A stretch of 28,498 nt of DNA from positions 1 to 28,498 of the forward strand of contig JAANOX010000263.1 in the NCBI GenBank assembly GCA_020184695.1. Reading direction: 5' to 3'. This document shows positions 1-28,498 of the stretch, in pieces. Position 1 is the stretch's first letter, and each line of letters starts with the position of its first letter. Below the pieces are notes generated by a model. That model made no database searches, was not told where the DNA came from, and saw only the letters and a list, made by a program, of their open reading frames with translations. The translations under genes and the position numbers were made by a program. This DNA comes from Histomonas meleagridis 2922-C6/04-290x (lineage: Eukaryota > Protista > Parabasalia).

Positions 1-280
1 TGAATTTTTATCGATTACATTCAAAATTTTGAATCAAGTAACCGCAACAATTATTTTCGTTATTTTTCAACTAGTTGAAAATGTTTTTTTTTCTTCAAAA
101 TGTTTTTTTTTTTGTTTTGAGTTATTTTTAAATTATTTCCCCTTTGAGAAATATCGAATAGACAAAATCTCTAAAATTTTAATAGCATATTGCAAAGGCA
201 TTTTAGAACAAAAAGTTTCTTCATGGAATTAATTACAAAATAATATTAAAAAAACAAAACCTGAAAAAAATATTTACATA

Positions 281-1336
281 TCAAAACTCAAACCCAAGGG
301 ATTGAAGTTTTGAAAACACATGTTTTGAATAAGGACTTCTTGTTATTGTATCAAAATTATCATAAACGACCTCATAAATGATGTTAAGTTGACTTTCAGT
401 CCCATTTTCCAAAATTCTCTGAATCACATAATTACCAAATTGATCTCCAACTAATTGAAGGATTCTTTTTGTATCATAATTATTCTCAGTTCCGATGATT
501 TCAGAGAAAATTCGTTCTTTTTGAGTTGAGCTTGCTCTTCGAATCAATTTTTCAATTACATTTGATGCAAATTTGTGTATGGAAAATTGATAAAAATGGC
601 CGACAAACAACCCAAAGAGATAATCAACTTGTGCTGTAGACCCACCTTCGAGGATATTTTGGATGACATAATTTCCATACTGATTGATTGCAAGATCAAC
701 ACCACACTGTGAAACTCTATCCACAATAACCTTTAAGTTTCGGATATCTTCTTTTTCAAATAACTTTTGGACAACTCTGCATCCGCAATTATCAACAACA
801 AGATTAATAACATTATCCTTTATAATGTCAACAATCTCGCTGACTCTGTGAGGAAGTGCTTCGATGAAAGCTTGAACAATATGGTTGCCATTAAGTGATA
901 CACATAAACGAAGAAGATTCGGTTTCAACGATAGGAACAGTTGGTCAACTTTTTCAGAGTCTATCGTCTCTATAAACTTTTGTAAAACTCGACAACCGTT
1001 TTGGTGTTCGACAATTGTTTGGATGTTGTTTAAGAAGAAATCTAGAAATACTTTCCGTTGCGATTCATTACAATAATCACAAATTTTTTGTATAACATAG
1101 TTAGCACATGGATCATATACAAGTTGTGATAAATATGGAAGAAGCTCATTGATGATCATATTTCGTTCACTTTCACTAGCTGCTTGTATTTTCTGTTGCA
1201 AGTTTCGGCTTCCTTGTCTGTCTTTTGCCATTTGTGCTGATTGACCGATCGCCTTGTTGTTGCCAAAATCAAAGCTACATTAGCAAAATGACAGTTACCT
1301 ATAGGAGGCTGTTTTTCGCCAGTTATTGCTTCCCAT
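281..1336 (-). CDS. Pumilio/Puf-family RNA-binding protein (PUF repeats); predicted two exons 1336-1299 and 1274-281, 343 aa
   Basis: ORF 281-1231 has repeated Puf motifs (KDRQGSRNLQ, DPCANYVIQK, HQNGCRVLQK, NQYGNYVIQN, HKFASNVIEK, DQFGNYVIQR). The frame stays open upstream (FDFGNNKAIGQSAQ-MAKD) to an AG at 1275; removing 1275-1298 joins it in frame to an ATG at 1336 (MGSNNWRKTASY). Confidence 0.9.
1275..1298 (-). other. Candidate 24-nt spliceosomal intron GTAACTGTCATTTTGCTAATGTAG
   Basis: GT...AG ends and a branch-like GCTAAT next to the 3' AG. It contains the TAA that otherwise closes the Puf frame, and its removal creates an in-frame start. Confidence 0.6.
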
Positions 1337-2050
1337 AAATCAGATGAAATAAGATGCACATAATCGTTCTCATAAAGTGGATAAGAGGAGTGGAGTCGAC
1401 AAGCATCTGGTGTCATGCTTCTTGGAAGTGAGAAGGTGCTTTTGTAGTCGAAACTCATAATAATTTAGGCGAACCTTATTTGCCACTTTTCGGAAAGTGC
1501 TTAACCGCAAAAATCTCGCAAAAAACTGTATCGCTATTTTTGATTACAACGTTCATCTCATCGAATTGACAATAAAGCTTTGATATCTTCATTTTTTAAA
1601 GTAAAAATACCTCTAAAAAGAAATCACACATTGAAATATTATTATTAAATCCATAATTTTAGATATTGATACTTACTTAATTCTTTTATTTAACAAATTA
1701 GTAAATTAATAAAATTTTTTGTTAAAACATTGGAATGATTGAAACTATTTTCAAAAAATGATTATGACATGATTTCATGAGTTTTGGCAATATTATTTAG
1801 TCATATCAATATTTTTTTTGATATGAATTTTGGCCGGATTTTTTGTAATTCATTCAATTTGTCTAAACCCTTCAATCAATTAACCACCTTTTGGTCCTCT
1901 TAAAAAATCGTGTTCACGATGGAGCTTTTTGATTGAATTATCATGGTTTCTGATCGCCTATTTGAACACAAATGCCAATTGTCGTAGAACTCTTTCTTAT
2001 ATTGAAAAATTGAGAGTTTACATCATAATTGAATGATCACAAAAACTCGT

Positions 2051-2064
2051 TCACTTGGTCACAC
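2051..2064 (+). promoter_or_regulatory. Initiator (Inr)-like elements TCACTT / TCACAC upstream of the ABCA ATG
   Basis: Match to the trichomonad Inr TCAY(T/A), about 10-23 nt upstream of the ATG at 2074. Confidence 0.45.
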
Positions 2065-2073
2065 ATTTTGCGA

Positions 2074-4524
2074 ATGAGTTCAAGCGATTCCAAGGAACTA
2101 AGTGATATTGAAGAAAAAAATCCACTTGGTAATTGGTCTGACTTGAAGTACTCATTCAACCGTCAAGTTCGGGCTTTATTTAAAAAACAATTTGTAATCA
2201 AAAAAAGACATGCTGCATCAATTATTGAATATTTAATTTCACTTATTCTTGTTTTTGTTAATTATCTCATATACATCCTCTCAAAAGAAGATTATACTGA
2301 AATTGTTAATCCTCCAGTTAGTTCAATTAGTAGTATGCCATATGGTCTTTTAATGTTTTTATCAATGAATGAACCTGCTTTTGTTGTTCTCCCAAATGCG
2401 ACAGAACTTGATTATTTAGTAGGTAATACGACTTATCTCCATTTATGGCTTAAAGATCGATCAATTTATTCGCAACTGTTTAATTACACTTTACCATATA
2501 CAGACCCAATTCCTATTCAACATGTTGAAACTCAAGAAGAGATGGAAGAAATTATATATCGAACAGATAGAAACGGTATTGGTATTCGATGGGTTAATGT
2601 TAGAGATGAAGATGCTATAACAAATCCAAACATAGAACTATTTTACCAAATGCAATATTCATTAGATTCATCAACAACTCTTCAAATTTACCAAGAAATA
2701 AGAGATGGAATGGCCAAGATGGCTTCAAAGTATTATCCTAACTCAGGAATTGAGAATTATGTTAATGATATGTGGCGAGCCAATTATAATTCACAAGAAT
2801 TTTCACGTGTTGGATTTAGTCGTGGTGTTGATGTTGGTATTGCCATTGCGTTTATTTCCATTTTGCCCATTGTTTTATCCACAATGCCAGATTTCCAAAC
2901 TGTCTTGGAAGAAAAAGATAGTCATTCAGCAGCAATGGGCTTTCTTATGGGATGCAGTGAATCTGCTTATTGGTTTGTATCATTCTTTACACCATTTATT
3001 ATGACAATAGTTCAATATATCATTCTTGCAGCAACTCTTACATATTGGTTTGGAATGATTGGCACTGACTTTACCCTTTTCCTTGTCATTGTTATTTTCT
3101 TTATAATTTCCCATATCTGGTTCCAACTTTGGATATCAACATTTATGAAGAAAGGTTCGACAGGCCGAGCTGTAACTGTTGTTATCTTAGTTTTCGTATT
3201 ATTCTTTGCATATCTTCATCAGTTCTTCACCCTTGATGAAAACAACTCATCCATCGCTTGTGCGCACATCTTTTCCATCATACCGTTCTCCGCATTTGAA
3301 ATGTTTCTGATGGGCGGTTACACACAATCCATCAACGATAACAAACCGTTTACTTGGGCCACCCTGAACGATGCATCATATACTGCGCCACCATGGATCC
3401 CATTAATGTGGTTAATTATCGATAGTATTTTCTATTTCTTATTGTTTGTTTTATTCAATGCTACAAATAAACGACAATTTGGTACTCCAATTATTCGGTG
3501 GTCAGAATTCTTTAATAAAGATGCATGGCGCCGAGTGTTCCAAAAGCCTAATTCATATCGCGTATCACCTGAAAGTGATAAATTCCTTGAAGTTAATAAC
3601 TTATCCAAAGTATATCATTCACACAAGGACATCACAGCATTAGATGATGTTAACTTTTATGTTGATTCAGGAGAAGTAATTCTATTAATAGGGCCAAATG
3701 GTGCAGGCAAATCAACTCTCATCAACATTATCTCTGGTGCAATTGAGCCAAGTGATGGTCAATTTAGGTTATTAGGACGAAACAAAACAAATCGCTTTAA
3801 AGAAATCCAAAACTATTTAGGCGTTTGTTTCCAAGATAATGTCATCATTAACTTATTAACAGTTCGAGAACACTTCGAATTATTTGGTGCATTTAGAGGA
3901 GTAAATCCTGAAACACTGGAGAACTGTATCCAATATTTCGCGCGTGAGATGCAACTTGATCATATGCTTGACTCTCGAGCAGGCGATTTATCCGGTGGAC
4001 AAAAGCGAAAACTTTGCATTGGGTTATCGTTATTGGGTAATCCTCCATTTGTATTAATGGACGAGCCGACTGCAGGTGTCGATGTGCAAGCGCGACAATT
4101 GATATGGAAAATGGTTTCATCGCTTACGCATACGACATCAATCATCACAAGCCATGCGCTCGAAGAAGCAGAAGCTGTTAGCTCGCGTTTGTTCATATTA
4201 GCCGGCGGTAAGTTGCTGTTCTGCGGCAACTCGACCGAACTCCGTAACAAATATAAATGTGGTTACTTGCTGAGAATAGAAAGAGATGACGGAAAAGTCG
4301 GACCAGTGCTCGACTTGGTGAAGAAGTATATCCCGGAGGCGCACGTCGTCGATGATCGAGAAGACACAATAACAATTCCGGTGTCGCCAAAAGTTTCGGA
4401 GTTTCTGCAGGAGTTCGATAAGAAGATGAAGAAGATGGGCGTCAAGTCGTATAGTTTCTCTGTTGAACAAATCGAAGATATGCTTTTGAAGTTAATACAA
4501 AGCGAAGAAGCAAAAGCCGCTTAA
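2074..4524 (+). CDS. ABC transporter subfamily A, half-size (one TMD + one NBD), 816 aa
   Basis: N-terminal TM helix, exoplasmic loop and further TM helices; Walker A GPNGAGKS, signature LSGGQKRKL, Walker B VLMDEPTAGVD, H-loop TSH. The ORF track starts at TTG 2029; the first ATG is at 2074. Confidence 0.95.
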   Translation: MSSSDSKELSDIEEKNPLGNWSDLKYSFNRQVRALFKKQFVIKKRHAASIIEYLISLILVFVNYLIYILSKEDYTEIVNPPVSSISSMPYGLLMFLSMNEPAFVVLPNATELDYLVGNTTYLHLWLKDRSIYSQLFNYTLPYTDPIPIQHVETQEEMEEIIYRTDRNGIGIRWVNVRDEDAITNPNIELFYQMQYSLDSSTTLQIYQEIRDGMAKMASKYYPNSGIENYVNDMWRANYNSQEFSRVGFSRGVDVGIAIAFISILPIVLSTMPDFQTVLEEKDSHSAAMGFLMGCSESAYWFVSFFTPFIMTIVQYIILAATLTYWFGMIGTDFTLFLVIVIFFIISHIWFQLWISTFMKKGSTGRAVTVVILVFVLFFAYLHQFFTLDENNSSIACAHIFSIIPFSAFEMFLMGGYTQSINDNKPFTWATLNDASYTAPPWIPLMWLIIDSIFYFLLFVLFNATNKRQFGTPIIRWSEFFNKDAWRRVFQKPNSYRVSPESDKFLEVNNLSKVYHSHKDITALDDVNFYVDSGEVILLIGPNGAGKSTLINIISGAIEPSDGQFRLLGRNKTNRFKEIQNYLGVCFQDNVIINLLTVREHFELFGAFRGVNPETLENCIQYFAREMQLDHMLDSRAGDLSGGQKRKLCIGLSLLGNPPFVLMDEPTAGVDVQARQLIWKMVSSLTHTTSIITSHALEEAEAVSSRLFILAGGKLLFCGNSTELRNKYKCGYLLRIERDDGKVGPVLDLVKKYIPEAHVVDDREDTITIPVSPKVSEFLQEFDKKMKKMGVKSYSFSVEQIEDMLLKLIQSEEAKAA

Positions 4525-5359
4525 GTATGTCGTATGTAAATGTGTTTTGTCTGCAGTTGAATAAACAGCGAAATTGTATCAACGCAAATTTCTTGGACAA
4601 AAATGCAATTAAAGCTCATTTGAGCAAAGGCTTTCGAAGTGATGTTAATGGTATGAAAGTATAGTACCAAATGAATCACAGCAAATTTGGAGAAATAAAA
4701 TATTAAATAAAAATTCGATTTTATAGTACCGTAGGGGTGGGGTGAAAATCCGACACTTTTGTTGCATTGATTGAATGAGAAATAATCGTCAAGAATGGGA
4801 AAAATGACTTTTTGGGCAATCGTTTTTTGCAACAGACAAACATTGTCAATTTTAGAAGCAAAAAAATAATTTAGATGTCATTTTGCTGTAATTAAATTTG
4901 TTGGATAAAAAATAGTTGGAGAAAAACATCAGATTTTGTTGAAAAAATTAGGATATGAGAAGCTAACTAAATCATATAAATATCATATGCTGAAAAAAAA
5001 AAAAAAGAATTTTTATGAATAATAAATAAAACATTATATTATATTTAAATTCACATATCTGTTGAAAAAATAATAAAAAAATAATATTGGACGTAAATAA
5101 GGTGTACATTTTAGCATAAGGGTGTTATGCTACTAACTTTTTCTCCATGAATACTTAAGTTATTTAATAAGAATGATACAAATAAAATCGATATAAAAAT
5201 GTGCTAATTTCAATACTATTTAATTTCCATAGTTTTGTGTCATTGGAATTTGAAAGAATTTGGGTTTTTCGGGTTTAATATATATTATCCAAAATTTGGC
5301 ACTTTTGGTTTAAGTTCTATAGGTATTTGGCATTTTGGTAATTGTAAAGAAAATAATCG

Positions 5360-6016
5360 GTGGAATTGAAATTCATCCAATTCGTGTTACATTTAATTAA
5401 ATCTGATGTTAGAGTCGCTGTTTTTAGCAAACTGAAAATGGCTAAGCAAAAGGCTGCAATAATACGGTATTATGCACACGGATTATACAGCGAATTCTAT
5501 AAAACAACAATTGGTGTCGACTTTGCAAGTAAAGACTTAACAATAAACAATAAGCATGTAGGACTTGCTATTCTTGATATCGCAGGCCAAGAACGATATG
5601 GAAATTATACTCAAGTATATATGTCGGATGCATCTGGTGCAGTAATTATTTTTGACGCTAATTCGCCAAGTGAACTTGATGATGTAAATAAATGGGGAGA
5701 ATATATTAAAAGAAAAGTTTTGACATCAGAATATATTTCAATTCCTATTCTTTTAATAGGGTGTTTGGTTAATAATACGAACGAAAGTTATAAAGACTTA
5801 GAAGAGAAATATCGGAAATATAGTGAAGAAAAAGGATACATTGGATATTTCATTGTTGATGTTAAAACAGGTTTAAATATTGAAGAATCATTTTTCTCAC
5901 TTGCAAAATATATTGTTGATAATGATATTTATCCATCATCTGAAGAAATTGATTTAACTCCCAAAGAAGGTAAGGGCAAAAAAGGTGAAAAGAATAAAGT
6001 TTGTGTTATTCAGTAA
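5360..6016 (+). CDS. Rab32/38-like small GTPase with degenerate nucleotide-binding motifs; C-terminal CaaX (CVIQ); start uncertain (GTG 5360 or ATG 5438)
   Basis: YKTTIGVDFA switch I and DIAGQERYGNY switch II resemble Rab32. No GxxxxGK(S/T) (KMAKQKAA instead); G4 reads GCLV and G5 reads DVKTG. Confidence 0.8.
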   Translation: MELKFIQFVLHLIKSDVRVAVFSKLKMAKQKAAIIRYYAHGLYSEFYKTTIGVDFASKDLTINNKHVGLAILDIAGQERYGNYTQVYMSDASGAVIIFDANSPSELDDVNKWGEYIKRKVLTSEYISIPILLIGCLVNNTNESYKDLEEKYRKYSEEKGYIGYFIVDVKTGLNIEESFFSLAKYIVDNDIYPSSEEIDLTPKEGKGKKGEKNKVCVIQ

Positions 6017-6213
6017 AATATTATTAAGTGTTTCTAATATCATAACATTCTTTACAAATATTTATTCATATTTTAAATCAAAAAATGATATTCTATATCA
6101 ATATTTTCACAGAAATGATAGATGATACATATTGATTTTTTATAATTTTGAAATTCAATTCACATGAAATGTTTCTACACTGATTTTTATCTGTGTTGTT
6201 TGAATTAACAATG

Positions 6214-6345
6214 TGTTCCCAGCATTTCTGATTTTAGAAACTTTTTAGATGTTAATGTAGAAAAAACTGATTACTACAGAGATCAACTTCAATAAACTTT
6301 CAATTTCAGATATACAATACTGAAAAATCAGAAATGCTGGGAACA
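6214..6345. repeat. Perfect 22-bp inverted repeat pair (6214-6235 / 6324-6345), MITE-like or hairpin
   Basis: tgttcccagcatttctgatttt ... aaaatcagaaatgctgggaaca; no clear target-site duplication. Confidence 0.75.
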
Positions 6346-6592
6346 AAAGACCAAAAATTAGAAAAGGAGCAGGGCTGTTTCATTTCTTCTTCAATATGAG
6401 ATAAATTAATGAGCATACAAGATATGATTGCTAATATAGGAAAATGTTACATTTAAATAAAACTTGGAAACAATTGTTATTCCTTGAATAACATAACAAT
6501 TCTAGTGTTACATTAATATCACCACATACTTTTAGTTCATGTGGAAGTCTTCAAATTATTAATATTTCTTCAGATAATCAAATGTATTCTAA

Positions 6593-8449
6593 TCATAAAA
6601 GAATACAATTAGAATTTTTGTTCCGAAGTAAATTTACTATTTCTATATTATTATTTCTAACTGCTATATGAAGTGCTGTTTCAAATTATTAAAACATATT
6701 CTAAATTATTAAAACATATTCCAAATTATTAAAACATATATAAAATTATTCAAATGAATATTTTTTGCATTAACATCAATTCCTTCTTTATCTAAAAGTA
6801 ATTTTACTATTTCTATATTATTATTTCTAACTGCTATATGAAGTGCTGTTTCAAATTATTAAAACATATTCTAAATTATTAAAACATATTTCAAATTATT
6901 GAAAAATATTCTAAATTATTAAAATATATTCTAAATTATTAAAACATATATAAAATTATTAAAACATATTCTAAATTATTAAAACATATTCCAAATTATT
7001 AAAACATATATAAAATTATTCAAATGAATATTTTTTGCATTAACATCAATTCCTTCTTTATCTAAAAGTAATTTTACTATTTCTATATTATTATTTCTAA
7101 CTGCAATATGAAGTGCTGTTCCAAATTATTAAAACATATTCCAAATTATTAAAACATATATCAAATTATTAAAACATATTTTAAATTCTTCAAATGGATA
7201 ATTCTTGCATTAACATCAATTTCTTTTTGTTCTAAAACATATTTCACAAGTTCGATATTTCCTGATTCTGAAGCAAATGGCAAAATATCTTTTGGAATTT
7301 GATTATTTTGAAGGAAATATTTCACGAGATATAAATTCTCATTTCTTGCTGATACATTTATATCATCAGCATTAACATTAATTCCTATTTCAGACAAAAA
7401 TGCTAAAGTTTCATAATTATCTTTTTTAATACAAAAACTTATCAAATTATTAGTTTTATCTTCAGATATTTTTGGTATTGATTGTATTTTTTCTAATTTA
7501 TTCTCATAAATATATTTAAAGATATCATTTTGATGAAACATAATTGCTGCACAATATGCACCCCTAAATAATGAATGATTTTGTTCACATAAATGAATAA
7601 TTTCAAGATTTCCGCTTGCAACTGCATATTTACCTGTATTTTCGACATTTGCACCGTTCATAAGTAAATATTTAAAACATTTAACCGATCCAAAAAATGC
7701 TGAATAATCAATTAATGTAACATTTTCATGATTAATAAATGAACATCTTTCATAAAGTGATGGTTCAATTGTTTGATTAAAATTAAAATTTGCTTGTGAT
7801 GAAATTTCTTGAAGGTTTTCTATTTCATCTTTTCGAATTATTTTTGCAATTTCAATCGGATTATGTCCTTCTTTAACATATTTCTTATGAAGTTCCCAAT
7901 CATTCTTTGAAAGTTCATCATAATGATCCAAAAAGTATTTTTTAATTGGGTCATTTCCATTAGAGCCAAATGTCATGTGGGTTTGTTTTTGATTTCCTTC
8001 TTTTGTTTTATAATGAGCAAAATATTTTGAATTAATATTTTCAGTAATACTTTTATCAATTAAATTTTGTTCAATCATTTTCTCTATTAAATAATATGAT
8101 TCTTGTGTGCTCATTGTAGATATACGTTTTATAAAAATTGATATTAAATTAGTGATTTTTGATTAATTTCTTCTTCTTTTGTTTGAAGTGTTTTTAAAAA
8201 ATTTAAGTAAATATCATATTTATGTTTTGGTGATGAAAATGTATTATAAACTAATTTACTTATAATAATATTAAATGTTGGAAAATTTGTATCGAATAAT
8301 TCCAATACTTTTTTAACCGACACCTGGTAGTTTTCTTCGGTTAAACTGAATACAATTTTCTCAAGCTCAATTAGGAATTTCAAGCAGGTTGATAGATCGT
8401 TCAACTTTTTATCTCCTGTATTTATGGTGGTAGTATCATCATTCGGCAT
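6593..8449 (-). CDS. DUF3447-type ankyrin repeat protein (locus A); one homopolymer frameshift (~8158) and three spacer-interrupted C-terminal ankyrin junctions
   Basis: ORFs 8144-8449 and 7161-8114 join if A5 becomes A6 and then align with the 18.8 kb paralog. The motifs TLIDYSAFFGSVKCFKYLL, AVASGNLEIIHLCEQ and AIMFHQNDIFKYI are typical of trichomonad DUF3447-ankyrin proteins. Further ankyrin exons at 7122-7030, 6852-6760 and 6682-6593 (TALHIAVRNNNIEIVKLLLDKEGIDVNAKN), ending in TGA. Confidence 0.8.
6683..7199 (-). repeat. Ankyrin units separated by arrays of a 20-nt repeat (NNN + ATATGTTTTAATAATTT); spacers of 77, 177 and 77 nt
   Basis: Spacers 7199-7123, 7029-6853 and 6759-6683 each consist of one 17-mer plus 3, 8 and 3 copies of the 20-mer. 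Confidence 0.9.
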
Positions 8450-8805
8450 TTAACTCTGTTTCGAACGTTACCGAATTTTCTTAACGTGCATTTTTGAACG
8501 ATACCAAATCCACATAATCAAAGATATTAAATATTGGGATAATTTATATATTATTTATACCAATACTAAGTGAGGGCATTAGGTTAGTCATTGTGTTGTA
8601 GTTATGTAGATGATATTTTCCAAGAAATTAAAATATTTTCTCAAATTTGCTTTAATTTTATATATAATATTAACGTACTTATGAAGTAAAAGGAACAATG
8701 TTTTATGTTTGAACTCGGATTTTTTTCCAAGATATTTGCGTTTGTTTACGCTCACTTACCGATCAAGTATTCAAAAAGCCACTATTTTTTTCGATTGATA
8801 TTATA

Positions 8806-11104
8806 TTACATAACTGTAAGTAATGTCACTATTTTAGTGTGGCCATTTTCAGAAACATTAATTAAAATAAATCAATGCTTTTGGTATTGAATTTGATTTC
8901 TCTTCTTGCAAGAAGTAATTTAGCTATTTATGTGTTCCCTTTTTCAGAAGTTATCATAAATGCTGTTAAATTTATTTATGTATATTAAATTTTTTAGTTA
9001 AAACATTAAAAAAATAAAAATAAAGTATTTATCATTGATTAATACATGATTTTTATCAAGATAATATTTAATGATATAATATTGATTAGATTCACATGAA
9101 TGCATAAATGAAATTATATTTGTTATTAGGAAATTCCTTAAATTACGAAACAACATCAATACTTTAAAAATTACACAAAATTTTCCAAATTAATATCTTT
9201 CATATAAATATCTGCATCTTTTTTAATGAGAGATTTAACAATTTTTATGTAACCACATGAAGATGCAAACATAATTGTTAACCAAAATAAATTAAATAAT
9301 TTCCAAATATCAGATGAAAATATTTTATTCCTTAAATAAATTTCAAATTTCAATAATTTAAATCTTTAGAATTAATATGAAATTGTTTTCGCTCAAGAAT
9401 TAAACGTACAATATTTTCCAATCCTTTGTTTGATGCAATTCTAAGTGCCTCATCAAACATTTTTATTAAACCATAAATAAAAATCATAAACCCAAAAATC
9501 AATATTACTAACATTTGTATTAATTCCTTCTTTCGTAGTAAATTCAGCAAGTGCATCAATAAGTTCCCCATCATAAATTTCATCATATTCTTGTTCTATT
9601 TTATCTTGATCTGTAATTAAAGGTTTTCCATCATCTTGAATCGCATTTTTATATATAAAATCATTGTATTGAGGTTTTTCTAATCTTTCTGTTATTGTCG
9701 TATATTCAGCAAAATTTTCTATTATATGTTTTTCAACATCACGATTATCACATTTCGTTGGAGCTCCATGAAGTAATCTATGTGAAGCATTCATTTTAAC
9801 AGCTTTATTATTTTGGATACGATCAATTATTGATATATAATTATCTAATGAATGATTACTGATATATTTTATTGACAACATTTATGTTTATCTTAATCAA
9901 GTCAGATGAAGATTTACCATTTGCAACTACTTTAGACATCAAAACTGTTTCTTTTCGAATATTACTTTTTTAATATTGATCTTGAATGTATACTAATTGA
10001 TCTGGAATTTCATAATTATTAATCATAATTTTTAATAAATACCTGATATTGTATCTGTTAAAGTTTCAAATGAAATTTTTCCTATGCTTTTGATTAAGGA
10101 AATTCCAGCATTTTTAACTAAAATCCAAAAGAAATTTGAAATATTAACTCCAATCGTATGACCTTTAGATGCAACAATATCATCAGTATTACATACTGTA
10201 ATAATAAATTTTTCCTTTAAATTTTCATTTCTAATTCTTGTGGCTAATGCATTGCAAACACATAGAGGTGTTCCAATTGTAAATGCTTTAGCATTAATGT
10301 GATCATTAAAACGCAAAAGTGCTGCAGCTATGGCTGCAATCGCTCCTCCACCAGAGTATCCAAAAATATTATTTCTTTGAAGTATTTCTCTTTAAAAACT
10401 CCTTTGAAATGTGAAGTAATATCATCTGCAGCTTTGCTGTAGCCTTTATGCGCTGGACAGCCTTCAATGACTTGACATTCTTGATTTTGCCTGGAGATCA
10501 TGATATCTTTTACTGAAGTAAGATCAGTGCCTTTAATCCATATAAAAATGGATTCATTTCCCCGGAGATCTTTACACGTTACACACCGAAAAATAGGTGT
10601 TATTTGTTCGACTGTGGTTACATCATATTTTTCTGAAACATTAAATGTATATTGATTAGATATTGTAATAACATTACGGGAATCACCTAATATTTTTATT
10701 TTTTTTATATAGTATCATTAGTTCAAGTGAAGATATTGTAGTTGTTATTTTAGGTATTTTCATAGGAGACAGCTGCATTTGCCTGAATTTAATTCTTTTA
10801 TGGGTAATGGAAAAAATGCCAATCAAACATTTCTTAATTGAAACAAAACAGTTATTTAAGTCAAAAACAATCCTGGATTGAATGGATACAACTTTTTGAG
10901 AAATATATGACAGTTTTTGAATGATATGGAACATCATTATACTTATATGATGTTAATGATAAACCCAAAAATATGAAAAAATAAAGTTTGCGTATTCTGA
11001 AATTTTCTCGGAAATATTTAAACAATGGTTTGTACAAATAAAGATAAATATGAATAAAAAATGATTTTAAAGAAAGATACAAACGAAACAAGATTACAAC
11101 TCAT
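8806..11104 (-). pseudogene. Class 3 lipase fused to C-terminal spacer-interrupted ankyrin repeats (locus B); multiply disrupted
   Basis: Stitched frames give IWIKGT, AHKGY, nucleophile elbow GYSGGGAIA, FTIGTP, NTDDIVA and NHSLDNY (His). About five ankyrin repeats follow (EALRIASNKG, TIMFASSCG, SFMHSCESN, TAFMITSEKG, LINVSENGH). Several indels and in-frame TAAs; the 5' end (ATG 11104) is approximate. Confidence 0.7.
9118..9361 (-). other. Two 77-nt spacers (9361-9285, 9194-9118) with 17+3+17+3+17+3+17 register
   Basis: They decode to SKD-E-N-G-W and MKD-C-D-G-I, with GGA exactly at the third embedded codon. Confidence 0.75.
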
Positions 11105-11547
11105 ATTGTTGAGAATTAAATCAATAAATTTTTCTGTCTCAAGAATAAAAGTATCAATTACTCATATAGTATGAATCATTTATTAGTAGTAAAAAAAATT
11201 GGTTTCTATGCACAAGAAACGCTGAAAAGAAATTATCGTACATAAATTAATTTCGTTTTGTTTGATTTTTTGCACAGAAAAATATTATTCAACAAAAACA
11301 AATGGATTTATTTTTGTGTTAAGTAAGTAAATGAAAACCTTGAATTAATTACAATTGTATTAATGTTTCGATTTCATAAACTTTTTCAATATTGATATCA
11401 AAAAACATATTACCACGAAGTAATTTCAATAACTTTTTAACATTAGACATGTGCAATGTGAAGATTTCAAATATGGAATTTTTGCCACTTTTGTTTATAT
11501 GGATCGATAATTCCAAAAGCATCACAACAACAAAACATTTATTTTAA

Positions 11548-12188
11548 ATGGTTGACCTAACATAAAAACCACTTGTAATTAAGGAAATTATTAAAATATC
11601 GCTTGTTGGTTATAACCCTGAGTATATGACTACATTTGCATGTATCTATTTTCAAGGAAACTTCCATGAATTTTGTAAAACAACAATCGGTGTAGACTTT
11701 GGAAGTAAGGAATATCCAATGGGCGACCAAATTCTTGTTGCTCAACTTTGGGATATTGCTGCTCAAGAACGATATGGAAATATGATTCATGTGTATTATC
11801 AAGAATCTGTTGGCGCAGTTATTGTTTTTTTGGTGCTAATCATCCAAATGAACTTGATTTTGTTGAATTGTGGAAAAAAGATATTGAAACAAAAGTATTC
11901 ACGTCAGAAGGTAAACCAATTCTTATACTTTTGGTAGGTTGTTTGAAAGGGGATGTAGATGAAAGATGGAAATCTATGGAAGAAAGATATCGGAAATATA
12001 GTGAAGAAAAAGGATTCATTGGATATTTCACAGTTAATCTCAACACAGGATCAAATGTTGAAGAATCTATTTCCTCACTTGTTAAGTATGTGTATGATAA
12101 TGGTATTCAGCCACAAACTACTGAATATGCAAGGGATCTGCAAGTGACTCCAAAGAATACGAAGCGGGAAGTATGTTATGTACAATAA
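11548..12188 (+). pseudogene. Second Rab32-like paralog, disrupted (in-frame TAA 11563-65, frameshift in T7 run 11825-31); CaaX-like CYVQ end
   Basis: MVDLT*KPLVIKEIIKISLVGYNPEYMT...KTTIGVDFG...WDIAAQERYGNM. ORFs 11626-11937 and 11748-12188 are two frames of one gene, co-linear with 5360-6016. Confidence 0.8.
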
Positions 12189-12494
12189 ACATATTTGTTA
12201 TAAGAAATTTTAGAAGTGGAAGTAATAGTTTTAATCAACAAAAAACAATCTTTTCACGTGAATGTTTTGAATTAACCAATTAATGGCTTATTCTTTTATC
12301 CAGAAGATAATGAACTTATTAAATATTTTAATGTTAAACCACATAATAAATTATTTTGAAGTAATTTATATATTTATAAAAAAAAATTCATGAAAAGAAC
12401 ATATTATTTATTAGAAAGGAATTTTTAATTATTTTTAATCGTTTTTGAATTAAAATATATTTAACGTATTTGGGCTGAAAAGAAAAATGAAACA

Positions 12495-13849
12495 ATGAAG
12501 TCAAGTAATTACAAAAAAGATGAAGAAATAAAACTTGAAAACTTTATCGAAGCACACCAAGATTTTAGACCAGGTGATTTAAGTATTTTAATTTCTAATA
12601 ACTCCAAACAGTTATTTTCGGAAGAAGTTGAAGTTCAATATTCAACGTTAAATTGGTTTCTTTCTGTTATTCAAACACAAAACGTTATGATTACACCAGA
12701 AACATTTCATCGTATTTTAGATTTTTCATTTTCTACAGATTTAACACTTCAAAATAAGTCACTTGAACTTATTCATTTATTATTAAGTTATCCATCTCAT
12801 ATGCTTGACATGTCAATAGCAGAACGAATTATCTTATTAACACGAAGTATTTTTCCAACAGATTCTTCACTTCGTATTCTTTCAAATTTTTTTCACTTTA
12901 TGGTACATGGACACAAACACTTATATATGTTAATGAATTTATTCCATTACTTATTGAATTTGGACGAAATTGTTCATCAGAAACAACATTTTTATATTTT
13001 ACGACACTTTGTAATAATATTTTACTTCCAATTCCAAATATTAATCAACATATTCAAGAAAATTTAAAAGAAATCATTGAACTTTTTAATATTATTTATG
13101 AACATATTTATTTAATTAAAGAAGAAAAATTTCAAAATATTGCATTTTCATTTTTTGAAAATTTTATTGTTTCGAATGAATTTTTTTATTAGAATATTTT
13201 ATTAATAATAATTTTCTTAAAATCTTTTTAGGATTTGATATTAATGATTTTAATATTATTAATCATATTATAATCATAGGACAAGAGATTTTAGAAGGAA
13301 GTCAAAACGGGATTCGATATCTTTTTTCGATTCATTTTTGTTGAATGGATTTCTAAATATCTTGAAAATGAAAATGACGATGGAAAAAAATCATTTTTTT
13401 ATTTTTATCACATATGTGTTTTTCATATGAAGATACGACTGAAATAATTTTTAAAGAATCATTTTATAAACTTGCAGCATCAATAGTTGTTAATGAAGAT
13501 AATAAATTTCGTAATAAAAAAGCAGCATTTGAACTTTTAATTGAATTTTCATCTAAAATTGATGAAATTTCATTTCTTGGAATTTATAGGAAATGGATGT
13601 TTTAAGATATTATTTGAATATGCGGATGTTTTTTGTGAGACAGAACGATATTATTTAATTCGTTCTATTTCAAGAATTATTTCATTTTTAAATAATGAAA
13701 TTGTTCAAGAAACAATTAATGAAATGCGGAACAATGAAAATTTTATTAATTGGCTAACAGAAGGTAAATTTGATAAAGATTTAGAAGCTAGTAGATTATC
13801 ACGTTATGTTTTAGAATCCATTTTTTATTGTTGTAATGAAGAAGAATAA
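12495..13849 (+). pseudogene. Uncharacterised helical (ARM/HEAT-like) protein split by several homopolymer indels
   Basis: ORFs 12495-13067, 13414-13605 and 13541-13849 plus the intervening sequence can be stitched by single-base corrections mostly at T/A runs (~12890, 13185, 13325, 13338, 13388, 13570). The fold call rests on helical amphipathic character only. Confidence 0.45.
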
Positions 13850-13914
13850 AACGATATGAATAAAGTATCCAAAATTAAAAAGTTATTTTTTTAAATTTAA
13901 TTTTTTTATTTCCA

Positions 13915-16900
13915 ATGAAAGAAGGACAAAATGAACAAACACTTACTAAAGAGCATCTTTTAGAATTTGTTTTAAAATCACTTGAAGGCAAAAATTCAAT
14001 TCTTGAAACTTATCCAATTTTATCTTCAAACTTTCCAGAGTATGAACCATCATATCTTTTCAATACTATTATACGACAACAATCATATGTTTTAATTTGT
14101 AATAATCGATTAAATGAAGCATCACGTCTTCTTGAAAGTATAGGAGAATCATCAACAGATTTTTTTTATAATATTTGGCGTCAAACGACACGTAATAATA
14201 CACGAGCAATTCTTTATGATTATCTTCATAAGCGTTCAATACTTACTACTAAAGATGAAGAACATCATCGAATTCTTTTAAAACTTACTACTACATATCC
14301 TAATACCTCATTTTTACGATCATTACAACTTAGTAAATCACCAGCTATTAAATTTCTTGAAAACACTCTTGAAGAAACGCCATATAAAACACTTGAAGAA
14401 CTTTCCAAACATTGTGATGGTTATAACATTACAATTTTTCCGGAACTTTTTCCTATTCCAGATGAACCAATTGTTAATTCGCCATTATATTTTGTTGGAA
14501 GTATTTCACTTATTGAAACACAACATCCGAAAATGCTGAAACTTTTACAAGGAAAAGGTTCACAAGTTGAACGTTATTGGCTTATGCATTGTCAGCATCA
14601 AGTTAATGAAATGACGCAATTATTTCAAGAAGAACTTAATTCTAAAAATAAATTATTACGTACACCTAAATTAAAATGTTTAAAATTTATAAATCTTTAT
14701 TATAAAGATTTAAATGAATATGAACGTGAAACATTTTTAAATTTATTATGTAACAATGGATATTTTTGTGAAGAAGAAATTAATAATTTTGAGTTATTAT
14801 TAATTCGAATTAGTAAAAATAAACATCTTTTTGAACAACAATGGTGGAATAAAAGTACACTTTCATTTTCTAATTTCTTTAAAGAATATTCCAAATATTG
14901 TGGCGAGAAAAAACTTTTTCTTCCATATGAAATGTTTATTCTTTCACATCCGAAAAGTAAAGATATTAATATTAAAGATGTTTCAGATCCGATGATTCAA
15001 TTTATATGGAATTTATGGGTCAAACGCGATATCTCATTAGCGTCACAGTCATGTATGGAAATGTTAACTAATAAAAAAATTAATCAAAATAATTTGATCG
15101 AAATATGGAATAATCTTCCGAAAGATTCATTAGCGCCTTTAGCTTCATTAATATGGAATAAAGATCCAACACTTTTTAAACCTAATTCTAAAGAAATTAA
15201 TGAATTATCAGAACATTTCAAAGATAATTATCCTCTTCTTTCTACATTAATTAAAGGAGAAATTCCACATCCGACAACTAAAGTAATTGACCCACCACAA
15301 AGTAAATGGCGTTCACCAATTTATACATCGAAATTTGACTTAGAAGTCCATGATTTGATTGAAACGCATTTTGAACAATTCGATTTTAATAAAATATTTA
15401 CTAAATATTATGGACAAACATTAAATCAGCCACCATATCCACACTTCGATCATCCAGAGTTAATTAATTCTAAACATGAAGCGCCATATTTTTATTATAT
15501 TAAATCATTATTACCAATTAGTGCATTTCAACAAGCGAATGAAGATAATATTAATGAAAATGAATTTAAAGAAATTTGTAACAAATGTATTACAGAATCA
15601 TTTCAAAATGTTCAAATTCGTTTATCAGTTTTAACATTTATTGAATTATTTGATATTAAATTTAACAAAGATTCATCGATTGATTACAAATTAATTATAA
15701 CAATTTATGATAACTTAAATAATAACAATAACAATAATAATAACAATAACGAAATTATAAATGAACTTTTAAAGATTTATAATGATAAAAATCAAAATAG
15801 TGTTAAAGTAATTCAAAATAAATTTAATGCGGAAAACATTGAACAATTTTTATTAATTACATTATTACGATATCGTTGCAAACTTTCTATTGATTATTCG
15901 CCGATTGTTTACTTTGCGCAACAAAATCGACCAGCGGAAATTCTTTTATTCATTGATCGAAGCAAAGAAATTGGGGTTTTTTATAATAACAATGAAATCT
16001 CAGATATTATCACAAAAGAAATGCCGAATAATCCACTTAAAGATCATCTTTTGTATTATCTTACGCAGAAATTACCGAAATATGAAAAAGAAAATGACGA
16101 AATAACGAATAATGAAAAAGAAGAACCCGCATTAATTATATATAATGCGATTCATCAAAATAAAGAATCGAAATATATTTTATTATTAAAAGAAGCACTT
16201 AAACGGAAAAACAAATTATATTCCATCATTGCATATTCGATTGAAGGATCGAATTCGATAATTTGTTCATTAGTTACACTTATTACAATATCAGAAACAT
16301 TTCAAGTTCAATTTGAAGAAATAAATTTCAACAATCCGAAAGAAAACGTTAAATTATTATTAGAAATCTTTTTAGAATTATTATTAAAACATAAATCAGA
16401 AGAAGTATATAAAACATTAGAAATATTTAGTGAAACGTCAATTTTAACAAATATTTCTAATTGGTATCATTCAGTTGAAATATTTGCATTTAAACAGAAT
16501 TACGTGTAAAACTTGTTGAAGTTATTGAAACGTTTGATGACTTTCGTCAAAGTATTATCAACACAGATTTACTTGGAAGTTATGAACGAATTGTTACAGA
16601 CTTAACATTACATCATTCATTATTACTTGGACAAAAGGCATCGAAATGTTTTGGCATTTCTACATCATTAGTTACCGATGAATATCTTAAATATCAATAT
16701 ACGACAGTTAATACTATTGACGAATTACTTAAAGTTCATAATAAGATCACGAAAACTATACAAAACATTGATCCATATTTTTATATTTCGATGTTTGGAT
16801 TATTACTTTCGTATACACAGCCAATGAATTTAATTGAAATATTAAAATTTTCACTTAAATATTTCAAAGATAATGAAGACAATGAAATCCAAAATAATGT

Positions 16901-18613
16901 TAAATCATTAATAAATCATTTAGAAATATGTGACAAATTTCATAAAGAAGTTCCTGAAGATCGAAACAATAAAATTCAACTTAATAACATCTTAAAAATA
17001 TTATTTCCAACGATATCAAATATTAATGAAATTAAACGCGAAATTACATTTAATATTAAAACTCCAATTTTATATTCAGAAGAATCAATTCAACGATTTC
17101 TTGAGTCTACGATTGACTTAAGTATAAATTATTGTTCAGACCATTTACGAATTACAGATGCGCGAAATCTTTGTAAATGGCGAAATCGAAATTCGCGAAA
17201 TATAATAATTCTAGAGACATTACAAAATATATTTAATGATATGAAACTTACAGACGAACAAACAGAAATTGTTAAAGAATATGGAACAATTGATGACATC
17301 GAAGGACTTTTATCTGAAATATCGAAAGGAAAAGAAAAACGATTTAAAATTATTTATTTAATATATAAAATATCGAATAAATTAAAATGGAACAAAAATG
17401 AAATATTAACTAAAAAGTTATTGATATCCTTAAAAATGAAATTATATTCCAACGAGAAAATTGGGGAATAATCAAAGAAATTCTTCAATTAAGTGATTTA
17501 AGTATCAAAGAAAGCACCGCAGCAATTGTCGAAACATTTATTATTAAAACGCCGAATTTATTAACAGAAGAATTCCAAGAAACATTCATTGAATTTAGTA
17601 ACTTAAGTGGCGATCAAGAAACATTTGGTGAAATATTATTTAATAAGACGCGAAAGATGAAACATGACGAAGAAAACATATCGAATGTTATAAACAATTA
17701 TCTTCATTCATCGATATGCACCATGAAAAACATTGATGGATGTTCAGAGATATTAAATAATTATTATAATATATTAACGAAAGATAATAACAATTTCGAA
17801 CTTATTCATAAAATGATAATAATATTTCCGAAGCCAGAACTATTAATTAAATATATCCAATATATAATAATGAATAATCAAATCGATTTATTAATACAAG
17901 AAAACAATTTAACAAAAGACATTTGTCATTTGATAATAAATTGTTATCGACACATGCGCCAAATTTGCGAACCACAAAAATTGTTTGACTTAACACTTAA
18001 ATTTCATCTTTATCGCGCGCACGGTGAATTACAAATGGAATATGCCGATTCGCTGTTAAGCAATAACACGAACAAAGCGCAGCTTCAAGAAGCGTCGAAA
18101 CATTATTTACTTTCGCTTTCGTATTTCTTACATGAGAAATGTTATAGTCTTTCGATGCGATGTCTGAAGAAACTTTCGCTTATATCACTTCAAGAAGTGA
18201 ATGAAAATAATTTAATAAATCTTCAGCAGAAAGAAGTCTTCGATTTGATGTGTACAAACGATTTTTCATGTTCAGTTATACTTGGAATTGCATATGATAT
18301 GGACAACGAAGAAATTTGGGGAAAAGTAATATTCAGACAATGCATCATGAACGGCAACGAAGAGTTTCTGAGTAACTTCCAATTGTTTAAGCCAATTACG
18401 TCGAATTTATGTATATCAGTTGCAAAGGAATATCAAAAAGAACAAAACAAAGAAATCGCAAAAGAAAAAATGAAACAATTTTTGTTGAATATATCAAATT
18501 TGATCGAAAGATATAAAATTGCAAAAGAATTACATTTTAATGATATCATAGAAACAATGAAATCGACATATCCGGTGGTATGCGAATGGTGTGAAAAAAT
18601 ATTGGAATATTAA
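13915..18613 (+). CDS. SPG11: Spatacsin (SPG11) homolog, about 1566 aa, split by two 1-nt deficits (~16492, ~17465)
   Basis: The three ORFs (13915-16509, 16791-17471, 17657-18613) join into one frame with two single-base additions, and the gaps are open in the downstream frame. The C-terminal region (LSYFLHEKCYSLSMRCLKKLSLISLQ; WGKVIFRQCIMNGNEEFLSNF) resembles the spatacsin C-terminal domain. Confidence 0.75.
15718..15750 (+). repeat. AAT/AAC microsatellite encoding poly-Asn (11 residues)
   Basis: aat aat aac aat aac aat aat aat aac aat aac, in frame in the SPG11-like ORF. Confidence 0.9.
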
Positions 18614-18839
18614 AAATGAATTTGTATTTTATTTTGTTTTTTTGAAATATTTTCGTTTTATTTTCAAATCGTTTCTATTAACGTTAAATGTTTATATTGC
18701 AAAATGTAAATATAATACTGATGATTAAATATTTTTTGTTAGAGTAATTTTAGGGCACCTGTAAAAGAACTTTTTTATTTTTGTTGTAAAGTATTTAAAT
18801 GTAATTTAGATTTCAAAAGAAACAAAGGATCACAACCAA

Positions 18840-19968
18840 ATGATAACTACTTCCTATTTGATCTTAAAAAATGAATGTTTAGAAAATCGATTTTTCATGG
18901 AACTCCTTTTAAAGTTAGAGAAAATTATCTTTATTTTAAAAGAAGAAAATTTTAATTTAATAGTTGAACAAACAATGAAATTATTTGATTGCATATTCAT
19001 TATGAAATTTCATTATAAGCAAATTGATTTATTTTGTATTTTTATCACAAAAGAATCTGGACAATATATATTATAAATATTTAGAAACAATTCAAACAAA
19101 AGAAGAAGAAATTAACAAAAATATTCAAAAAAAAATTATTGAAATTTTTACTAACATTTTGGTTGATATTAATTCACAAGAATCATTTTATATAATTGAG
19201 AAAATGATTATTCTAAATTTAATTAATAAAAGTATCATAAACAAATTTAATAATATTTTCTACAGAATCAAAAAATTCAGAACTTGTTAAATTTATATTA
19301 GAACAAAAAGGAACTGATATTAATGCTAAAAATATAAAATTTATTTTAATAATTTTATATTTCAAAATAATATTTGGAAATTATTTAAATTATTTGATAC
19401 AGCACTTATGATTGCATCTTCAAATGGTTATACAAAAATAGTTAAATTACTTCTTGAACAAGAAGGAATTGATATTAATGCTAAAGATATTTATTTGTTT
19501 TATTTAATATTTATTTTAATAATTTGGTAATTCAAAATAAGATTTGGAAATTATTTAAATTATTTAGAACAGCACTTATTTTAGCATCTCAAAATGGTCA
19601 TACAGAAATAGTTAAATTACTTCTTGAACAAGAAGGAATTGATGTTAATGCTAAAAATATTTATTTGTTTTATTTGATATTTATTTTAATAATTTCTTAT
19701 TTCAAAATAATATTTGGAAATTATTTAAATTATTTGATACAGCACTTATTTTAGCATCTTGGAATGGTCATACAAAAATAGTTAAATTACTTGTTGAACA
19801 AAACGGAATTGATATTAATGCTAAAGATATTTATTTGTTTTGTTTATAATTTATTTTAATAATTTTGGATTTCAAAACAAGATTTGGAAATTATTTAAGT
19901 TATTTCATACAGCACTTATTTCAGCATCTGAAAAAGGTTATACAGAAATAGTTAAATTATTTAAATAA
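18840..19968 (+). pseudogene. Internally deleted paralog of locus A (locus C): N-terminal domain joined directly to five spacer-interrupted ankyrin repeats
   Basis: The N-terminus (ELLLKLEKIIF..., QTKEEEINK..., QESFYIIEKM) aligns with 8449-8050, then jumps at ~19250 to FSTESKNSELVKFILEQKGTDINAKN. Ankyrin exons at 19396-19488, 19566-19658, 19736-19828 and 19906-19968 (TAA). Confidence 0.75.
19396..19905 (+). repeat. 170-bp tandem repeat (93-nt ankyrin exon + 77-nt spacer), three full units plus flanking partial units
   Basis: agcactt recurs at 19401, 19571, 19741 and 19911 (period 170). Confidence 0.95.
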
Positions 19969-20033
19969 AATTATAAAAAACTTTTAGAGGTAAATTTTAA
20001 AAGTGAATGTAATTATTCATTAACATTACCAAA

Positions 20034-21956
20034 TCAAAACGGATCAATTACTGAAAACGGATCTTTCGGCTGCTTCGCATCTGCTTCTTTTGCATTTCTT
20101 TGTTGGCTTGAGCCGAACATATTATATACGTTGCCATTATTTGCATCATTTCCTATCATATCAAACAAACCATTGTTTTGTTGCTGTTGTTTGCCATTAT
20201 CGAACACATCGAATAATTCGTTGTTTTGTTTTTGTGAATTTCCGTTATTAAACACATCGAATAATTCATTGTTTTGTTGCTGCTGCTGCTGCTGTTTTGG
20301 TTGTGATGTATTACTGCCGCTAAACATATCGAATAAGTCATTGTTTTGTTGCTGTGGCTGCGAAGAAGTTGGACGCTGTTGAGGTGGCGCATTGCCAAAG
20401 ATATCAAACAAGTCTTCGTTTTGCTGCTGTTGCTGCTGTGGCTTTGTTGCTTCATTATCTAAAATGTCGAATAAGTTGTTATTGTTATTTTGTTGCTGTT
20501 GCTGTTGAGAATTTGTTTTCTCATTGCCGAGAATATCAAACAAGTCATCGCTTTGTTGCGGTGGAACATTTTCTTTTGCGCTTTCATTGTCTAACATATC
20601 AAATAAGTCATTGTTTTGCTGTGAATTTGTGTTTGCGTTATCATTAGAAAAGATGTCTTTGGGTTGCTGTGGTTGAGCAGATTCGGAAATTGGCGTTTGT
20701 GAATCATCAATTACTCCGTCGTTACCAAGCATATCAAACAAGCCGCCGGTGCTGTTTGACGGATTTTGTGGTCGCGGCTGTGGAGGTGATTTCTGTGGTG
20801 GTTCTTGTGGTAGTTCATCATCATCAAATATAGATGTACTGTCAAGCATACCAAATGCGTCTTTTTGTGGAGGCCTTTTGTGTGGTTCATTTTGTCCATG
20901 ACGTTGTGGGGCATTTTGGATAGAAGTTGAAGTATATGGTTGATATGTTGGATTTGCTGGTTTTTCACTTTGACCTCCATAATGCTGTTGGATGTTGCTT
21001 GCAACTGAGGAGGCCTTCTCTTTGATGAAATTGGCGGTTTTGTTGAAGAATGATTTAAACTTATCTTTAGCATTTCTGATAGAAAAGTGATCATGGTCTT
21101 CAGTGTGTTGTTGGTGCTCTGGAAAGTAATCTGAGTCCTGATCTAGTCCTTCAAATGGGTCATATTGTTCTTCTGAGTTTCCGATTTCAGGGGTGCTCTG
21201 CTTTTGAACGTTTATTTCCGGAGGTTGTTTTTGAGTGAAAATTGGGTTCTCTCTTTGGGTGTTCCGAATAATTTGCGATGGATCAATATATAAGAAAGGA
21301 TTATTAATCTTCTCTGGTTTTGGTGTAGGTGTTGTTATTTCAATAGGATCACATAATTCATATGTTGAATCTCCAAATATGTTATTTTCTTCTTGAGCAG
21401 AAAATCCTCCAATAAGGTCTTCATTGCTACCATTAGAATTTGTTGGAAATCCGAATATATCTTGATTATTATTTTGATTGTTTGTAGATTGATAATCAAT
21501 CATATTGGGTGAATTAGCTTGGTCATTTTGTGTATGTTCTACTTTCCTCTTCCTTCTTTTACGACGTTCAGGTAGATGTGGTGGTTGCATTGAATGGTCA
21601 ACCCATTTTTCTTGTTCATACTTTTGACGAATAAACTTAGTCATATTTGTAACATCAGTTGATGAAGGTCTTTGGAAATCAGGTGGAAGAAGTGCCTCCC
21701 AATAAGCATTTGCTTTAGCATTACCAACTCTTTCCATCATCGCAGCTTCTTCTTCTTTCCATGTATCAAGTGTACATGAACGAACGAATGAAATATGCGT
21801 TCCTAAAGAACGGTGAATACCGCTGCAATTGATACAAATGAAAATTCCTAGTTTTGAAGAAGCCCATCTTGGATCTTTTGCACCACAGTCTGCACAACGT
21901 TGATTTTCTGGGAGGTTCATCAATGCTGTTACACGGCTCTTATAATCCACAGACAT
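20034..21956 (-). CDS. ArfGAP-domain protein (SMAP/AGFG-like) with low-complexity C-terminal tail, 640 aa
   Basis: Zn-finger CADC-x16-CINC with [12 protein letters not shown] and LDTW. The tail has NPF, DPF and repeated DLFD motifs. ATG 21956 (MSVDYK) follows an Inr-like TCATA; an upstream in-frame ATG (MSEEFW) is an alternative start. Confidence 0.92.
20100..20830 (-). repeat. Degenerate coding repeats: (Q)n-N-N-[DE/G]-L-F-D-[MIV]-[LF] motifs
   Basis: About ten LFD units separated by poly-Q/N linkers in the ArfGAP tail. Confidence 0.8.
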
Positions 21957-22206
21957 TTTGAATATGACCAGATAACCATTCAAAACGCAGTACGTTAAAA
22001 TTAACGTTTCCCAGAACTCTTCGCTCATATTAAAATACAGTAAATAAAATTGAAAAACAGAAGAAAACATCAAATGTTTCAATGGTTCACATCTTAATAT
22101 CTTTTGGAGAATATCACAATAATTTTAATGAAAAACACATAAACATTAATTAACATTTTATTTTGTTACAAAAGTCTGTTATTAATAAGAATAATAATAA
22201 TAATAA

Positions 22207-23535
22207 TTAAAATCCATTTTCTTCATATTCTTCTTCTTCTTCATATTCATAAGCATATTCGATCTCTTCCACCAACGATTGTATTGGTCCTCCATATCTT
22301 CTCTCCATTACATTTGATATTGGAATGTGCACCTCTATCAGGTACTTATCCCATATTTCGTTACTTTCGATCATTTTAGCTTCGATCATTACATTTATTA
22401 ATGAAGTTAACTTGTGAAGATGTCCCCAATAGTTCGCTTGTATTTCATATCGACGATGGAATTCCATTGCAATGATGTTCATAATGTTTGTCTCTTGTAT
22501 GAACATTGAATATTCACTTAAAACTGATAATTCTTCAAATAAATATACAAATGAATTATGAAGAAATGTATTGAATGGAAATTCGAAAAATATTTTGAGT
22601 AAAAATACAAAAATATTTGCAATGAGATCCGAAAAATTCGGAATGTTTTTGATTAAATGGCATATGATTAAAATTAAATAATAATGTGATGATTCAAATT
22701 TTTCACTATTTACTATAAAATCATGAAAAACTTGTAAATGGTTTAACAAATTAACGACAAATGTCGACGTAACTTGTGAACATTGGGTAATCTTATGAAT
22801 ATACTTGAAACATAACTCATGAAAAAGATTAAATTCAAACGAGATACGTAATACAGAATTGATAAATACGTCTTTGGAATAAAATAATAAGTACGGAACA
22901 TCAAATTTGAATAAATCAATCAACGAATATGAAAATTGTAATACTCGTTTGAGGACAATTTCATTGGGAGTTTGAAGATGTGTAACAAGAATTGAAAAAG
23001 AATCAAAACGAACGAGAAATCCTTTCAATTCTTTTGGATATTGTGTAATGGTATAAAATAATTCATCACATATCATCCTGTCTGATAGTGTAAATATGTT
23101 CTTGAATATGATTTCAGAGTTTGCTTGATTAAATTTCTTTAAGATTTTGCCTTTGGTACGTTCAATAAAATGAATAAGAAGTTTAATCGAATTCTCAACA
23201 AAATGAGGATTGACTGTATTCGTGGTAAGGAATTCAATAATTTCTAGAAAAAACTGAAAACGATTATCAATTGAACGAAATATCATTTCTGGTAATTCAA
23301 GGAGTAAAAATAGACTTTCATCATTAAGAGTATGTTGATTTATGGATGTCTTACCTATTGCACAATTAATTAAATCAAGGTAATGGTTATAAACAAAATA
23401 TAATAAATTTGGAAGTTTTTGTCTTATAGCTATAATTGAATTTGGGTTTAATAGTAGTTCATCTAGAGTTAATTTCCCGTTTAAAGCGCTTTGATCTAAA
23501 GCCCTATAGAACTTTAAGCGATCCAAAAGAGACAT
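22207..23535 (-). CDS. SIT4/PP6 phosphatase-associated (SAPS)-like protein, 442 aa
   Basis: N-terminal TLDELL...LLYF, FPFNTFLHN, YWGHLHKL, a conserved-type W near the end and an acidic tail resemble the SAPS pattern. The ORF track starts at TTG 23544; the first ATG is at 23535. Confidence 0.6.
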   Translation of the reverse strand: MSLLDRLKFYRALDQSALNGKLTLDELLLNPNSIIAIRQKLPNLLYFVYNHYLDLINCAIGKTSINQHTLNDESLFLLLELPEMIFRSIDNRFQFFLEIIEFLTTNTVNPHFVENSIKLLIHFIERTKGKILKKFNQANSEIIFKNIFTLSDRMICDELFYTITQYPKELKGFLVRFDSFSILVTHLQTPNEIVLKRVLQFSYSLIDLFKFDVPYLLFYSKDVFINSVLRISFEFNLFHELCFKYIHKITQCSQVTSTFVVNLLNHLQVFHDFIVNSEKFESSHYYLILIICHLIKNIPNFSDLIANIFVFLLKIFFEFPFNTFLHNSFVYLFEELSVLSEYSMFIQETNIMNIIAMEFHRRYEIQANYWGHLHKLTSLINVMIEAKMIESNEIWDKYLIEVHIPISNVMERRYGGPIQSLVEEIEYAYEYEEEEEYEENGF

Positions 23536-23888
23536 TTTTGTCAAAAATTTTCCTGAGAATTAACTGGGCGGTTAAAAAGTGTCCGTTGTTTCCAATTATT
23601 CAGAGGAAAAAGAATGTGGTAACTTAACGTGCAGCTATTTTTCAAATGCAAATATCTTATCAACTACATGATATTTTCAAGACTTTTTGTGTCTTTTATG
23701 TTACCATAAAATTTTAAATATTTTTTAATTATTTGTTTTACAATTCACATCAGTTAATTTTCAGTATCATCAAATGAAAAAAAATAGTGAGTTAATTTAC
23801 CTGAAAAAAAAGTGTACAGTATTTGAATAGTTTACCCGATCGTCATTTGGCGCCGAAATTCACTAGCTATGTTTGACTTCAGTCAACA

Positions 23889-25535
23889 ATGGGAGGTATC
23901 TTTTCCAAACCAGTTGAAGAGCAACCACATGTTTTAGCAGCTCCTATAAAGCAACCAAAACCAAGTCAAGAAAGAGGAGAAAGAAACTATGAGCGCCCTA
24001 AGCCAAAAGAAAAGGAACCACCTAAAATCAATAGACGCTTCATCCCAGAAACTATTGAAGATCCAAGTCCTGGTGATCCTTGTGGCCTTTATATGGAAGG
24101 CCTAAATTATCATTGGGATCGTGAAAAGTTTGAAAAATTCCTTGTTAAAGAAGGCATATCATTTTTACGCACCTCAAAGAAGAAGAGCCAATATCAAGGA
24201 AGCATTATTTTTGATAATAATGCAGATCGCAAAAAAGCATATGAGCATCTTTCTCAAAATCTTTTTGCAAATCGACAACTCTTTATTGTTCCACTTAAAA
24301 AGAACCACCGTGTCACCGAAATGTTATGTCATCGTCTTCGTGCACGTGCCACATCAGATCTTGAAACACGTTCAATTGATGATCGCGTTGCTCCATGGCA
24401 TCACATGTCATATAGCGATCAAATCGCGCACAAGTCCGCCAAATTCAGCAAGATCATTGAGCCCATTACTCCACCCAACTCACCGCTTATGACAGTCTTT
24501 CCAGCGCCTAAAACAAGTGCATATCGTAACAATGTCGAACTCACAGTTGGCTATGATCTTAATGGCAACATCTGTGTTGGCTTTAATTTAGGTTCACGAG
24601 TTGAAGATGTTGTTGCACCACTTACATCATGTTATAACGTACCCAAAATTGCGCCACATTTAGCCGAAGAACTTCGCAAATTTATCATCGAAACTAAAAC
24701 GCCTGTTTTCGATCGATGTCTTAACACAGGCTATTGGAAGTTTGTGCTTATTCGCACAACAGAGACAGGGCAATCGATGATGTCCACATGTATCTTTGGA
24801 AAACTTGACGAACAAATAATCAAAAAATACATCGAACGTTTTGCGCCACAAGTCACATCGTTATACATTGCAGAGACTAATGCATACGAAGGATATGGAA
24901 AGGATCCAAACTTTAGATTATTATCCGGACCGGCAACAATTGAAGAACATTTACGTGGACTTCAATTCGATATATCGCCGATGTCATTTTTCCAAACGAA
25001 TACATCTGGAGCAGAAGTGTTGTTCTCTAAGATCGAAGAACAAGCAGAAGTCGATGAGAACACAATTTTGGTCGACGTATGTTGTGGAACAGGTGTAATA
25101 GGACTTGCAATGGCTCACAAAGTAAAGAGAGTCATTGGCGTAGACATAGAAGAACAAGCGATTCAAGACGCAATAAGAAATGCGCAGAAGAATAACATAA
25201 ATAACGCAGAGTTCATTGCTGGTAAAGCAGAAGATACATTGAACGAAATATTACAAAGATATGCCGAAGAAGGTGCGAAAATTGTTTGCATCGTGGACCC
25301 ACCGCGCGCTGGATTACATAAGAAAGCCGCTTATGCACTGAGGGATTGCGAATACGTAAGAAGAATAGTATACGTAAGCTGTAACCCGGAGTCATTAGTT
25401 AGAGATTCACAGACAATTTTGATGAATCCAAATACAGGAAAAGGCACAAAACCATTTTCACCAAGAAATTGGTTCGGTGTTGATATGTTCCCTCATACAG
25501 ACAGAGTGGAATTAGTAATGCTAATGACGCGCTAA
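23889..25535 (+). CDS. TRM2: tRNA (uracil-5-)-methyltransferase, TrmA/TRM2/TRMT2A family, with N-terminal RRM-like region
   Basis: YRNNVELTVG, SPMSFFQTN, SAM-binding DVCCGTGVIG, VDPPRAGL, catalytic YVSCNP and DMFPHTDRVE motifs. Confidence 0.93.
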   Translation: MGGIFSKPVEEQPHVLAAPIKQPKPSQERGERNYERPKPKEKEPPKINRRFIPETIEDPSPGDPCGLYMEGLNYHWDREKFEKFLVKEGISFLRTSKKKSQYQGSIIFDNNADRKKAYEHLSQNLFANRQLFIVPLKKNHRVTEMLCHRLRARATSDLETRSIDDRVAPWHHMSYSDQIAHKSAKFSKIIEPITPPNSPLMTVFPAPKTSAYRNNVELTVGYDLNGNICVGFNLGSRVEDVVAPLTSCYNVPKIAPHLAEELRKFIIETKTPVFDRCLNTGYWKFVLIRTTETGQSMMSTCIFGKLDEQIIKKYIERFAPQVTSLYIAETNAYEGYGKDPNFRLLSGPATIEEHLRGLQFDISPMSFFQTNTSGAEVLFSKIEEQAEVDENTILVDVCCGTGVIGLAMAHKVKRVIGVDIEEQAIQDAIRNAQKNNINNAEFIAGKAEDTLNEILQRYAEEGAKIVCIVDPPRAGLHKKAAYALRDCEYVRRIVYVSCNPESLVRDSQTILMNPNTGKGTKPFSPRNWFGVDMFPHTDRVELVMLMTR

Positions 25536-25714
25536 AAGTGATTATAAACACATTTTCTAATCATAAATTATCTTTCGTCATAAACTGTTTCAAGTATTCA
25601 AATCCAAACCAACAAAAACGATAACCAATTGAATTTTGTGTTGGCGGTAAAAAAAACTCACAAAAAGTCGAACACAAAGTTGCCAGCAGCAGTTTTTAGG
25701 TGAAATTGAAGTAC

Positions 25715-27046
25715 TCAAAGGTTGTCAAGAAGACGATCACCTGTATCGCAGGTAAAGTTAGTGAAAGCGTCCTGCGTGTCCTGATCGATCAAGCTGCTAT
25801 CGACGTATGAATTGCCTGGAGCTTCTCCAGTAAATTCTTCATCGAAACATGAAACATCAGTTGCATCTGAAATTGGTGGCACCCATTCAGGTTCATATTT
25901 CTTGTCGTAGACTGCCTTCCAATCTAAGGATGAGAAGAAAGGATGTGCTTTGACATCTTCGACATCTCTTTCGCTACTACCTAATCTAGTCTCAACATTA
26001 CGATCAAGAAGCTTAGAAATGAAGTCAGTGGCATCTGCTGACATCGATGATGGGAAATCAATGTTATCATTAAGGATCGCACGATACATTGAATTGACAT
26101 TCTCATCATAAAATGGTGGAAGGCCAGTCAACATTTCGAAGATTAAGACTCCAAAGCTCCACCAATCAACTGCTTTTGTATATGATTGTCTCTGAAGCAT
26201 TTCTGGTGCAAGATATTCTGGTGTTCCGCAGAAGGTTGTTGTTGTGTTGTCACCGGCGACTTCTTTTGCAAGACCAAAATCAGTTATTCTGATATGTCCT
26301 TGCATATCAATAAGAATGTTTTCGGGTTTGAGATCACGATAAATAACACCCATGGAGTGAAGGTGACCAATGGCAAGTGCAATTTCGGCGGCATAGAGAC
26401 GAACACGTGATTCTGAAAATGTGGTTTCATCTTTAAGTCGGCCAAACAATTCTCCACCAGGAACATAGTCAAGAATCATGTAAAGCTTGGCTTGTGTTTG
26501 GAACGCATAGTGTGCACCAACTAAGAATGGATGACGACATCTCAATAAAATACTTCTTTCAGTAATGATTTGATCAAGTTGGTCGTTTTCGGCAAGTACA
26601 CGCTTGCTCATTGACTTCATTGCAAAGAGTTGGCCGGTTGACTTAAGTCTGACTAATTGAACTTTACCATATGTGCCACGACCAAGAACTCTCAATATGT
26701 CAAAATCTTCTACAGTCATCTTCTTTTCTTCTTTCCTTTCTACGGTCTTGCCAGATTTGATGTCGTTAAGAATTTCAACCCATTCGTTTACCAATTTTGG
26801 TGTATCTGTGACCAAATAATAGACTTTACCAGAGCCTGCATCTATCTTGAATGCTGGTTGTTTTTTACACTCTGGTGCTGCTTCAATGCTGACTAAAGAA
26901 GGGATATTAAATTTTCCTTGTTCAGCGGCACCTGGCTTCCTATAATAAATAAGGTCCTGTCCGATGATCCGGAAGTAGCGACGACCCCATTTAGTGTGTT
27001 TTCCAGGTTTTTGCTTGTTTAACCATCCGTCTTTGATTGAGCTCAT
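25715..27046 (-). CDS. PH-domain AGC Ser/Thr kinase (PKB/Akt-like), 443 aa
   Basis: N-terminal PH domain (KDGWLNK...RRYF...W). Kinase motifs GRGTYGKV, AMK, YRDLKPEN, DFG and TFCGTPEYLAPE; AGC C-tail with hydrophobic motif FTNFT. First ATG is at 27046. Confidence 0.95.
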   Translation of the reverse strand: MSSIKDGWLNKQKPGKHTKWGRRYFRIIGQDLIYYRKPGAAEQGKFNIPSLVSIEAAPECKKQPAFKIDAGSGKVYYLVTDTPKLVNEWVEILNDIKSGKTVERKEEKKMTVEDFDILRVLGRGTYGKVQLVRLKSTGQLFAMKSMSKRVLAENDQLDQIITERSILLRCRHPFLVGAHYAFQTQAKLYMILDYVPGGELFGRLKDETTFSESRVRLYAAEIALAIGHLHSMGVIYRDLKPENILIDMQGHIRITDFGLAKEVAGDNTTTTFCGTPEYLAPEMLQRQSYTKAVDWWSFGVLIFEMLTGLPPFYDENVNSMYRAILNDNIDFPSSMSADATDFISKLLDRNVETRLGSSERDVEDVKAHPFFSSLDWKAVYDKKYEPEWVPPISDATDVSCFDEEFTGEAPGNSYVDSSLIDQDTQDAFTNFTCDTGDRLLDNL

Positions 27047-27233
27047 TCTGCTTTGTAACAAATCTAACGGTTATTTTGAATGAATTATTGTTCTTTTCAG
27101 AAGGAACGTTTATTAACTCACAAATAATATGTAAACATTTGAAATTTTGGAATTTTTATAAACTTAAAAAAAAGCTAGAAAAAATAAACTATACAAATAA
27201 AAAAGTTGGAGGCAAACACTGAGTGAAACTCTT

Positions 27234-28169
27234 ATGTGCATATTTCTTTTGCCATGTTTCACTTTGGCATGTGATTTCAACTTGAATGCAGATACACAAC
27301 CAGTTATGTTTGGATTAGATCTTAAAGTTAGTCAATGTATCTCAATATCTATTAAAAACAACTCATATTTCCATATGTTTTCAAGTAATGATACTCTCTC
27401 CGTAGAGAGATTTTTTGTACATGAAAAACCTCTGCGTTTTGACTTAGATTATAAAGCTACTATCCCTGATACGGCAATAGGTGACGATGTATTCGACGCT
27501 CCAGCACAATATACATTTACTGCATTACGTCCAGTATATTTTTCAGTGTCATATGGAATTCTTGCACCTTTTGATTGTCAAAAAGTTATTATTGATAACT
27601 ATAATCCCTGGGATATAAAAATCACTAACGAACAAAACATAACAGAAAGAACCTGTTTTTTTGCAGCTGCACCAGCTCAACAAAAAATCACTGGTGAATT
27701 AAAGAATTGTAAGTTATGTCCACAAATCGACATTTATGATGGTGCAATAGAACAACCCATATCACATTTATCTGAGCCTACAAATGTTTCTATTCAATCA
27801 ATTCAATCAAGGCCATTAATTATTGTTATATCTCCAAATTACGATAATTCAGGAAATATTAATTCACCAGGATTTGACCTTAGCCTTCATATATCCGCAG
27901 ACACCAAGTTCGAGTACGCCCCGCATCACCTCGAATACTCATTTAAAAACTTAACGGTCGTTTCGCCCATCACCCATAAACAACGCGAAACAACAATCTT
28001 GATCATCATCGGAATTTCCATTATGATATTGTTATGTTTTATATTAATTGGGAAGATTTCATATAATGAATGCTTGTGTAGAGCAATAGAAGAGAATCAA
28101 ACGATAAATGACTCGTTGCTGTATTCCATTCCGAATTACACTCAAAACACGAACTCTCAGCAAAATTAA
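27234..28169 (+). CDS. Hypothetical single-pass membrane protein (signal-like N-terminus, C-terminal TM helix)
   Basis: 311-aa ORF; hydrophobic N-terminus MCIFLLPCFTLAC and TM segment TILIIIGISIMILLCFILIG; no recognisable family. Confidence 0.65.
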   Translation: MCIFLLPCFTLACDFNLNADTQPVMFGLDLKVSQCISISIKNNSYFHMFSSNDTLSVERFFVHEKPLRFDLDYKATIPDTAIGDDVFDAPAQYTFTALRPVYFSVSYGILAPFDCQKVIIDNYNPWDIKITNEQNITERTCFFAAAPAQQKITGELKNCKLCPQIDIYDGAIEQPISHLSEPTNVSIQSIQSRPLIIVISPNYDNSGNINSPGFDLSLHISADTKFEYAPHHLEYSFKNLTVVSPITHKQRETTILIIIGISIMILLCFILIGKISYNECLCRAIEENQTINDSLLYSIPNYTQNTNSQQN

Positions 28170-28498
28170 TTTGGTTGTTTGTTTATTAAAATTTAAGTTT
28201 TTAGAACTTTTATTTTTGTAAATTTTTTATTCATTAAATTTTTGTCTTCTGATAAATCATTGAATATCATTGTAAAGTTTATTTGCATTCTACACGAGAT
28301 TTATCCCATTAATCACAAACAGATCTGTGATTGTCAAACCAATTTAAAATGATAATAACAAATCCGAACAAGTTTCTTATTTACAAAAAAATTGTTATTA
28401 TATTATCTCTTTATAAAAACACATAATATGTACTCTATAAAAACATTTTAACCATTTAGAAAGTGTTCAACTGATGTCACAAAAGTTTTTCCAAATGA

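Follow-up and report, generated by a model that had tools for sequence, protein, structure and literature searches.

In genes of one large ankyrin (ANK)/DUF3447 family of Histomonas meleagridis and related parabasalids, we found tiny AT-rich elements, nearly always of 17 nt, which share a common anatomy, are conserved between distant lineages and leave between them 3-nt islands with the character of codons; the exons around them are intact, and taking the elements out restores long ORFs. We somewhat favor the reading that each element is precisely and independently removed from the pre-mRNA as an ultra-short non-canonical intron. That the elements are removed at all, and that this would occur at the RNA level, is what we infer to be most likely from sequence data. 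In the mechanism that we propose, the β-hairpin loop (D/N-x-x-G-x-T) that is part of each repeat would be broken by short non-coding elements, up to four per hairpin in the Histomonas-type genes, so that lone codons would be left as 3-nt islands. Their removal, for which a retooled spliceosome or some other ruler-like activity would be responsible, would join the islands into a normal hairpin and bring the next repeat back in frame.

Gene A and its arrays of 17-nt elements

The window, that is, the whole 28,498-nt stretch of DNA analyzed, carries genes for a Pumilio (PUF) protein, an ABCA transporter, a Ras-family small GTPase, an ArfGAP, a spatacsin C-terminal domain, an Akt-like kinase, and a tRNA methyltransferase. 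They are laid out as uninterrupted long ORFs in the standard genetic code with AT-rich spacers between them; a ciliate or other variant code was ruled out, as standard-code ORFs of at least 800 aa are open in the window, and no Rfam or tRNA matches were found within it. A giant virus or a bacterium as the source was likewise rejected on the genes present (PUF, ArfGAP, spatacsin, Akt-like kinase, adaptin, Myb). The host of the finding, gene A, encodes an ANK protein with a DUF3447 domain (PF11929, E = 1.8e-10; PF12796), and its Pfam DUF3447 and Ank domains, together with a repeat period of 33-34 residues, place it among the DUF3447-family ANK repeat proteins. Its only named close relatives come from Histomonas meleagridis, and the remaining close matches are metagenome proteins, which places the source of the window among the parabasalids, close to Histomonas. 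The features of gene A are as follows (basis in brackets; array A1 with its flanking codons, and array A3, were read from the sequence).

8144..8449, minus strand: N-terminal ORF of the ankyrin/DUF3447 gene A, 101 aa (48% identity to residues 6-86 of homologue P0002)
8156..8160, minus strand: A5 run with the 1-nt shift between the two gene A ORFs (shifted-frame reading versus homologues)
7161..8114, minus strand: main ORF of gene A, DUF3447 and first ANK repeats (PF11929, PF12796; 58% identity to P0001)
7208-7200, minus strand: codons before array A1, GCA AGA ATT
7199-7183, minus strand: A1 element 1, ATCCATTTGAAGAATTT
7182-7180, minus strand: A1 island 1, AAA
7179-7163, minus strand: A1 element 2, ATATGTTTTAATAATTT
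7162-7160, minus strand: A1 island 2, GAT
7159-7143, minus strand: A1 element 3, ATATGTTTTAATAATTT again
7142-7140, minus strand: A1 island 3, GGA
7139-7123, minus strand: A1 element 4, ATATGTTTTAATAATTT again
7122-7120, minus strand: A1 island 4, GGA, just beyond the 77-nt span
7119-7111, minus strand: codons after array A1, ACA GCA CTT
7030..7119, minus strand: ANK exon TALHIAVRNNNIEIVKLLLDKEGIDVNAKN, 30 codons (in frame once the elements are removed)
6853..7029, minus strand: array A2, nine 17-nt elements with 3-nt islands (Tandem Repeats Finder, period 20, 8.6 copies)
6760..6849, minus strand: ANK exon near-identical to 7030-7119 (repeat family D1; in frame after element removal)
6683..6759, minus strand: array A3, four 17-nt elements with islands TAT, GGA, and AGA, then GAA at 6680-6682
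6593..6679, minus strand: last ANK exon of gene A with stop TGA at 6593-6595 (end of the 410-codon element-free ORF)

The minus-strand string given for 7123-7199 in the preliminary description of this DNA agrees base for base with the sequence. Array A1 comprises four 17-mers parted by AAA, GAT, and GGA and stands between NARI and TALH of an ANK repeat (...VNARI before it, TALHIAV... after it); as had been claimed, it spans 77 nt, which is 4 × 17 + 3 × 3 with the fourth island outside. The 17-mers 2-4 are identical to one another, and at 7122-7187 a period of 20 nt (3.3 copies, 91% matches) was detected by Tandem Repeats Finder, which bears out the tandem repeat proposed earlier. Elements 2-4 would be recent homogenized tandem copies of one element type plus the adjacent codon, and growth by such 20-nt units, as in array A2, would add one loop residue per unit. 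Within the window, the 17-mer of gene A occurs 19 times at two mismatches or fewer, compared with 0.29 expected (~65 times the count in shuffles). It has only two mismatches in 17 to ATTTATTTTAATAATTT, the second element of locus C; the 17-mers of the two loci, described earlier as different, are thus not unrelated, and those of locus A are of a locus C type.

The main ORF, which corresponds to residues 105-414 of homologue P0002, ends at a TGA made up of the last T of the second 17-mer and the GA of the GAT island. When all 17 elements are taken out of gene A, a single ORF of 410 codons runs from ATG 8114 to TGA 6593, the very stop at which the gene had been proposed to end. The ninth island of array A2 is GAA at 6850-6852, and its nine islands decode YGRYRRERE, a 9-residue loop; in arrays A2 and A3, the Gly position is the second island, not the third.

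The gene had been described as complete apart from one homopolymer indel, and indeed a single missing A in the A5 run at 8156-8160 reconciles both gene A ORFs: read in the shifted frame, the gap between them amounts to 18 residues of homologue-like length and hydrophobic pattern. A 17-mer-like string at 8133-8149, between the two ORFs, was ruled out as an element because the shifted frame matches the homologues, which points to a 1-nt indel. Either a true mutation or a homopolymer error in the assembly could lie behind this frame break. The window has another 1-nt break, in the T5 run at 10362-10366 of a lipase-like gene, which suggests assembly errors in homopolymers as an alternative cause of such breaks.

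The homogenized elements, the nine-unit array, and the 1-nt break in the A5 run suggest that locus A is a young copy that may be decaying. The three gene A exons downstream of arrays are near-identical young duplicates, and when locus A is taken alone, its units are too young to show the coding constraint that would set them apart from a plain minisatellite. On all these grounds, we do not share the earlier view of locus A as the best candidate substrate; the H. meleagridis gene L049 at 10001-12190 (below) is a cleaner test case.

Two further loci in the window carry elements.

9118..9491, minus strand: locus B, ten 17-nt elements in hairpins with two, four, and four (sequence; element removal)
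19337..19905, plus strand: locus C, four ANK units of period 170 with 15 elements (repeat family D2; decoding)

In locus B, once the two elements at 9475-9491 and 9455-9471 (GTTTATGATTTTTATTT and GTTTAATAAAAATGTTT) are removed, ORF 9881-9453 continues in frame into the next ANK exon, and the two quartets of elements decode KD-ENGW-L (9345-9285) and KD-CDGI-I (9194-9118). The ORF of locus B measures 237 codons free of elements versus 142 codons with them. The tail of the locus is decayed. Locus C opens with an element of 19 nt (19337-19355), its hairpins decode IYGD, NGGR, DLGD, and IWGH, and it has a natural stop near 19965. The decoded hairpins of both loci stand between D/N and T-A-L.

Anatomy of the elements and coding character of the islands

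Statistics were drawn from 19 Histomonas-type units, chosen by flanking exon sequence alone and blind to the islands, which together hold 76 islands and elements. The element consensus is R-T-T-T-n-W-W-T-n-W-W-W-T-A-T-T-T, 17 nt and rarely 19 nt long, and always placed between whole codons, with boundaries W/RTTT and ATTT/R. Position 1 is A in 43, G in 29, and T in 4 elements (purine in 72 of 76). TTT fills positions 2-4 and again positions 15-17, where the last T is present in 67 of the 76, and position 14 is A. A YAAT-like core recurs near positions 9-12, and variants of 19 nt occur in intact arrays (five 118-nt spacings in the second lineage described below and one case each in L049, locus C, and L050). 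The earlier proposal that length and AT...TTT ends, but not the internal sequence, are constrained must therefore be split: constraint on length and ends stands, whereas the length is not absolute, given the 19-nt variants, and the interior is not free, given the recurrent core.

Stop codons are absent from the islands (0 of 76) but make up 32 of the 76 triplets that lie one base upstream; the chance of finding none is 0.03 for the 57 non-Gly islands at their own base composition and 0.002 for all 76 at element composition. Within the block, GC content peaks at the islands (0.32, compared with 0.04-0.18 inside the elements), and 79% of them begin with a purine. In 15 of the 19 units, the third island is GGN (Gly). 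The decoded hairpin reads D/N-x-x-G-x-T and gives a repeat of 102 nt, or 34 aa, equal to that of the uninterrupted relative P0025. These features are expected of hairpin codons and unexpected of spacer bases in one larger intron.

The combination of a GT 5' end and an AG 3' end that characterizes parabasalid spliceosomal introns, and the ultra-short classes as well, was not found in the 76 elements. The parabasalid intron 3' motif RCTAACACAYAG, or TCTAACH(1-2)AACAG, fused to the branch site is likewise absent, the elements ending in WWWTATTT. As for the 5' motif GYAYGY/GTWYWD, starts of the GTTTAT type fit GTWYWD in a minority of elements, whereas the ATTT starts and the GTTGAG starts of the second lineage do not (motifs of T. 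vaginalis intron types A and B from PMC12316389). Canonical GT-AG introns were ruled out, being workable for few units only, as was a U12-type AT-AC reading, in which the frame comes out wrong. For the second lineage, introns of 23 nt with GT...AG ends were also rejected, an AG end being possible in only ~8 of 68 units. No RNA fold was conserved or predicted in the elements (the alignment fold was empty and the mean z-score was -0.2), and neither IRE1-type stem-loops nor bulge-helix-bulge (BHB) structures were seen at the putative cut sites. A scan of ~400 kb gave no clear elements outside ANK hairpins.

Histomonas-type homologues

The close homologues in the protein database all end in ...(I/V)N-x-K-D-I. 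On their contigs, the same 80-nt block follows the D/N codon, and then comes an intact ANK exon in another frame; the shared end of the database proteins thus results from this block and the frame change right after the D/N codon. The public gene models P0001-P0016 stop within the first element. On a GC-richer Illumina metagenome scaffold (L006), six consecutive units have the islands YNGM, KSGK, KYGK, YYKL, KDGL, and SDGF, and the elements mostly start with GT. The published H. meleagridis genome contains many interrupted ANK units. In its gene L049 10001-12190 (NCBI model P0016), taking out 13 elements, 12 of 17 nt and one of 19 nt, yields a single 654-codon ORF that closes with a C-terminal capping repeat, its stop lying immediately ahead of the intergenic region. 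The register put forward in the preliminary description, with 17 nt out and 3 nt kept, is confirmed by D/N-x-x-G-x-T hairpins in the window, in the Illumina metagenome homologues, and in H. meleagridis.

The number of elements per hairpin is 0, 1, 2, 3, 4, or 9 (nine only in the expanded array A2), and the codons stay in place, as expected for the gain and loss of separate units. Stops lie inside two exons, and some units are decayed. In the homologue of T. foetus, the interruptions are longer, at 55 to ~250 nt, and did not yield to decoding as 17-mers. A search for the element-free form of the H. meleagridis protein returned no match among 5.8 billion proteins.

A second, distant parabasalid lineage

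A second lineage was sampled by scanning JGI metagenome contigs with the N-terminal domain of the family, which gave 41 loci with 68 element units. Adaptin, Myb, and UBA genes on these loci place the lineage in the parabasalids; the adaptin on one locus is 62-71% identical to that of Tritrichomonas, 67% to that of Trichomonas, and 55% to that of Histomonas. The ANK exons are spaced 99 nt apart in 46 cases and 116 nt (= 99 + 17) in 72, and the further spacings of 133, 232, 348, 215, and 331 are sums of 99 and 116 or reflect a second element. Close to 116 nt, a spacing of 118 was seen five times and 115 and 119 once each, compared with 72 times for 116 itself. The length peak is narrow, like that of the ultra-short intron classes of Stentor and the nucleomorph, and a peak that is narrow but not absolute is how tiny introns behave.

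The interrupted hairpin of the second lineage holds one element, D-x-x-(17 nt)-x-x-T, with the consensus GTTGAGTTTTTATATTT, placed where the third Histomonas-type element stands. Repeat units that had been skipped by the pattern search are free of stops in 46 of 46 cases, and the usage of residues in the decoded hairpins resembles that of uninterrupted repeats. The occurrence of single 17-nt elements marks 17 nt as a discrete unit that does not depend on the 20-nt tandem layout.

When units of the second lineage were compared with one another, exon pN (0.32) was lower than pS (0.50), and the elements had a p-distance of 0.53 with their length unchanged. Near-neutral divergence of the elements together with constraint on the exons indicates that exons and element length were maintained long after the elements arose, and this pattern of selection argues against dead genes and for a process that would skip the elements exactly. 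For the family as a whole, constraint on the units and flanking exons is at odds with a plain minisatellite in a dead gene.

Weighing of alternative explanations

Removal of the elements one by one has difficulties of its own. An AG at the 3' end is lacking, only 29 of the 76 elements start with G, and the ACTAAC...ACAG motif is present in none. With signals so degenerate and AT-rich, specificity is hard to explain, and locus A, with its upstream frame break and expanded array, may be a dying copy. We know of no precedent for serial 17-nt introns with 3-nt exons between them, and the shortest known trichomonad intron, at 23 nt (PMC12316389), is longer than the elements. In frame arithmetic, moreover, four excisions of 17 nt equal a single excision of 77-80 nt. 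One larger intron per Histomonas-type hairpin (the 77-80-nt block or a 68-71-nt part of it), with the islands as conserved intron sequence, would preserve the frame equally well since the islands are 3 nt long; a 71-nt GT...AG intron that leaves a 33-aa repeat can be fitted to one unit of locus C, and a 141-nt GT-AG intron to the first interruption in T. foetus. Most units, however, lack a usable GT/AG pair, some (L001) have an in-frame stop before the first GT, and a larger intron would account neither for islands that are rich in GC, free of stops, and Gly in third position, nor for the lone 17-nt units of the second lineage, nor for hairpins with two elements beside contiguous codons, so that we regard it as quite improbable. 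Translational bypassing would dispense with excision altogether: the mRNA would keep the elements, and the ribosome, stimulated perhaps by the nascent ANK peptide, would hop over 17 nt at a time and decode one codon between hops. Because the protein would be the same as after excision, the evidence from spacing, islands, exons, and ORFs fits bypassing equally, and the elements have no splice-site dinucleotides and are restricted to a single protein context, in which the upstream peptide is conserved. It is nonetheless unlikely in our judgment. On inspection, the unit lists gave no sign of paired take-off and landing codons: what precedes an element is NAT or a variable codon, which shows no agreement beyond chance with the terminal TTT or with the next codon, where matches are sporadic. 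No stimulatory stem-loop was found at or in the gap, nor is a fold conserved, and four successive hops with a single codon decoded between each would be unprecedented.

The elements could also receive no processing at all, in which case the genes would be decaying pseudogenes or satellite-like ANK arrays, grown by 20-nt minisatellite expansion, and their proteins would end at the first element. Recent tandem homogenization and copy-number change at locus A, the frame breaks at 8156-8160 and elsewhere, decayed units such as the tail of locus B and the two exons with stops, and the failure to find an expressed form in the protein database all point that way. Yet the exons downstream of elements stay open and ANK-like across near-saturated synonymous divergence, element length is fixed at 17 while the sequence drifts, the pattern is common to lineages whose adaptins are only ~55-70% identical, and proper capping repeats and stops lie past the last element; in the face of these facts, we judge decay alone unlikely. 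Programmed ribosomal frameshifting, by which each element would be read as about six extra residues with a -1 shift, can draw on slippery-looking runs (TTTAAAT in type 4, A AAA TAA in type 3, and G TTT TTA in the second lineage) and on a stop-free path through 74 of 76 elements. The near-identical 19-nt variants in intact arrays, however, would need the opposite (+1) shift, a conflict that makes programmed frameshifting very unlikely. A conserved slippery heptamer and a fixed direction of shift were looked for in the elements and not found, and four shifts per repeat would put 24 added hydrophobic residues into a loop with a conserved tight-turn Gly and an exact length. Least probable, we think, is elimination of the elements from DNA in an expressed nuclear copy, in the fashion of ciliate internal eliminated sequences (IESs). 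Short, AT-rich, precisely bounded elements in coding sequence do resemble IESs, but a split between germline and soma is not known in parabasalids, 17 nt is below the known IES minimum of ~26 bp, TA does not mark both boundaries, and a rearranged somatic copy was not seen, only the interrupted form being present in the assemblies examined (H. meleagridis long-read and Illumina and several metagenome assemblies).

Implications

A bolder proposal, which we advance tentatively and with less confidence than removal itself, is that parabasalids possess a previously unseen RNA-processing or decoding system that would measure and remove 17-nt units without GT-AG and join serial 3-nt exons. With units gained and lost in 20-nt steps, and possibly skipped in combination, this system would adjust or diversify binding loops across a very large ANK family, and it could explain part of the long-standing puzzle of the trichomonad "frameshifted split genes." Should removal take place, the elements would rank with the shortest known intervening sequences; they would also be the first large class to lack GT-AG in a lineage poor in introns and would provide the first case of single-codon exons in tandem. 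The ANK genes of published genomes would then need re-annotation, the H. meleagridis models ending inside the first element, and a concrete cause would be at hand for some of the ~900 frameshift-split genes that have been open since the 2007 T. vaginalis genome. By default, the STAR aligner counts gaps of <21 nt as deletions. The finding, if true, would also show why standard pipelines overlook such elements, as motif filters drop junctions of this kind: the published trichomonad intron pipeline discarded junctions without canonical motifs (PMC12316389). A 2026 paper on T. foetus treated 7,715 introns with protein evidence as unvalidated. In the literature searched, we found no earlier description of 17-nt interruptions between ANK codons. 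If, on the other hand, the elements stay, the puzzle would be equally sharp, with exons and a 17-nt length conserved in unreadable genes.

Comparison with known systems

The T. vaginalis split genes number 1,465 and include ANK families; the 923 of them that are split by frameshift were never explained (bioRxiv 10.64898/2026.08.31.748405). Like the genes described here, they are adjacent parabasalid ORFs whose joint product is one protein, and their cause is likewise unsettled; the preprint takes up stop-codon read-through and pseudogenes as causes and reports no 17-nt unit. Ciliate IESs are likewise short, AT-rich interruptions of coding sequence that are removed precisely, but they are removed from DNA, are bounded by TA, measure at least ~26 bp, and depend on nuclear dimorphism. 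IRE1 splicing (XBP1, 26 nt; bZIP60, 23 nt; HAC1) also involves the precise loss of a tiny piece of fixed length with a change of frame and no GT-AG; it requires, however, twin stem-loops with a conserved loop motif, whereas the elements have no predicted or conserved structure.

With bypassing in T4 gene 60 (50 nt) and in the byps of Magnusiomyces/yeast mitochondria (27-55 nt), the elements share the nature of short non-coding gaps in ORFs, without splice signals and in many copies per genome; they differ in lacking a take-off hairpin and paired take-off and landing codons, in being much shorter, and in having single codons decoded between them. The 3-nt microexons of animals and plants provide the likeness of a lone codon serving as an exon, but these are rare and lie between long canonical GT-AG introns, whereas here up to nine follow in series 17 nt apart.

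Ultra-short spliceosomal introns measure 15-16 nt in Stentor, 18-21 nt in the Bigelowiella nucleomorph, and 23-25 nt in Trichomonas type B. Unlike these, the elements have no 3' AG (T in 67 of 76), have A more often than G at position 1, lack ACTAAC...ACAG, are shorter than the known trichomonad introns, stand in tandem with 3-nt exons, and were seen only in ANK hairpins. Like them, the elements are tiny, AT/T-rich, narrow in length range, and in phase 0 by descent, and a subset starts with GT. Moreover, their A-rich YAAT core lies ~6 nt from the 3' end, which is the place of the branch A in trichomonad introns.

Sequences flanking the element-bearing loci and frame breaks in the window

Upstream of its element array (18960-19335), locus C (ankyrin-repeat locus, 19337-19905, plus strand) looks like a family member with an internal deletion, and the last repeat before the array follows N-terminal-type sequence almost directly. 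Near position 19273, there is also a possible 1-nt frame break in an A6 run. At another ankyrin locus carrying 17-nt elements, locus B (9118-9491, minus strand), the tail (9000-9117) looks decayed: the fourth insert is 61 nt long and does not split into 17- or 19-nt units, and the exon that follows it contains an in-frame TAA.

In a class-3 lipase-like gene (minus strand), the T5 run at 10362-10366 carries a 1-nt shift that divides the gene immediately before its GYSGGG motif. This break is of the same type as that at 8156-8160 in gene A, the minus-strand ankyrin/DUF3447 gene of the window, and may be a long-read homopolymer error instead of the mark of a pseudogene.

Elsewhere in the window, a Rab/Ras-like paralogue pair lies at 5360-6016 and 11557-12188, the copies lying ∼6.2 kb apart and sharing 78-81% identity across ∼150 nt; the copy at 11557-12188 appears to be split into overlapping ORFs. 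The ArfGAP gene (minus strand) contains, at 20146-20650, degenerate repeats of 48-75 nt with CAG/CAA runs, which encode a repeated, Gln-rich C-terminal region.

Variation among homologues

In H. meleagridis, the ankyrin/DUF3447 gene for the annotated protein P0012 holds a mariner-like transposon with inverted ends (L003, 5200-6480), from which the last residues of that protein come. In locus L050, which represents a further lineage distinct from those of the other element-bearing loci, a 19-nt element (ATTTTTATATATATTTTAT, 2378-2396) separates the hairpin Gly and Asp codons; seven contigs, drawn from several samples, encode this protein in identical form. One hairpin of a Histomonas-type gene, whose hairpins carry up to four elements, is uninterrupted (L004, 1840-1880); it reads KN-VMFE-SAL, with Gly absent, and could represent the loss of all four elements, precise or imprecise.

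In Tritrichomonas foetus, longer T-rich stretches (∼144, ∼250, and 55 nt) interrupt the ankyrin hairpins of TRFO_31612 at the same place (L054, 4214-4860). The annotated protein terminates within the first of these, which can be drawn as a 141-nt GT-AG intron, albeit without the trichomonad 3' motif.

What the first reader, a model, noticed from the sequence alone, without database searches (positions are those of the whole stretch)
9118..9361. Old, diverged spacers at locus B still keep the 77-nt length and Gly register
Seen (minus strand): TCT AAA GAT|TTAAATTATTGAAATTT|GAA|ATTTATTTAAGGAATAA|AAT|ATTTTCATCTGATATTT|GGA|AATTATTTAATTTATTT|TGG gives SKD-E-N-G-W. ATG AAA GAT|ATTAATTTGGAAAATTT|TGT|GTAATTTTTAAAGTATT|GAT|GTTGTTTCGTAATTTAA|GGA|ATTTCCTAATAACAAAT|ATA gives MKD-C-D-G-I. 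The ankyrin exons here are highly diverged from each other, and the fourth 17-mer of the first spacer is nearly identical to that of locus C. Inference: the architecture predates these repeats and has spread to a gene with an unrelated N-terminus. Neighbouring spacers (about 49 and 61 nt) no longer parse, consistent with decay of this copy.
Basis: seen in the sequence. Interest (0 to 1): 0.75.

Follow-up and report, generated by a model that had tools for sequence, protein, structure and literature searches.

The report
Broken lipase-ankyrin gene with 17-base inserts
In the poultry parasite Histomonas meleagridis, a dead copy of a lipase-ankyrin gene still shows a genome-wide oddity in which each ankyrin loop is written as single codons separated by fixed 17-base inserts, which fit no known intron type and would have to be removed or skipped to make the protein.

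Summary
On the minus strand, 9285-9361 and 9118-9194 are two 77-nt spacers that each parse as four 17-nt inserts around three single codons, with Gly (GGA) third.

The gene is a broken class-3 lipase plus ankyrin gene. Its lipase part is frameshifted and full of stops, its last ankyrin exon carries a TAA, and the 49- and 61-nt neighbouring spacers are deletion derivatives of a paralogue's 57- and 80-nt spacers.

In paralogues the four loop codons of the first spacer are identical, while the inserts differ at 24-35% of sites. Across 111 unique spacers the single codons carry no stops (17.7 expected). They vary like ankyrin binding-surface residues, and the inserts drift at the synonymous rate.

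Genome-wide spacer lengths are discrete: 40, 60, 80, 100 and 120, plus 63 and 83. Two metagenome contigs from distant relatives show one 17-nt insert per repeat (period 116).

The codons are therefore read, and the inserts must be removed, most likely from the RNA. Earlier agents of this scan reported the same system elsewhere in this genome. No paper describing it turned up in four literature searches.

The parts
8877..10784 (-). Pseudogene of a class-3 lipase plus ankyrin gene family (locus B)
   Evidence: tblastn of the intact paralogue ORF (L024) finds the lipase part at 10784-10701, 10690-10361 and 10319-9468 in three different frames. There are many stops around 9900-10030, and the GHSIGG segment is missing. 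Pfam Lipase_3 scores 18.4 bits on the fragment against 60.7 bits on L024.
9455..9503 (-). 49-nt spacer between the lipase part and the first ankyrin exon: a damaged three-insert spacer
   Evidence: It aligns to the 57-nt spacer of L022 (17+3+17+3+17), with an 8-nt deletion inside the first insert.
9362..9454 (-). Ankyrin exon e1 (31 codons, DEALRIAS...HINSKD)
   Evidence: Translation. It is homologous to the e1 exons of L022-L025.
9285..9361 (-). First 77-nt spacer: four 17-nt inserts around codons GAA, AAT and GGA, followed by TGG
   Evidence: The codons are identical in L022 and L025, and the inserts differ at 16-24 of 68 sites. The first insert starts with T, the only non-purine start among 72 inserts of the family.
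9195..9284 (-). Ankyrin exon e2 (30 codons, WLTIMFASS...IYMKD)
9118..9194 (-). Second 77-nt spacer: four 17-nt inserts around codons TGT, GAT and GGA, followed by ATA
   Evidence: L022 has TGT GAT GGA AGA, and L025 has GAA GAA GGA AGA, at the same offsets.
9028..9117 (-). Ankyrin exon e3 (30 codons, IISFMHSCES...LINDK)
8967..9027 (-). 61-nt spacer: a damaged four-insert spacer
   Evidence: Compared with the L022 spacer, it has one extra base and deletions of 21 and 2 nt that remove the GGA codon.
8877..8966 (-). Ankyrin exon e4 with an in-frame TAA at 8930-8928
   Evidence: L022 has GAA at this codon.
6640..8449 (-). Locus A, a DUF3447-ankyrin gene with spacers of 80, 180 and about 80 nt built of 20-nt units (context)
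18840..19970 (+). Locus C, a truncated DUF3447-ankyrin copy with spacers of 65, 80, 80 and 80 nt (context)

Best explanation
Locus B is a recently dead member of a small Histomonas meleagridis gene family that joins a class-3 lipase domain to an ankyrin-repeat array. As in several thousand other ankyrin repeats of this genome, the four-residue hairpin loop (x-x-Gly-x) between repeats is not written contiguously. Each loop codon stands alone and is followed by a 17-nt, AT-rich, unstructured insert. The insert starts with a purine and usually ends A-T-T-T. A normal junction therefore measures 4x17 + 3x3 = 77 nt before the last loop codon. The single codons are genuine coding positions, so the inserts have to be taken out. 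The most likely route is excision of each 17-nt piece from the transcript by a length-measuring mechanism that does not use GT-AG or AT-AC ends. New units arise by tandem duplication of 20 nt (insert plus codon) and are lost as exact 17-nt deletions. In locus B two junctions are still intact. The other two, the lipase domain and the last exon have been hit by deletions, frameshifts and stops. Shown here: the anatomy, the coding signature of the single codons, the discrete length spectrum, and the decay of locus B. Inferred, not shown: that removal happens, and that it happens at the RNA level.
For: Identity of the genome: 43,133,364 bases in 281 contigs, the published figures for the attenuated H. 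meleagridis strain. Locus B anatomy and decay. Paralogue test: 0 of 12 codon sites differ, against 16-24 of 68 insert sites, among B, L022 and L025. In 111 unique 80-nt spacers there are 0 stops in 444 single codons against 17.7 expected (P about 2e-8 under independence), and 0 stops in 165 exons. The third codon is Gly in 84%. Codons 1, 2 and 4 have 2.6-3.0 bits of entropy, like the most variable exon residues, which are the ankyrin surface positions. Inserts diverge at 0.113 against 0.103 at four-fold sites, with no 3-base periodicity. Genome-wide gaps between fixed exon anchors: 2 at 1-30 nt, 102 at 31-60 nt, 2423 at 61-90 nt and 41 at 91-120 nt. Of 100 listed in the 31-60 bin, 72 are 60 and 17 are 40. 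Of 100 listed in the 61-90 bin, 79 are 80, 6 are 63, 6 are 83 and 4 are 66. In the 91-120 bin, 38 are 100 or 120. The 63-nt class is the 80-nt class minus exactly one insert, with the codon kept. Insert grammar: purine at position 1 in 71 of 72, T at position 15 in 68 of 72. Distant relatives: the repeat period is exactly 116 = 99 + 17 in L027 and L028, and only removals starting 4-6 nt into the junction give stop-free loops with Gly third.
Against: No known machinery removes 17-nt pieces without conserved ends, and single-codon exons in series are unprecedented. About 80% of the 80-nt spacers keep a stop-free path with one frameshift, so read-through is not excluded for that length class by stops alone. 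The spacers are related copies, so the statistical tests overstate independence. A few junctions are off the lattice (81, 82, 54 nt), and one intact-looking paralogue (L024) has an 18-nt insert. Locus B itself is a pseudogene, so it says nothing about present function.
Confidence: 0.7

Rival explanations
1. The ribosome, not an RNA-processing step, skips each insert (translational bypassing), so the mature mRNA still contains the inserts.
For: It would explain why there are no splice signals and why a fixed length matters. The inserts are U-rich and unstructured. No spliced products were seen among database proteins.
Against: Known bypassing needs matching take-off and landing codons, and here the flanking codons match in only 40 of 444 cases. 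No stabilising structure is predicted: z-scores are +1.84, -0.59, +0.09 and -0.95. Four to twelve hops per loop over many repeats would leave almost no full-length protein. Earlier agents of this scan report RNA data in which the inserts are absent (not verified here).
Confidence: 0.08
2. Each spacer is one ordinary intron that contains a 20-nt minisatellite. The whole 77-80 nt is spliced out, the protein lacks the loop, and the 'codons' are only the variable part of the repeat unit.
For: TRF finds plain period-20 arrays with variable copy number, for example 8.6 copies at 6853-7024. Copy number changes in steps of 20.
Against: The spacers have no GT...AG ends: none of 72 inserts ends in G. 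Stop codons are absent from the variable triplets (0 against 17.7 expected). Gly is conserved and the other triplets are hypervariable, as in ankyrin loops. Exact 17-nt deletions keep the codon. Triplets are conserved while inserts diverge among paralogues. A repeat without its hairpin loop would not be a normal ankyrin repeat.
Confidence: 0.06
3. The arrays are untranslated relics. Some insertion or duplication process broke up ancestral loops, and the codon-like pattern is inherited, not maintained.
For: Locus B, L022, L023 and locus C are visibly broken genes. The published annotation has at most one intron per gene, so it cannot model these arrays. No homologous proteins were found for the lipase family.
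Against: There are 165 of 165 exons without a stop and 444 triplets without a stop, although the inserts diverge by 11%. The triplets change three times faster than neutral sites yet never become stops. There are about 10,700 exon candidates in the genome. The architecture is kept in a relative at 53% protein identity and in distant metagenome genes.
Confidence: 0.07
4. The spacer is translated with one programmed -1/+2 frameshift, giving a long hydrophobic loop.
For: 81 of 100 80-nt spacers and 11 of 15 63-nt spacers have a stop-free path. In L027 and L028 the frame moves by +2 at every repeat.
Against: No such path exists in any of the 60-, 140-, 180-, 220- or 240-nt spacers, 0 of 12. Spacer classes of 80, 63 and 60 nt would need different shifts. 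Insert diversity shows no codon periodicity (0.105, 0.110, 0.124) and equals the synonymous rate. The variable triplet at offset 37 lies in a frame that is otherwise full of stops.
Confidence: 0.04

Closest known systems
Tiny fixed-length spliceosomal introns (Stentor 15-16 nt, Bigelowiella nucleomorph 18-21 nt, Trichomonas vaginalis type B 23-25 nt; PMC12316389)
   Same: Very short, with a very narrow length distribution, AT-rich and present in high numbers, which suggests a machine that measures length.
   Different: Those introns keep GT-AG ends, and in Trichomonas a branch/3' motif. The 17-nt inserts start A or G then T and end in T, never in AG. They stand in series separated by single codons and are concentrated in ankyrin loops.
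Translational bypassing elements (phage T4 gene 60; 'byps' of Magnusiomyces mitochondria) - from general knowledge
   Same: Short non-coding stretches inside ORFs, without splice signals, that are not represented in the protein.
   Different: Bypassing uses matching take-off and landing codons and often a hairpin. Here the codons match in 9% of cases and no structure is predicted. Lengths there are 27-55 nt and variable.
Non-conventional introns of euglenids - from general knowledge
   Same: No GT-AG ends; nuclear protein-coding genes.
   Different: Those are variable in length and defined by a stable stem that pairs the intron ends. The spacers here fold no better than shuffled sequence.
Minisatellite or tandem-repeat expansion inside a gene
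   Same: The 20-nt units expand and contract in tandem, from 2 to 12 units.
   Different: Variation is confined to 3 of the 20 positions, avoids stop codons and follows the ankyrin loop pattern.
Ankyrin-repeat proteins of trichomonads with DUF3447 (PF11929), and class-3 lipases (PF01764)
   Same: The exons are ordinary ankyrin repeats and the N-terminal domains are ordinary Pfam families.
   Different: The coding sequence is interrupted at every loop. The one T. vaginalis relative among the protein hits (P0023) is an annotated protein with ankyrin Pfam domains. That T. vaginalis ankyrin genes are in general contiguous ORFs is from general knowledge, not tested here.

Membership tests
U2-type spliceosomal intron | GT (or GC) at the 5' end and AG at the 3' end | tested here: not met
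   In 72 inserts of the lipase-ankyrin family, position 1 is A 51, G 20, T 1 and position 2 is T 54, A 18. Positions 16 and 17 are never G. The consensus inserts of the large family contain almost no G.
U2-type spliceosomal intron | Parabasalid branch/3' motif (ACTAAC...AG) as described for Trichomonas | tested here: not met
   No such motif is present in any spacer read. The motif is as described in PMC12316389.
U2-type spliceosomal intron | Absent from the mature mRNA | not testable with these tools
Earlier agents report supporting RNA data, which I did not verify.
U12-type (AT-AC) intron | ATATCC at the 5' end and AC at the 3' end | tested here: not met
   Position 17 is C in 6 of 72 inserts and position 16 is A in 12 of 72. 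There is no ATATCC start.
Translational bypass element | Matching take-off and landing codons | tested here: not met
   40 of 444 flanking codon pairs are identical.
Structure-defined introns (euglenid non-conventional, bulge-helix-bulge, IRE1 type) | A stable structure that pairs or presents the ends | tested here: not met
   Fold z-scores are +1.84, -0.59, +0.09 and -0.95 for four spacers with their flanks.
Programmed ribosomal frameshift | An open path through the spacer with one shift | tested here: inconclusive
   A path exists in 81 of 100 80-nt spacers, but in 0 of 12 spacers of 60, 140-240 nt. Codon periodicity is absent.
Ankyrin repeat (PF00023/PF12796) | 33-34-residue repeat with the hairpin loop x-x-G-x before T-A-L | tested here: met
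   Exons match by tblastn and Pfam. The loop is supplied by the single codons, with Gly third in 84%.
Class-3 lipase (PF01764) | Pfam score above the gathering cut-off and the G-H-S-x-G nucleophile motif | tested here: not met
   For locus B, the score is 18.4 bits against a cut-off of 22, and the GHSIGG segment is lost by frameshift. Both features are met by paralogue L024 (60.7 bits; motif present).

The most novel reading that the evidence does not exclude
Parabasalids of the Histomonas lineage, and more distant relatives, have an undescribed class of intervening sequence: fixed 17-nt, signal-poor pieces excised from pre-mRNA by a length-measuring route. That route is either non-spliceosomal or a strongly derived form of splicing. 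The pieces number in the tens of thousands per genome, spread by 20-nt tandem duplication, and leave single-codon exons. If so, the real proteome of these parasites holds thousands of ankyrin proteins that current annotation misses.
Probability: 0.55. Interest if true: 0.92.

Novelty: categorically new. Interest (0 to 1): 0.78.

Why it matters
If the inserts are removed from RNA, this is a new way of interrupting genes. The pieces are close to the smallest known introns (15 nt in Stentor) but lack their signals, the exons are a single codon long, and there are probably tens of thousands of copies in a 43-Mb genome. The published annotation, which has 573-638 introns and at most one per gene, would then miss or truncate a very large ankyrin family in a pathogen of poultry. 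The family includes lipase-ankyrin fusions. Locus B adds three things to the earlier reports. The architecture is not tied to one gene family. It is old enough for the inserts to have diverged while the codons stayed. And dead copies lose the 17-nt register through ordinary deletions, which gives a natural negative control.

Tried and rejected
Word-index protein searches found nothing for the locus B N-terminal ORF or for the intact lipase paralogue ORF. This is inconclusive, because in the second search the candidate list was saturated.

The protein search with locus A gave only products that stop in, or read into, the first spacer. No spliced product was found.

I replaced it with anchored pattern counts over the whole genome.

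The scan of genome contigs found two contaminated MAG contigs without ankyrin arrays.

RNA folding showed no structure.

Four literature searches found no description of these inserts. The Giardia ankyrin 'introns' in PMC10711314 are unrelated 93-nt events.

I rejected ciliate-like stop-codon reassignment, because the spacers shift the frame and long ordinary ORFs in the window use the standard code.

The large HMMER search, structure prediction and fold search were not used, because the open question is RNA processing, not protein identity.

Full report
**Source.** The window is contig C263 of a genome with 43,133,364 bases in 281 contigs. These are exactly the figures published for the attenuated strain of Histomonas meleagridis (PMC8529796, Table 1). 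That paper reports 28% GC, about 11,000 genes and at most one intron per gene.

**The observation.**
- After GAT (9364-9362) come 77 nt (9361-9285), made of four 17-nt pieces around GAA, AAT and GGA, followed by TGG.
- After GAT (9197-9195) come 77 nt (9194-9118) around TGT, GAT and GGA, followed by ATA.
- The flanking exons are ankyrin repeats lacking exactly the four loop residues. With the single codons, the Gly-to-Ala spacing of the ankyrin consensus is restored.
- The neighbouring spacers are 49 nt (9503-9455) and 61 nt (9027-8967).

**What gene this is.** The "unrelated N-terminus" has paralogues in the genome.
- Two paralogues (L024, L025) carry ORFs of 489 and 449 residues that end at the first ankyrin junction. 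The L024 ORF holds a class-3 lipase domain: PF01764, 60.7 bits against a cut-off of 22.
- In the window the same domain lies at 10784-9468 in three different frames. It has many stops near 9900-10030 and has lost the GHSIGG nucleophile segment.
- The last ankyrin exon has TAA (8930-8928) where L022 has GAA.
- Locus B is therefore a pseudogene of a lipase-ankyrin family. L022 and L023 are damaged too.

**The decayed spacers.** Aligned with L022, the 49-nt spacer is a 57-nt spacer (17+3+17+3+17) that lost 8 nt inside its first insert. The 61-nt spacer is a normal four-insert spacer with one extra base and deletions of 21 and 2 nt that remove the GGA. The first insert of the 9361-9285 spacer starts with T. 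It is the only non-purine start among 72 inserts of the family.

**Are the single codons codons?**
- Among B, L022 and L025, the four codons of the first junction are identical (0 of 12 sites differ). The inserts differ at 16, 19 and 24 of 68 sites.
- In the paralogues almost all spacers are exactly 80 nt, counted to the Thr codon, despite strong sequence divergence.
- I collected 165 junctions from 20 other loci and the window.
  - None of the 165 exons has a stop.
  - In 111 unique 80-nt spacers the four triplet positions have no stop, against 17.7 expected from their own base frequencies. Neighbouring offsets carry stops in up to 102 of 111.
  - The third triplet is GGA, or rarely GGG, in 84%.
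  - Triplets 1, 2 and 4 have 2.6-3.0 bits of amino-acid entropy. This matches the two most variable exon residues (2.9 and 3.3 bits), which are the known surface positions of ankyrin repeats.
- Inserts differ between loci at 0.113 per site and four-fold degenerate sites at 0.103, while the triplets differ at 0.37. Insert diversity has no three-base periodicity.
- The triplets therefore behave as translated, partly diversifying codons, and the inserts as nearly neutral filler of fixed length.

I used fixed anchors at the exon end and the next exon start. The genome holds:

| Gap range (nt) | Junctions | Lengths observed |
|---|---|---|
| 1-30 | 2 | one is a contiguous 12-nt loop with Gly third |
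| 31-60 | 102 | of 100 listed: 72 are 60, 17 are 40 |
| 61-90 | 2423 | of 100 listed: 79 are 80, 6 are 63, 6 are 83, 4 are 66 |
| 91-120 | 41 | 25 are 100, 13 are 120 |

- The 63-nt class is the 80-nt class minus one exact insert, with its codon kept. The 83-nt class has one more contiguous codon.
- The distribution is discrete, so the stated refutation criterion is not met.
- About 10,700 candidate exons exist in the genome.

**Age and spread.**
- Proteins from ENA assemblies that are 50-58% identical to locus A stop in, or read into, the first spacer. The tail of P0004 has the same length as the H. meleagridis spacer translation, with Phe-Gly at the same place.
- Two JGI metagenome contigs (L027, L028; 38% and 23% identity, 32-33% GC) carry DUF3447-type ankyrin genes. 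Their repeats have a period of exactly 116 nt (99 + 17), and the frame moves by +2 at every repeat.
- In those contigs, only removal of 17 nt starting 4-6 nt into the junction gives stop-free loops with Gly third.
- One insert per loop thus looks ancestral, and four per loop looks like a later expansion by 20-nt duplication. That process is still visible in spacers of 7 to 12 units.

**Mechanism.**
- The inserts have a purine at position 1 (71 of 72), T at positions 2-3, A at 14 and T at 15-17. They never end in AG.
- They fold no better than shuffled sequence.
- Flanking codons match in only 9% of cases.
- A single frameshift path exists in most 80-nt spacers, but in none of the 60- or 140-240-nt ones.

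I therefore favour excision of each 17-nt piece from the transcript by an unknown, length-dependent route. This step is inferred. Earlier agents of this scan, working on other parts of this genome, reached the same anatomy and state that public RNA data lack the inserts. I did not verify that.

**Literature.** Four full-text searches found nothing on such inserts. The shortest parabasalid introns described are 23-25 nt and have conventional ends.

**Verdict.** Locus B is a dead lipase-ankyrin gene that preserves two intact examples of a genome-wide, apparently undescribed kind of gene interruption.

Noticed in passing
window 11626-12188 (+), around 11826-11832: A Rab-like GTPase gene is split into two overlapping ORFs by a frame change at a run of seven T. 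This is either a homopolymer error of the nanopore-based assembly or a real frameshift. The same kind of error could explain the rare 81- and 82-nt spacers.
   Followed up: partly
window 18840-19398 (+): Locus C has a truncated and frame-broken N-terminal DUF3447 region compared with locus A. Its first spacer is 65 nt, 2 nt off the lattice. It is probably another pseudogene.
   Followed up: partly
window 6850-7029 (-); L008 2314-4383: These spacers are expanded to 7-12 units of 20 nt. The 17-nt part is almost invariant, and only the triplet changes (GGA, GAA, AGA, GTA, AAA, TAT), never to a stop. They would give Gly/Glu/Arg-rich loops of 7-12 residues.
   Followed up: partly
L027 4268-5340; L028 4526-5310: Metagenome contigs Ga0074193_1001881 and Ga0209639_1000399 carry trichomonad-type ankyrin genes with an exact 116-nt repeat period, that is, one 17-nt insert per loop. 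The source organisms were not identified.
   Followed up: partly
L024 and L023, first ankyrin junction (L024 about 2052-2132): An 81-nt spacer whose fourth insert is 18 nt sits in a paralogue with an otherwise intact lipase ORF. This could be a tolerated length variant, an assembly error or an early lesion.
   Followed up: no
G000:C45:69082-69114 (-): This is the only clearly insert-free junction found with the anchors: a contiguous 12-nt loop reading F-A-G-Y. It shows what the uninterrupted state looks like.
   Followed up: no
80-nt spacers in L001-L020 and window: The frame of the downstream exon is open through the whole spacer in most copies, and 81 of 100 spacers allow a stop-free path with one frameshift. 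For sequence this AT-rich that is unexpected. It may be inherited from one ancestral spacer or may mean something.
   Followed up: partly
window 20034-22082 (-): An ArfGAP-domain ORF of 682 residues has a long Gln/Asn-rich tail with repeated N-N-D/E-L-F-D-M/I/V motifs (period 48 nt at 20171-20282).
   Followed up: no
L029 (CALUSQ010000040.1) and L030 (JAISCG010000005.1): Contigs filed under bacterial MAGs (Gastranaerophilales, Holosporaceae) encode relatives of the parabasalid DUF3447 protein (55% and 43% identity). They are likely eukaryotic contamination of those bins.
   Followed up: no

Follow-up and report, generated by a model that had tools for sequence, protein, structure and literature searches.

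Putative 17-nucleotide intervening elements between single hairpin codons in ankyrin repeat arrays of Histomonas meleagridis and related parabasalids

How is an ankyrin array to be read when its repeat cores are separated by spacers of 80 nt? The question is raised by positions 18840–19968 of a 28,498-nt stretch of Histomonas meleagridis contig JAANOX010000263.1 (the whole stretch being referred to here as the window), a region that is identical in a second strain. Tandem Repeats Finder detects a 170-nt period at this locus (3.7 copies, 89% match), and the unit ORFs 19330–19527, 19485–19751, and 19655–19846 score 33–37 bits against Pfam Ank (PF00023/PF12796), for which the cut-off is 21.1. The array, referred to as copy 1, lies on the forward strand and is laid out as follows.

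18840–19243, + strand: degenerate N-terminal part of copy 1 (ORFs 18840–19076 and 19024–19290)
19244–19333, + strand: ankyrin core 0 (..STESKNSELVKFILEQKGTDINAKN), core HMM score 29.7
19334–19398, + strand: 65-nt spacer, three 17-mers and 14 other bases (ATAAA, TAT, GGA, GAT)
19399–19488, + strand: ankyrin core 1 (TALMIASSNGYTKIVKLLLEQEGIDINAKD), core HMM score 72.0, Pfam Ank E=1.8e-8 over profile positions 3–32 of 33
19489–19568, + strand: 80-nt spacer, parsed by dynamic programming, codons N G G R
19489–19505, 19509–19525, 19529–19545, 19549–19565, + strand: 17-mers of this spacer
19506–19508 AAT, 19526–19528 GGT, 19546–19548 GGA, 19566–19568 AGA, + strand: codons of this spacer
19569–19658, + strand: ankyrin core 2 (TALILASQNGHTEIVKLLLEQEGIDVNAKN), core HMM score 73.3, Pfam Ank E=2.7e-9
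19659–19738, + strand: 80-nt spacer, codons GAT, CTT, GGA, GAT (D L G D)
19659–19675, 19679–19695, 19699–19715, 19719–19735, + strand: 17-mers of this spacer
19739–19828, + strand: ankyrin core 3 (TALILASWNGHTKIVKLLVEQNGIDINAKD), core HMM score 68.3, Pfam Ank E=4.6e-8
19829–19908, + strand: 80-nt spacer, codons ATA, TGG, GGA, CAT (I W G H)
19829–19845, 19849–19865, 19869–19885, 19889–19905, + strand: 17-mers of this spacer
19909–19968, + strand: C-terminal capping half-repeat TALISASEKGYTEIVKLFK, followed by the stop TAA

The same natural end, a half-repeat and a stop, recurs in copy 2 of the window and in the locus L005.

A preliminary description of this DNA had divided all four spacers of copy 1 into 17-mers alternating with single codons. 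The division holds for the three 80-nt spacers (NGGR, DLGD, and IWGH), whilst the first spacer, of 65 nt, contains only three 17-mers. Read from its 3' end, the spacer at 19334–19398 yields GAT, a 17-mer, GGA, a 17-mer, TAT, and a 17-mer, with the 5 nt ATAAA left over; without the 17-mers 14 nt remain, so that the frame is not restored, and the peptide AKN-K-Y-G-D-TAL proposed for this junction is obtained only by skipping 2 nt.

Two further ankyrin copies are present in the window, both on the reverse strand. A scan of the whole window against Rfam 15 at the gathering score returned no matches, and no tRNAs were found.

6593–8449, − strand: ankyrin copy 2 (DUF3447 and Ank), with Pfam DUF3447 and Ank/Ank_2 on ORF 8114–7164
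7199–7120, − strand: copy 2 spacer of 80 nt, codons K D G G
7029–6850, − strand: copy 2 spacer of 180 nt, nine near-identical 20-nt modules, codons YGRYRRERE
6759–6680, − strand: copy 2 spacer of 80 nt, codons Y G R E
8782–9881, − strand: ankyrin copy 3, weaker and partly decayed (core HMM matches, ORFs, weak Pfam Ank)
9361–9282, − strand: copy 3 spacer of 80 nt

Comparison of the spacers was extended to 82 ankyrin junctions defined by the core HMM, drawn from the window, two other Histomonas loci, and metagenome relatives; these cover several paralogous arrays from at least three organisms and are paralogues as opposed to independent samples, with the four tandem copies of copy 1, about 90% alike, worth roughly one observation. 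Assessed beyond these four copies, the pattern exceeds what chance would give. A metagenome DNA pattern scan gave L010 as its sole match, which was rejected as a chance match since it lacks ankyrin cores. The most frequent gap lengths are 80 nt (46 junctions), 63 nt (8), 60 nt (7), 83 nt (4), and 26 nt (3). All 46 of the 80-nt gaps share one register of four 17+3 modules, although these same 80-mers also served to train the parse and the 17-mer weight matrix, making the agreement of 46 of 46 partly circular, and in a scan of the window the matrix is unspecific outside the ankyrin loci owing to low complexity. A profile of these spacers shows each end of the 17-mer to be conserved, the sense-strand consensus being T-rich (R-TTT ... 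A-TTT), and conservation to be lowest in the triplets.

Gaps of other lengths parse as k × 17 nt plus m codons, m being 2–5 (2 in a single case), with 83 nt composed of four elements and five codons, 63 nt of three and four, 60 nt of three and three, 46 nt of two and four, 26 nt of one and three, and 23 nt of one and two; a 9-nt gap consists of three codons and a 12-nt gap in L007 of four (KNGF), both with zero elements. Codon number thus stays near four (3–5) independently of the number of 17-mers, and the extra codons of non-standard gaps adjoin the triplets. Paralogous junctions of 26 nt and 9 nt are distinguished by the presence or absence of one 17-mer, flanked in both cases by the same three residues (K V R), two of whose codons are spelt differently. 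Removal of the 17-mers fits 72 of the 82 junctions; for arrays with intact cores the figures are 30 of 31 and 18 of 19. It does not fit the 65-nt junction of copy 1 or an 81-nt junction of L008, a locus whose 17.5–20.8 kb part lies at about 1,452,700–1,456,100 of WSYJ01000186.1.

Position by position, the triplets have the composition of a hairpin, and the comparison suggests that they are still read as codons. Gly occupies the third codon in 37 of the 46 80-nt spacers, which come from Histomonas and metagenome relatives (GGA 29, GGT 5, GGG 3). N or D occupies triplet 2 in 21 of these spacers and K or N occupies triplet 1 in 26, with triplet 4 mostly K, W, or E. Furthermore, none of the 184 triplets is a stop, compared with 10.4 expected from column shuffles; this avoidance stems mostly from codon 4 (7.0 expected, P=1e-4) and then codon 1 (2.3 expected, P=0.04), with codons 2 and 3 carrying no statistical power in the test and triplets 1–3 together showing no stops against 3.4 expected (P=0.012). 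Pfam Ank aligns to the units over profile positions 3–32 only, a contiguous 33-residue repeat not being encoded, and the absent positions 33, 1, and 2 correspond to the three inner single codons. Divergence per site in 12 independent close pairs is 0.37 for the triplets, compared with 0.23 for both 17-mers and cores and 0.28 for core third positions. Distances of cores and 17-mers correlate (r=0.41), indicating that the 17-mers were duplicated along with the cores.

The cores themselves retain a reading frame. In 43 cores, frame 0 contains 6 stops where the two alternative frames contain 83 and 191. L007 and L012 together have 23 cores, none of them closed by a stop, and arrays of 10–20 repeats keep their cores open and ankyrin-like in spite of the interruption by every spacer. 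Nei–Gojobori dN/dS of cores and spacers was dropped in favour of these stop counts and of codon-position counts, as in such AT-rich, saturated data it had no discriminating power (0.63 in the true core frame, 0.62 in a wrong frame).

If the triplets are still read, the inserts between them must be removed or skipped. Each spacer would then be a row of separate T-rich 17-nt elements, every one lying exactly between codons, and the left-over codons x, D/N, G, x would form the beta-hairpin at Pfam Ank profile positions 33, 1, 2, and 3. On this basis the family would be expressed, now or until recently, as ordinary ankyrin repeats of 33–34 residues, which requires every 17-mer to leave the message or be skipped, either as a tiny non-canonical intron between one-codon exons or in some other way. 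We give nearly even chances to the reading, drawn from sequence comparison, that these are discrete 17-nt intervening elements with hairpin codons between them, removed by a route that has not been described. Rather more tentatively, the nuclear ankyrin genes of Histomonas-clade parabasalids may carry hundreds of 17-nt elements lacking GT-AG ends that are removed from the message between one-codon exons. RNA-level removal matching no described machinery is preferred here, whilst introns of 17 nt parted by one-codon exons are unprecedented, which counts against it. Codons 4 and 1, the main source of the stop avoidance, are also in frame if the spacer is translated, and what reads as Gly at codon 3 reads just as well as a conserved TGG when the downstream frame is used. 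The earlier identification of triplets as hairpin codons and 17-mers as intervening sequence withstands the comparison of 82 junctions, but no known removal mechanism fits the elements.

No signal of a known splicing route was detected in the 17-mers. None of the 184 has GT..AG ends in registers −3 to +3, the 5' ends being AT in 93 and GT in 52 and the 3' ends TT in 134, and none contains the CTAAC branch motif, where the parabasalid branch/3' motif is (A/T)CTAAC..ACAG (PMC12316389). Canonical GT..AG introns, sought by eye and by script in every register and across the whole spacer, nowhere fit; the T codon varies (ACA, ACG, ACC, AAT), so that "ACAG" is not a 3' splice site. AT..AC (U12-like) boundaries were rejected, with 0 of 184 elements bearing them and their lengths giving the wrong frame, and a ciliate code or other stop reassignment is excluded by long standard-code ORFs in neighbouring genes. 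RNAalifold gave no consensus pairs for the spacers (mean z-score −0.2), and a match between take-off and landing sites as in bypassing occurs in 1 of 184 cases with the last triplet of the element and 14 of 184 with the following codon.

The nearest known systems each share part of this architecture. The non-conventional introns of Euglena and the AG-AC/AG-AT introns of Fritillaria resemble the 17-mers in lacking GT..AG and in forming families alike in sequence, but they far exceed the 17-mers in length, possess defined ends or end-pairing structures of their own, and lack the spacing by single codons. The introns of Stentor (15–16 nt) and of the Bigelowiella nucleomorph (18–21 nt), and the type B introns of Trichomonas (23–28 nt; PMC12316389), are, like the 17-mers, tiny, AU-rich, and of narrow length range, and such very small spliceosomal introns also lie within coding sequence with precise gain and loss at codon boundaries. 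In contrast to the 17-mers, they are all GT..AG, those of trichomonads with an extended 5' motif and a fused branch/3' motif, and they are not parted by 3-nt exons; trichomonad genes usually contain one intron and at most two (three genes in T. stableri), unlike the ankyrin arrays. Bypassing, in phage T4 gene 60 and in the "byps" of Magnusiomyces capitatus mitochondria, likewise involves short non-coding inserts in an ORF, but needs the matching take-off and landing codons that the 17-mers lack, and four hops per repeat in nuclear genes would be implausible. Multi-site frameshifting (+1 in Euplotes, −1 at viral sites) also joins successive ORF pieces in different frames, and 57 of the 82 gaps are 2 mod 3; the arrays differ in having no conserved slippery site or stimulatory structure and in having target-frame stops at a third of junctions. 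The internal eliminated sequences of Paramecium are similarly short, AT-rich, precisely removed inserts in coding sequence, but are bounded by TA and cut from the DNA of the somatic nucleus, whereas the 17-mers stay in all assemblies. Finally, a minisatellite of 20 nt inside a gene would share the 20-nt period and the nine near-identical modules of copy 2, but predicts neither four distinct conserved module types, nor a hairpin-like order of triplets, nor presence/absence steps of 17 nt instead of 20 nt. Literature searches on ankyrin genes and non-canonical introns of Histomonas and other parabasalids found no description of this architecture.

Among the alternatives to RNA-level removal of the 17-mers, the one that survives best, though unlikely, is that the arrays are dead, either as pseudogenes or as a 170-bp ankyrin-derived satellite, with a 20-nt AT-rich repeat having grown in the hairpin and the triplets a fading relic. 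Trichomonad genomes are rich in pseudogenes, neither Histomonas assembly has gene annotation on the arrays, and protein searches returned no transcript-derived homologue and no spacer-free version, the ORFs of metagenome or genome origin either stopping in the spacers or crossing them. Additionally, L009 and the 12.5–15.8 kb part of L008 have core stops and odd gaps (64, 73, 82, and 91 nt), and copies 1 and 2 of the window are frame-broken in their N-terminal parts, in copy 2 by a 1-nt break in an A-run near 8150 between ORFs 8449–8144 and 8114–7161. Against death of the family stand the open cores described above and their codon-structured substitutions, as well as arrays that begin after an intact N-terminal ORF and finish in a capping half-repeat and stop. 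The spacers are common to all units, paralogues, and species, and hence arose before the units diverged (mean core distance 0.39). The triplets change faster than any other positions, yet have gained no stops.

Copy 1 itself is, however, probably a dead member of its family. Its two N-terminal ORFs, which differ in frame from each other, are both similar to the N-terminal region of copy 2 and of the homologues P0002 and P0043, but the central DUF3447 part of about 250 residues is absent, indicating a truncated, frame-broken copy; its N-terminal part has suffered a large deletion and is broken twice in frame, to which the 65-nt junction is added. The array at 19244–19968 has thus lost most of its N-terminal domain and contains one junction that is impossible to put in frame.

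It is likewise unlikely that a single non-canonical intron, with a 20-nt minisatellite inside it and inner triplets that are never read, takes up the whole spacer or the stretch running from the first R-TTT as far as the last A-TTT. The spacers are T-rich on the sense strand, as are introns of AT-rich protists, the 20-nt unit fits a whole number of times into gaps of 60, 80, and 180 nt, and copy 2 has recently expanded to nine modules. A distant relative, L015 (Logan SRR19599918), also has single U-rich insertions at the same repeat position with gaps of 61, 177, and 296 nt; some of these insertions begin with GT or terminate in ..TTTTATAG, and the hairpin codons follow the insertion without interruption. 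A single intron would leave unexplained the Gly at triplet 3, the N/D at triplet 2, the absence of stops in triplets 1–3, the 17-nt steps between gaps (80 and 63, 26 and 9), and the extra codons adjoining the triplets; the hairpin would range from one to four residues by gap type, compared with three to five under removal of the 17-mers. Moreover, neither GT..AG nor the parabasalid branch/3' motif (PMC12316389) is present.

That the spacer is coding is less probable again. It would replace the hairpin with a hydrophobic insert of 20–27 residues (..IYFNNxxFQNNIWxLFxLFx) in the frame of the downstream repeat, with gaps of 60, 63, and 81 nt in frame and gaps of 80 or 83 nt needing a −1 frameshift near the spacer start. 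In 22 of 46 cases the entire spacer can be read without a stop in the downstream frame, compared with 8 and 0 in the other frames, the metagenome ORFs P0030–P0034 and the complete gene P0043 cross spacers of 60–81 nt in frame, and arrays with intact cores have only gaps of 0 and 2 mod 3, with +3, −15, and +1 variants. Loss of diphthamide raises −1 frameshifting. The diphthamide genes are absent from parabasalids (PMC6143161, the text of which is silent on frameshifting), and 923 "split" genes of T. vaginalis have been ascribed to frameshifts (bioRxiv 10.64898/2026.08.31.748405). However, only 49 of the 82 junctions can be crossed from the upstream into the downstream frame without meeting a stop (37 of 53 spacers in the class 2 mod 3), with blocked junctions in every long array with intact cores (two in L007, two in L012, and eight in array 2 of L008), and the cores downstream of these are still open. 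Several non-Gly third codons (GAA, AAA, AGA, GAT) generate TGA, TAA, or TAG in the downstream frame, and substitutions in the spacers lack the three-base periodicity (76/78/86) seen in the cores (88/58/102). In-frame slippery heptamers of the form XXXYYYZ are limited to 15 of 46 spacers, where their position varies, no downstream structure was detected, and 10–20 consecutive frameshifts would be required per protein. Translation of the spacer also does not explain why gap length minus 17k is steady near 12 nt. Since the downstream frame is open in roughly every second spacer and a few natural ORFs cross spacers, this reading is only weakened.

Handling at the DNA level, by excision of 17-mers in some cells or stages or with the arrays as silent recombination donors for an expressed ankyrin gene, would suit the presence or absence of single 17-mers between paralogous junctions and the hypervariable codons flanked by conserved 17-mers, but is very improbable, as the elements are kept in both culture-derived assemblies and all metagenome contigs, TA dinucleotides occupy both boundaries in only 16 of 184 elements, a spacer-free twin was not found for any array, and parabasalids are not known to eliminate DNA in a programmed way.

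Serial −1 frameshifting, introns of 60–80 nt devoid of motifs, and removal at the DNA level would each also be unusual for a nuclear gene, leaving a dead repeat as the sole ordinary reading, which the conserved cores speak against. By the accepted view, validated introns number only a few dozen in parabasalids, each of them bearing strict extended motifs. Were the 17-mers removed from the message, they would constitute a further class of intervening sequence unrelated to these introns, its members as small as is physically possible and parted by one-codon exons. Such a class would be new for any eukaryote, and it would become testable how short an intervening sequence can be whilst staying recognisable, and by which machinery. 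With each target-binding residue of the hairpin tip on its own micro-exon, the length and sequence of the loop could vary by gain, loss, or alternative removal of elements.

Spacer-bearing arrays of 3 to 8 kb are unannotated in both Histomonas assemblies, so that part of the ankyrin repertoire of this poultry pathogen is invisible to gene models and proteome databases, and the same probably applies to part of the ankyrin repertoire of its gut-dwelling relatives.

Within the window, Tandem Repeats Finder resolves 19335-19959 as 3.7 tandem copies of a 170-nt unit, each consisting of a 90-nt ankyrin core (T-A-L ... N-A-K-D/N) and an AT-rich gap. The preliminary description divided the gaps into alternating 17-mers and triplets, and the parse 17-3-17-3-17-3-17-3 holds for the three 80-nt gaps (triplets NGGR, DLGD, and IWGH) but fails for the first (19334-19398), also said to restore the frame: because its 65 nt comprise three 17-mers and 14 other bases, it stays out of frame. 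As the four units are ~90% alike, they amount to one observation by themselves, and the 17+3 register is equally expected from a 20-nt repeat, a period detected in these spacers and, far more clearly, in those of copy 2 (Tandem Repeats Finder).

Ankyrin copies in the window
19244-19968, forward strand: copy 1, cores and spacers
6593-8449, reverse strand: copy 2, with gaps of 4, 9, and 4 near-identical 20-nt modules
8782-9881, reverse strand: copy 3, with a similar 80-nt spacer (9361-9282), weaker cores, and stops in some

Since the two short ORFs 5' of core 0 in copy 1, which resemble the N-terminal region of the family, lie in different frames, its first junction resists framing, and it lacks the central DUF3447 part, copy 1 is probably a dead, recently duplicated family member. 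The window covers contig JAANOX010000263.1 of H. meleagridis assembly GCA_020184695.1 in full. In a second strain, the counterpart region lies within WSYJ01000075.1, and the two strains are identical over 18801-20040. The spacer at 7029-6850 (reverse strand) of copy 2 holds nine almost identical modules, each the 17-mer ATATGTTTTAATAATTT plus a triplet, and is a recent tandem expansion; were its triplets read as single codons, it would encode a nine-residue loop, YGRYRRERE. In the N-terminal region of copy 2, the frame is broken by 1 nt within a run of A at ~8150 (reverse strand, ..AATCAAAAATCACT..), between ORFs 8449-8144 and 8114-7161, where its homologues are uninterrupted; this could be either a true mutation or an error of the long-read assembly in a homopolymer.

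A search with the N-terminal ORF of copy 2 recovered two annotated Histomonas paralogues and a set of ORFs on short ENA metagenome contigs (50-58% identity), nearly all of which stop just past the first 'INAKD'. In loci L003 and L017, and in homologous ORFs P0001-P0003 and P0044, the stop falls two codons inside the first spacer (..D/N-I-stop, ATT TAA), and an unprocessed message of this type would yield the N-terminal domain with the first ankyrin repeats. The contigs of seven metagenome proteins, the two paralogues, and one distant relative (Logan assembly) were compared, with a profile HMM of the 30-aa core locating the cores and giving 82 junctions with well-placed boundaries. Gaps of 80 nt predominate (46), followed by 63 (8), 60 (7), 83 (4), and 26 nt (3), other lengths occurring singly; by length modulo 3, 57 fall in class 2, 19 in class 0, and 6 in class 1. 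Locus L008 (WSYJ01000186.1, 12500-20850) carries two spacer-bearing arrays of ~3.3 kb each, lacking a gene model and lying 3' of an annotated 'caskin' gene, the first with irregular gaps and several stop-containing cores, the second intact. A pattern scan of metagenome DNA matched only L010 10175-10217 (JGI Ga0209633_10002071), which was rejected as an AT-rich pattern matched by chance, because ankyrin cores are absent. At the sequence level, the architecture is conserved across paralogues and species.

The 46 spacers of 80 nt align without gaps as four module types, each a 17-mer (R-TTT start, A-TTT end) and a triplet, with conservation within the module lowest at the triplet. Of the 46, 26 have K or N at triplet 1, 21 have N or D at triplet 2, and 37 have Gly at triplet 3, with three spellings (GGA 29, GGT 5, GGG 3); triplet 4 is mostly K, W, or E, giving readings such as KDGK, NDGW, KYGW, and ENGW. 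Read as codons, this order is that of the ankyrin consensus hairpin, x-[D/N]-G-x, and each genomic unit is matched by positions 3-32 of the 33 in the Pfam Ank profile, with exactly 33, 1, and 2 absent. Stops occur in 0 of 184 triplets, whereas independent shuffling of the three columns predicts 10.4; most of this deficit is due to triplet 4 (P=1e-4) and triplet 1 (P=0.04), and triplets 1-3 combined give P=0.012. The triplets are shown to be hairpin-like and stop-free.

In 12 phylogenetically independent close pairs, differences per site are 0.37 in triplets, 0.23 in 17-mers, 0.23 in cores, and 0.28 at core third positions; the nucleotide sequence of the 17-mers is conserved, and the triplets change fastest yet stay stop-free. 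Over all pairs, 17-mer distance correlates with core distance (r=0.41), so the 17-mers already existed as the repeats diverged. A weight matrix built from the 17-mers (true elements average 6.0 bits, other registers -8.7) was used to parse gaps into 17-mers and codons by dynamic programming, with the parse of the 80-mers (46/46) partly circular because they are the training set.

Composition of the other gaps
83 nt: four elements and five codons, the extra codon adjoining a triplet and the elements intact
63 nt: three elements and four codons, the absent element being first, middle, or last, case by case
60 nt: three elements and three codons
46 nt: two elements and four codons
26 nt: one element and three codons
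23 nt: one element and two codons
12 nt (L007, outside the 82; ordinary hairpin K-N-G-F): four codons, zero elements
9 nt: three codons, zero elements

The codon count is 3-5 (2 once), independent of element number. One junction type in L008 reads AAA-GTC-[17]-CGA, or AAA-ATA-[17]-AGA or -CGA, in three places, and AAA-GTT-AGA, with no 17-mer, in a fourth: as read, a presence/absence step of 17 nt between codons of identical amino acids. Judged from these parses, the 17-mers behave as discrete units.

Apart from the first gap, the alternation of single triplets and 17-mers in the preliminary description is upheld. We infer that the triplets share the reading frame of the cores, in which case the 17-mers would have to be removed or skipped. 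We tentatively favour removal at the RNA level, in which the 17-mers would be taken out of the message and the triplets joined in frame with the cores. Among the alternatives, it is doubtful that the arrays are simply dead. Stop-bearing cores do occur in some arrays (L008 12.5-15.8 kb, L009), and in L007 and L012 all 23 of 23 cores are open. In 43 cores adjoining 80-nt gaps, 6 stops fall in the ankyrin frame, versus 83 and 191 in the two alternative frames, and substitutions in close pairs are codon-structured in cores (88/58/102) and lack codon periodicity in spacers (76/78/86). Arrays lie downstream of an N-terminal DUF3447 ORF that is intact, and close with a capping half-repeat and stop. 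Spacers are common to all units in all species, so the cores stayed open despite them, which speaks against the simple form of a dead repeat.

One larger intron would explain the T-richness and the 20-nt steps, however it leaves the triplet order, the 17-nt steps, and the constant codon count unexplained, and we consider it unlikely. Translation of the spacer with frameshifts, which we regard as improbable, draws on a downstream frame open throughout in 22 of 46 spacers, the recurrent peptide ..IYFNN..FQNNIW.LF.LF. from that frame, and the complete gene P0043 together with several metagenome ORFs, all of which continue in frame across 60-81-nt spacers; an 80-nt gap would require a -1 shift, limited by L003 to within a few bases of the spacer's start. 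Against this, a stop-free path exists in just 49 of 82 junctions, compared with 72 of 82 fitting 17-mer removal, and blocked junctions occur in every long intact-core array, with more intact cores beyond. Furthermore, several Gly substitutes at triplet 3 are stops in the downstream frame, and a regular slippery heptamer and structure are both absent. Handling of the 17-mers at the DNA level seems very remote.

Every known-mechanism test failed for the elements: GT..AG (registers -3 to +3) and the trichomonad branch motif were each found in 0 of 184, TA at both ends in 16, and matching take-off and landing codons in 1 (14 against the following codon). No consensus RNA fold of the spacers was found, Rfam and tRNA scans gave zero matches, and the literature searched contained no description of the spacer architecture. 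In the distant relative L015 (Logan SRR19599918, 2250-3403), with 37% identity to the N-terminal ORF of copy 2, the ankyrin repeats are interrupted at the same point by U-rich insertions, much longer than the 17-mers, and the gaps measure 61, 177, and 296 nt. Some of these insertions start with GT or end in ..TTTTATAG, and their hairpin codons follow 3' of the insertion as one uninterrupted run; one 36-nt gap is in frame, encoding ..VFSFIYFNAEMQ... The shared position suggests an old age for intervening sequence there, which in the Histomonas clade may have contracted to 17 nt and increased in number between the codons of the hairpin.

The published Histomonas genome is 43 Mb, with a G+C content of 28% and few introns (PMC8529796). 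Neighbouring genes in the window are ordinary eukaryotic genes in the standard code, encoding an ABC transporter, a spatacsin-like protein, an ArfGAP, a tRNA methyltransferase, a PH-domain kinase, and a Pumilio protein. The spatacsin-like gene (13915-18613, forward strand) appears as three successive ORFs (13915-16509, 16791-17471, and 17657-18613), of which only the last has a Pfam match (Spatacsin_C); the gaps of ~280 and 185 nt between them could be introns, frame breaks, or boundaries of separate genes. The ArfGAP protein (20034-22082, reverse strand) carries a long Q/N-rich tail in which ..NN(D/E)LFD(M/I/V)(L/F)xN.. motifs recur, corresponding to 48-nt tandem repeats at 20171-20282.

Follow-up and report, generated by a model that had tools for sequence, protein, structure and literature searches.

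Ankyrin-repeat genes interrupted by AT-rich spacers

How can an ankyrin-repeat protein be made from a gene whose coding blocks are separated by short segments that carry neither GT-AG nor AT-AC ends? This question arises at positions 19489-19565 of the 28,498-nt stretch of DNA analysed here (hereafter, the window), where the original prediction described 17-nt segments flanking 3-nt exons and listed RNA splicing, serial ribosomal hops, somatic DNA excision or a relic of formerly processed elements as candidate explanations. The window is AT-rich (18-40% GC) and eukaryotic, with Pfam matches to ArfGAP, Pumilio, spatacsin, a PH-domain kinase, an ABC transporter and a DUF3447-ankyrin protein. Three of its loci belong to one gene family, defined by an N-terminal domain, DUF3447 and ankyrin repeats:

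about 8449-6590, minus strand: locus A, family member
7161..8114, minus strand: N-terminal domain, DUF3447 and first ankyrin repeats of locus A (Pfam, alignment to family members)
about 9881-8780, minus strand: locus B, family member
about 18870-19968, plus strand: locus C, family member

The locus A ORF (8114-7161) yielded Pfam matches to Ank, Ank_2 and DUF3447, and the blocks align with those of family members. The closest named relatives of the encoded protein are H. meleagridis proteins, with 64% identity over the conserved part, followed by a dozen proteins from gut metagenome assemblies (48-58%) and, more remotely, proteins of Tritrichomonas foetus and T. musculus. These matches place the window in a parabasalid near Histomonas and Dientamoeba. 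Locus C, itself a truncated paralog, lacks DUF3447, the family's central part. The conserved N-terminal 100 codons of locus A (ORF 8449-8144) lie one base out of frame with the main ORF, the break mapping to 8135-8165 (minus strand), where relatives carry a single continuous ORF.

All three loci share the same layout, that is, 90-nt ankyrin blocks of 30 codons (T-A-L ... N-A-K-D/N), with D or N as the last residue, separated by AT-rich spacers. Spacers measure 80 nt in loci A and C, save for one of 180 nt (A) and one of 65 nt (C). Successive blocks therefore fall in different frames, and each ORF stops in the first spacer; that of locus A ends 39 nt inside it.

Spacers consist of 17-nt segments and single triplets

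Dissection of the spacers of locus C, which contains the flagged region, yielded the following arrangement:

19334..19398, plus strand: 65-nt opening spacer of locus C, three units of 20 nt and 5 nt more; 2 nt out of frame under the model
19399..19488, plus strand: ankyrin block C0 (T-A-L ... N-A-K-D, 30 codons), upstream of spacer C1
19489..19568, plus strand: spacer C1, four 17-nt segments plus AAT, GGT, GGA and AGA, read as N-G-G-R
19489-19505, plus strand: C1 segment 1, then AAT at 19506-08
19509-19525, plus strand: C1 segment 2, then GGT at 19526-28
19529-19545, plus strand: C1 segment 3, then GGA at 19546-48
19549-19565, plus strand: C1 segment 4, then AGA at 19566-68
19569..19658, plus strand: ankyrin block C1, frame shifted by 2 nt with respect to block C0
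19659..19738, plus strand: spacer C2, 4 x (17+3), triplets D-L-G-D
19739..19828, plus strand: ankyrin block C2
19829..19908, plus strand: spacer C3, 4 x (17+3), triplets I-W-G-H
19909..19968, plus strand: final shortened ankyrin block of locus C, in-frame TAA at its end

The region 19489-19565 is thus spacer C1 less its final triplet, and the ACA GCA CTT that directly follows this AGA encodes the T-A-L start of the next ankyrin block. Loci A and B are built likewise:

7120..7199, minus strand: locus A spacer 0, 4 x (17+3), triplets K-D-G-G
6850..7029, minus strand: locus A long spacer, 180 nt, nine near-identical 20-nt units
6680..6759, minus strand: locus A spacer 2, 4 x (17+3), triplets Y-G-R-E
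9452..9503, minus strand: first junction of locus B, 52 nt, 18 nt of codons plus two 17-nt segments beginning GTTT
9282..9361, minus strand: second spacer of locus B, 4 x (17+3), triplets E-N-G-W

Farther downstream, the blocks of locus B are decayed. In loci A and C, every one of the 29 segments measures 17 nt and ends in TTT; 25 start with AT and four with AA. None of them starts with GT, contains CTAA or ends in AG or AC. The 17-nt segments flanking 3-nt coding units, the TTT ends and the absence of CTAA and of GT-AG or AT-AC ends in the window were all correctly anticipated, and the 17+3 pattern is real and non-random.

Tandem Repeats Finder detected the 20-nt period at 6853-7024 of locus A (8.6 copies, 86% matches) and weakly in locus C. 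The head-to-tail units of one period in locus A are those of a tandem minisatellite, and its 180-nt spacer is a recent expansion by 20-nt steps, an amplification that has scrambled the loops of this locus. The minisatellite character accounts for growth, not for the 17-nt steps described below.

Segment ends are donor-like on the 5' side and never AG on the 3' side

To describe the segments beyond the window we used a set of 25 homologous 80-nt spacers from about eight loci. Segments in this set start with AT (49 of 100), GT (27), AA (8), TT (6), GC (5), GA (3) or TA (2), and end in TT (79), TC (7), AT (5) or other dinucleotides (9), AG being found in 0/100. The proposed AT or AA start accordingly holds for loci A and C, and fails both across the 25 spacers, where GT amounts to 27% and GC to 5%, and in locus B with its GT starts. 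Given these proportions, the 5' end is best described as purine-T and splice-donor-like, while the 3' end is never AG. The consensus, RTTTRWTTNWWTTATTT, is T-rich; its first six bases, RTTTRT, partially resemble the parabasalid donor GTAYGT. An A occupies segment position 14 in 71% of cases in the 25 spacers, with no other conserved branch motif.

These ends fit neither known spliceosomal type. The parabasalid form of U2-type introns would have 5' GT, which loci A and C lack, 3' AG and an ACTAAC/CTAA branch motif near the 3' end, which are likewise missing. U12-type signals comprise a 5' RTATCCTT and a 3' AC or AG located 10-15 nt past a TCCTTAAC branch site; the consensus RTTTRWTTNWWTTATTT has neither the CC core nor an AC end, and 17 nt are too short for the branch spacing. 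A GT...AG 15-mer does occur at 19527-19541, in copy C1 only; neither sister copy (19659, 19829) has it. No conserved RNA structure, for instance a bulge-helix-bulge or ribozyme, was detected by RNAalifold (0 pairs over 18 copies), by folding of the region (no better than shuffles, z-score 0.09) or by an Rfam search of the window (no match).

Elsewhere in the window, the 24-nt GT...GCTAATGTAG sequence at 1275-1298 (minus strand), which the original prediction had pointed out as an intron candidate, does look like a short parabasalid intron. Its length is nonetheless a multiple of 3 and it contains no stop, and its removal would leave ORFs 1458-1156 and 1231-281 in different frames.

The triplets read as the codons of an ankyrin loop

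Over the 25 spacers, the four triplets spell the textbook ankyrin turn x-[D/N]-G-x, with loops such as N-G-G-R, KDGL, NDGK, KYGK, SDGF, YDGK and HEGR. The turn of the consensus-repeat ankyrin reads D-K-N-G-R-T. Only when the four triplets are read is the loop restored, yielding a 33-34-residue repeat with its G-x-T-A/P-L turn. We scored 24 of the 25 homologous spacers (L045a was left out) against a profile of 1128 canonical loops from 130 contiguous ankyrin proteins. The phase originally proposed scored +6.3 bits (+1.8 without the glycine), and all other tested 20-nt phases fell between -4 and -13 bits. Stop codons are absent from the 100 triplets, against 5.1 expected (P 0.001-0.006).

The GG of the third triplet is retained in 23 of the 25 copies with a varying third base (GGA in 19, GGG in two and GGT in one of the 25 tabulated spacers, with more GGT in L007 and L047), and the other G-majority columns of the spacer hold G in at most 13 of 25. 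This third triplet apart, variability across the spacer is highest in the three bases that follow each unit. Some of the resemblance to a loop comes cheaply, since purine-rich unit-end triplets encode polar residues whatever their role; the GGN position is its specific part. Family junctions that are free of segments (L001; T. foetus) measure 12 nt, four codons, which is what an 80-nt spacer leaves once four times 17 nt are subtracted.

Downstream blocks evolve as coding sequence and spacers change by whole units

We next compared the window with metagenome contigs (L001, L002, L006, L008, L009 and L045/46) and with the H. meleagridis loci L003 (WSYJ01000186.1), L007 (WSYJ01000138.1:89124-100722) and L047 (WSYJ01000186.1:1694438-1703958), the last being an out-of-sample locus retrieved after the model had been fixed. 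Stops and frameshifts are both absent from the blocks downstream of the spacers, whose own substitutions would lead one to expect 9.0 +/- 2.8 stops. Their divergence ranks by codon position as c2 < c1 < c3, with pairwise dN/dS mostly about 0.2-0.6. Since all copies have homologous spacers, the blocks diverged after the spacers had arisen, which argues that the downstream blocks have been translated with the spacers in place. In intact arrays, spacer length is unchanged at 27/27 junctions despite about 35% sequence divergence, a count that tolerates one extra or missing block codon.

L003 served as a neutral control. In this locus a mariner-like element with G-rich inverted ends (5205-6495 of L003) is inserted in paralog P0012, and the ankyrin array behind it has accumulated stops, frameshifts and altered spacer lengths. 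Only 7/16 of its spacers have kept their length and 9/16 are altered (Fisher P = 2e-5 versus intact arrays).

Of the 12 altered spacer lengths in H. meleagridis, five are exactly 80-17k nt, namely 63, 63, 63, 46 and 29 nt (P = 6e-5 versus arbitrary lengths); 63, 46 and 29 nt equal 12 + 17n with n = 3, 2 and 1. The 46-nt spacer of L007 reads AAT ATG, a 17-nt segment, GGA, a second 17-nt segment and TCT, so that two segments have been lost and codons once apart are now adjacent. Growth proceeds in 20-nt steps, each a segment plus a codon, as in the 180-nt spacer of locus A and in spacers of 100 and 140 nt (5 and 7 units) at L047. Slippage accounts for the 20-nt steps, and precise 17-nt steps are what would be expected of loss via a processed RNA copy.

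The newly retrieved L047 carries four 80-nt spacers with the loops NLGQ, KSDQ, KIDS and NNGK, and the adjoining array has spacers of 140, 100 and 63 nt. A 505-codon ORF (L047 6097-7614) begins within the final spacer and shares its frame with the last ankyrin block of the upstream gene P0182; this ORF is a separate gene in the public annotation, rich in Ser/Thr/Pro repeats and without a Pfam match. Array ends have natural-looking C-termini. That of L007 is lysine-rich, and all four loops of this locus have G in third place.

Searches for the processed product gave no contiguous protein. Word-index protein searches returned only proteins that stop at a junction, and a representative search, itself swamped by giant ankyrin arrays, did not retrieve it either. 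Scanning JGI metagenomes with the spacer motif produced 34 chance matches and no homologues. Seven Logan contigs from a T. musculus relative showed colinearity with the genome but, given their uncertain library type, are uninformative here.

Several observations concern inserts in other parabasalids and the neighborhood of one family gene. Intact ankyrin blocks continue in other frames past the annotated stop of T. foetus TRFO_20532 (L044 4963-5650), with inserts of 31, 53, 52 and 188 nt, the first of which ends in a pyrimidine run plus CAG. The same is seen in T. musculus M9Y10_042666 (L048 3581-3930), which has two 37-nt inserts. The inserts of these two species do not follow the 17-nt rule. 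At equivalent junctions, a parabasalid contig (L004 2360-3400; Logan SRR19599918) has inserts ranging from about 36 to 296 nt; a 36-nt insert continues the frame and is translated, and another starts with GT and has ACTAAC followed by AG. From these L004 inserts, ordinary introns may be ancestral at ankyrin junctions. On metagenome contig L045, an ORF with an IS1595-type DDE transposase domain (4380-5279) lies about 2.3 kb downstream of the ankyrin gene.

Other readings of the spacer

Several simpler parses of the spacer were tried and rejected. One conventional 71-nt GT-AG intron per spacer fits copy C1 only, the AG being missing in its sisters and in all relatives. Keeping either 3+9 nt or just the final 12 nt still puts stops into 4-6 of the 25 copies. 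A reading in which the spacer is translated in the same frame as the following block, through a -1 shift at the junction, at first appeared well founded: that frame is open in several copies, and a permutation test gave 4 stops versus 12.7 expected (P = 0.0005), a value inflated by a consensus artefact. With the consensus stops masked the test gave 12 versus 18.9 (P = 0.04), and in new loci it did not replicate (8 versus 8.7 stops). Moreover, one codon repeatedly changes from CAA to TAA, a slippery site is lacking, and the spacers of L007 impose frame shifts of 0, 1, 1 and 2, which also speaks against this reading; it was rejected after these retests.

The parse into 17-nt segments and single codons is the best-supported reading of the sequence, further backed by the match of the triplets to the x-[DN]-G-x loop, the precise 17-nt losses in H. 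meleagridis and the coding constraint on the blocks. It has nevertheless to be weighed against the view that the tails are dead, i.e., that proteins end at the first spacer and everything downstream is a relic 20-nt minisatellite inside an old ankyrin array, the triplets being its purine-rich unit ends. All of the family proteins in the database (at least 17) do stop at the first junction, growth by 20-nt steps is fresh in locus A, decay is evident in loci B and C and in L003, and protein searches did not retrieve the processed product. Yet a relic would hardly preserve downstream blocks with none of the 9 stops expected and no frameshifts, when the L003 pseudogene has both; nor would it keep spacer length frozen in intact arrays only, retain GGN with wobble variation, lose 17-nt rather than 20-nt steps, or leave the 505-codon ORF of L047 in frame with the last block. 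The selection tests thus disfavor the relic listed among the original candidates, and we regard it as improbable; it keeps some weight despite them because the product was not seen. A single unconventional intron per junction appears less probable still. Here, about 68-71 nt would be taken out, with 3 nt at the 5' side and 9 nt at the 3' side retained, giving loops like I-L-F-R and making the internal triplets incidental. VMFE (L001) and VFYR (T. foetus), where the junction has no segment, look like such loops (V/I followed by L-F-x); TTG and CTA, synonymous with the 3' codon TTA, occur in its place; and most copies have GT, AT or GC at the 5' end. However, the retained junction contains stops in 4/25 copies, no compatible 3' end has AG, and the 63/46/29-nt lengths, the invariant GGN and the hypervariable triplets at 20-nt spacing are left unexplained.

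Two further mechanisms would leave the RNA uncut, and both seem highly improbable. In translational bypassing the segments would stay in the mRNA and the ribosome would hop over each of them, a notion favored by their being short inserts in coding sequence and by a stop in the incoming frame that often follows the block (7/25 copies). Against it, no segment ends in the three bases of the codon that precedes it (0/75), that is, take-off and landing codons do not correspond; conserved structure is lacking; a full-length protein would take at least 16 hops; and single segments would not be expected to drop precisely out of the genome unless RNA lacking them exists. The chances of DNA excision in expressing cells, as for the internal eliminated sequences of ciliates, are slimmer by a shade. 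The segments are indeed short and AT-rich, and paralogs differ by the presence or absence of whole units. Every bulk-DNA assembly (the window, five ENA metagenome assemblies and two H. meleagridis strains) nonetheless keeps them, which disfavors constitutive somatic excision, the dinucleotides flanking a segment are identical in 13/75 cases only, and we know of no germline/soma split in parabasalids. Among the mechanisms originally considered, RNA-level removal would be the one that remains.

A candidate route of serial, AG-independent excision

From the observed loop coding by the triplets, the constraint on the blocks and the loss and gain of whole units, we infer that the segments are removed and that removal takes place on RNA. 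The resulting proposal, AG-independent excision of each 17-nt segment exactly between codons to give the full protein, has in our estimate an even chance of being correct. In the DNA, the loop codons x-x-G-x, which precede the T of the next repeat, are separated from one another by a 17-nt segment placed after D, after each x and after G, so that a junction amounts to 4 x 17 + 12 = 80 nt. Under the proposal, each segment would be cut from the transcript precisely between codons and the single-codon pieces joined, by machinery with no need for a 3' AG. This could be a spliceosome used in a strongly altered way, in keeping with the donor-like 5' RTTTRT, or a separate cut-and-ligate activity.

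The proposal invites comparison with several known systems. Introns of Stentor measure 15-16 nt and those of chlorarachniophyte nucleomorphs 18-21 nt. Type B introns of Trichomonas vaginalis are 23-25 nt long (PMC12316389), and the intron census of this species comprises 63 canonical introns, the shortest of 23 nt. Like such ultra-short spliceosomal introns, the segments are very short, of near-fixed length and located within coding sequence, with a purine-T 5' end (GT in 27%). Unlike them, they are separated by single-codon exons and have AG in 0/100 and no CTAA, whereas ultra-short introns keep GT...AG and the parabasalid ones an ACTAAC-type motif beside AG. Animal and plant micro-exons, down to 3 nt, also provide single-codon units between non-coding segments, but the known ones are single and lie between long canonical introns, while here at least three occur in succession at 20-nt spacing.

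Short non-coding ORF inserts, many per gene and varying between relatives, are reminiscent of T4 gene 60 and of the byps of Magnusiomyces mitochondria, although bypassing depends on take-off and landing codons that match, and the present gene is nuclear. Unconventional splicing by IRE1/RtcB likewise removes a short non-GT-AG segment from HAC1 and XBP1 (26 nt in XBP1), changes the frame and may act as a two-form switch; it needs, however, paired stem-loops with a conserved loop motif, and the segments have no conserved structure. Internal eliminated sequences of the ciliate type have identical TA at both ends and are absent from somatic DNA, whereas the segments reside in all DNA assemblies examined and seldom have identical flanks. 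Finally, the 20-nt growth in locus A and the kinship of the four units within a spacer recall coding-region minisatellites, whose slippage would produce 20-nt steps but neither precise 17-nt losses nor codon-like triplet behavior.

To our knowledge, AG-less segments of 17 nt are not removed by any described machinery, nor is there a precedent for 3-nt exons flanked by introns so short. A literature search that included work on parabasalid introns found no description of comparable AG-less segments of 17 nt. On these grounds, we tentatively put forward, as a possibility we hold to be on the doubtful side, an undescribed RNA-processing route of Histomonas/Dientamoeba-like parabasalids. This route would recognize fixed 17-nt U-rich segments of the form RTTT...ATTT, excise them without a 3' AG and serially join single-codon exons, by means of either a radically altered spliceosome or a dedicated endonuclease plus ligase. 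Such a route might gate full-length versus truncated ankyrin proteins. The cleanest loci in which to test it are the H. meleagridis ones, because locus C is truncated and the loops of locus A are scrambled.

If removed from RNA, the segments would rank among the shortest intervening sequences known, and would be the first class lacking a 3' AG and the first case of runs of single-codon exons. They would thus bear on the minimal size of introns and exons and on the capability of the reduced parabasalid splicing machinery. There is also a bearing on annotation: in H. meleagridis, and apparently in Tritrichomonas foetus and T. musculus too, gene models of the family go no farther than the first junction, and at least one family gene has been split in two.

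Frame breaks in other genes of the window

Two further genes of the window have interrupted frames. The spatacsin-like gene (12495-18613, plus strand) is spread over several ORFs, with one-base frame changes beside A/G/T runs (16485-16510 and 17455-17480) and no spacers, a pattern that fits long-read indel errors. Single-base frame arguments drawn from the window alone need care. The Rab-like GTPase ORFs at 11626-11937 and 11748-12188 (plus strand) are split at 11800-11840 by two extra T in a seven-T run, which suggests a homopolymer indel, be it through misassembly or because the gene is a pseudogene; a Rab-like paralog at 5360-6016 is intact.

What the first reader, a model, noticed from the sequence alone, without database searches (positions are those of the whole stretch)
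19336..19908. Embedded codons are hypervariable while their 17-nt flanks are nearly invariant, at ankyrin binding-surface positions
Seen: between spacers 2 and 3 the four 17-mers differ at 2 of 68 nt, while the three non-Gly codons differ at 6 of 9 nt. Between spacers 3 and 4 the figures are 4 of 68 and 7 of 9. Codon sets are AAA/AAT/GAT/ATA, TAT/GGT/CTT/TGG, invariant GGA, and GAT/AGA/GAT/CAT. The residue after 'AS' in helix 1 also varies (S/Q/W/E). Established: these hairpin x positions and the helix-1 position are the target-contact residues randomised in designed ankyrin (DARPin) libraries. Inference: a natural diversified binder repertoire in which the spacers may isolate or target individual codons for diversification (mutation, gene conversion or optional codon skipping).
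Basis: partly seen in the sequence, partly recalled or inferred. Interest (0 to 1): 0.8.

Follow-up and report, generated by a model that had tools for sequence, protein, structure and literature searches.

The report
17-nt inserts isolating ankyrin hairpin codons
In the poultry parasite Histomonas meleagridis, the tip of each ankyrin-repeat hairpin is written as single codons separated by exactly 17-base T-rich inserts that fit no known intron type, so these genes can make full proteins only if an undescribed kind of very short insert is removed.

Summary
Window 19489-19908 holds three 80-nt hairpin spacers, each 4 x (17 nt + 3 nt). The 17-mers differ at 2-4 of 68 nt. The non-Gly triplets differ at 6-7 of 9 nt (Fisher p about 5e-6).

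The window is Histomonas meleagridis. The same layout occurs in two more ankyrin genes in the window, in other Histomonas loci and in metagenome contigs of relatives. Twenty-nine hairpins align without a single gap.

The inserts share a consensus RTTTRTTT...ATTT. They start AT, GT or GC, end TT and never end AG. No parabasalid branch motif or conserved RNA fold was found.

The embedded triplets behave as real codons:
- They fit the ankyrin K/N-D/N-G-x pattern.
- Gly is present in 24 of 29, using three synonymous codons.
- None of 116 is a stop, against about 7 expected.

An intact gene keeps 21 open exons and regular spacers. A transposon-killed neighbour has decayed.

Best reading: 17-nt intervening elements, most likely non-canonical ultra-short introns, flank single-codon microexons. 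Removal from RNA is not shown.

Both strain assemblies are identical here, and the variable positions are the usual ankyrin surface positions. The excess codon divergence over silent sites remains unexplained.

The parts
18894..19336 (+). Remnant N-terminal region and first ankyrin repeat of gene 1, a truncated member of the DUF3447-ankyrin family
   Evidence: tblastn with family protein P0002: residues 12-50, 46-125 and 384-414 match in three different frames, and residues about 126-383 (the DUF3447 core) have no counterpart.
19334..19398 (+). Hairpin 1: 5-nt lead ATAAA plus three 17+3 units (triplets TAT, GGA, GAT). The first element is absent and the frame is off by one.
19399..19488 (+). 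Ankyrin exon body 1 (30 codons, T-A-L ... N-A-K-D)
19489..19568 (+). Hairpin 2: four 17-nt elements (19489-19505, 19509-19525, 19529-19545, 19549-19565), each followed by one codon (AAT, GGT, GGA, AGA)
19569..19658 (+). Ankyrin exon body 2
19659..19738 (+). Hairpin 3: four 17-nt elements with codons GAT, CTT, GGA, GAT
19739..19828 (+). Ankyrin exon body 3
19829..19908 (+). Hairpin 4: four 17-nt elements with codons ATA, TGG, GGA, CAT
19909..19968 (+). Last, short ankyrin exon, ending in TAA
6593..8449 (-). Gene 2: DUF3447-ankyrin gene with one frame break near 8150-8165, followed by an ankyrin array that carries the same kind of elements
   Evidence: Pfam DUF3447 and Ank matches; tblastn; sequence
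7120..7199 (-). Gene 2 hairpin with four 17+3 units (codons AAA, GAT, GGA, GGA). Elements 2-4 are the identical 17-mer ATATGTTTTAATAATTT.
6850..7029 (-). Gene 2 hairpin expanded to nine 17+3 units, with near-identical 17-mers and codons TAT GGA AGA TAT AGA AGA GAA AGA GAA
   Evidence: Tandem Repeats Finder periods 20 and 60; sequence
6680..6759 (-). Gene 2 hairpin with four 17+3 units (TAT, GGA, AGA, GAA). It is a recent duplicate of the first three and the last units of the nine-unit hairpin.
9282..9361 (-). Gene 3 hairpin with four 17+3 units (GAA, AAT, GGA, TGG). The gene belongs to a different family (weak Lipase_3 N-terminus plus ankyrin repeats, about 10340-8830, partly decayed).
   Evidence: sequence; exon HMM hits; weak Lipase_3 match

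Best explanation
The region is the ankyrin array of a truncated DUF3447-family gene of Histomonas meleagridis.

In this family, and in at least one other ankyrin gene family of the same genome, the beta-hairpin between repeats is written as up to four single codons. Each codon is preceded by a 17-nt, T-rich intervening element with consensus 5'-RTTTRTTT...ATTT-3'.

The exon bodies of successive repeats lie in different genomic frames. They join into 34-residue ankyrin repeats only if the elements are taken out.

I propose that the elements are excised from the transcript as ultra-short, phase-0, non-GT-AG introns. That would leave the triplets as 3-nt microexons.

New units appear to arise by tandem duplication of a 20-nt unit (element plus codon). 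Each such step adds or removes one hairpin residue without breaking the frame.

The contrast between variable codons and constant flanks in this window has two components. The repeats were homogenised recently, so the flanks and the silent exon sites differ by only a few per cent. The hairpin and helix-1 surface residues have diversified at the protein level.

Shown: the layout, its quantised lengths, its spread across genes and species, the coding character of the triplets, and the contrast between an intact gene and a dead one.

Inferred: removal at the RNA level, the machinery that does it, and the cause of the codon divergence.
For: 1. Layout and counts.

2. The same 17+3 layout occurs elsewhere.
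- Gene 2 and gene 3 of the window.
- Histomonas loci L003 and L007.
- Metagenome contigs L001, L002, L004 and L006 from related organisms.

3. Spacer lengths between exon models are quantised.
- 29 spacers are exactly 89 nt, which corresponds to four elements.
- The others fall at 72, 55 and 35 nt (three, two and one element) and at 18-24 nt (none).
- 25 of the 89-nt hairpins align in 89 columns with no gap, although the 17-mers are about 38% divergent on average.

4. The triplets look like translated codons.
- Position 1 is mostly K or N.
- Position 2 is mostly D, N or Y.
- Position 3 is Gly in 24 of 29 (GGA 20, GGG 2, GGT 2).
- Position 4 is free.
- There are 0 stops in 116 triplets, against 6.6% among triplets inside the elements (P = 3.6e-4) and about 7 expected from the triplets' own column composition.

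5. Where an element is absent, its two neighbouring codons are simply adjacent.

6. Selection maintains the layout.
- L007 gene B has an intact 475-residue N-terminal ORF, 21 exons without a stop, and 18 of 20 regular spacers.
- L007 gene A is cut by a transposon. It has stops in 3 of 18 exons and only 9 of 17 regular spacers.

7. The element 5' ends use AT (49%), GT (32%) and GC, the three dinucleotides known for splice donors (from my own knowledge). Positions 1-6 read RTTTRT, which resembles a degenerate GTATGT donor.
Against: - No element ends in AG; 83% end in TT.
- The Trichomonas-type branch/acceptor motif ACTAACACACAG is absent from the window and from all fetched loci.
- No transcript or protein that reads across a hairpin was found. 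Every predicted family protein stops in the first interrupted hairpin or reads a 63-nt hairpin straight through.
- Gene 1 itself is truncated and has frame problems, so this copy may be dead.
- From my own knowledge, a 3-nt exon between two 17-nt introns would be sterically awkward for a spliceosome and would need sequential removal.
- The nine-unit hairpin in gene 2 looks like plain minisatellite growth.
- In about 70 kb of Histomonas DNA, the elements were seen only in ankyrin hairpins, unlike a general intron class.
Confidence: 0.5

Rival explanations
1. The arrays are dead and carry a minisatellite. The proteins end at the first interrupted hairpin. The downstream repeats are decaying relics in which a 20-nt T-rich tandem repeat has expanded, and nothing is ever removed.
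For: - All gene calls stop at the first hairpin.
- Gene 1 is truncated and frame-broken.
- Gene 2 has a nine-unit expansion of near-identical 20-mers.
- The elements have no canonical splice signals.
- No product reading across a hairpin was found.
Against: - Each element is exactly 17 nt in 29 hairpins from several organisms, with no indel despite about 38% sequence divergence and long T runs.
- None of 116 embedded triplets is a stop, and Gly is kept with synonymous variation.
- The 21 exons of gene B are all open and its spacers are regular, whereas the transposon-killed gene A shows what decay looks like.
Confidence: 0.2
2. The hairpin is removed in larger pieces. The whole 80-nt spacer, or blocks of 37 or 57 nt, is removed as one intervening sequence, or the microexons are included optionally. 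On this reading some or all embedded triplets are not part of the main protein.
For: Removing any block of elements together with the triplets between them restores the frame just as well, so frame alone cannot tell these schemes apart (arithmetic).
Against: - The embedded triplets follow the ankyrin hairpin consensus and avoid stops. That is unexplained if they are never translated.
- In hairpins with fewer elements, the same codons are contiguous with the exon.
- Larger blocks have no GT...AG ends either.
Confidence: 0.12
3. The 17-mers are cis elements that direct mutation or codon-scale gene conversion to the single codon between them, producing a diversified binder repertoire.
For: - Non-Gly triplets differ at 6-7 of 9 nt, while flanks and silent exon sites differ by 3-8%.
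- All 12 fourfold-degenerate exon sites are identical among the three repeats (sequences).
- Ordinary conversion tracts should not skip single codons.
Against: - The two strain assemblies show no substitution across the array.
- The recent duplicates in gene 2 share their codons.
- The triplets show no base-specific mutation signature.
- The equally variable helix-1 codon 8 has no 17-mer flanks.
- No reverse transcriptase or deaminase domain appeared among the ten large window ORFs scanned.
Confidence: 0.08
4. Translational recoding. Ribosomes bypass or frameshift across each 17-nt element.
For: - 17 = 18 - 1.
- The elements are U-rich and look slippery.
Against: - About 6.6% of triplets inside the elements are stops, and several lie in frame.
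- There are no matching take-off and landing codons.
- There is no conserved RNA structure.
- Four events per repeat, and about 70 per gene, would leave almost no full-length product (my own reasoning).
Confidence: 0.03

Closest known systems
Ultra-short spliceosomal introns: Stentor coeruleus 15-16 nt, Bigelowiella natans nucleomorph 18-21 nt, Trichomonas type B 23-25 nt (the last described in PMC12316389)
   Same: Very small size with a nearly fixed length, U-rich interior, and sequences that interrupt coding regions and must be removed for the frame to be read.
   Different: Those introns all have GT...AG ends, and in Trichomonas a CTAAC branch motif. They are spread over many genes, usually one per gene in parabasalids. 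The elements here end in TT, start with A about as often as with G, and come four per hairpin and tens per gene. They were seen only in ankyrin hairpins.
3-nt microexons of animals and plants
   Same: A single codon forms an exon, and including or skipping it keeps the frame.
   Different: Known microexons sit between long introns and need dedicated enhancers. Here the flanking sequences are 17 nt, and up to four microexons are chained.
Non-conventional introns of euglenids
   Same: They lack GT-AG borders and are presumably removed from the RNA.
   Different: Those introns are longer, and their ends are brought together by base pairing. No conserved pairing exists here.
TA-bounded internal eliminated sequences of ciliates
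   Same: Short AT-rich inserts that break reading frames.
   Different: Those elements are removed from somatic DNA, are 26 nt or longer in Paramecium, and are flanked by a TA repeat. Here only some first elements happen to have TA at both junctions, and parabasalids are not known to have a separate somatic genome.
Surface-position variability of ankyrin repeats (natural families and designed ankyrin libraries)
   Same: The variable positions are the hairpin x-x-G-x residues and the two residues before the G-H of helix 1.
   Different: In other families these codons are ordinary parts of one exon.

Membership tests
U2-type spliceosomal intron (parabasalid form) | GT (or GC) at the 5' end and AG at the 3' end | tested here: not met
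   Of 116 elements, 37 start GT, 57 start AT and 5 start GC. 96 end in TT and none ends in AG.
U2-type spliceosomal intron (parabasalid form) | Branch/acceptor motif ACTAAC...AG near the 3' end (PMC12316389) | tested here: not met
   The column profile of the elements shows no such motif. ACTAACACACAG is absent from all loci and gives only chance-level 2-mismatch hits in the window.
U2-type spliceosomal intron (parabasalid form) | Absent from mature mRNA | not testable with these tools
   No transcript data were available. Protein databases hold only unspliced gene calls.
U12-type intron | 5' RTATCCTT and branch TCCTTAAC | tested here: not met
   A purine at +1 is shared, but positions 2-8 read TTTRTTT and there is no TCCTTAAC. 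The U12 consensus is from my own knowledge.
Genome-wide ultra-short intron class (Stentor or nucleomorph type) | Fixed very small length | tested here: met
   Each element is 17 nt in 29 gap-free hairpins.
Genome-wide ultra-short intron class (Stentor or nucleomorph type) | Present in many unrelated genes | tested here: not met
   A position-weight-matrix scan of about 70 kb of Histomonas DNA gave no convincing case outside ankyrin hairpins. Neighbouring genes are long uninterrupted ORFs.
Ciliate-type TA-bounded eliminated sequence | TA direct repeat at both junctions | tested here: not met
   Junction columns: the base after elements 2-4 is not A as a rule, and the base before element 4 is A.
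Structure-defined RNA excision (bulge-helix-bulge, IRE1-type, euglenid non-conventional) | Conserved base pairing that presents the cut sites | tested here: not met
   RNAalifold predicts 0 pairs on 25 hairpins. The single-sequence fold has a z-score of 0.17.
Translational bypass element (T4 gene 60, yeast mitochondrial byps) | Matching take-off and landing codons, plus a stop or hairpin at take-off | tested here: not met
   The codon before an element and the last triplet of that element (mostly TTT) do not match. There is no structure.
Ankyrin repeat (Pfam Ank clan) | 33-34-residue repeat with T-x-L-x-x-A...G-H...V-x-L-L...N and a D-x-x-G-x hairpin | tested here: met
   Pfam Ank matches in gene 2. 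A family exon HMM finds 71 exon bodies. The embedded triplets supply K/N-D/N-G-x.
DUF3447-ankyrin family of parabasalids | N-terminal region with a DUF3447 domain before the ankyrin array | tested here: inconclusive
   Gene 2 and L007 gene B have it. Gene 1, the gene in the finding, keeps only the flanks of that region and lacks the DUF3447 core.
Targeted hypermutation systems (diversity-generating retroelements, deaminase-driven) | Template copy plus reverse transcriptase or deaminase, a base-specific mutation spectrum, and variation between clones | tested here: not met
   No such domain was found in ten window ORFs. There is no base bias in the triplets. The two strain assemblies are identical. 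Only 28 kb was searched for enzymes.
Minisatellite | Head-to-tail copies with variable copy number | tested here: met
   Period-20 arrays with 4 and 9 copies in gene 2 and 0-4 elements per hairpin in L003 and L007. This describes how units multiply, not what they do.

The most novel reading that the evidence does not exclude
The 17-mers are the cis part of a dedicated, non-spliceosomal excision system that works at the scale of single codons. Each hairpin residue would then be its own cassette. A cassette could be included, skipped, duplicated (20-nt steps) or exchanged between repeats and paralogues, using the conserved 17-mers as homology arms. A protist would thereby gain a combinatorial repertoire of ankyrin binding loops. 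This reading would also account for the codon divergence, which is roughly 15- to 30-fold above silent sites in a freshly homogenised array.
Probability: 0.12. Interest if true: 0.95.

Novelty: new variant of a known kind. Interest (0 to 1): 0.8.

Why it matters
If the 17-nt elements are removed from RNA, they would be among the shortest intervening sequences known. They would be the first found in series around single-codon exons, and they lack the GT-AG and branch signals that define splicing in parabasalids. That would mean either a very relaxed spliceosome or a new excision activity.

It would also change the annotation of Histomonas and its relatives. Genes now annotated as 400-550-residue proteins would in fact carry up to 20 more ankyrin repeats, in one case with about 70 such elements. 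The reported intron scarcity of the genome (PMC8529796) would then be a large undercount.

The 20-nt unit (element plus codon) offers a simple route by which loop length can change one residue at a time without frameshifts.

The question can be tested directly with existing or easily made cDNA data.

Tried and rejected
- One GT...AG intron per hairpin. It works on paper for spacer 2 only (71 nt). Spacers 3 and 4 have no AG before the T-A-L codons.
- Reading the spacers through. In-frame stops follow within a few codons, and successive exon bodies lie in different frames.
- Alternative genetic code. The neighbouring genes are long standard-code ORFs.
- TA-bounded excision, U12-type signals and bypass codon pairs. 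None fits the column profile.
- Conserved RNA structure. None was found.
- Search for products reading across hairpins. Two word-based protein searches and one exhaustive HMMER search found only unspliced calls.
- JGI metagenome scan with a 21-nt pattern spanning element 3, GGA and element 4. It returned 50 loci, all chance matches; none holds a family exon.
- Position-weight-matrix scan for elements outside ankyrin arrays, with an ORF-extension test. The test is not discriminating in this AT-rich DNA, and no convincing case emerged.
- Frame breaks in other window genes as possible 17-nt elements. They are 1-nt differences in homopolymer runs and one missing 205-nt segment relative to the other strain's assembly, so they are most likely assembly errors.
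- Literature. No paper in the library describes such elements in parabasalids.
- Structure prediction of the joined repeats was not attempted.

Full report
**What the window is.** The window is a 28,498-nt contig of Histomonas meleagridis, assembly GCA_020184695.1, record JAANOX010000263.1. Its genes are eukaryotic and parabasalid-like: ArfGAP, a PH-domain kinase, Pumilio, the spatacsin C-terminus and DUF3447 plus ankyrin. The nearest named relatives are Histomonas, Tritrichomonas and Trichomonas proteins. Most genes are long uninterrupted ORFs in the standard code. This fits the published description of an AT-rich, intron-poor genome (PMC8529796).

**The observation.** Tandem Repeats Finder reports a 170-nt period over 19335-19959. 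Each unit has a 90-nt exon body (T-A-L ... N-A-K-D/N) and an 80-nt spacer. Spacers 19489-19568, 19659-19738 and 19829-19908 each parse as four 17-mers, each followed by a triplet.

- The 17-mers differ at 2, 4 and 4 of 68 nt.
- The non-Gly triplets differ at 6, 7 and 7 of 9 nt.
- The third triplet is always GGA.
- The exon bodies differ at 9 of 90 nt.

Fisher tests give p between 4e-6 and 9e-6. Spacer 1 (19334-19398) is irregular: a 5-nt lead and three units only.

**The layout is a family trait.**
- A second gene on the minus strand (8449-6593; DUF3447 and Ank) has hairpins of four, nine and four 17+3 units, built from almost identical 17-mers.
- A third gene of another family (weak Lipase_3 N-terminus, about 10340-8830, minus strand) has the same four-unit hairpin at 9361-9282.
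- Other Histomonas loci (L003, L007) and metagenome contigs from related organisms (L001, L002, L004, L006) show it as well, with strongly diverged 17-mers.

With a family exon HMM I collected 71 exon bodies and the spacers between them. Twenty-nine spacers are exactly 89 nt: two codons, 4 x (17+3), and the T codon. The others cluster at 72, 55 and 35 nt and at 18-24 nt, which corresponds to three, two, one or no element. Twenty-five of the 89-nt hairpins align over 89 columns without one gap. This holds although the mean pairwise difference of the 17-mers is 38% and they are full of T runs.

**Anatomy of the element.**
- The column profile gives R-T-T-T-R-T-T-T, a variable middle, then A-T-T-T.
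- The four positions in a hairpin have slightly different consensus sequences. Element 3 is often TTCAAAAT..ATTT, followed by GGA.
- Same-position elements from different loci are a little more alike (p 0.32-0.42) than different-position ones (0.35-0.52). This fits an origin by duplication of one 20-nt unit.
- First dinucleotides are AT 49%, GT 32%, then GC and AA. Last dinucleotides are TT 83%. None is AG.
- The Trichomonas branch/acceptor motif is absent.
- There is no conserved RNA pairing.

**The triplets are codons.**
- Across 29 hairpins, position 1 is K, N, S, Y, R or D; position 2 is D, N, S, G or Y; position 4 is free.
- Position 3 is Gly in 24 cases (GGA 20, GGG 2, GGT 2).
- This matches the ankyrin turn D-x-x-G-x-T.
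- None of 116 triplets is a stop. Triplets inside the 17-mers are stops 6.6% of the time (P = 3.6e-4), and the triplets' own column composition predicts about 7 stops.
- Where an element is missing, its neighbouring codons are simply adjacent. One example is D-N-M-[17]-G-[17]-S-T-A-L in L003. Another is the single-element hairpins G-K-I-[17]-R-N-A-L in L007.

**Selection keeps the layout.** L007 holds a natural control.
- Gene A is cut by a transposon insertion. Its array has stops in 3 of 18 exon bodies, and only 9 of 17 spacers have a regular length.
- Gene B has an intact 475-residue N-terminal ORF. Its array has 21 open exon bodies, and 18 of 20 spacers are regular.

Taken together, the exon bodies and the triplets appear to be translated, so the 17-mers have to be removed. 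Frame alone cannot show that they are removed one by one, because removing any block of elements with the triplets between them also restores the frame. The coding character of the triplets is what argues for one-by-one removal.

**How it most likely works.** I commit to excision from the transcript as ultra-short, phase-0 introns with non-canonical ends (confidence 0.5).

In favour:
- The 5' end uses the three known donor dinucleotides and resembles a degenerate GTATGT.
- The interior is U-rich.
- The length is fixed, as in other very short intron classes.

Against:
- There is no AG and no branch motif.
- There is no transcript evidence.
- The elements are restricted to ankyrin hairpins in the 70 kb examined.
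- Splicing 3-nt exons between 17-nt introns would be physically difficult.

A non-spliceosomal activity is therefore a live possibility.

**Rivals.** They are dead arrays with a minisatellite (0.2), removal in larger blocks or optional microexons (0.12), targeted diversification (0.08) and translational recoding (0.03).

**The variable-codon question.** Within gene 1, silent exon divergence is pS 0.025-0.076 and 17-mer divergence is 0.03-0.06. These agree, so the repeats were homogenised recently and the 17-mers are not specially protected. pN is 0.11-0.12. The changes fall on the hairpin and on helix-1 positions that are also the most variable across 63 family exons (positions 7 and 8). This is the usual ankyrin surface pattern.

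- The other strain's assembly (L009) has no substitution over window 16496-28498, which includes the array.
- The recent duplicates in gene 2 share their codons.

One thing stays unexplained. Four codons per repeat are saturated with changes, while the fourfold-degenerate sites and the flanks are almost identical. That is a rate excess of roughly 15- to 30-fold. Neither ordinary gene conversion nor ordinary positive selection explains it comfortably.

**Comparison with what is known.** The closest kinds are:
- the fixed-length very short introns of Stentor and the Bigelowiella nucleomorph, and the 23-25-nt type B introns of Trichomonas (PMC12316389);
- animal 3-nt microexons;
- euglenid non-conventional introns.

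The elements fail the defining tests of each: termini, branch motif, structure and genome-wide spread. I file them as a new variant of very short intervening sequences, not as a member of any of these families. No paper in the searchable library describes them.

**Verdict.** The main result is a previously undescribed, fixed-length 17-nt intervening element that isolates single codons in Histomonas-lineage ankyrin genes. Interest is 0.8. The decisive test is cDNA.

Noticed in passing
window 16495/16496, 15982, 16975, 17417, 17981, 28496: Relative to the other H. meleagridis assembly (L009), the window lacks a 205-nt segment at 16495/16496. It also differs by single bases in A or T runs. These differences break the large spatacsin-like gene (about 13.5-18.6 kb) into several ORFs in the window. 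They are most likely assembly errors of this strain's assembly.
   Followed up: yes
window about 11626-12188: A Rab-like GTPase ORF changes frame inside a run of seven T. This is probably another homopolymer error, but the other assembly was not fetched for this part.
   Followed up: partly
window 6850-7029 (minus strand): One hairpin of gene 2 has grown to nine 17+3 units with near-identical 17-mers (periods 20 and 60). This shows that the 20-nt unit is still multiplying.
   Followed up: partly
window about 10340-8830 (minus strand): A gene with a weak class-3 lipase match followed by ankyrin repeats carries the same hairpin elements. One exon body contains a stop codon, so the copy is probably decaying.
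   Followed up: partly
L007 11210-12300: The Histomonas gene encoding P0012 is cut by an insertion that carries a 249-residue transposase-like ORF. By eye it has a GDESWF motif of mariner type, but it has no Pfam match. The ankyrin array downstream has begun to decay.
   Followed up: partly
L011 4220-4850 (Tritrichomonas foetus MLAK01000907.1): In T. foetus, the annotated DUF3447-ankyrin protein also stops in a hairpin. Further ankyrin exon bodies follow, separated by T-rich stretches of 138, 255 and 55 nt without GT...AG ends and without a clean 17+3 register. The phenomenon may be older and more varied than the Histomonas form.
   Followed up: partly
window 20034-22082 (minus strand): An ArfGAP protein has a long Q/N-rich tail containing repeated E-L-F-D-x-F-like motifs.
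   Followed up: no
P0158, P0168: In some relatives, a three-element hairpin (63 nt) is open in frame. Gene callers read it through as a 21-residue F/I/Y-rich insert inside an ankyrin repeat. Such database proteins probably contain untranslated element sequence.
   Followed up: no
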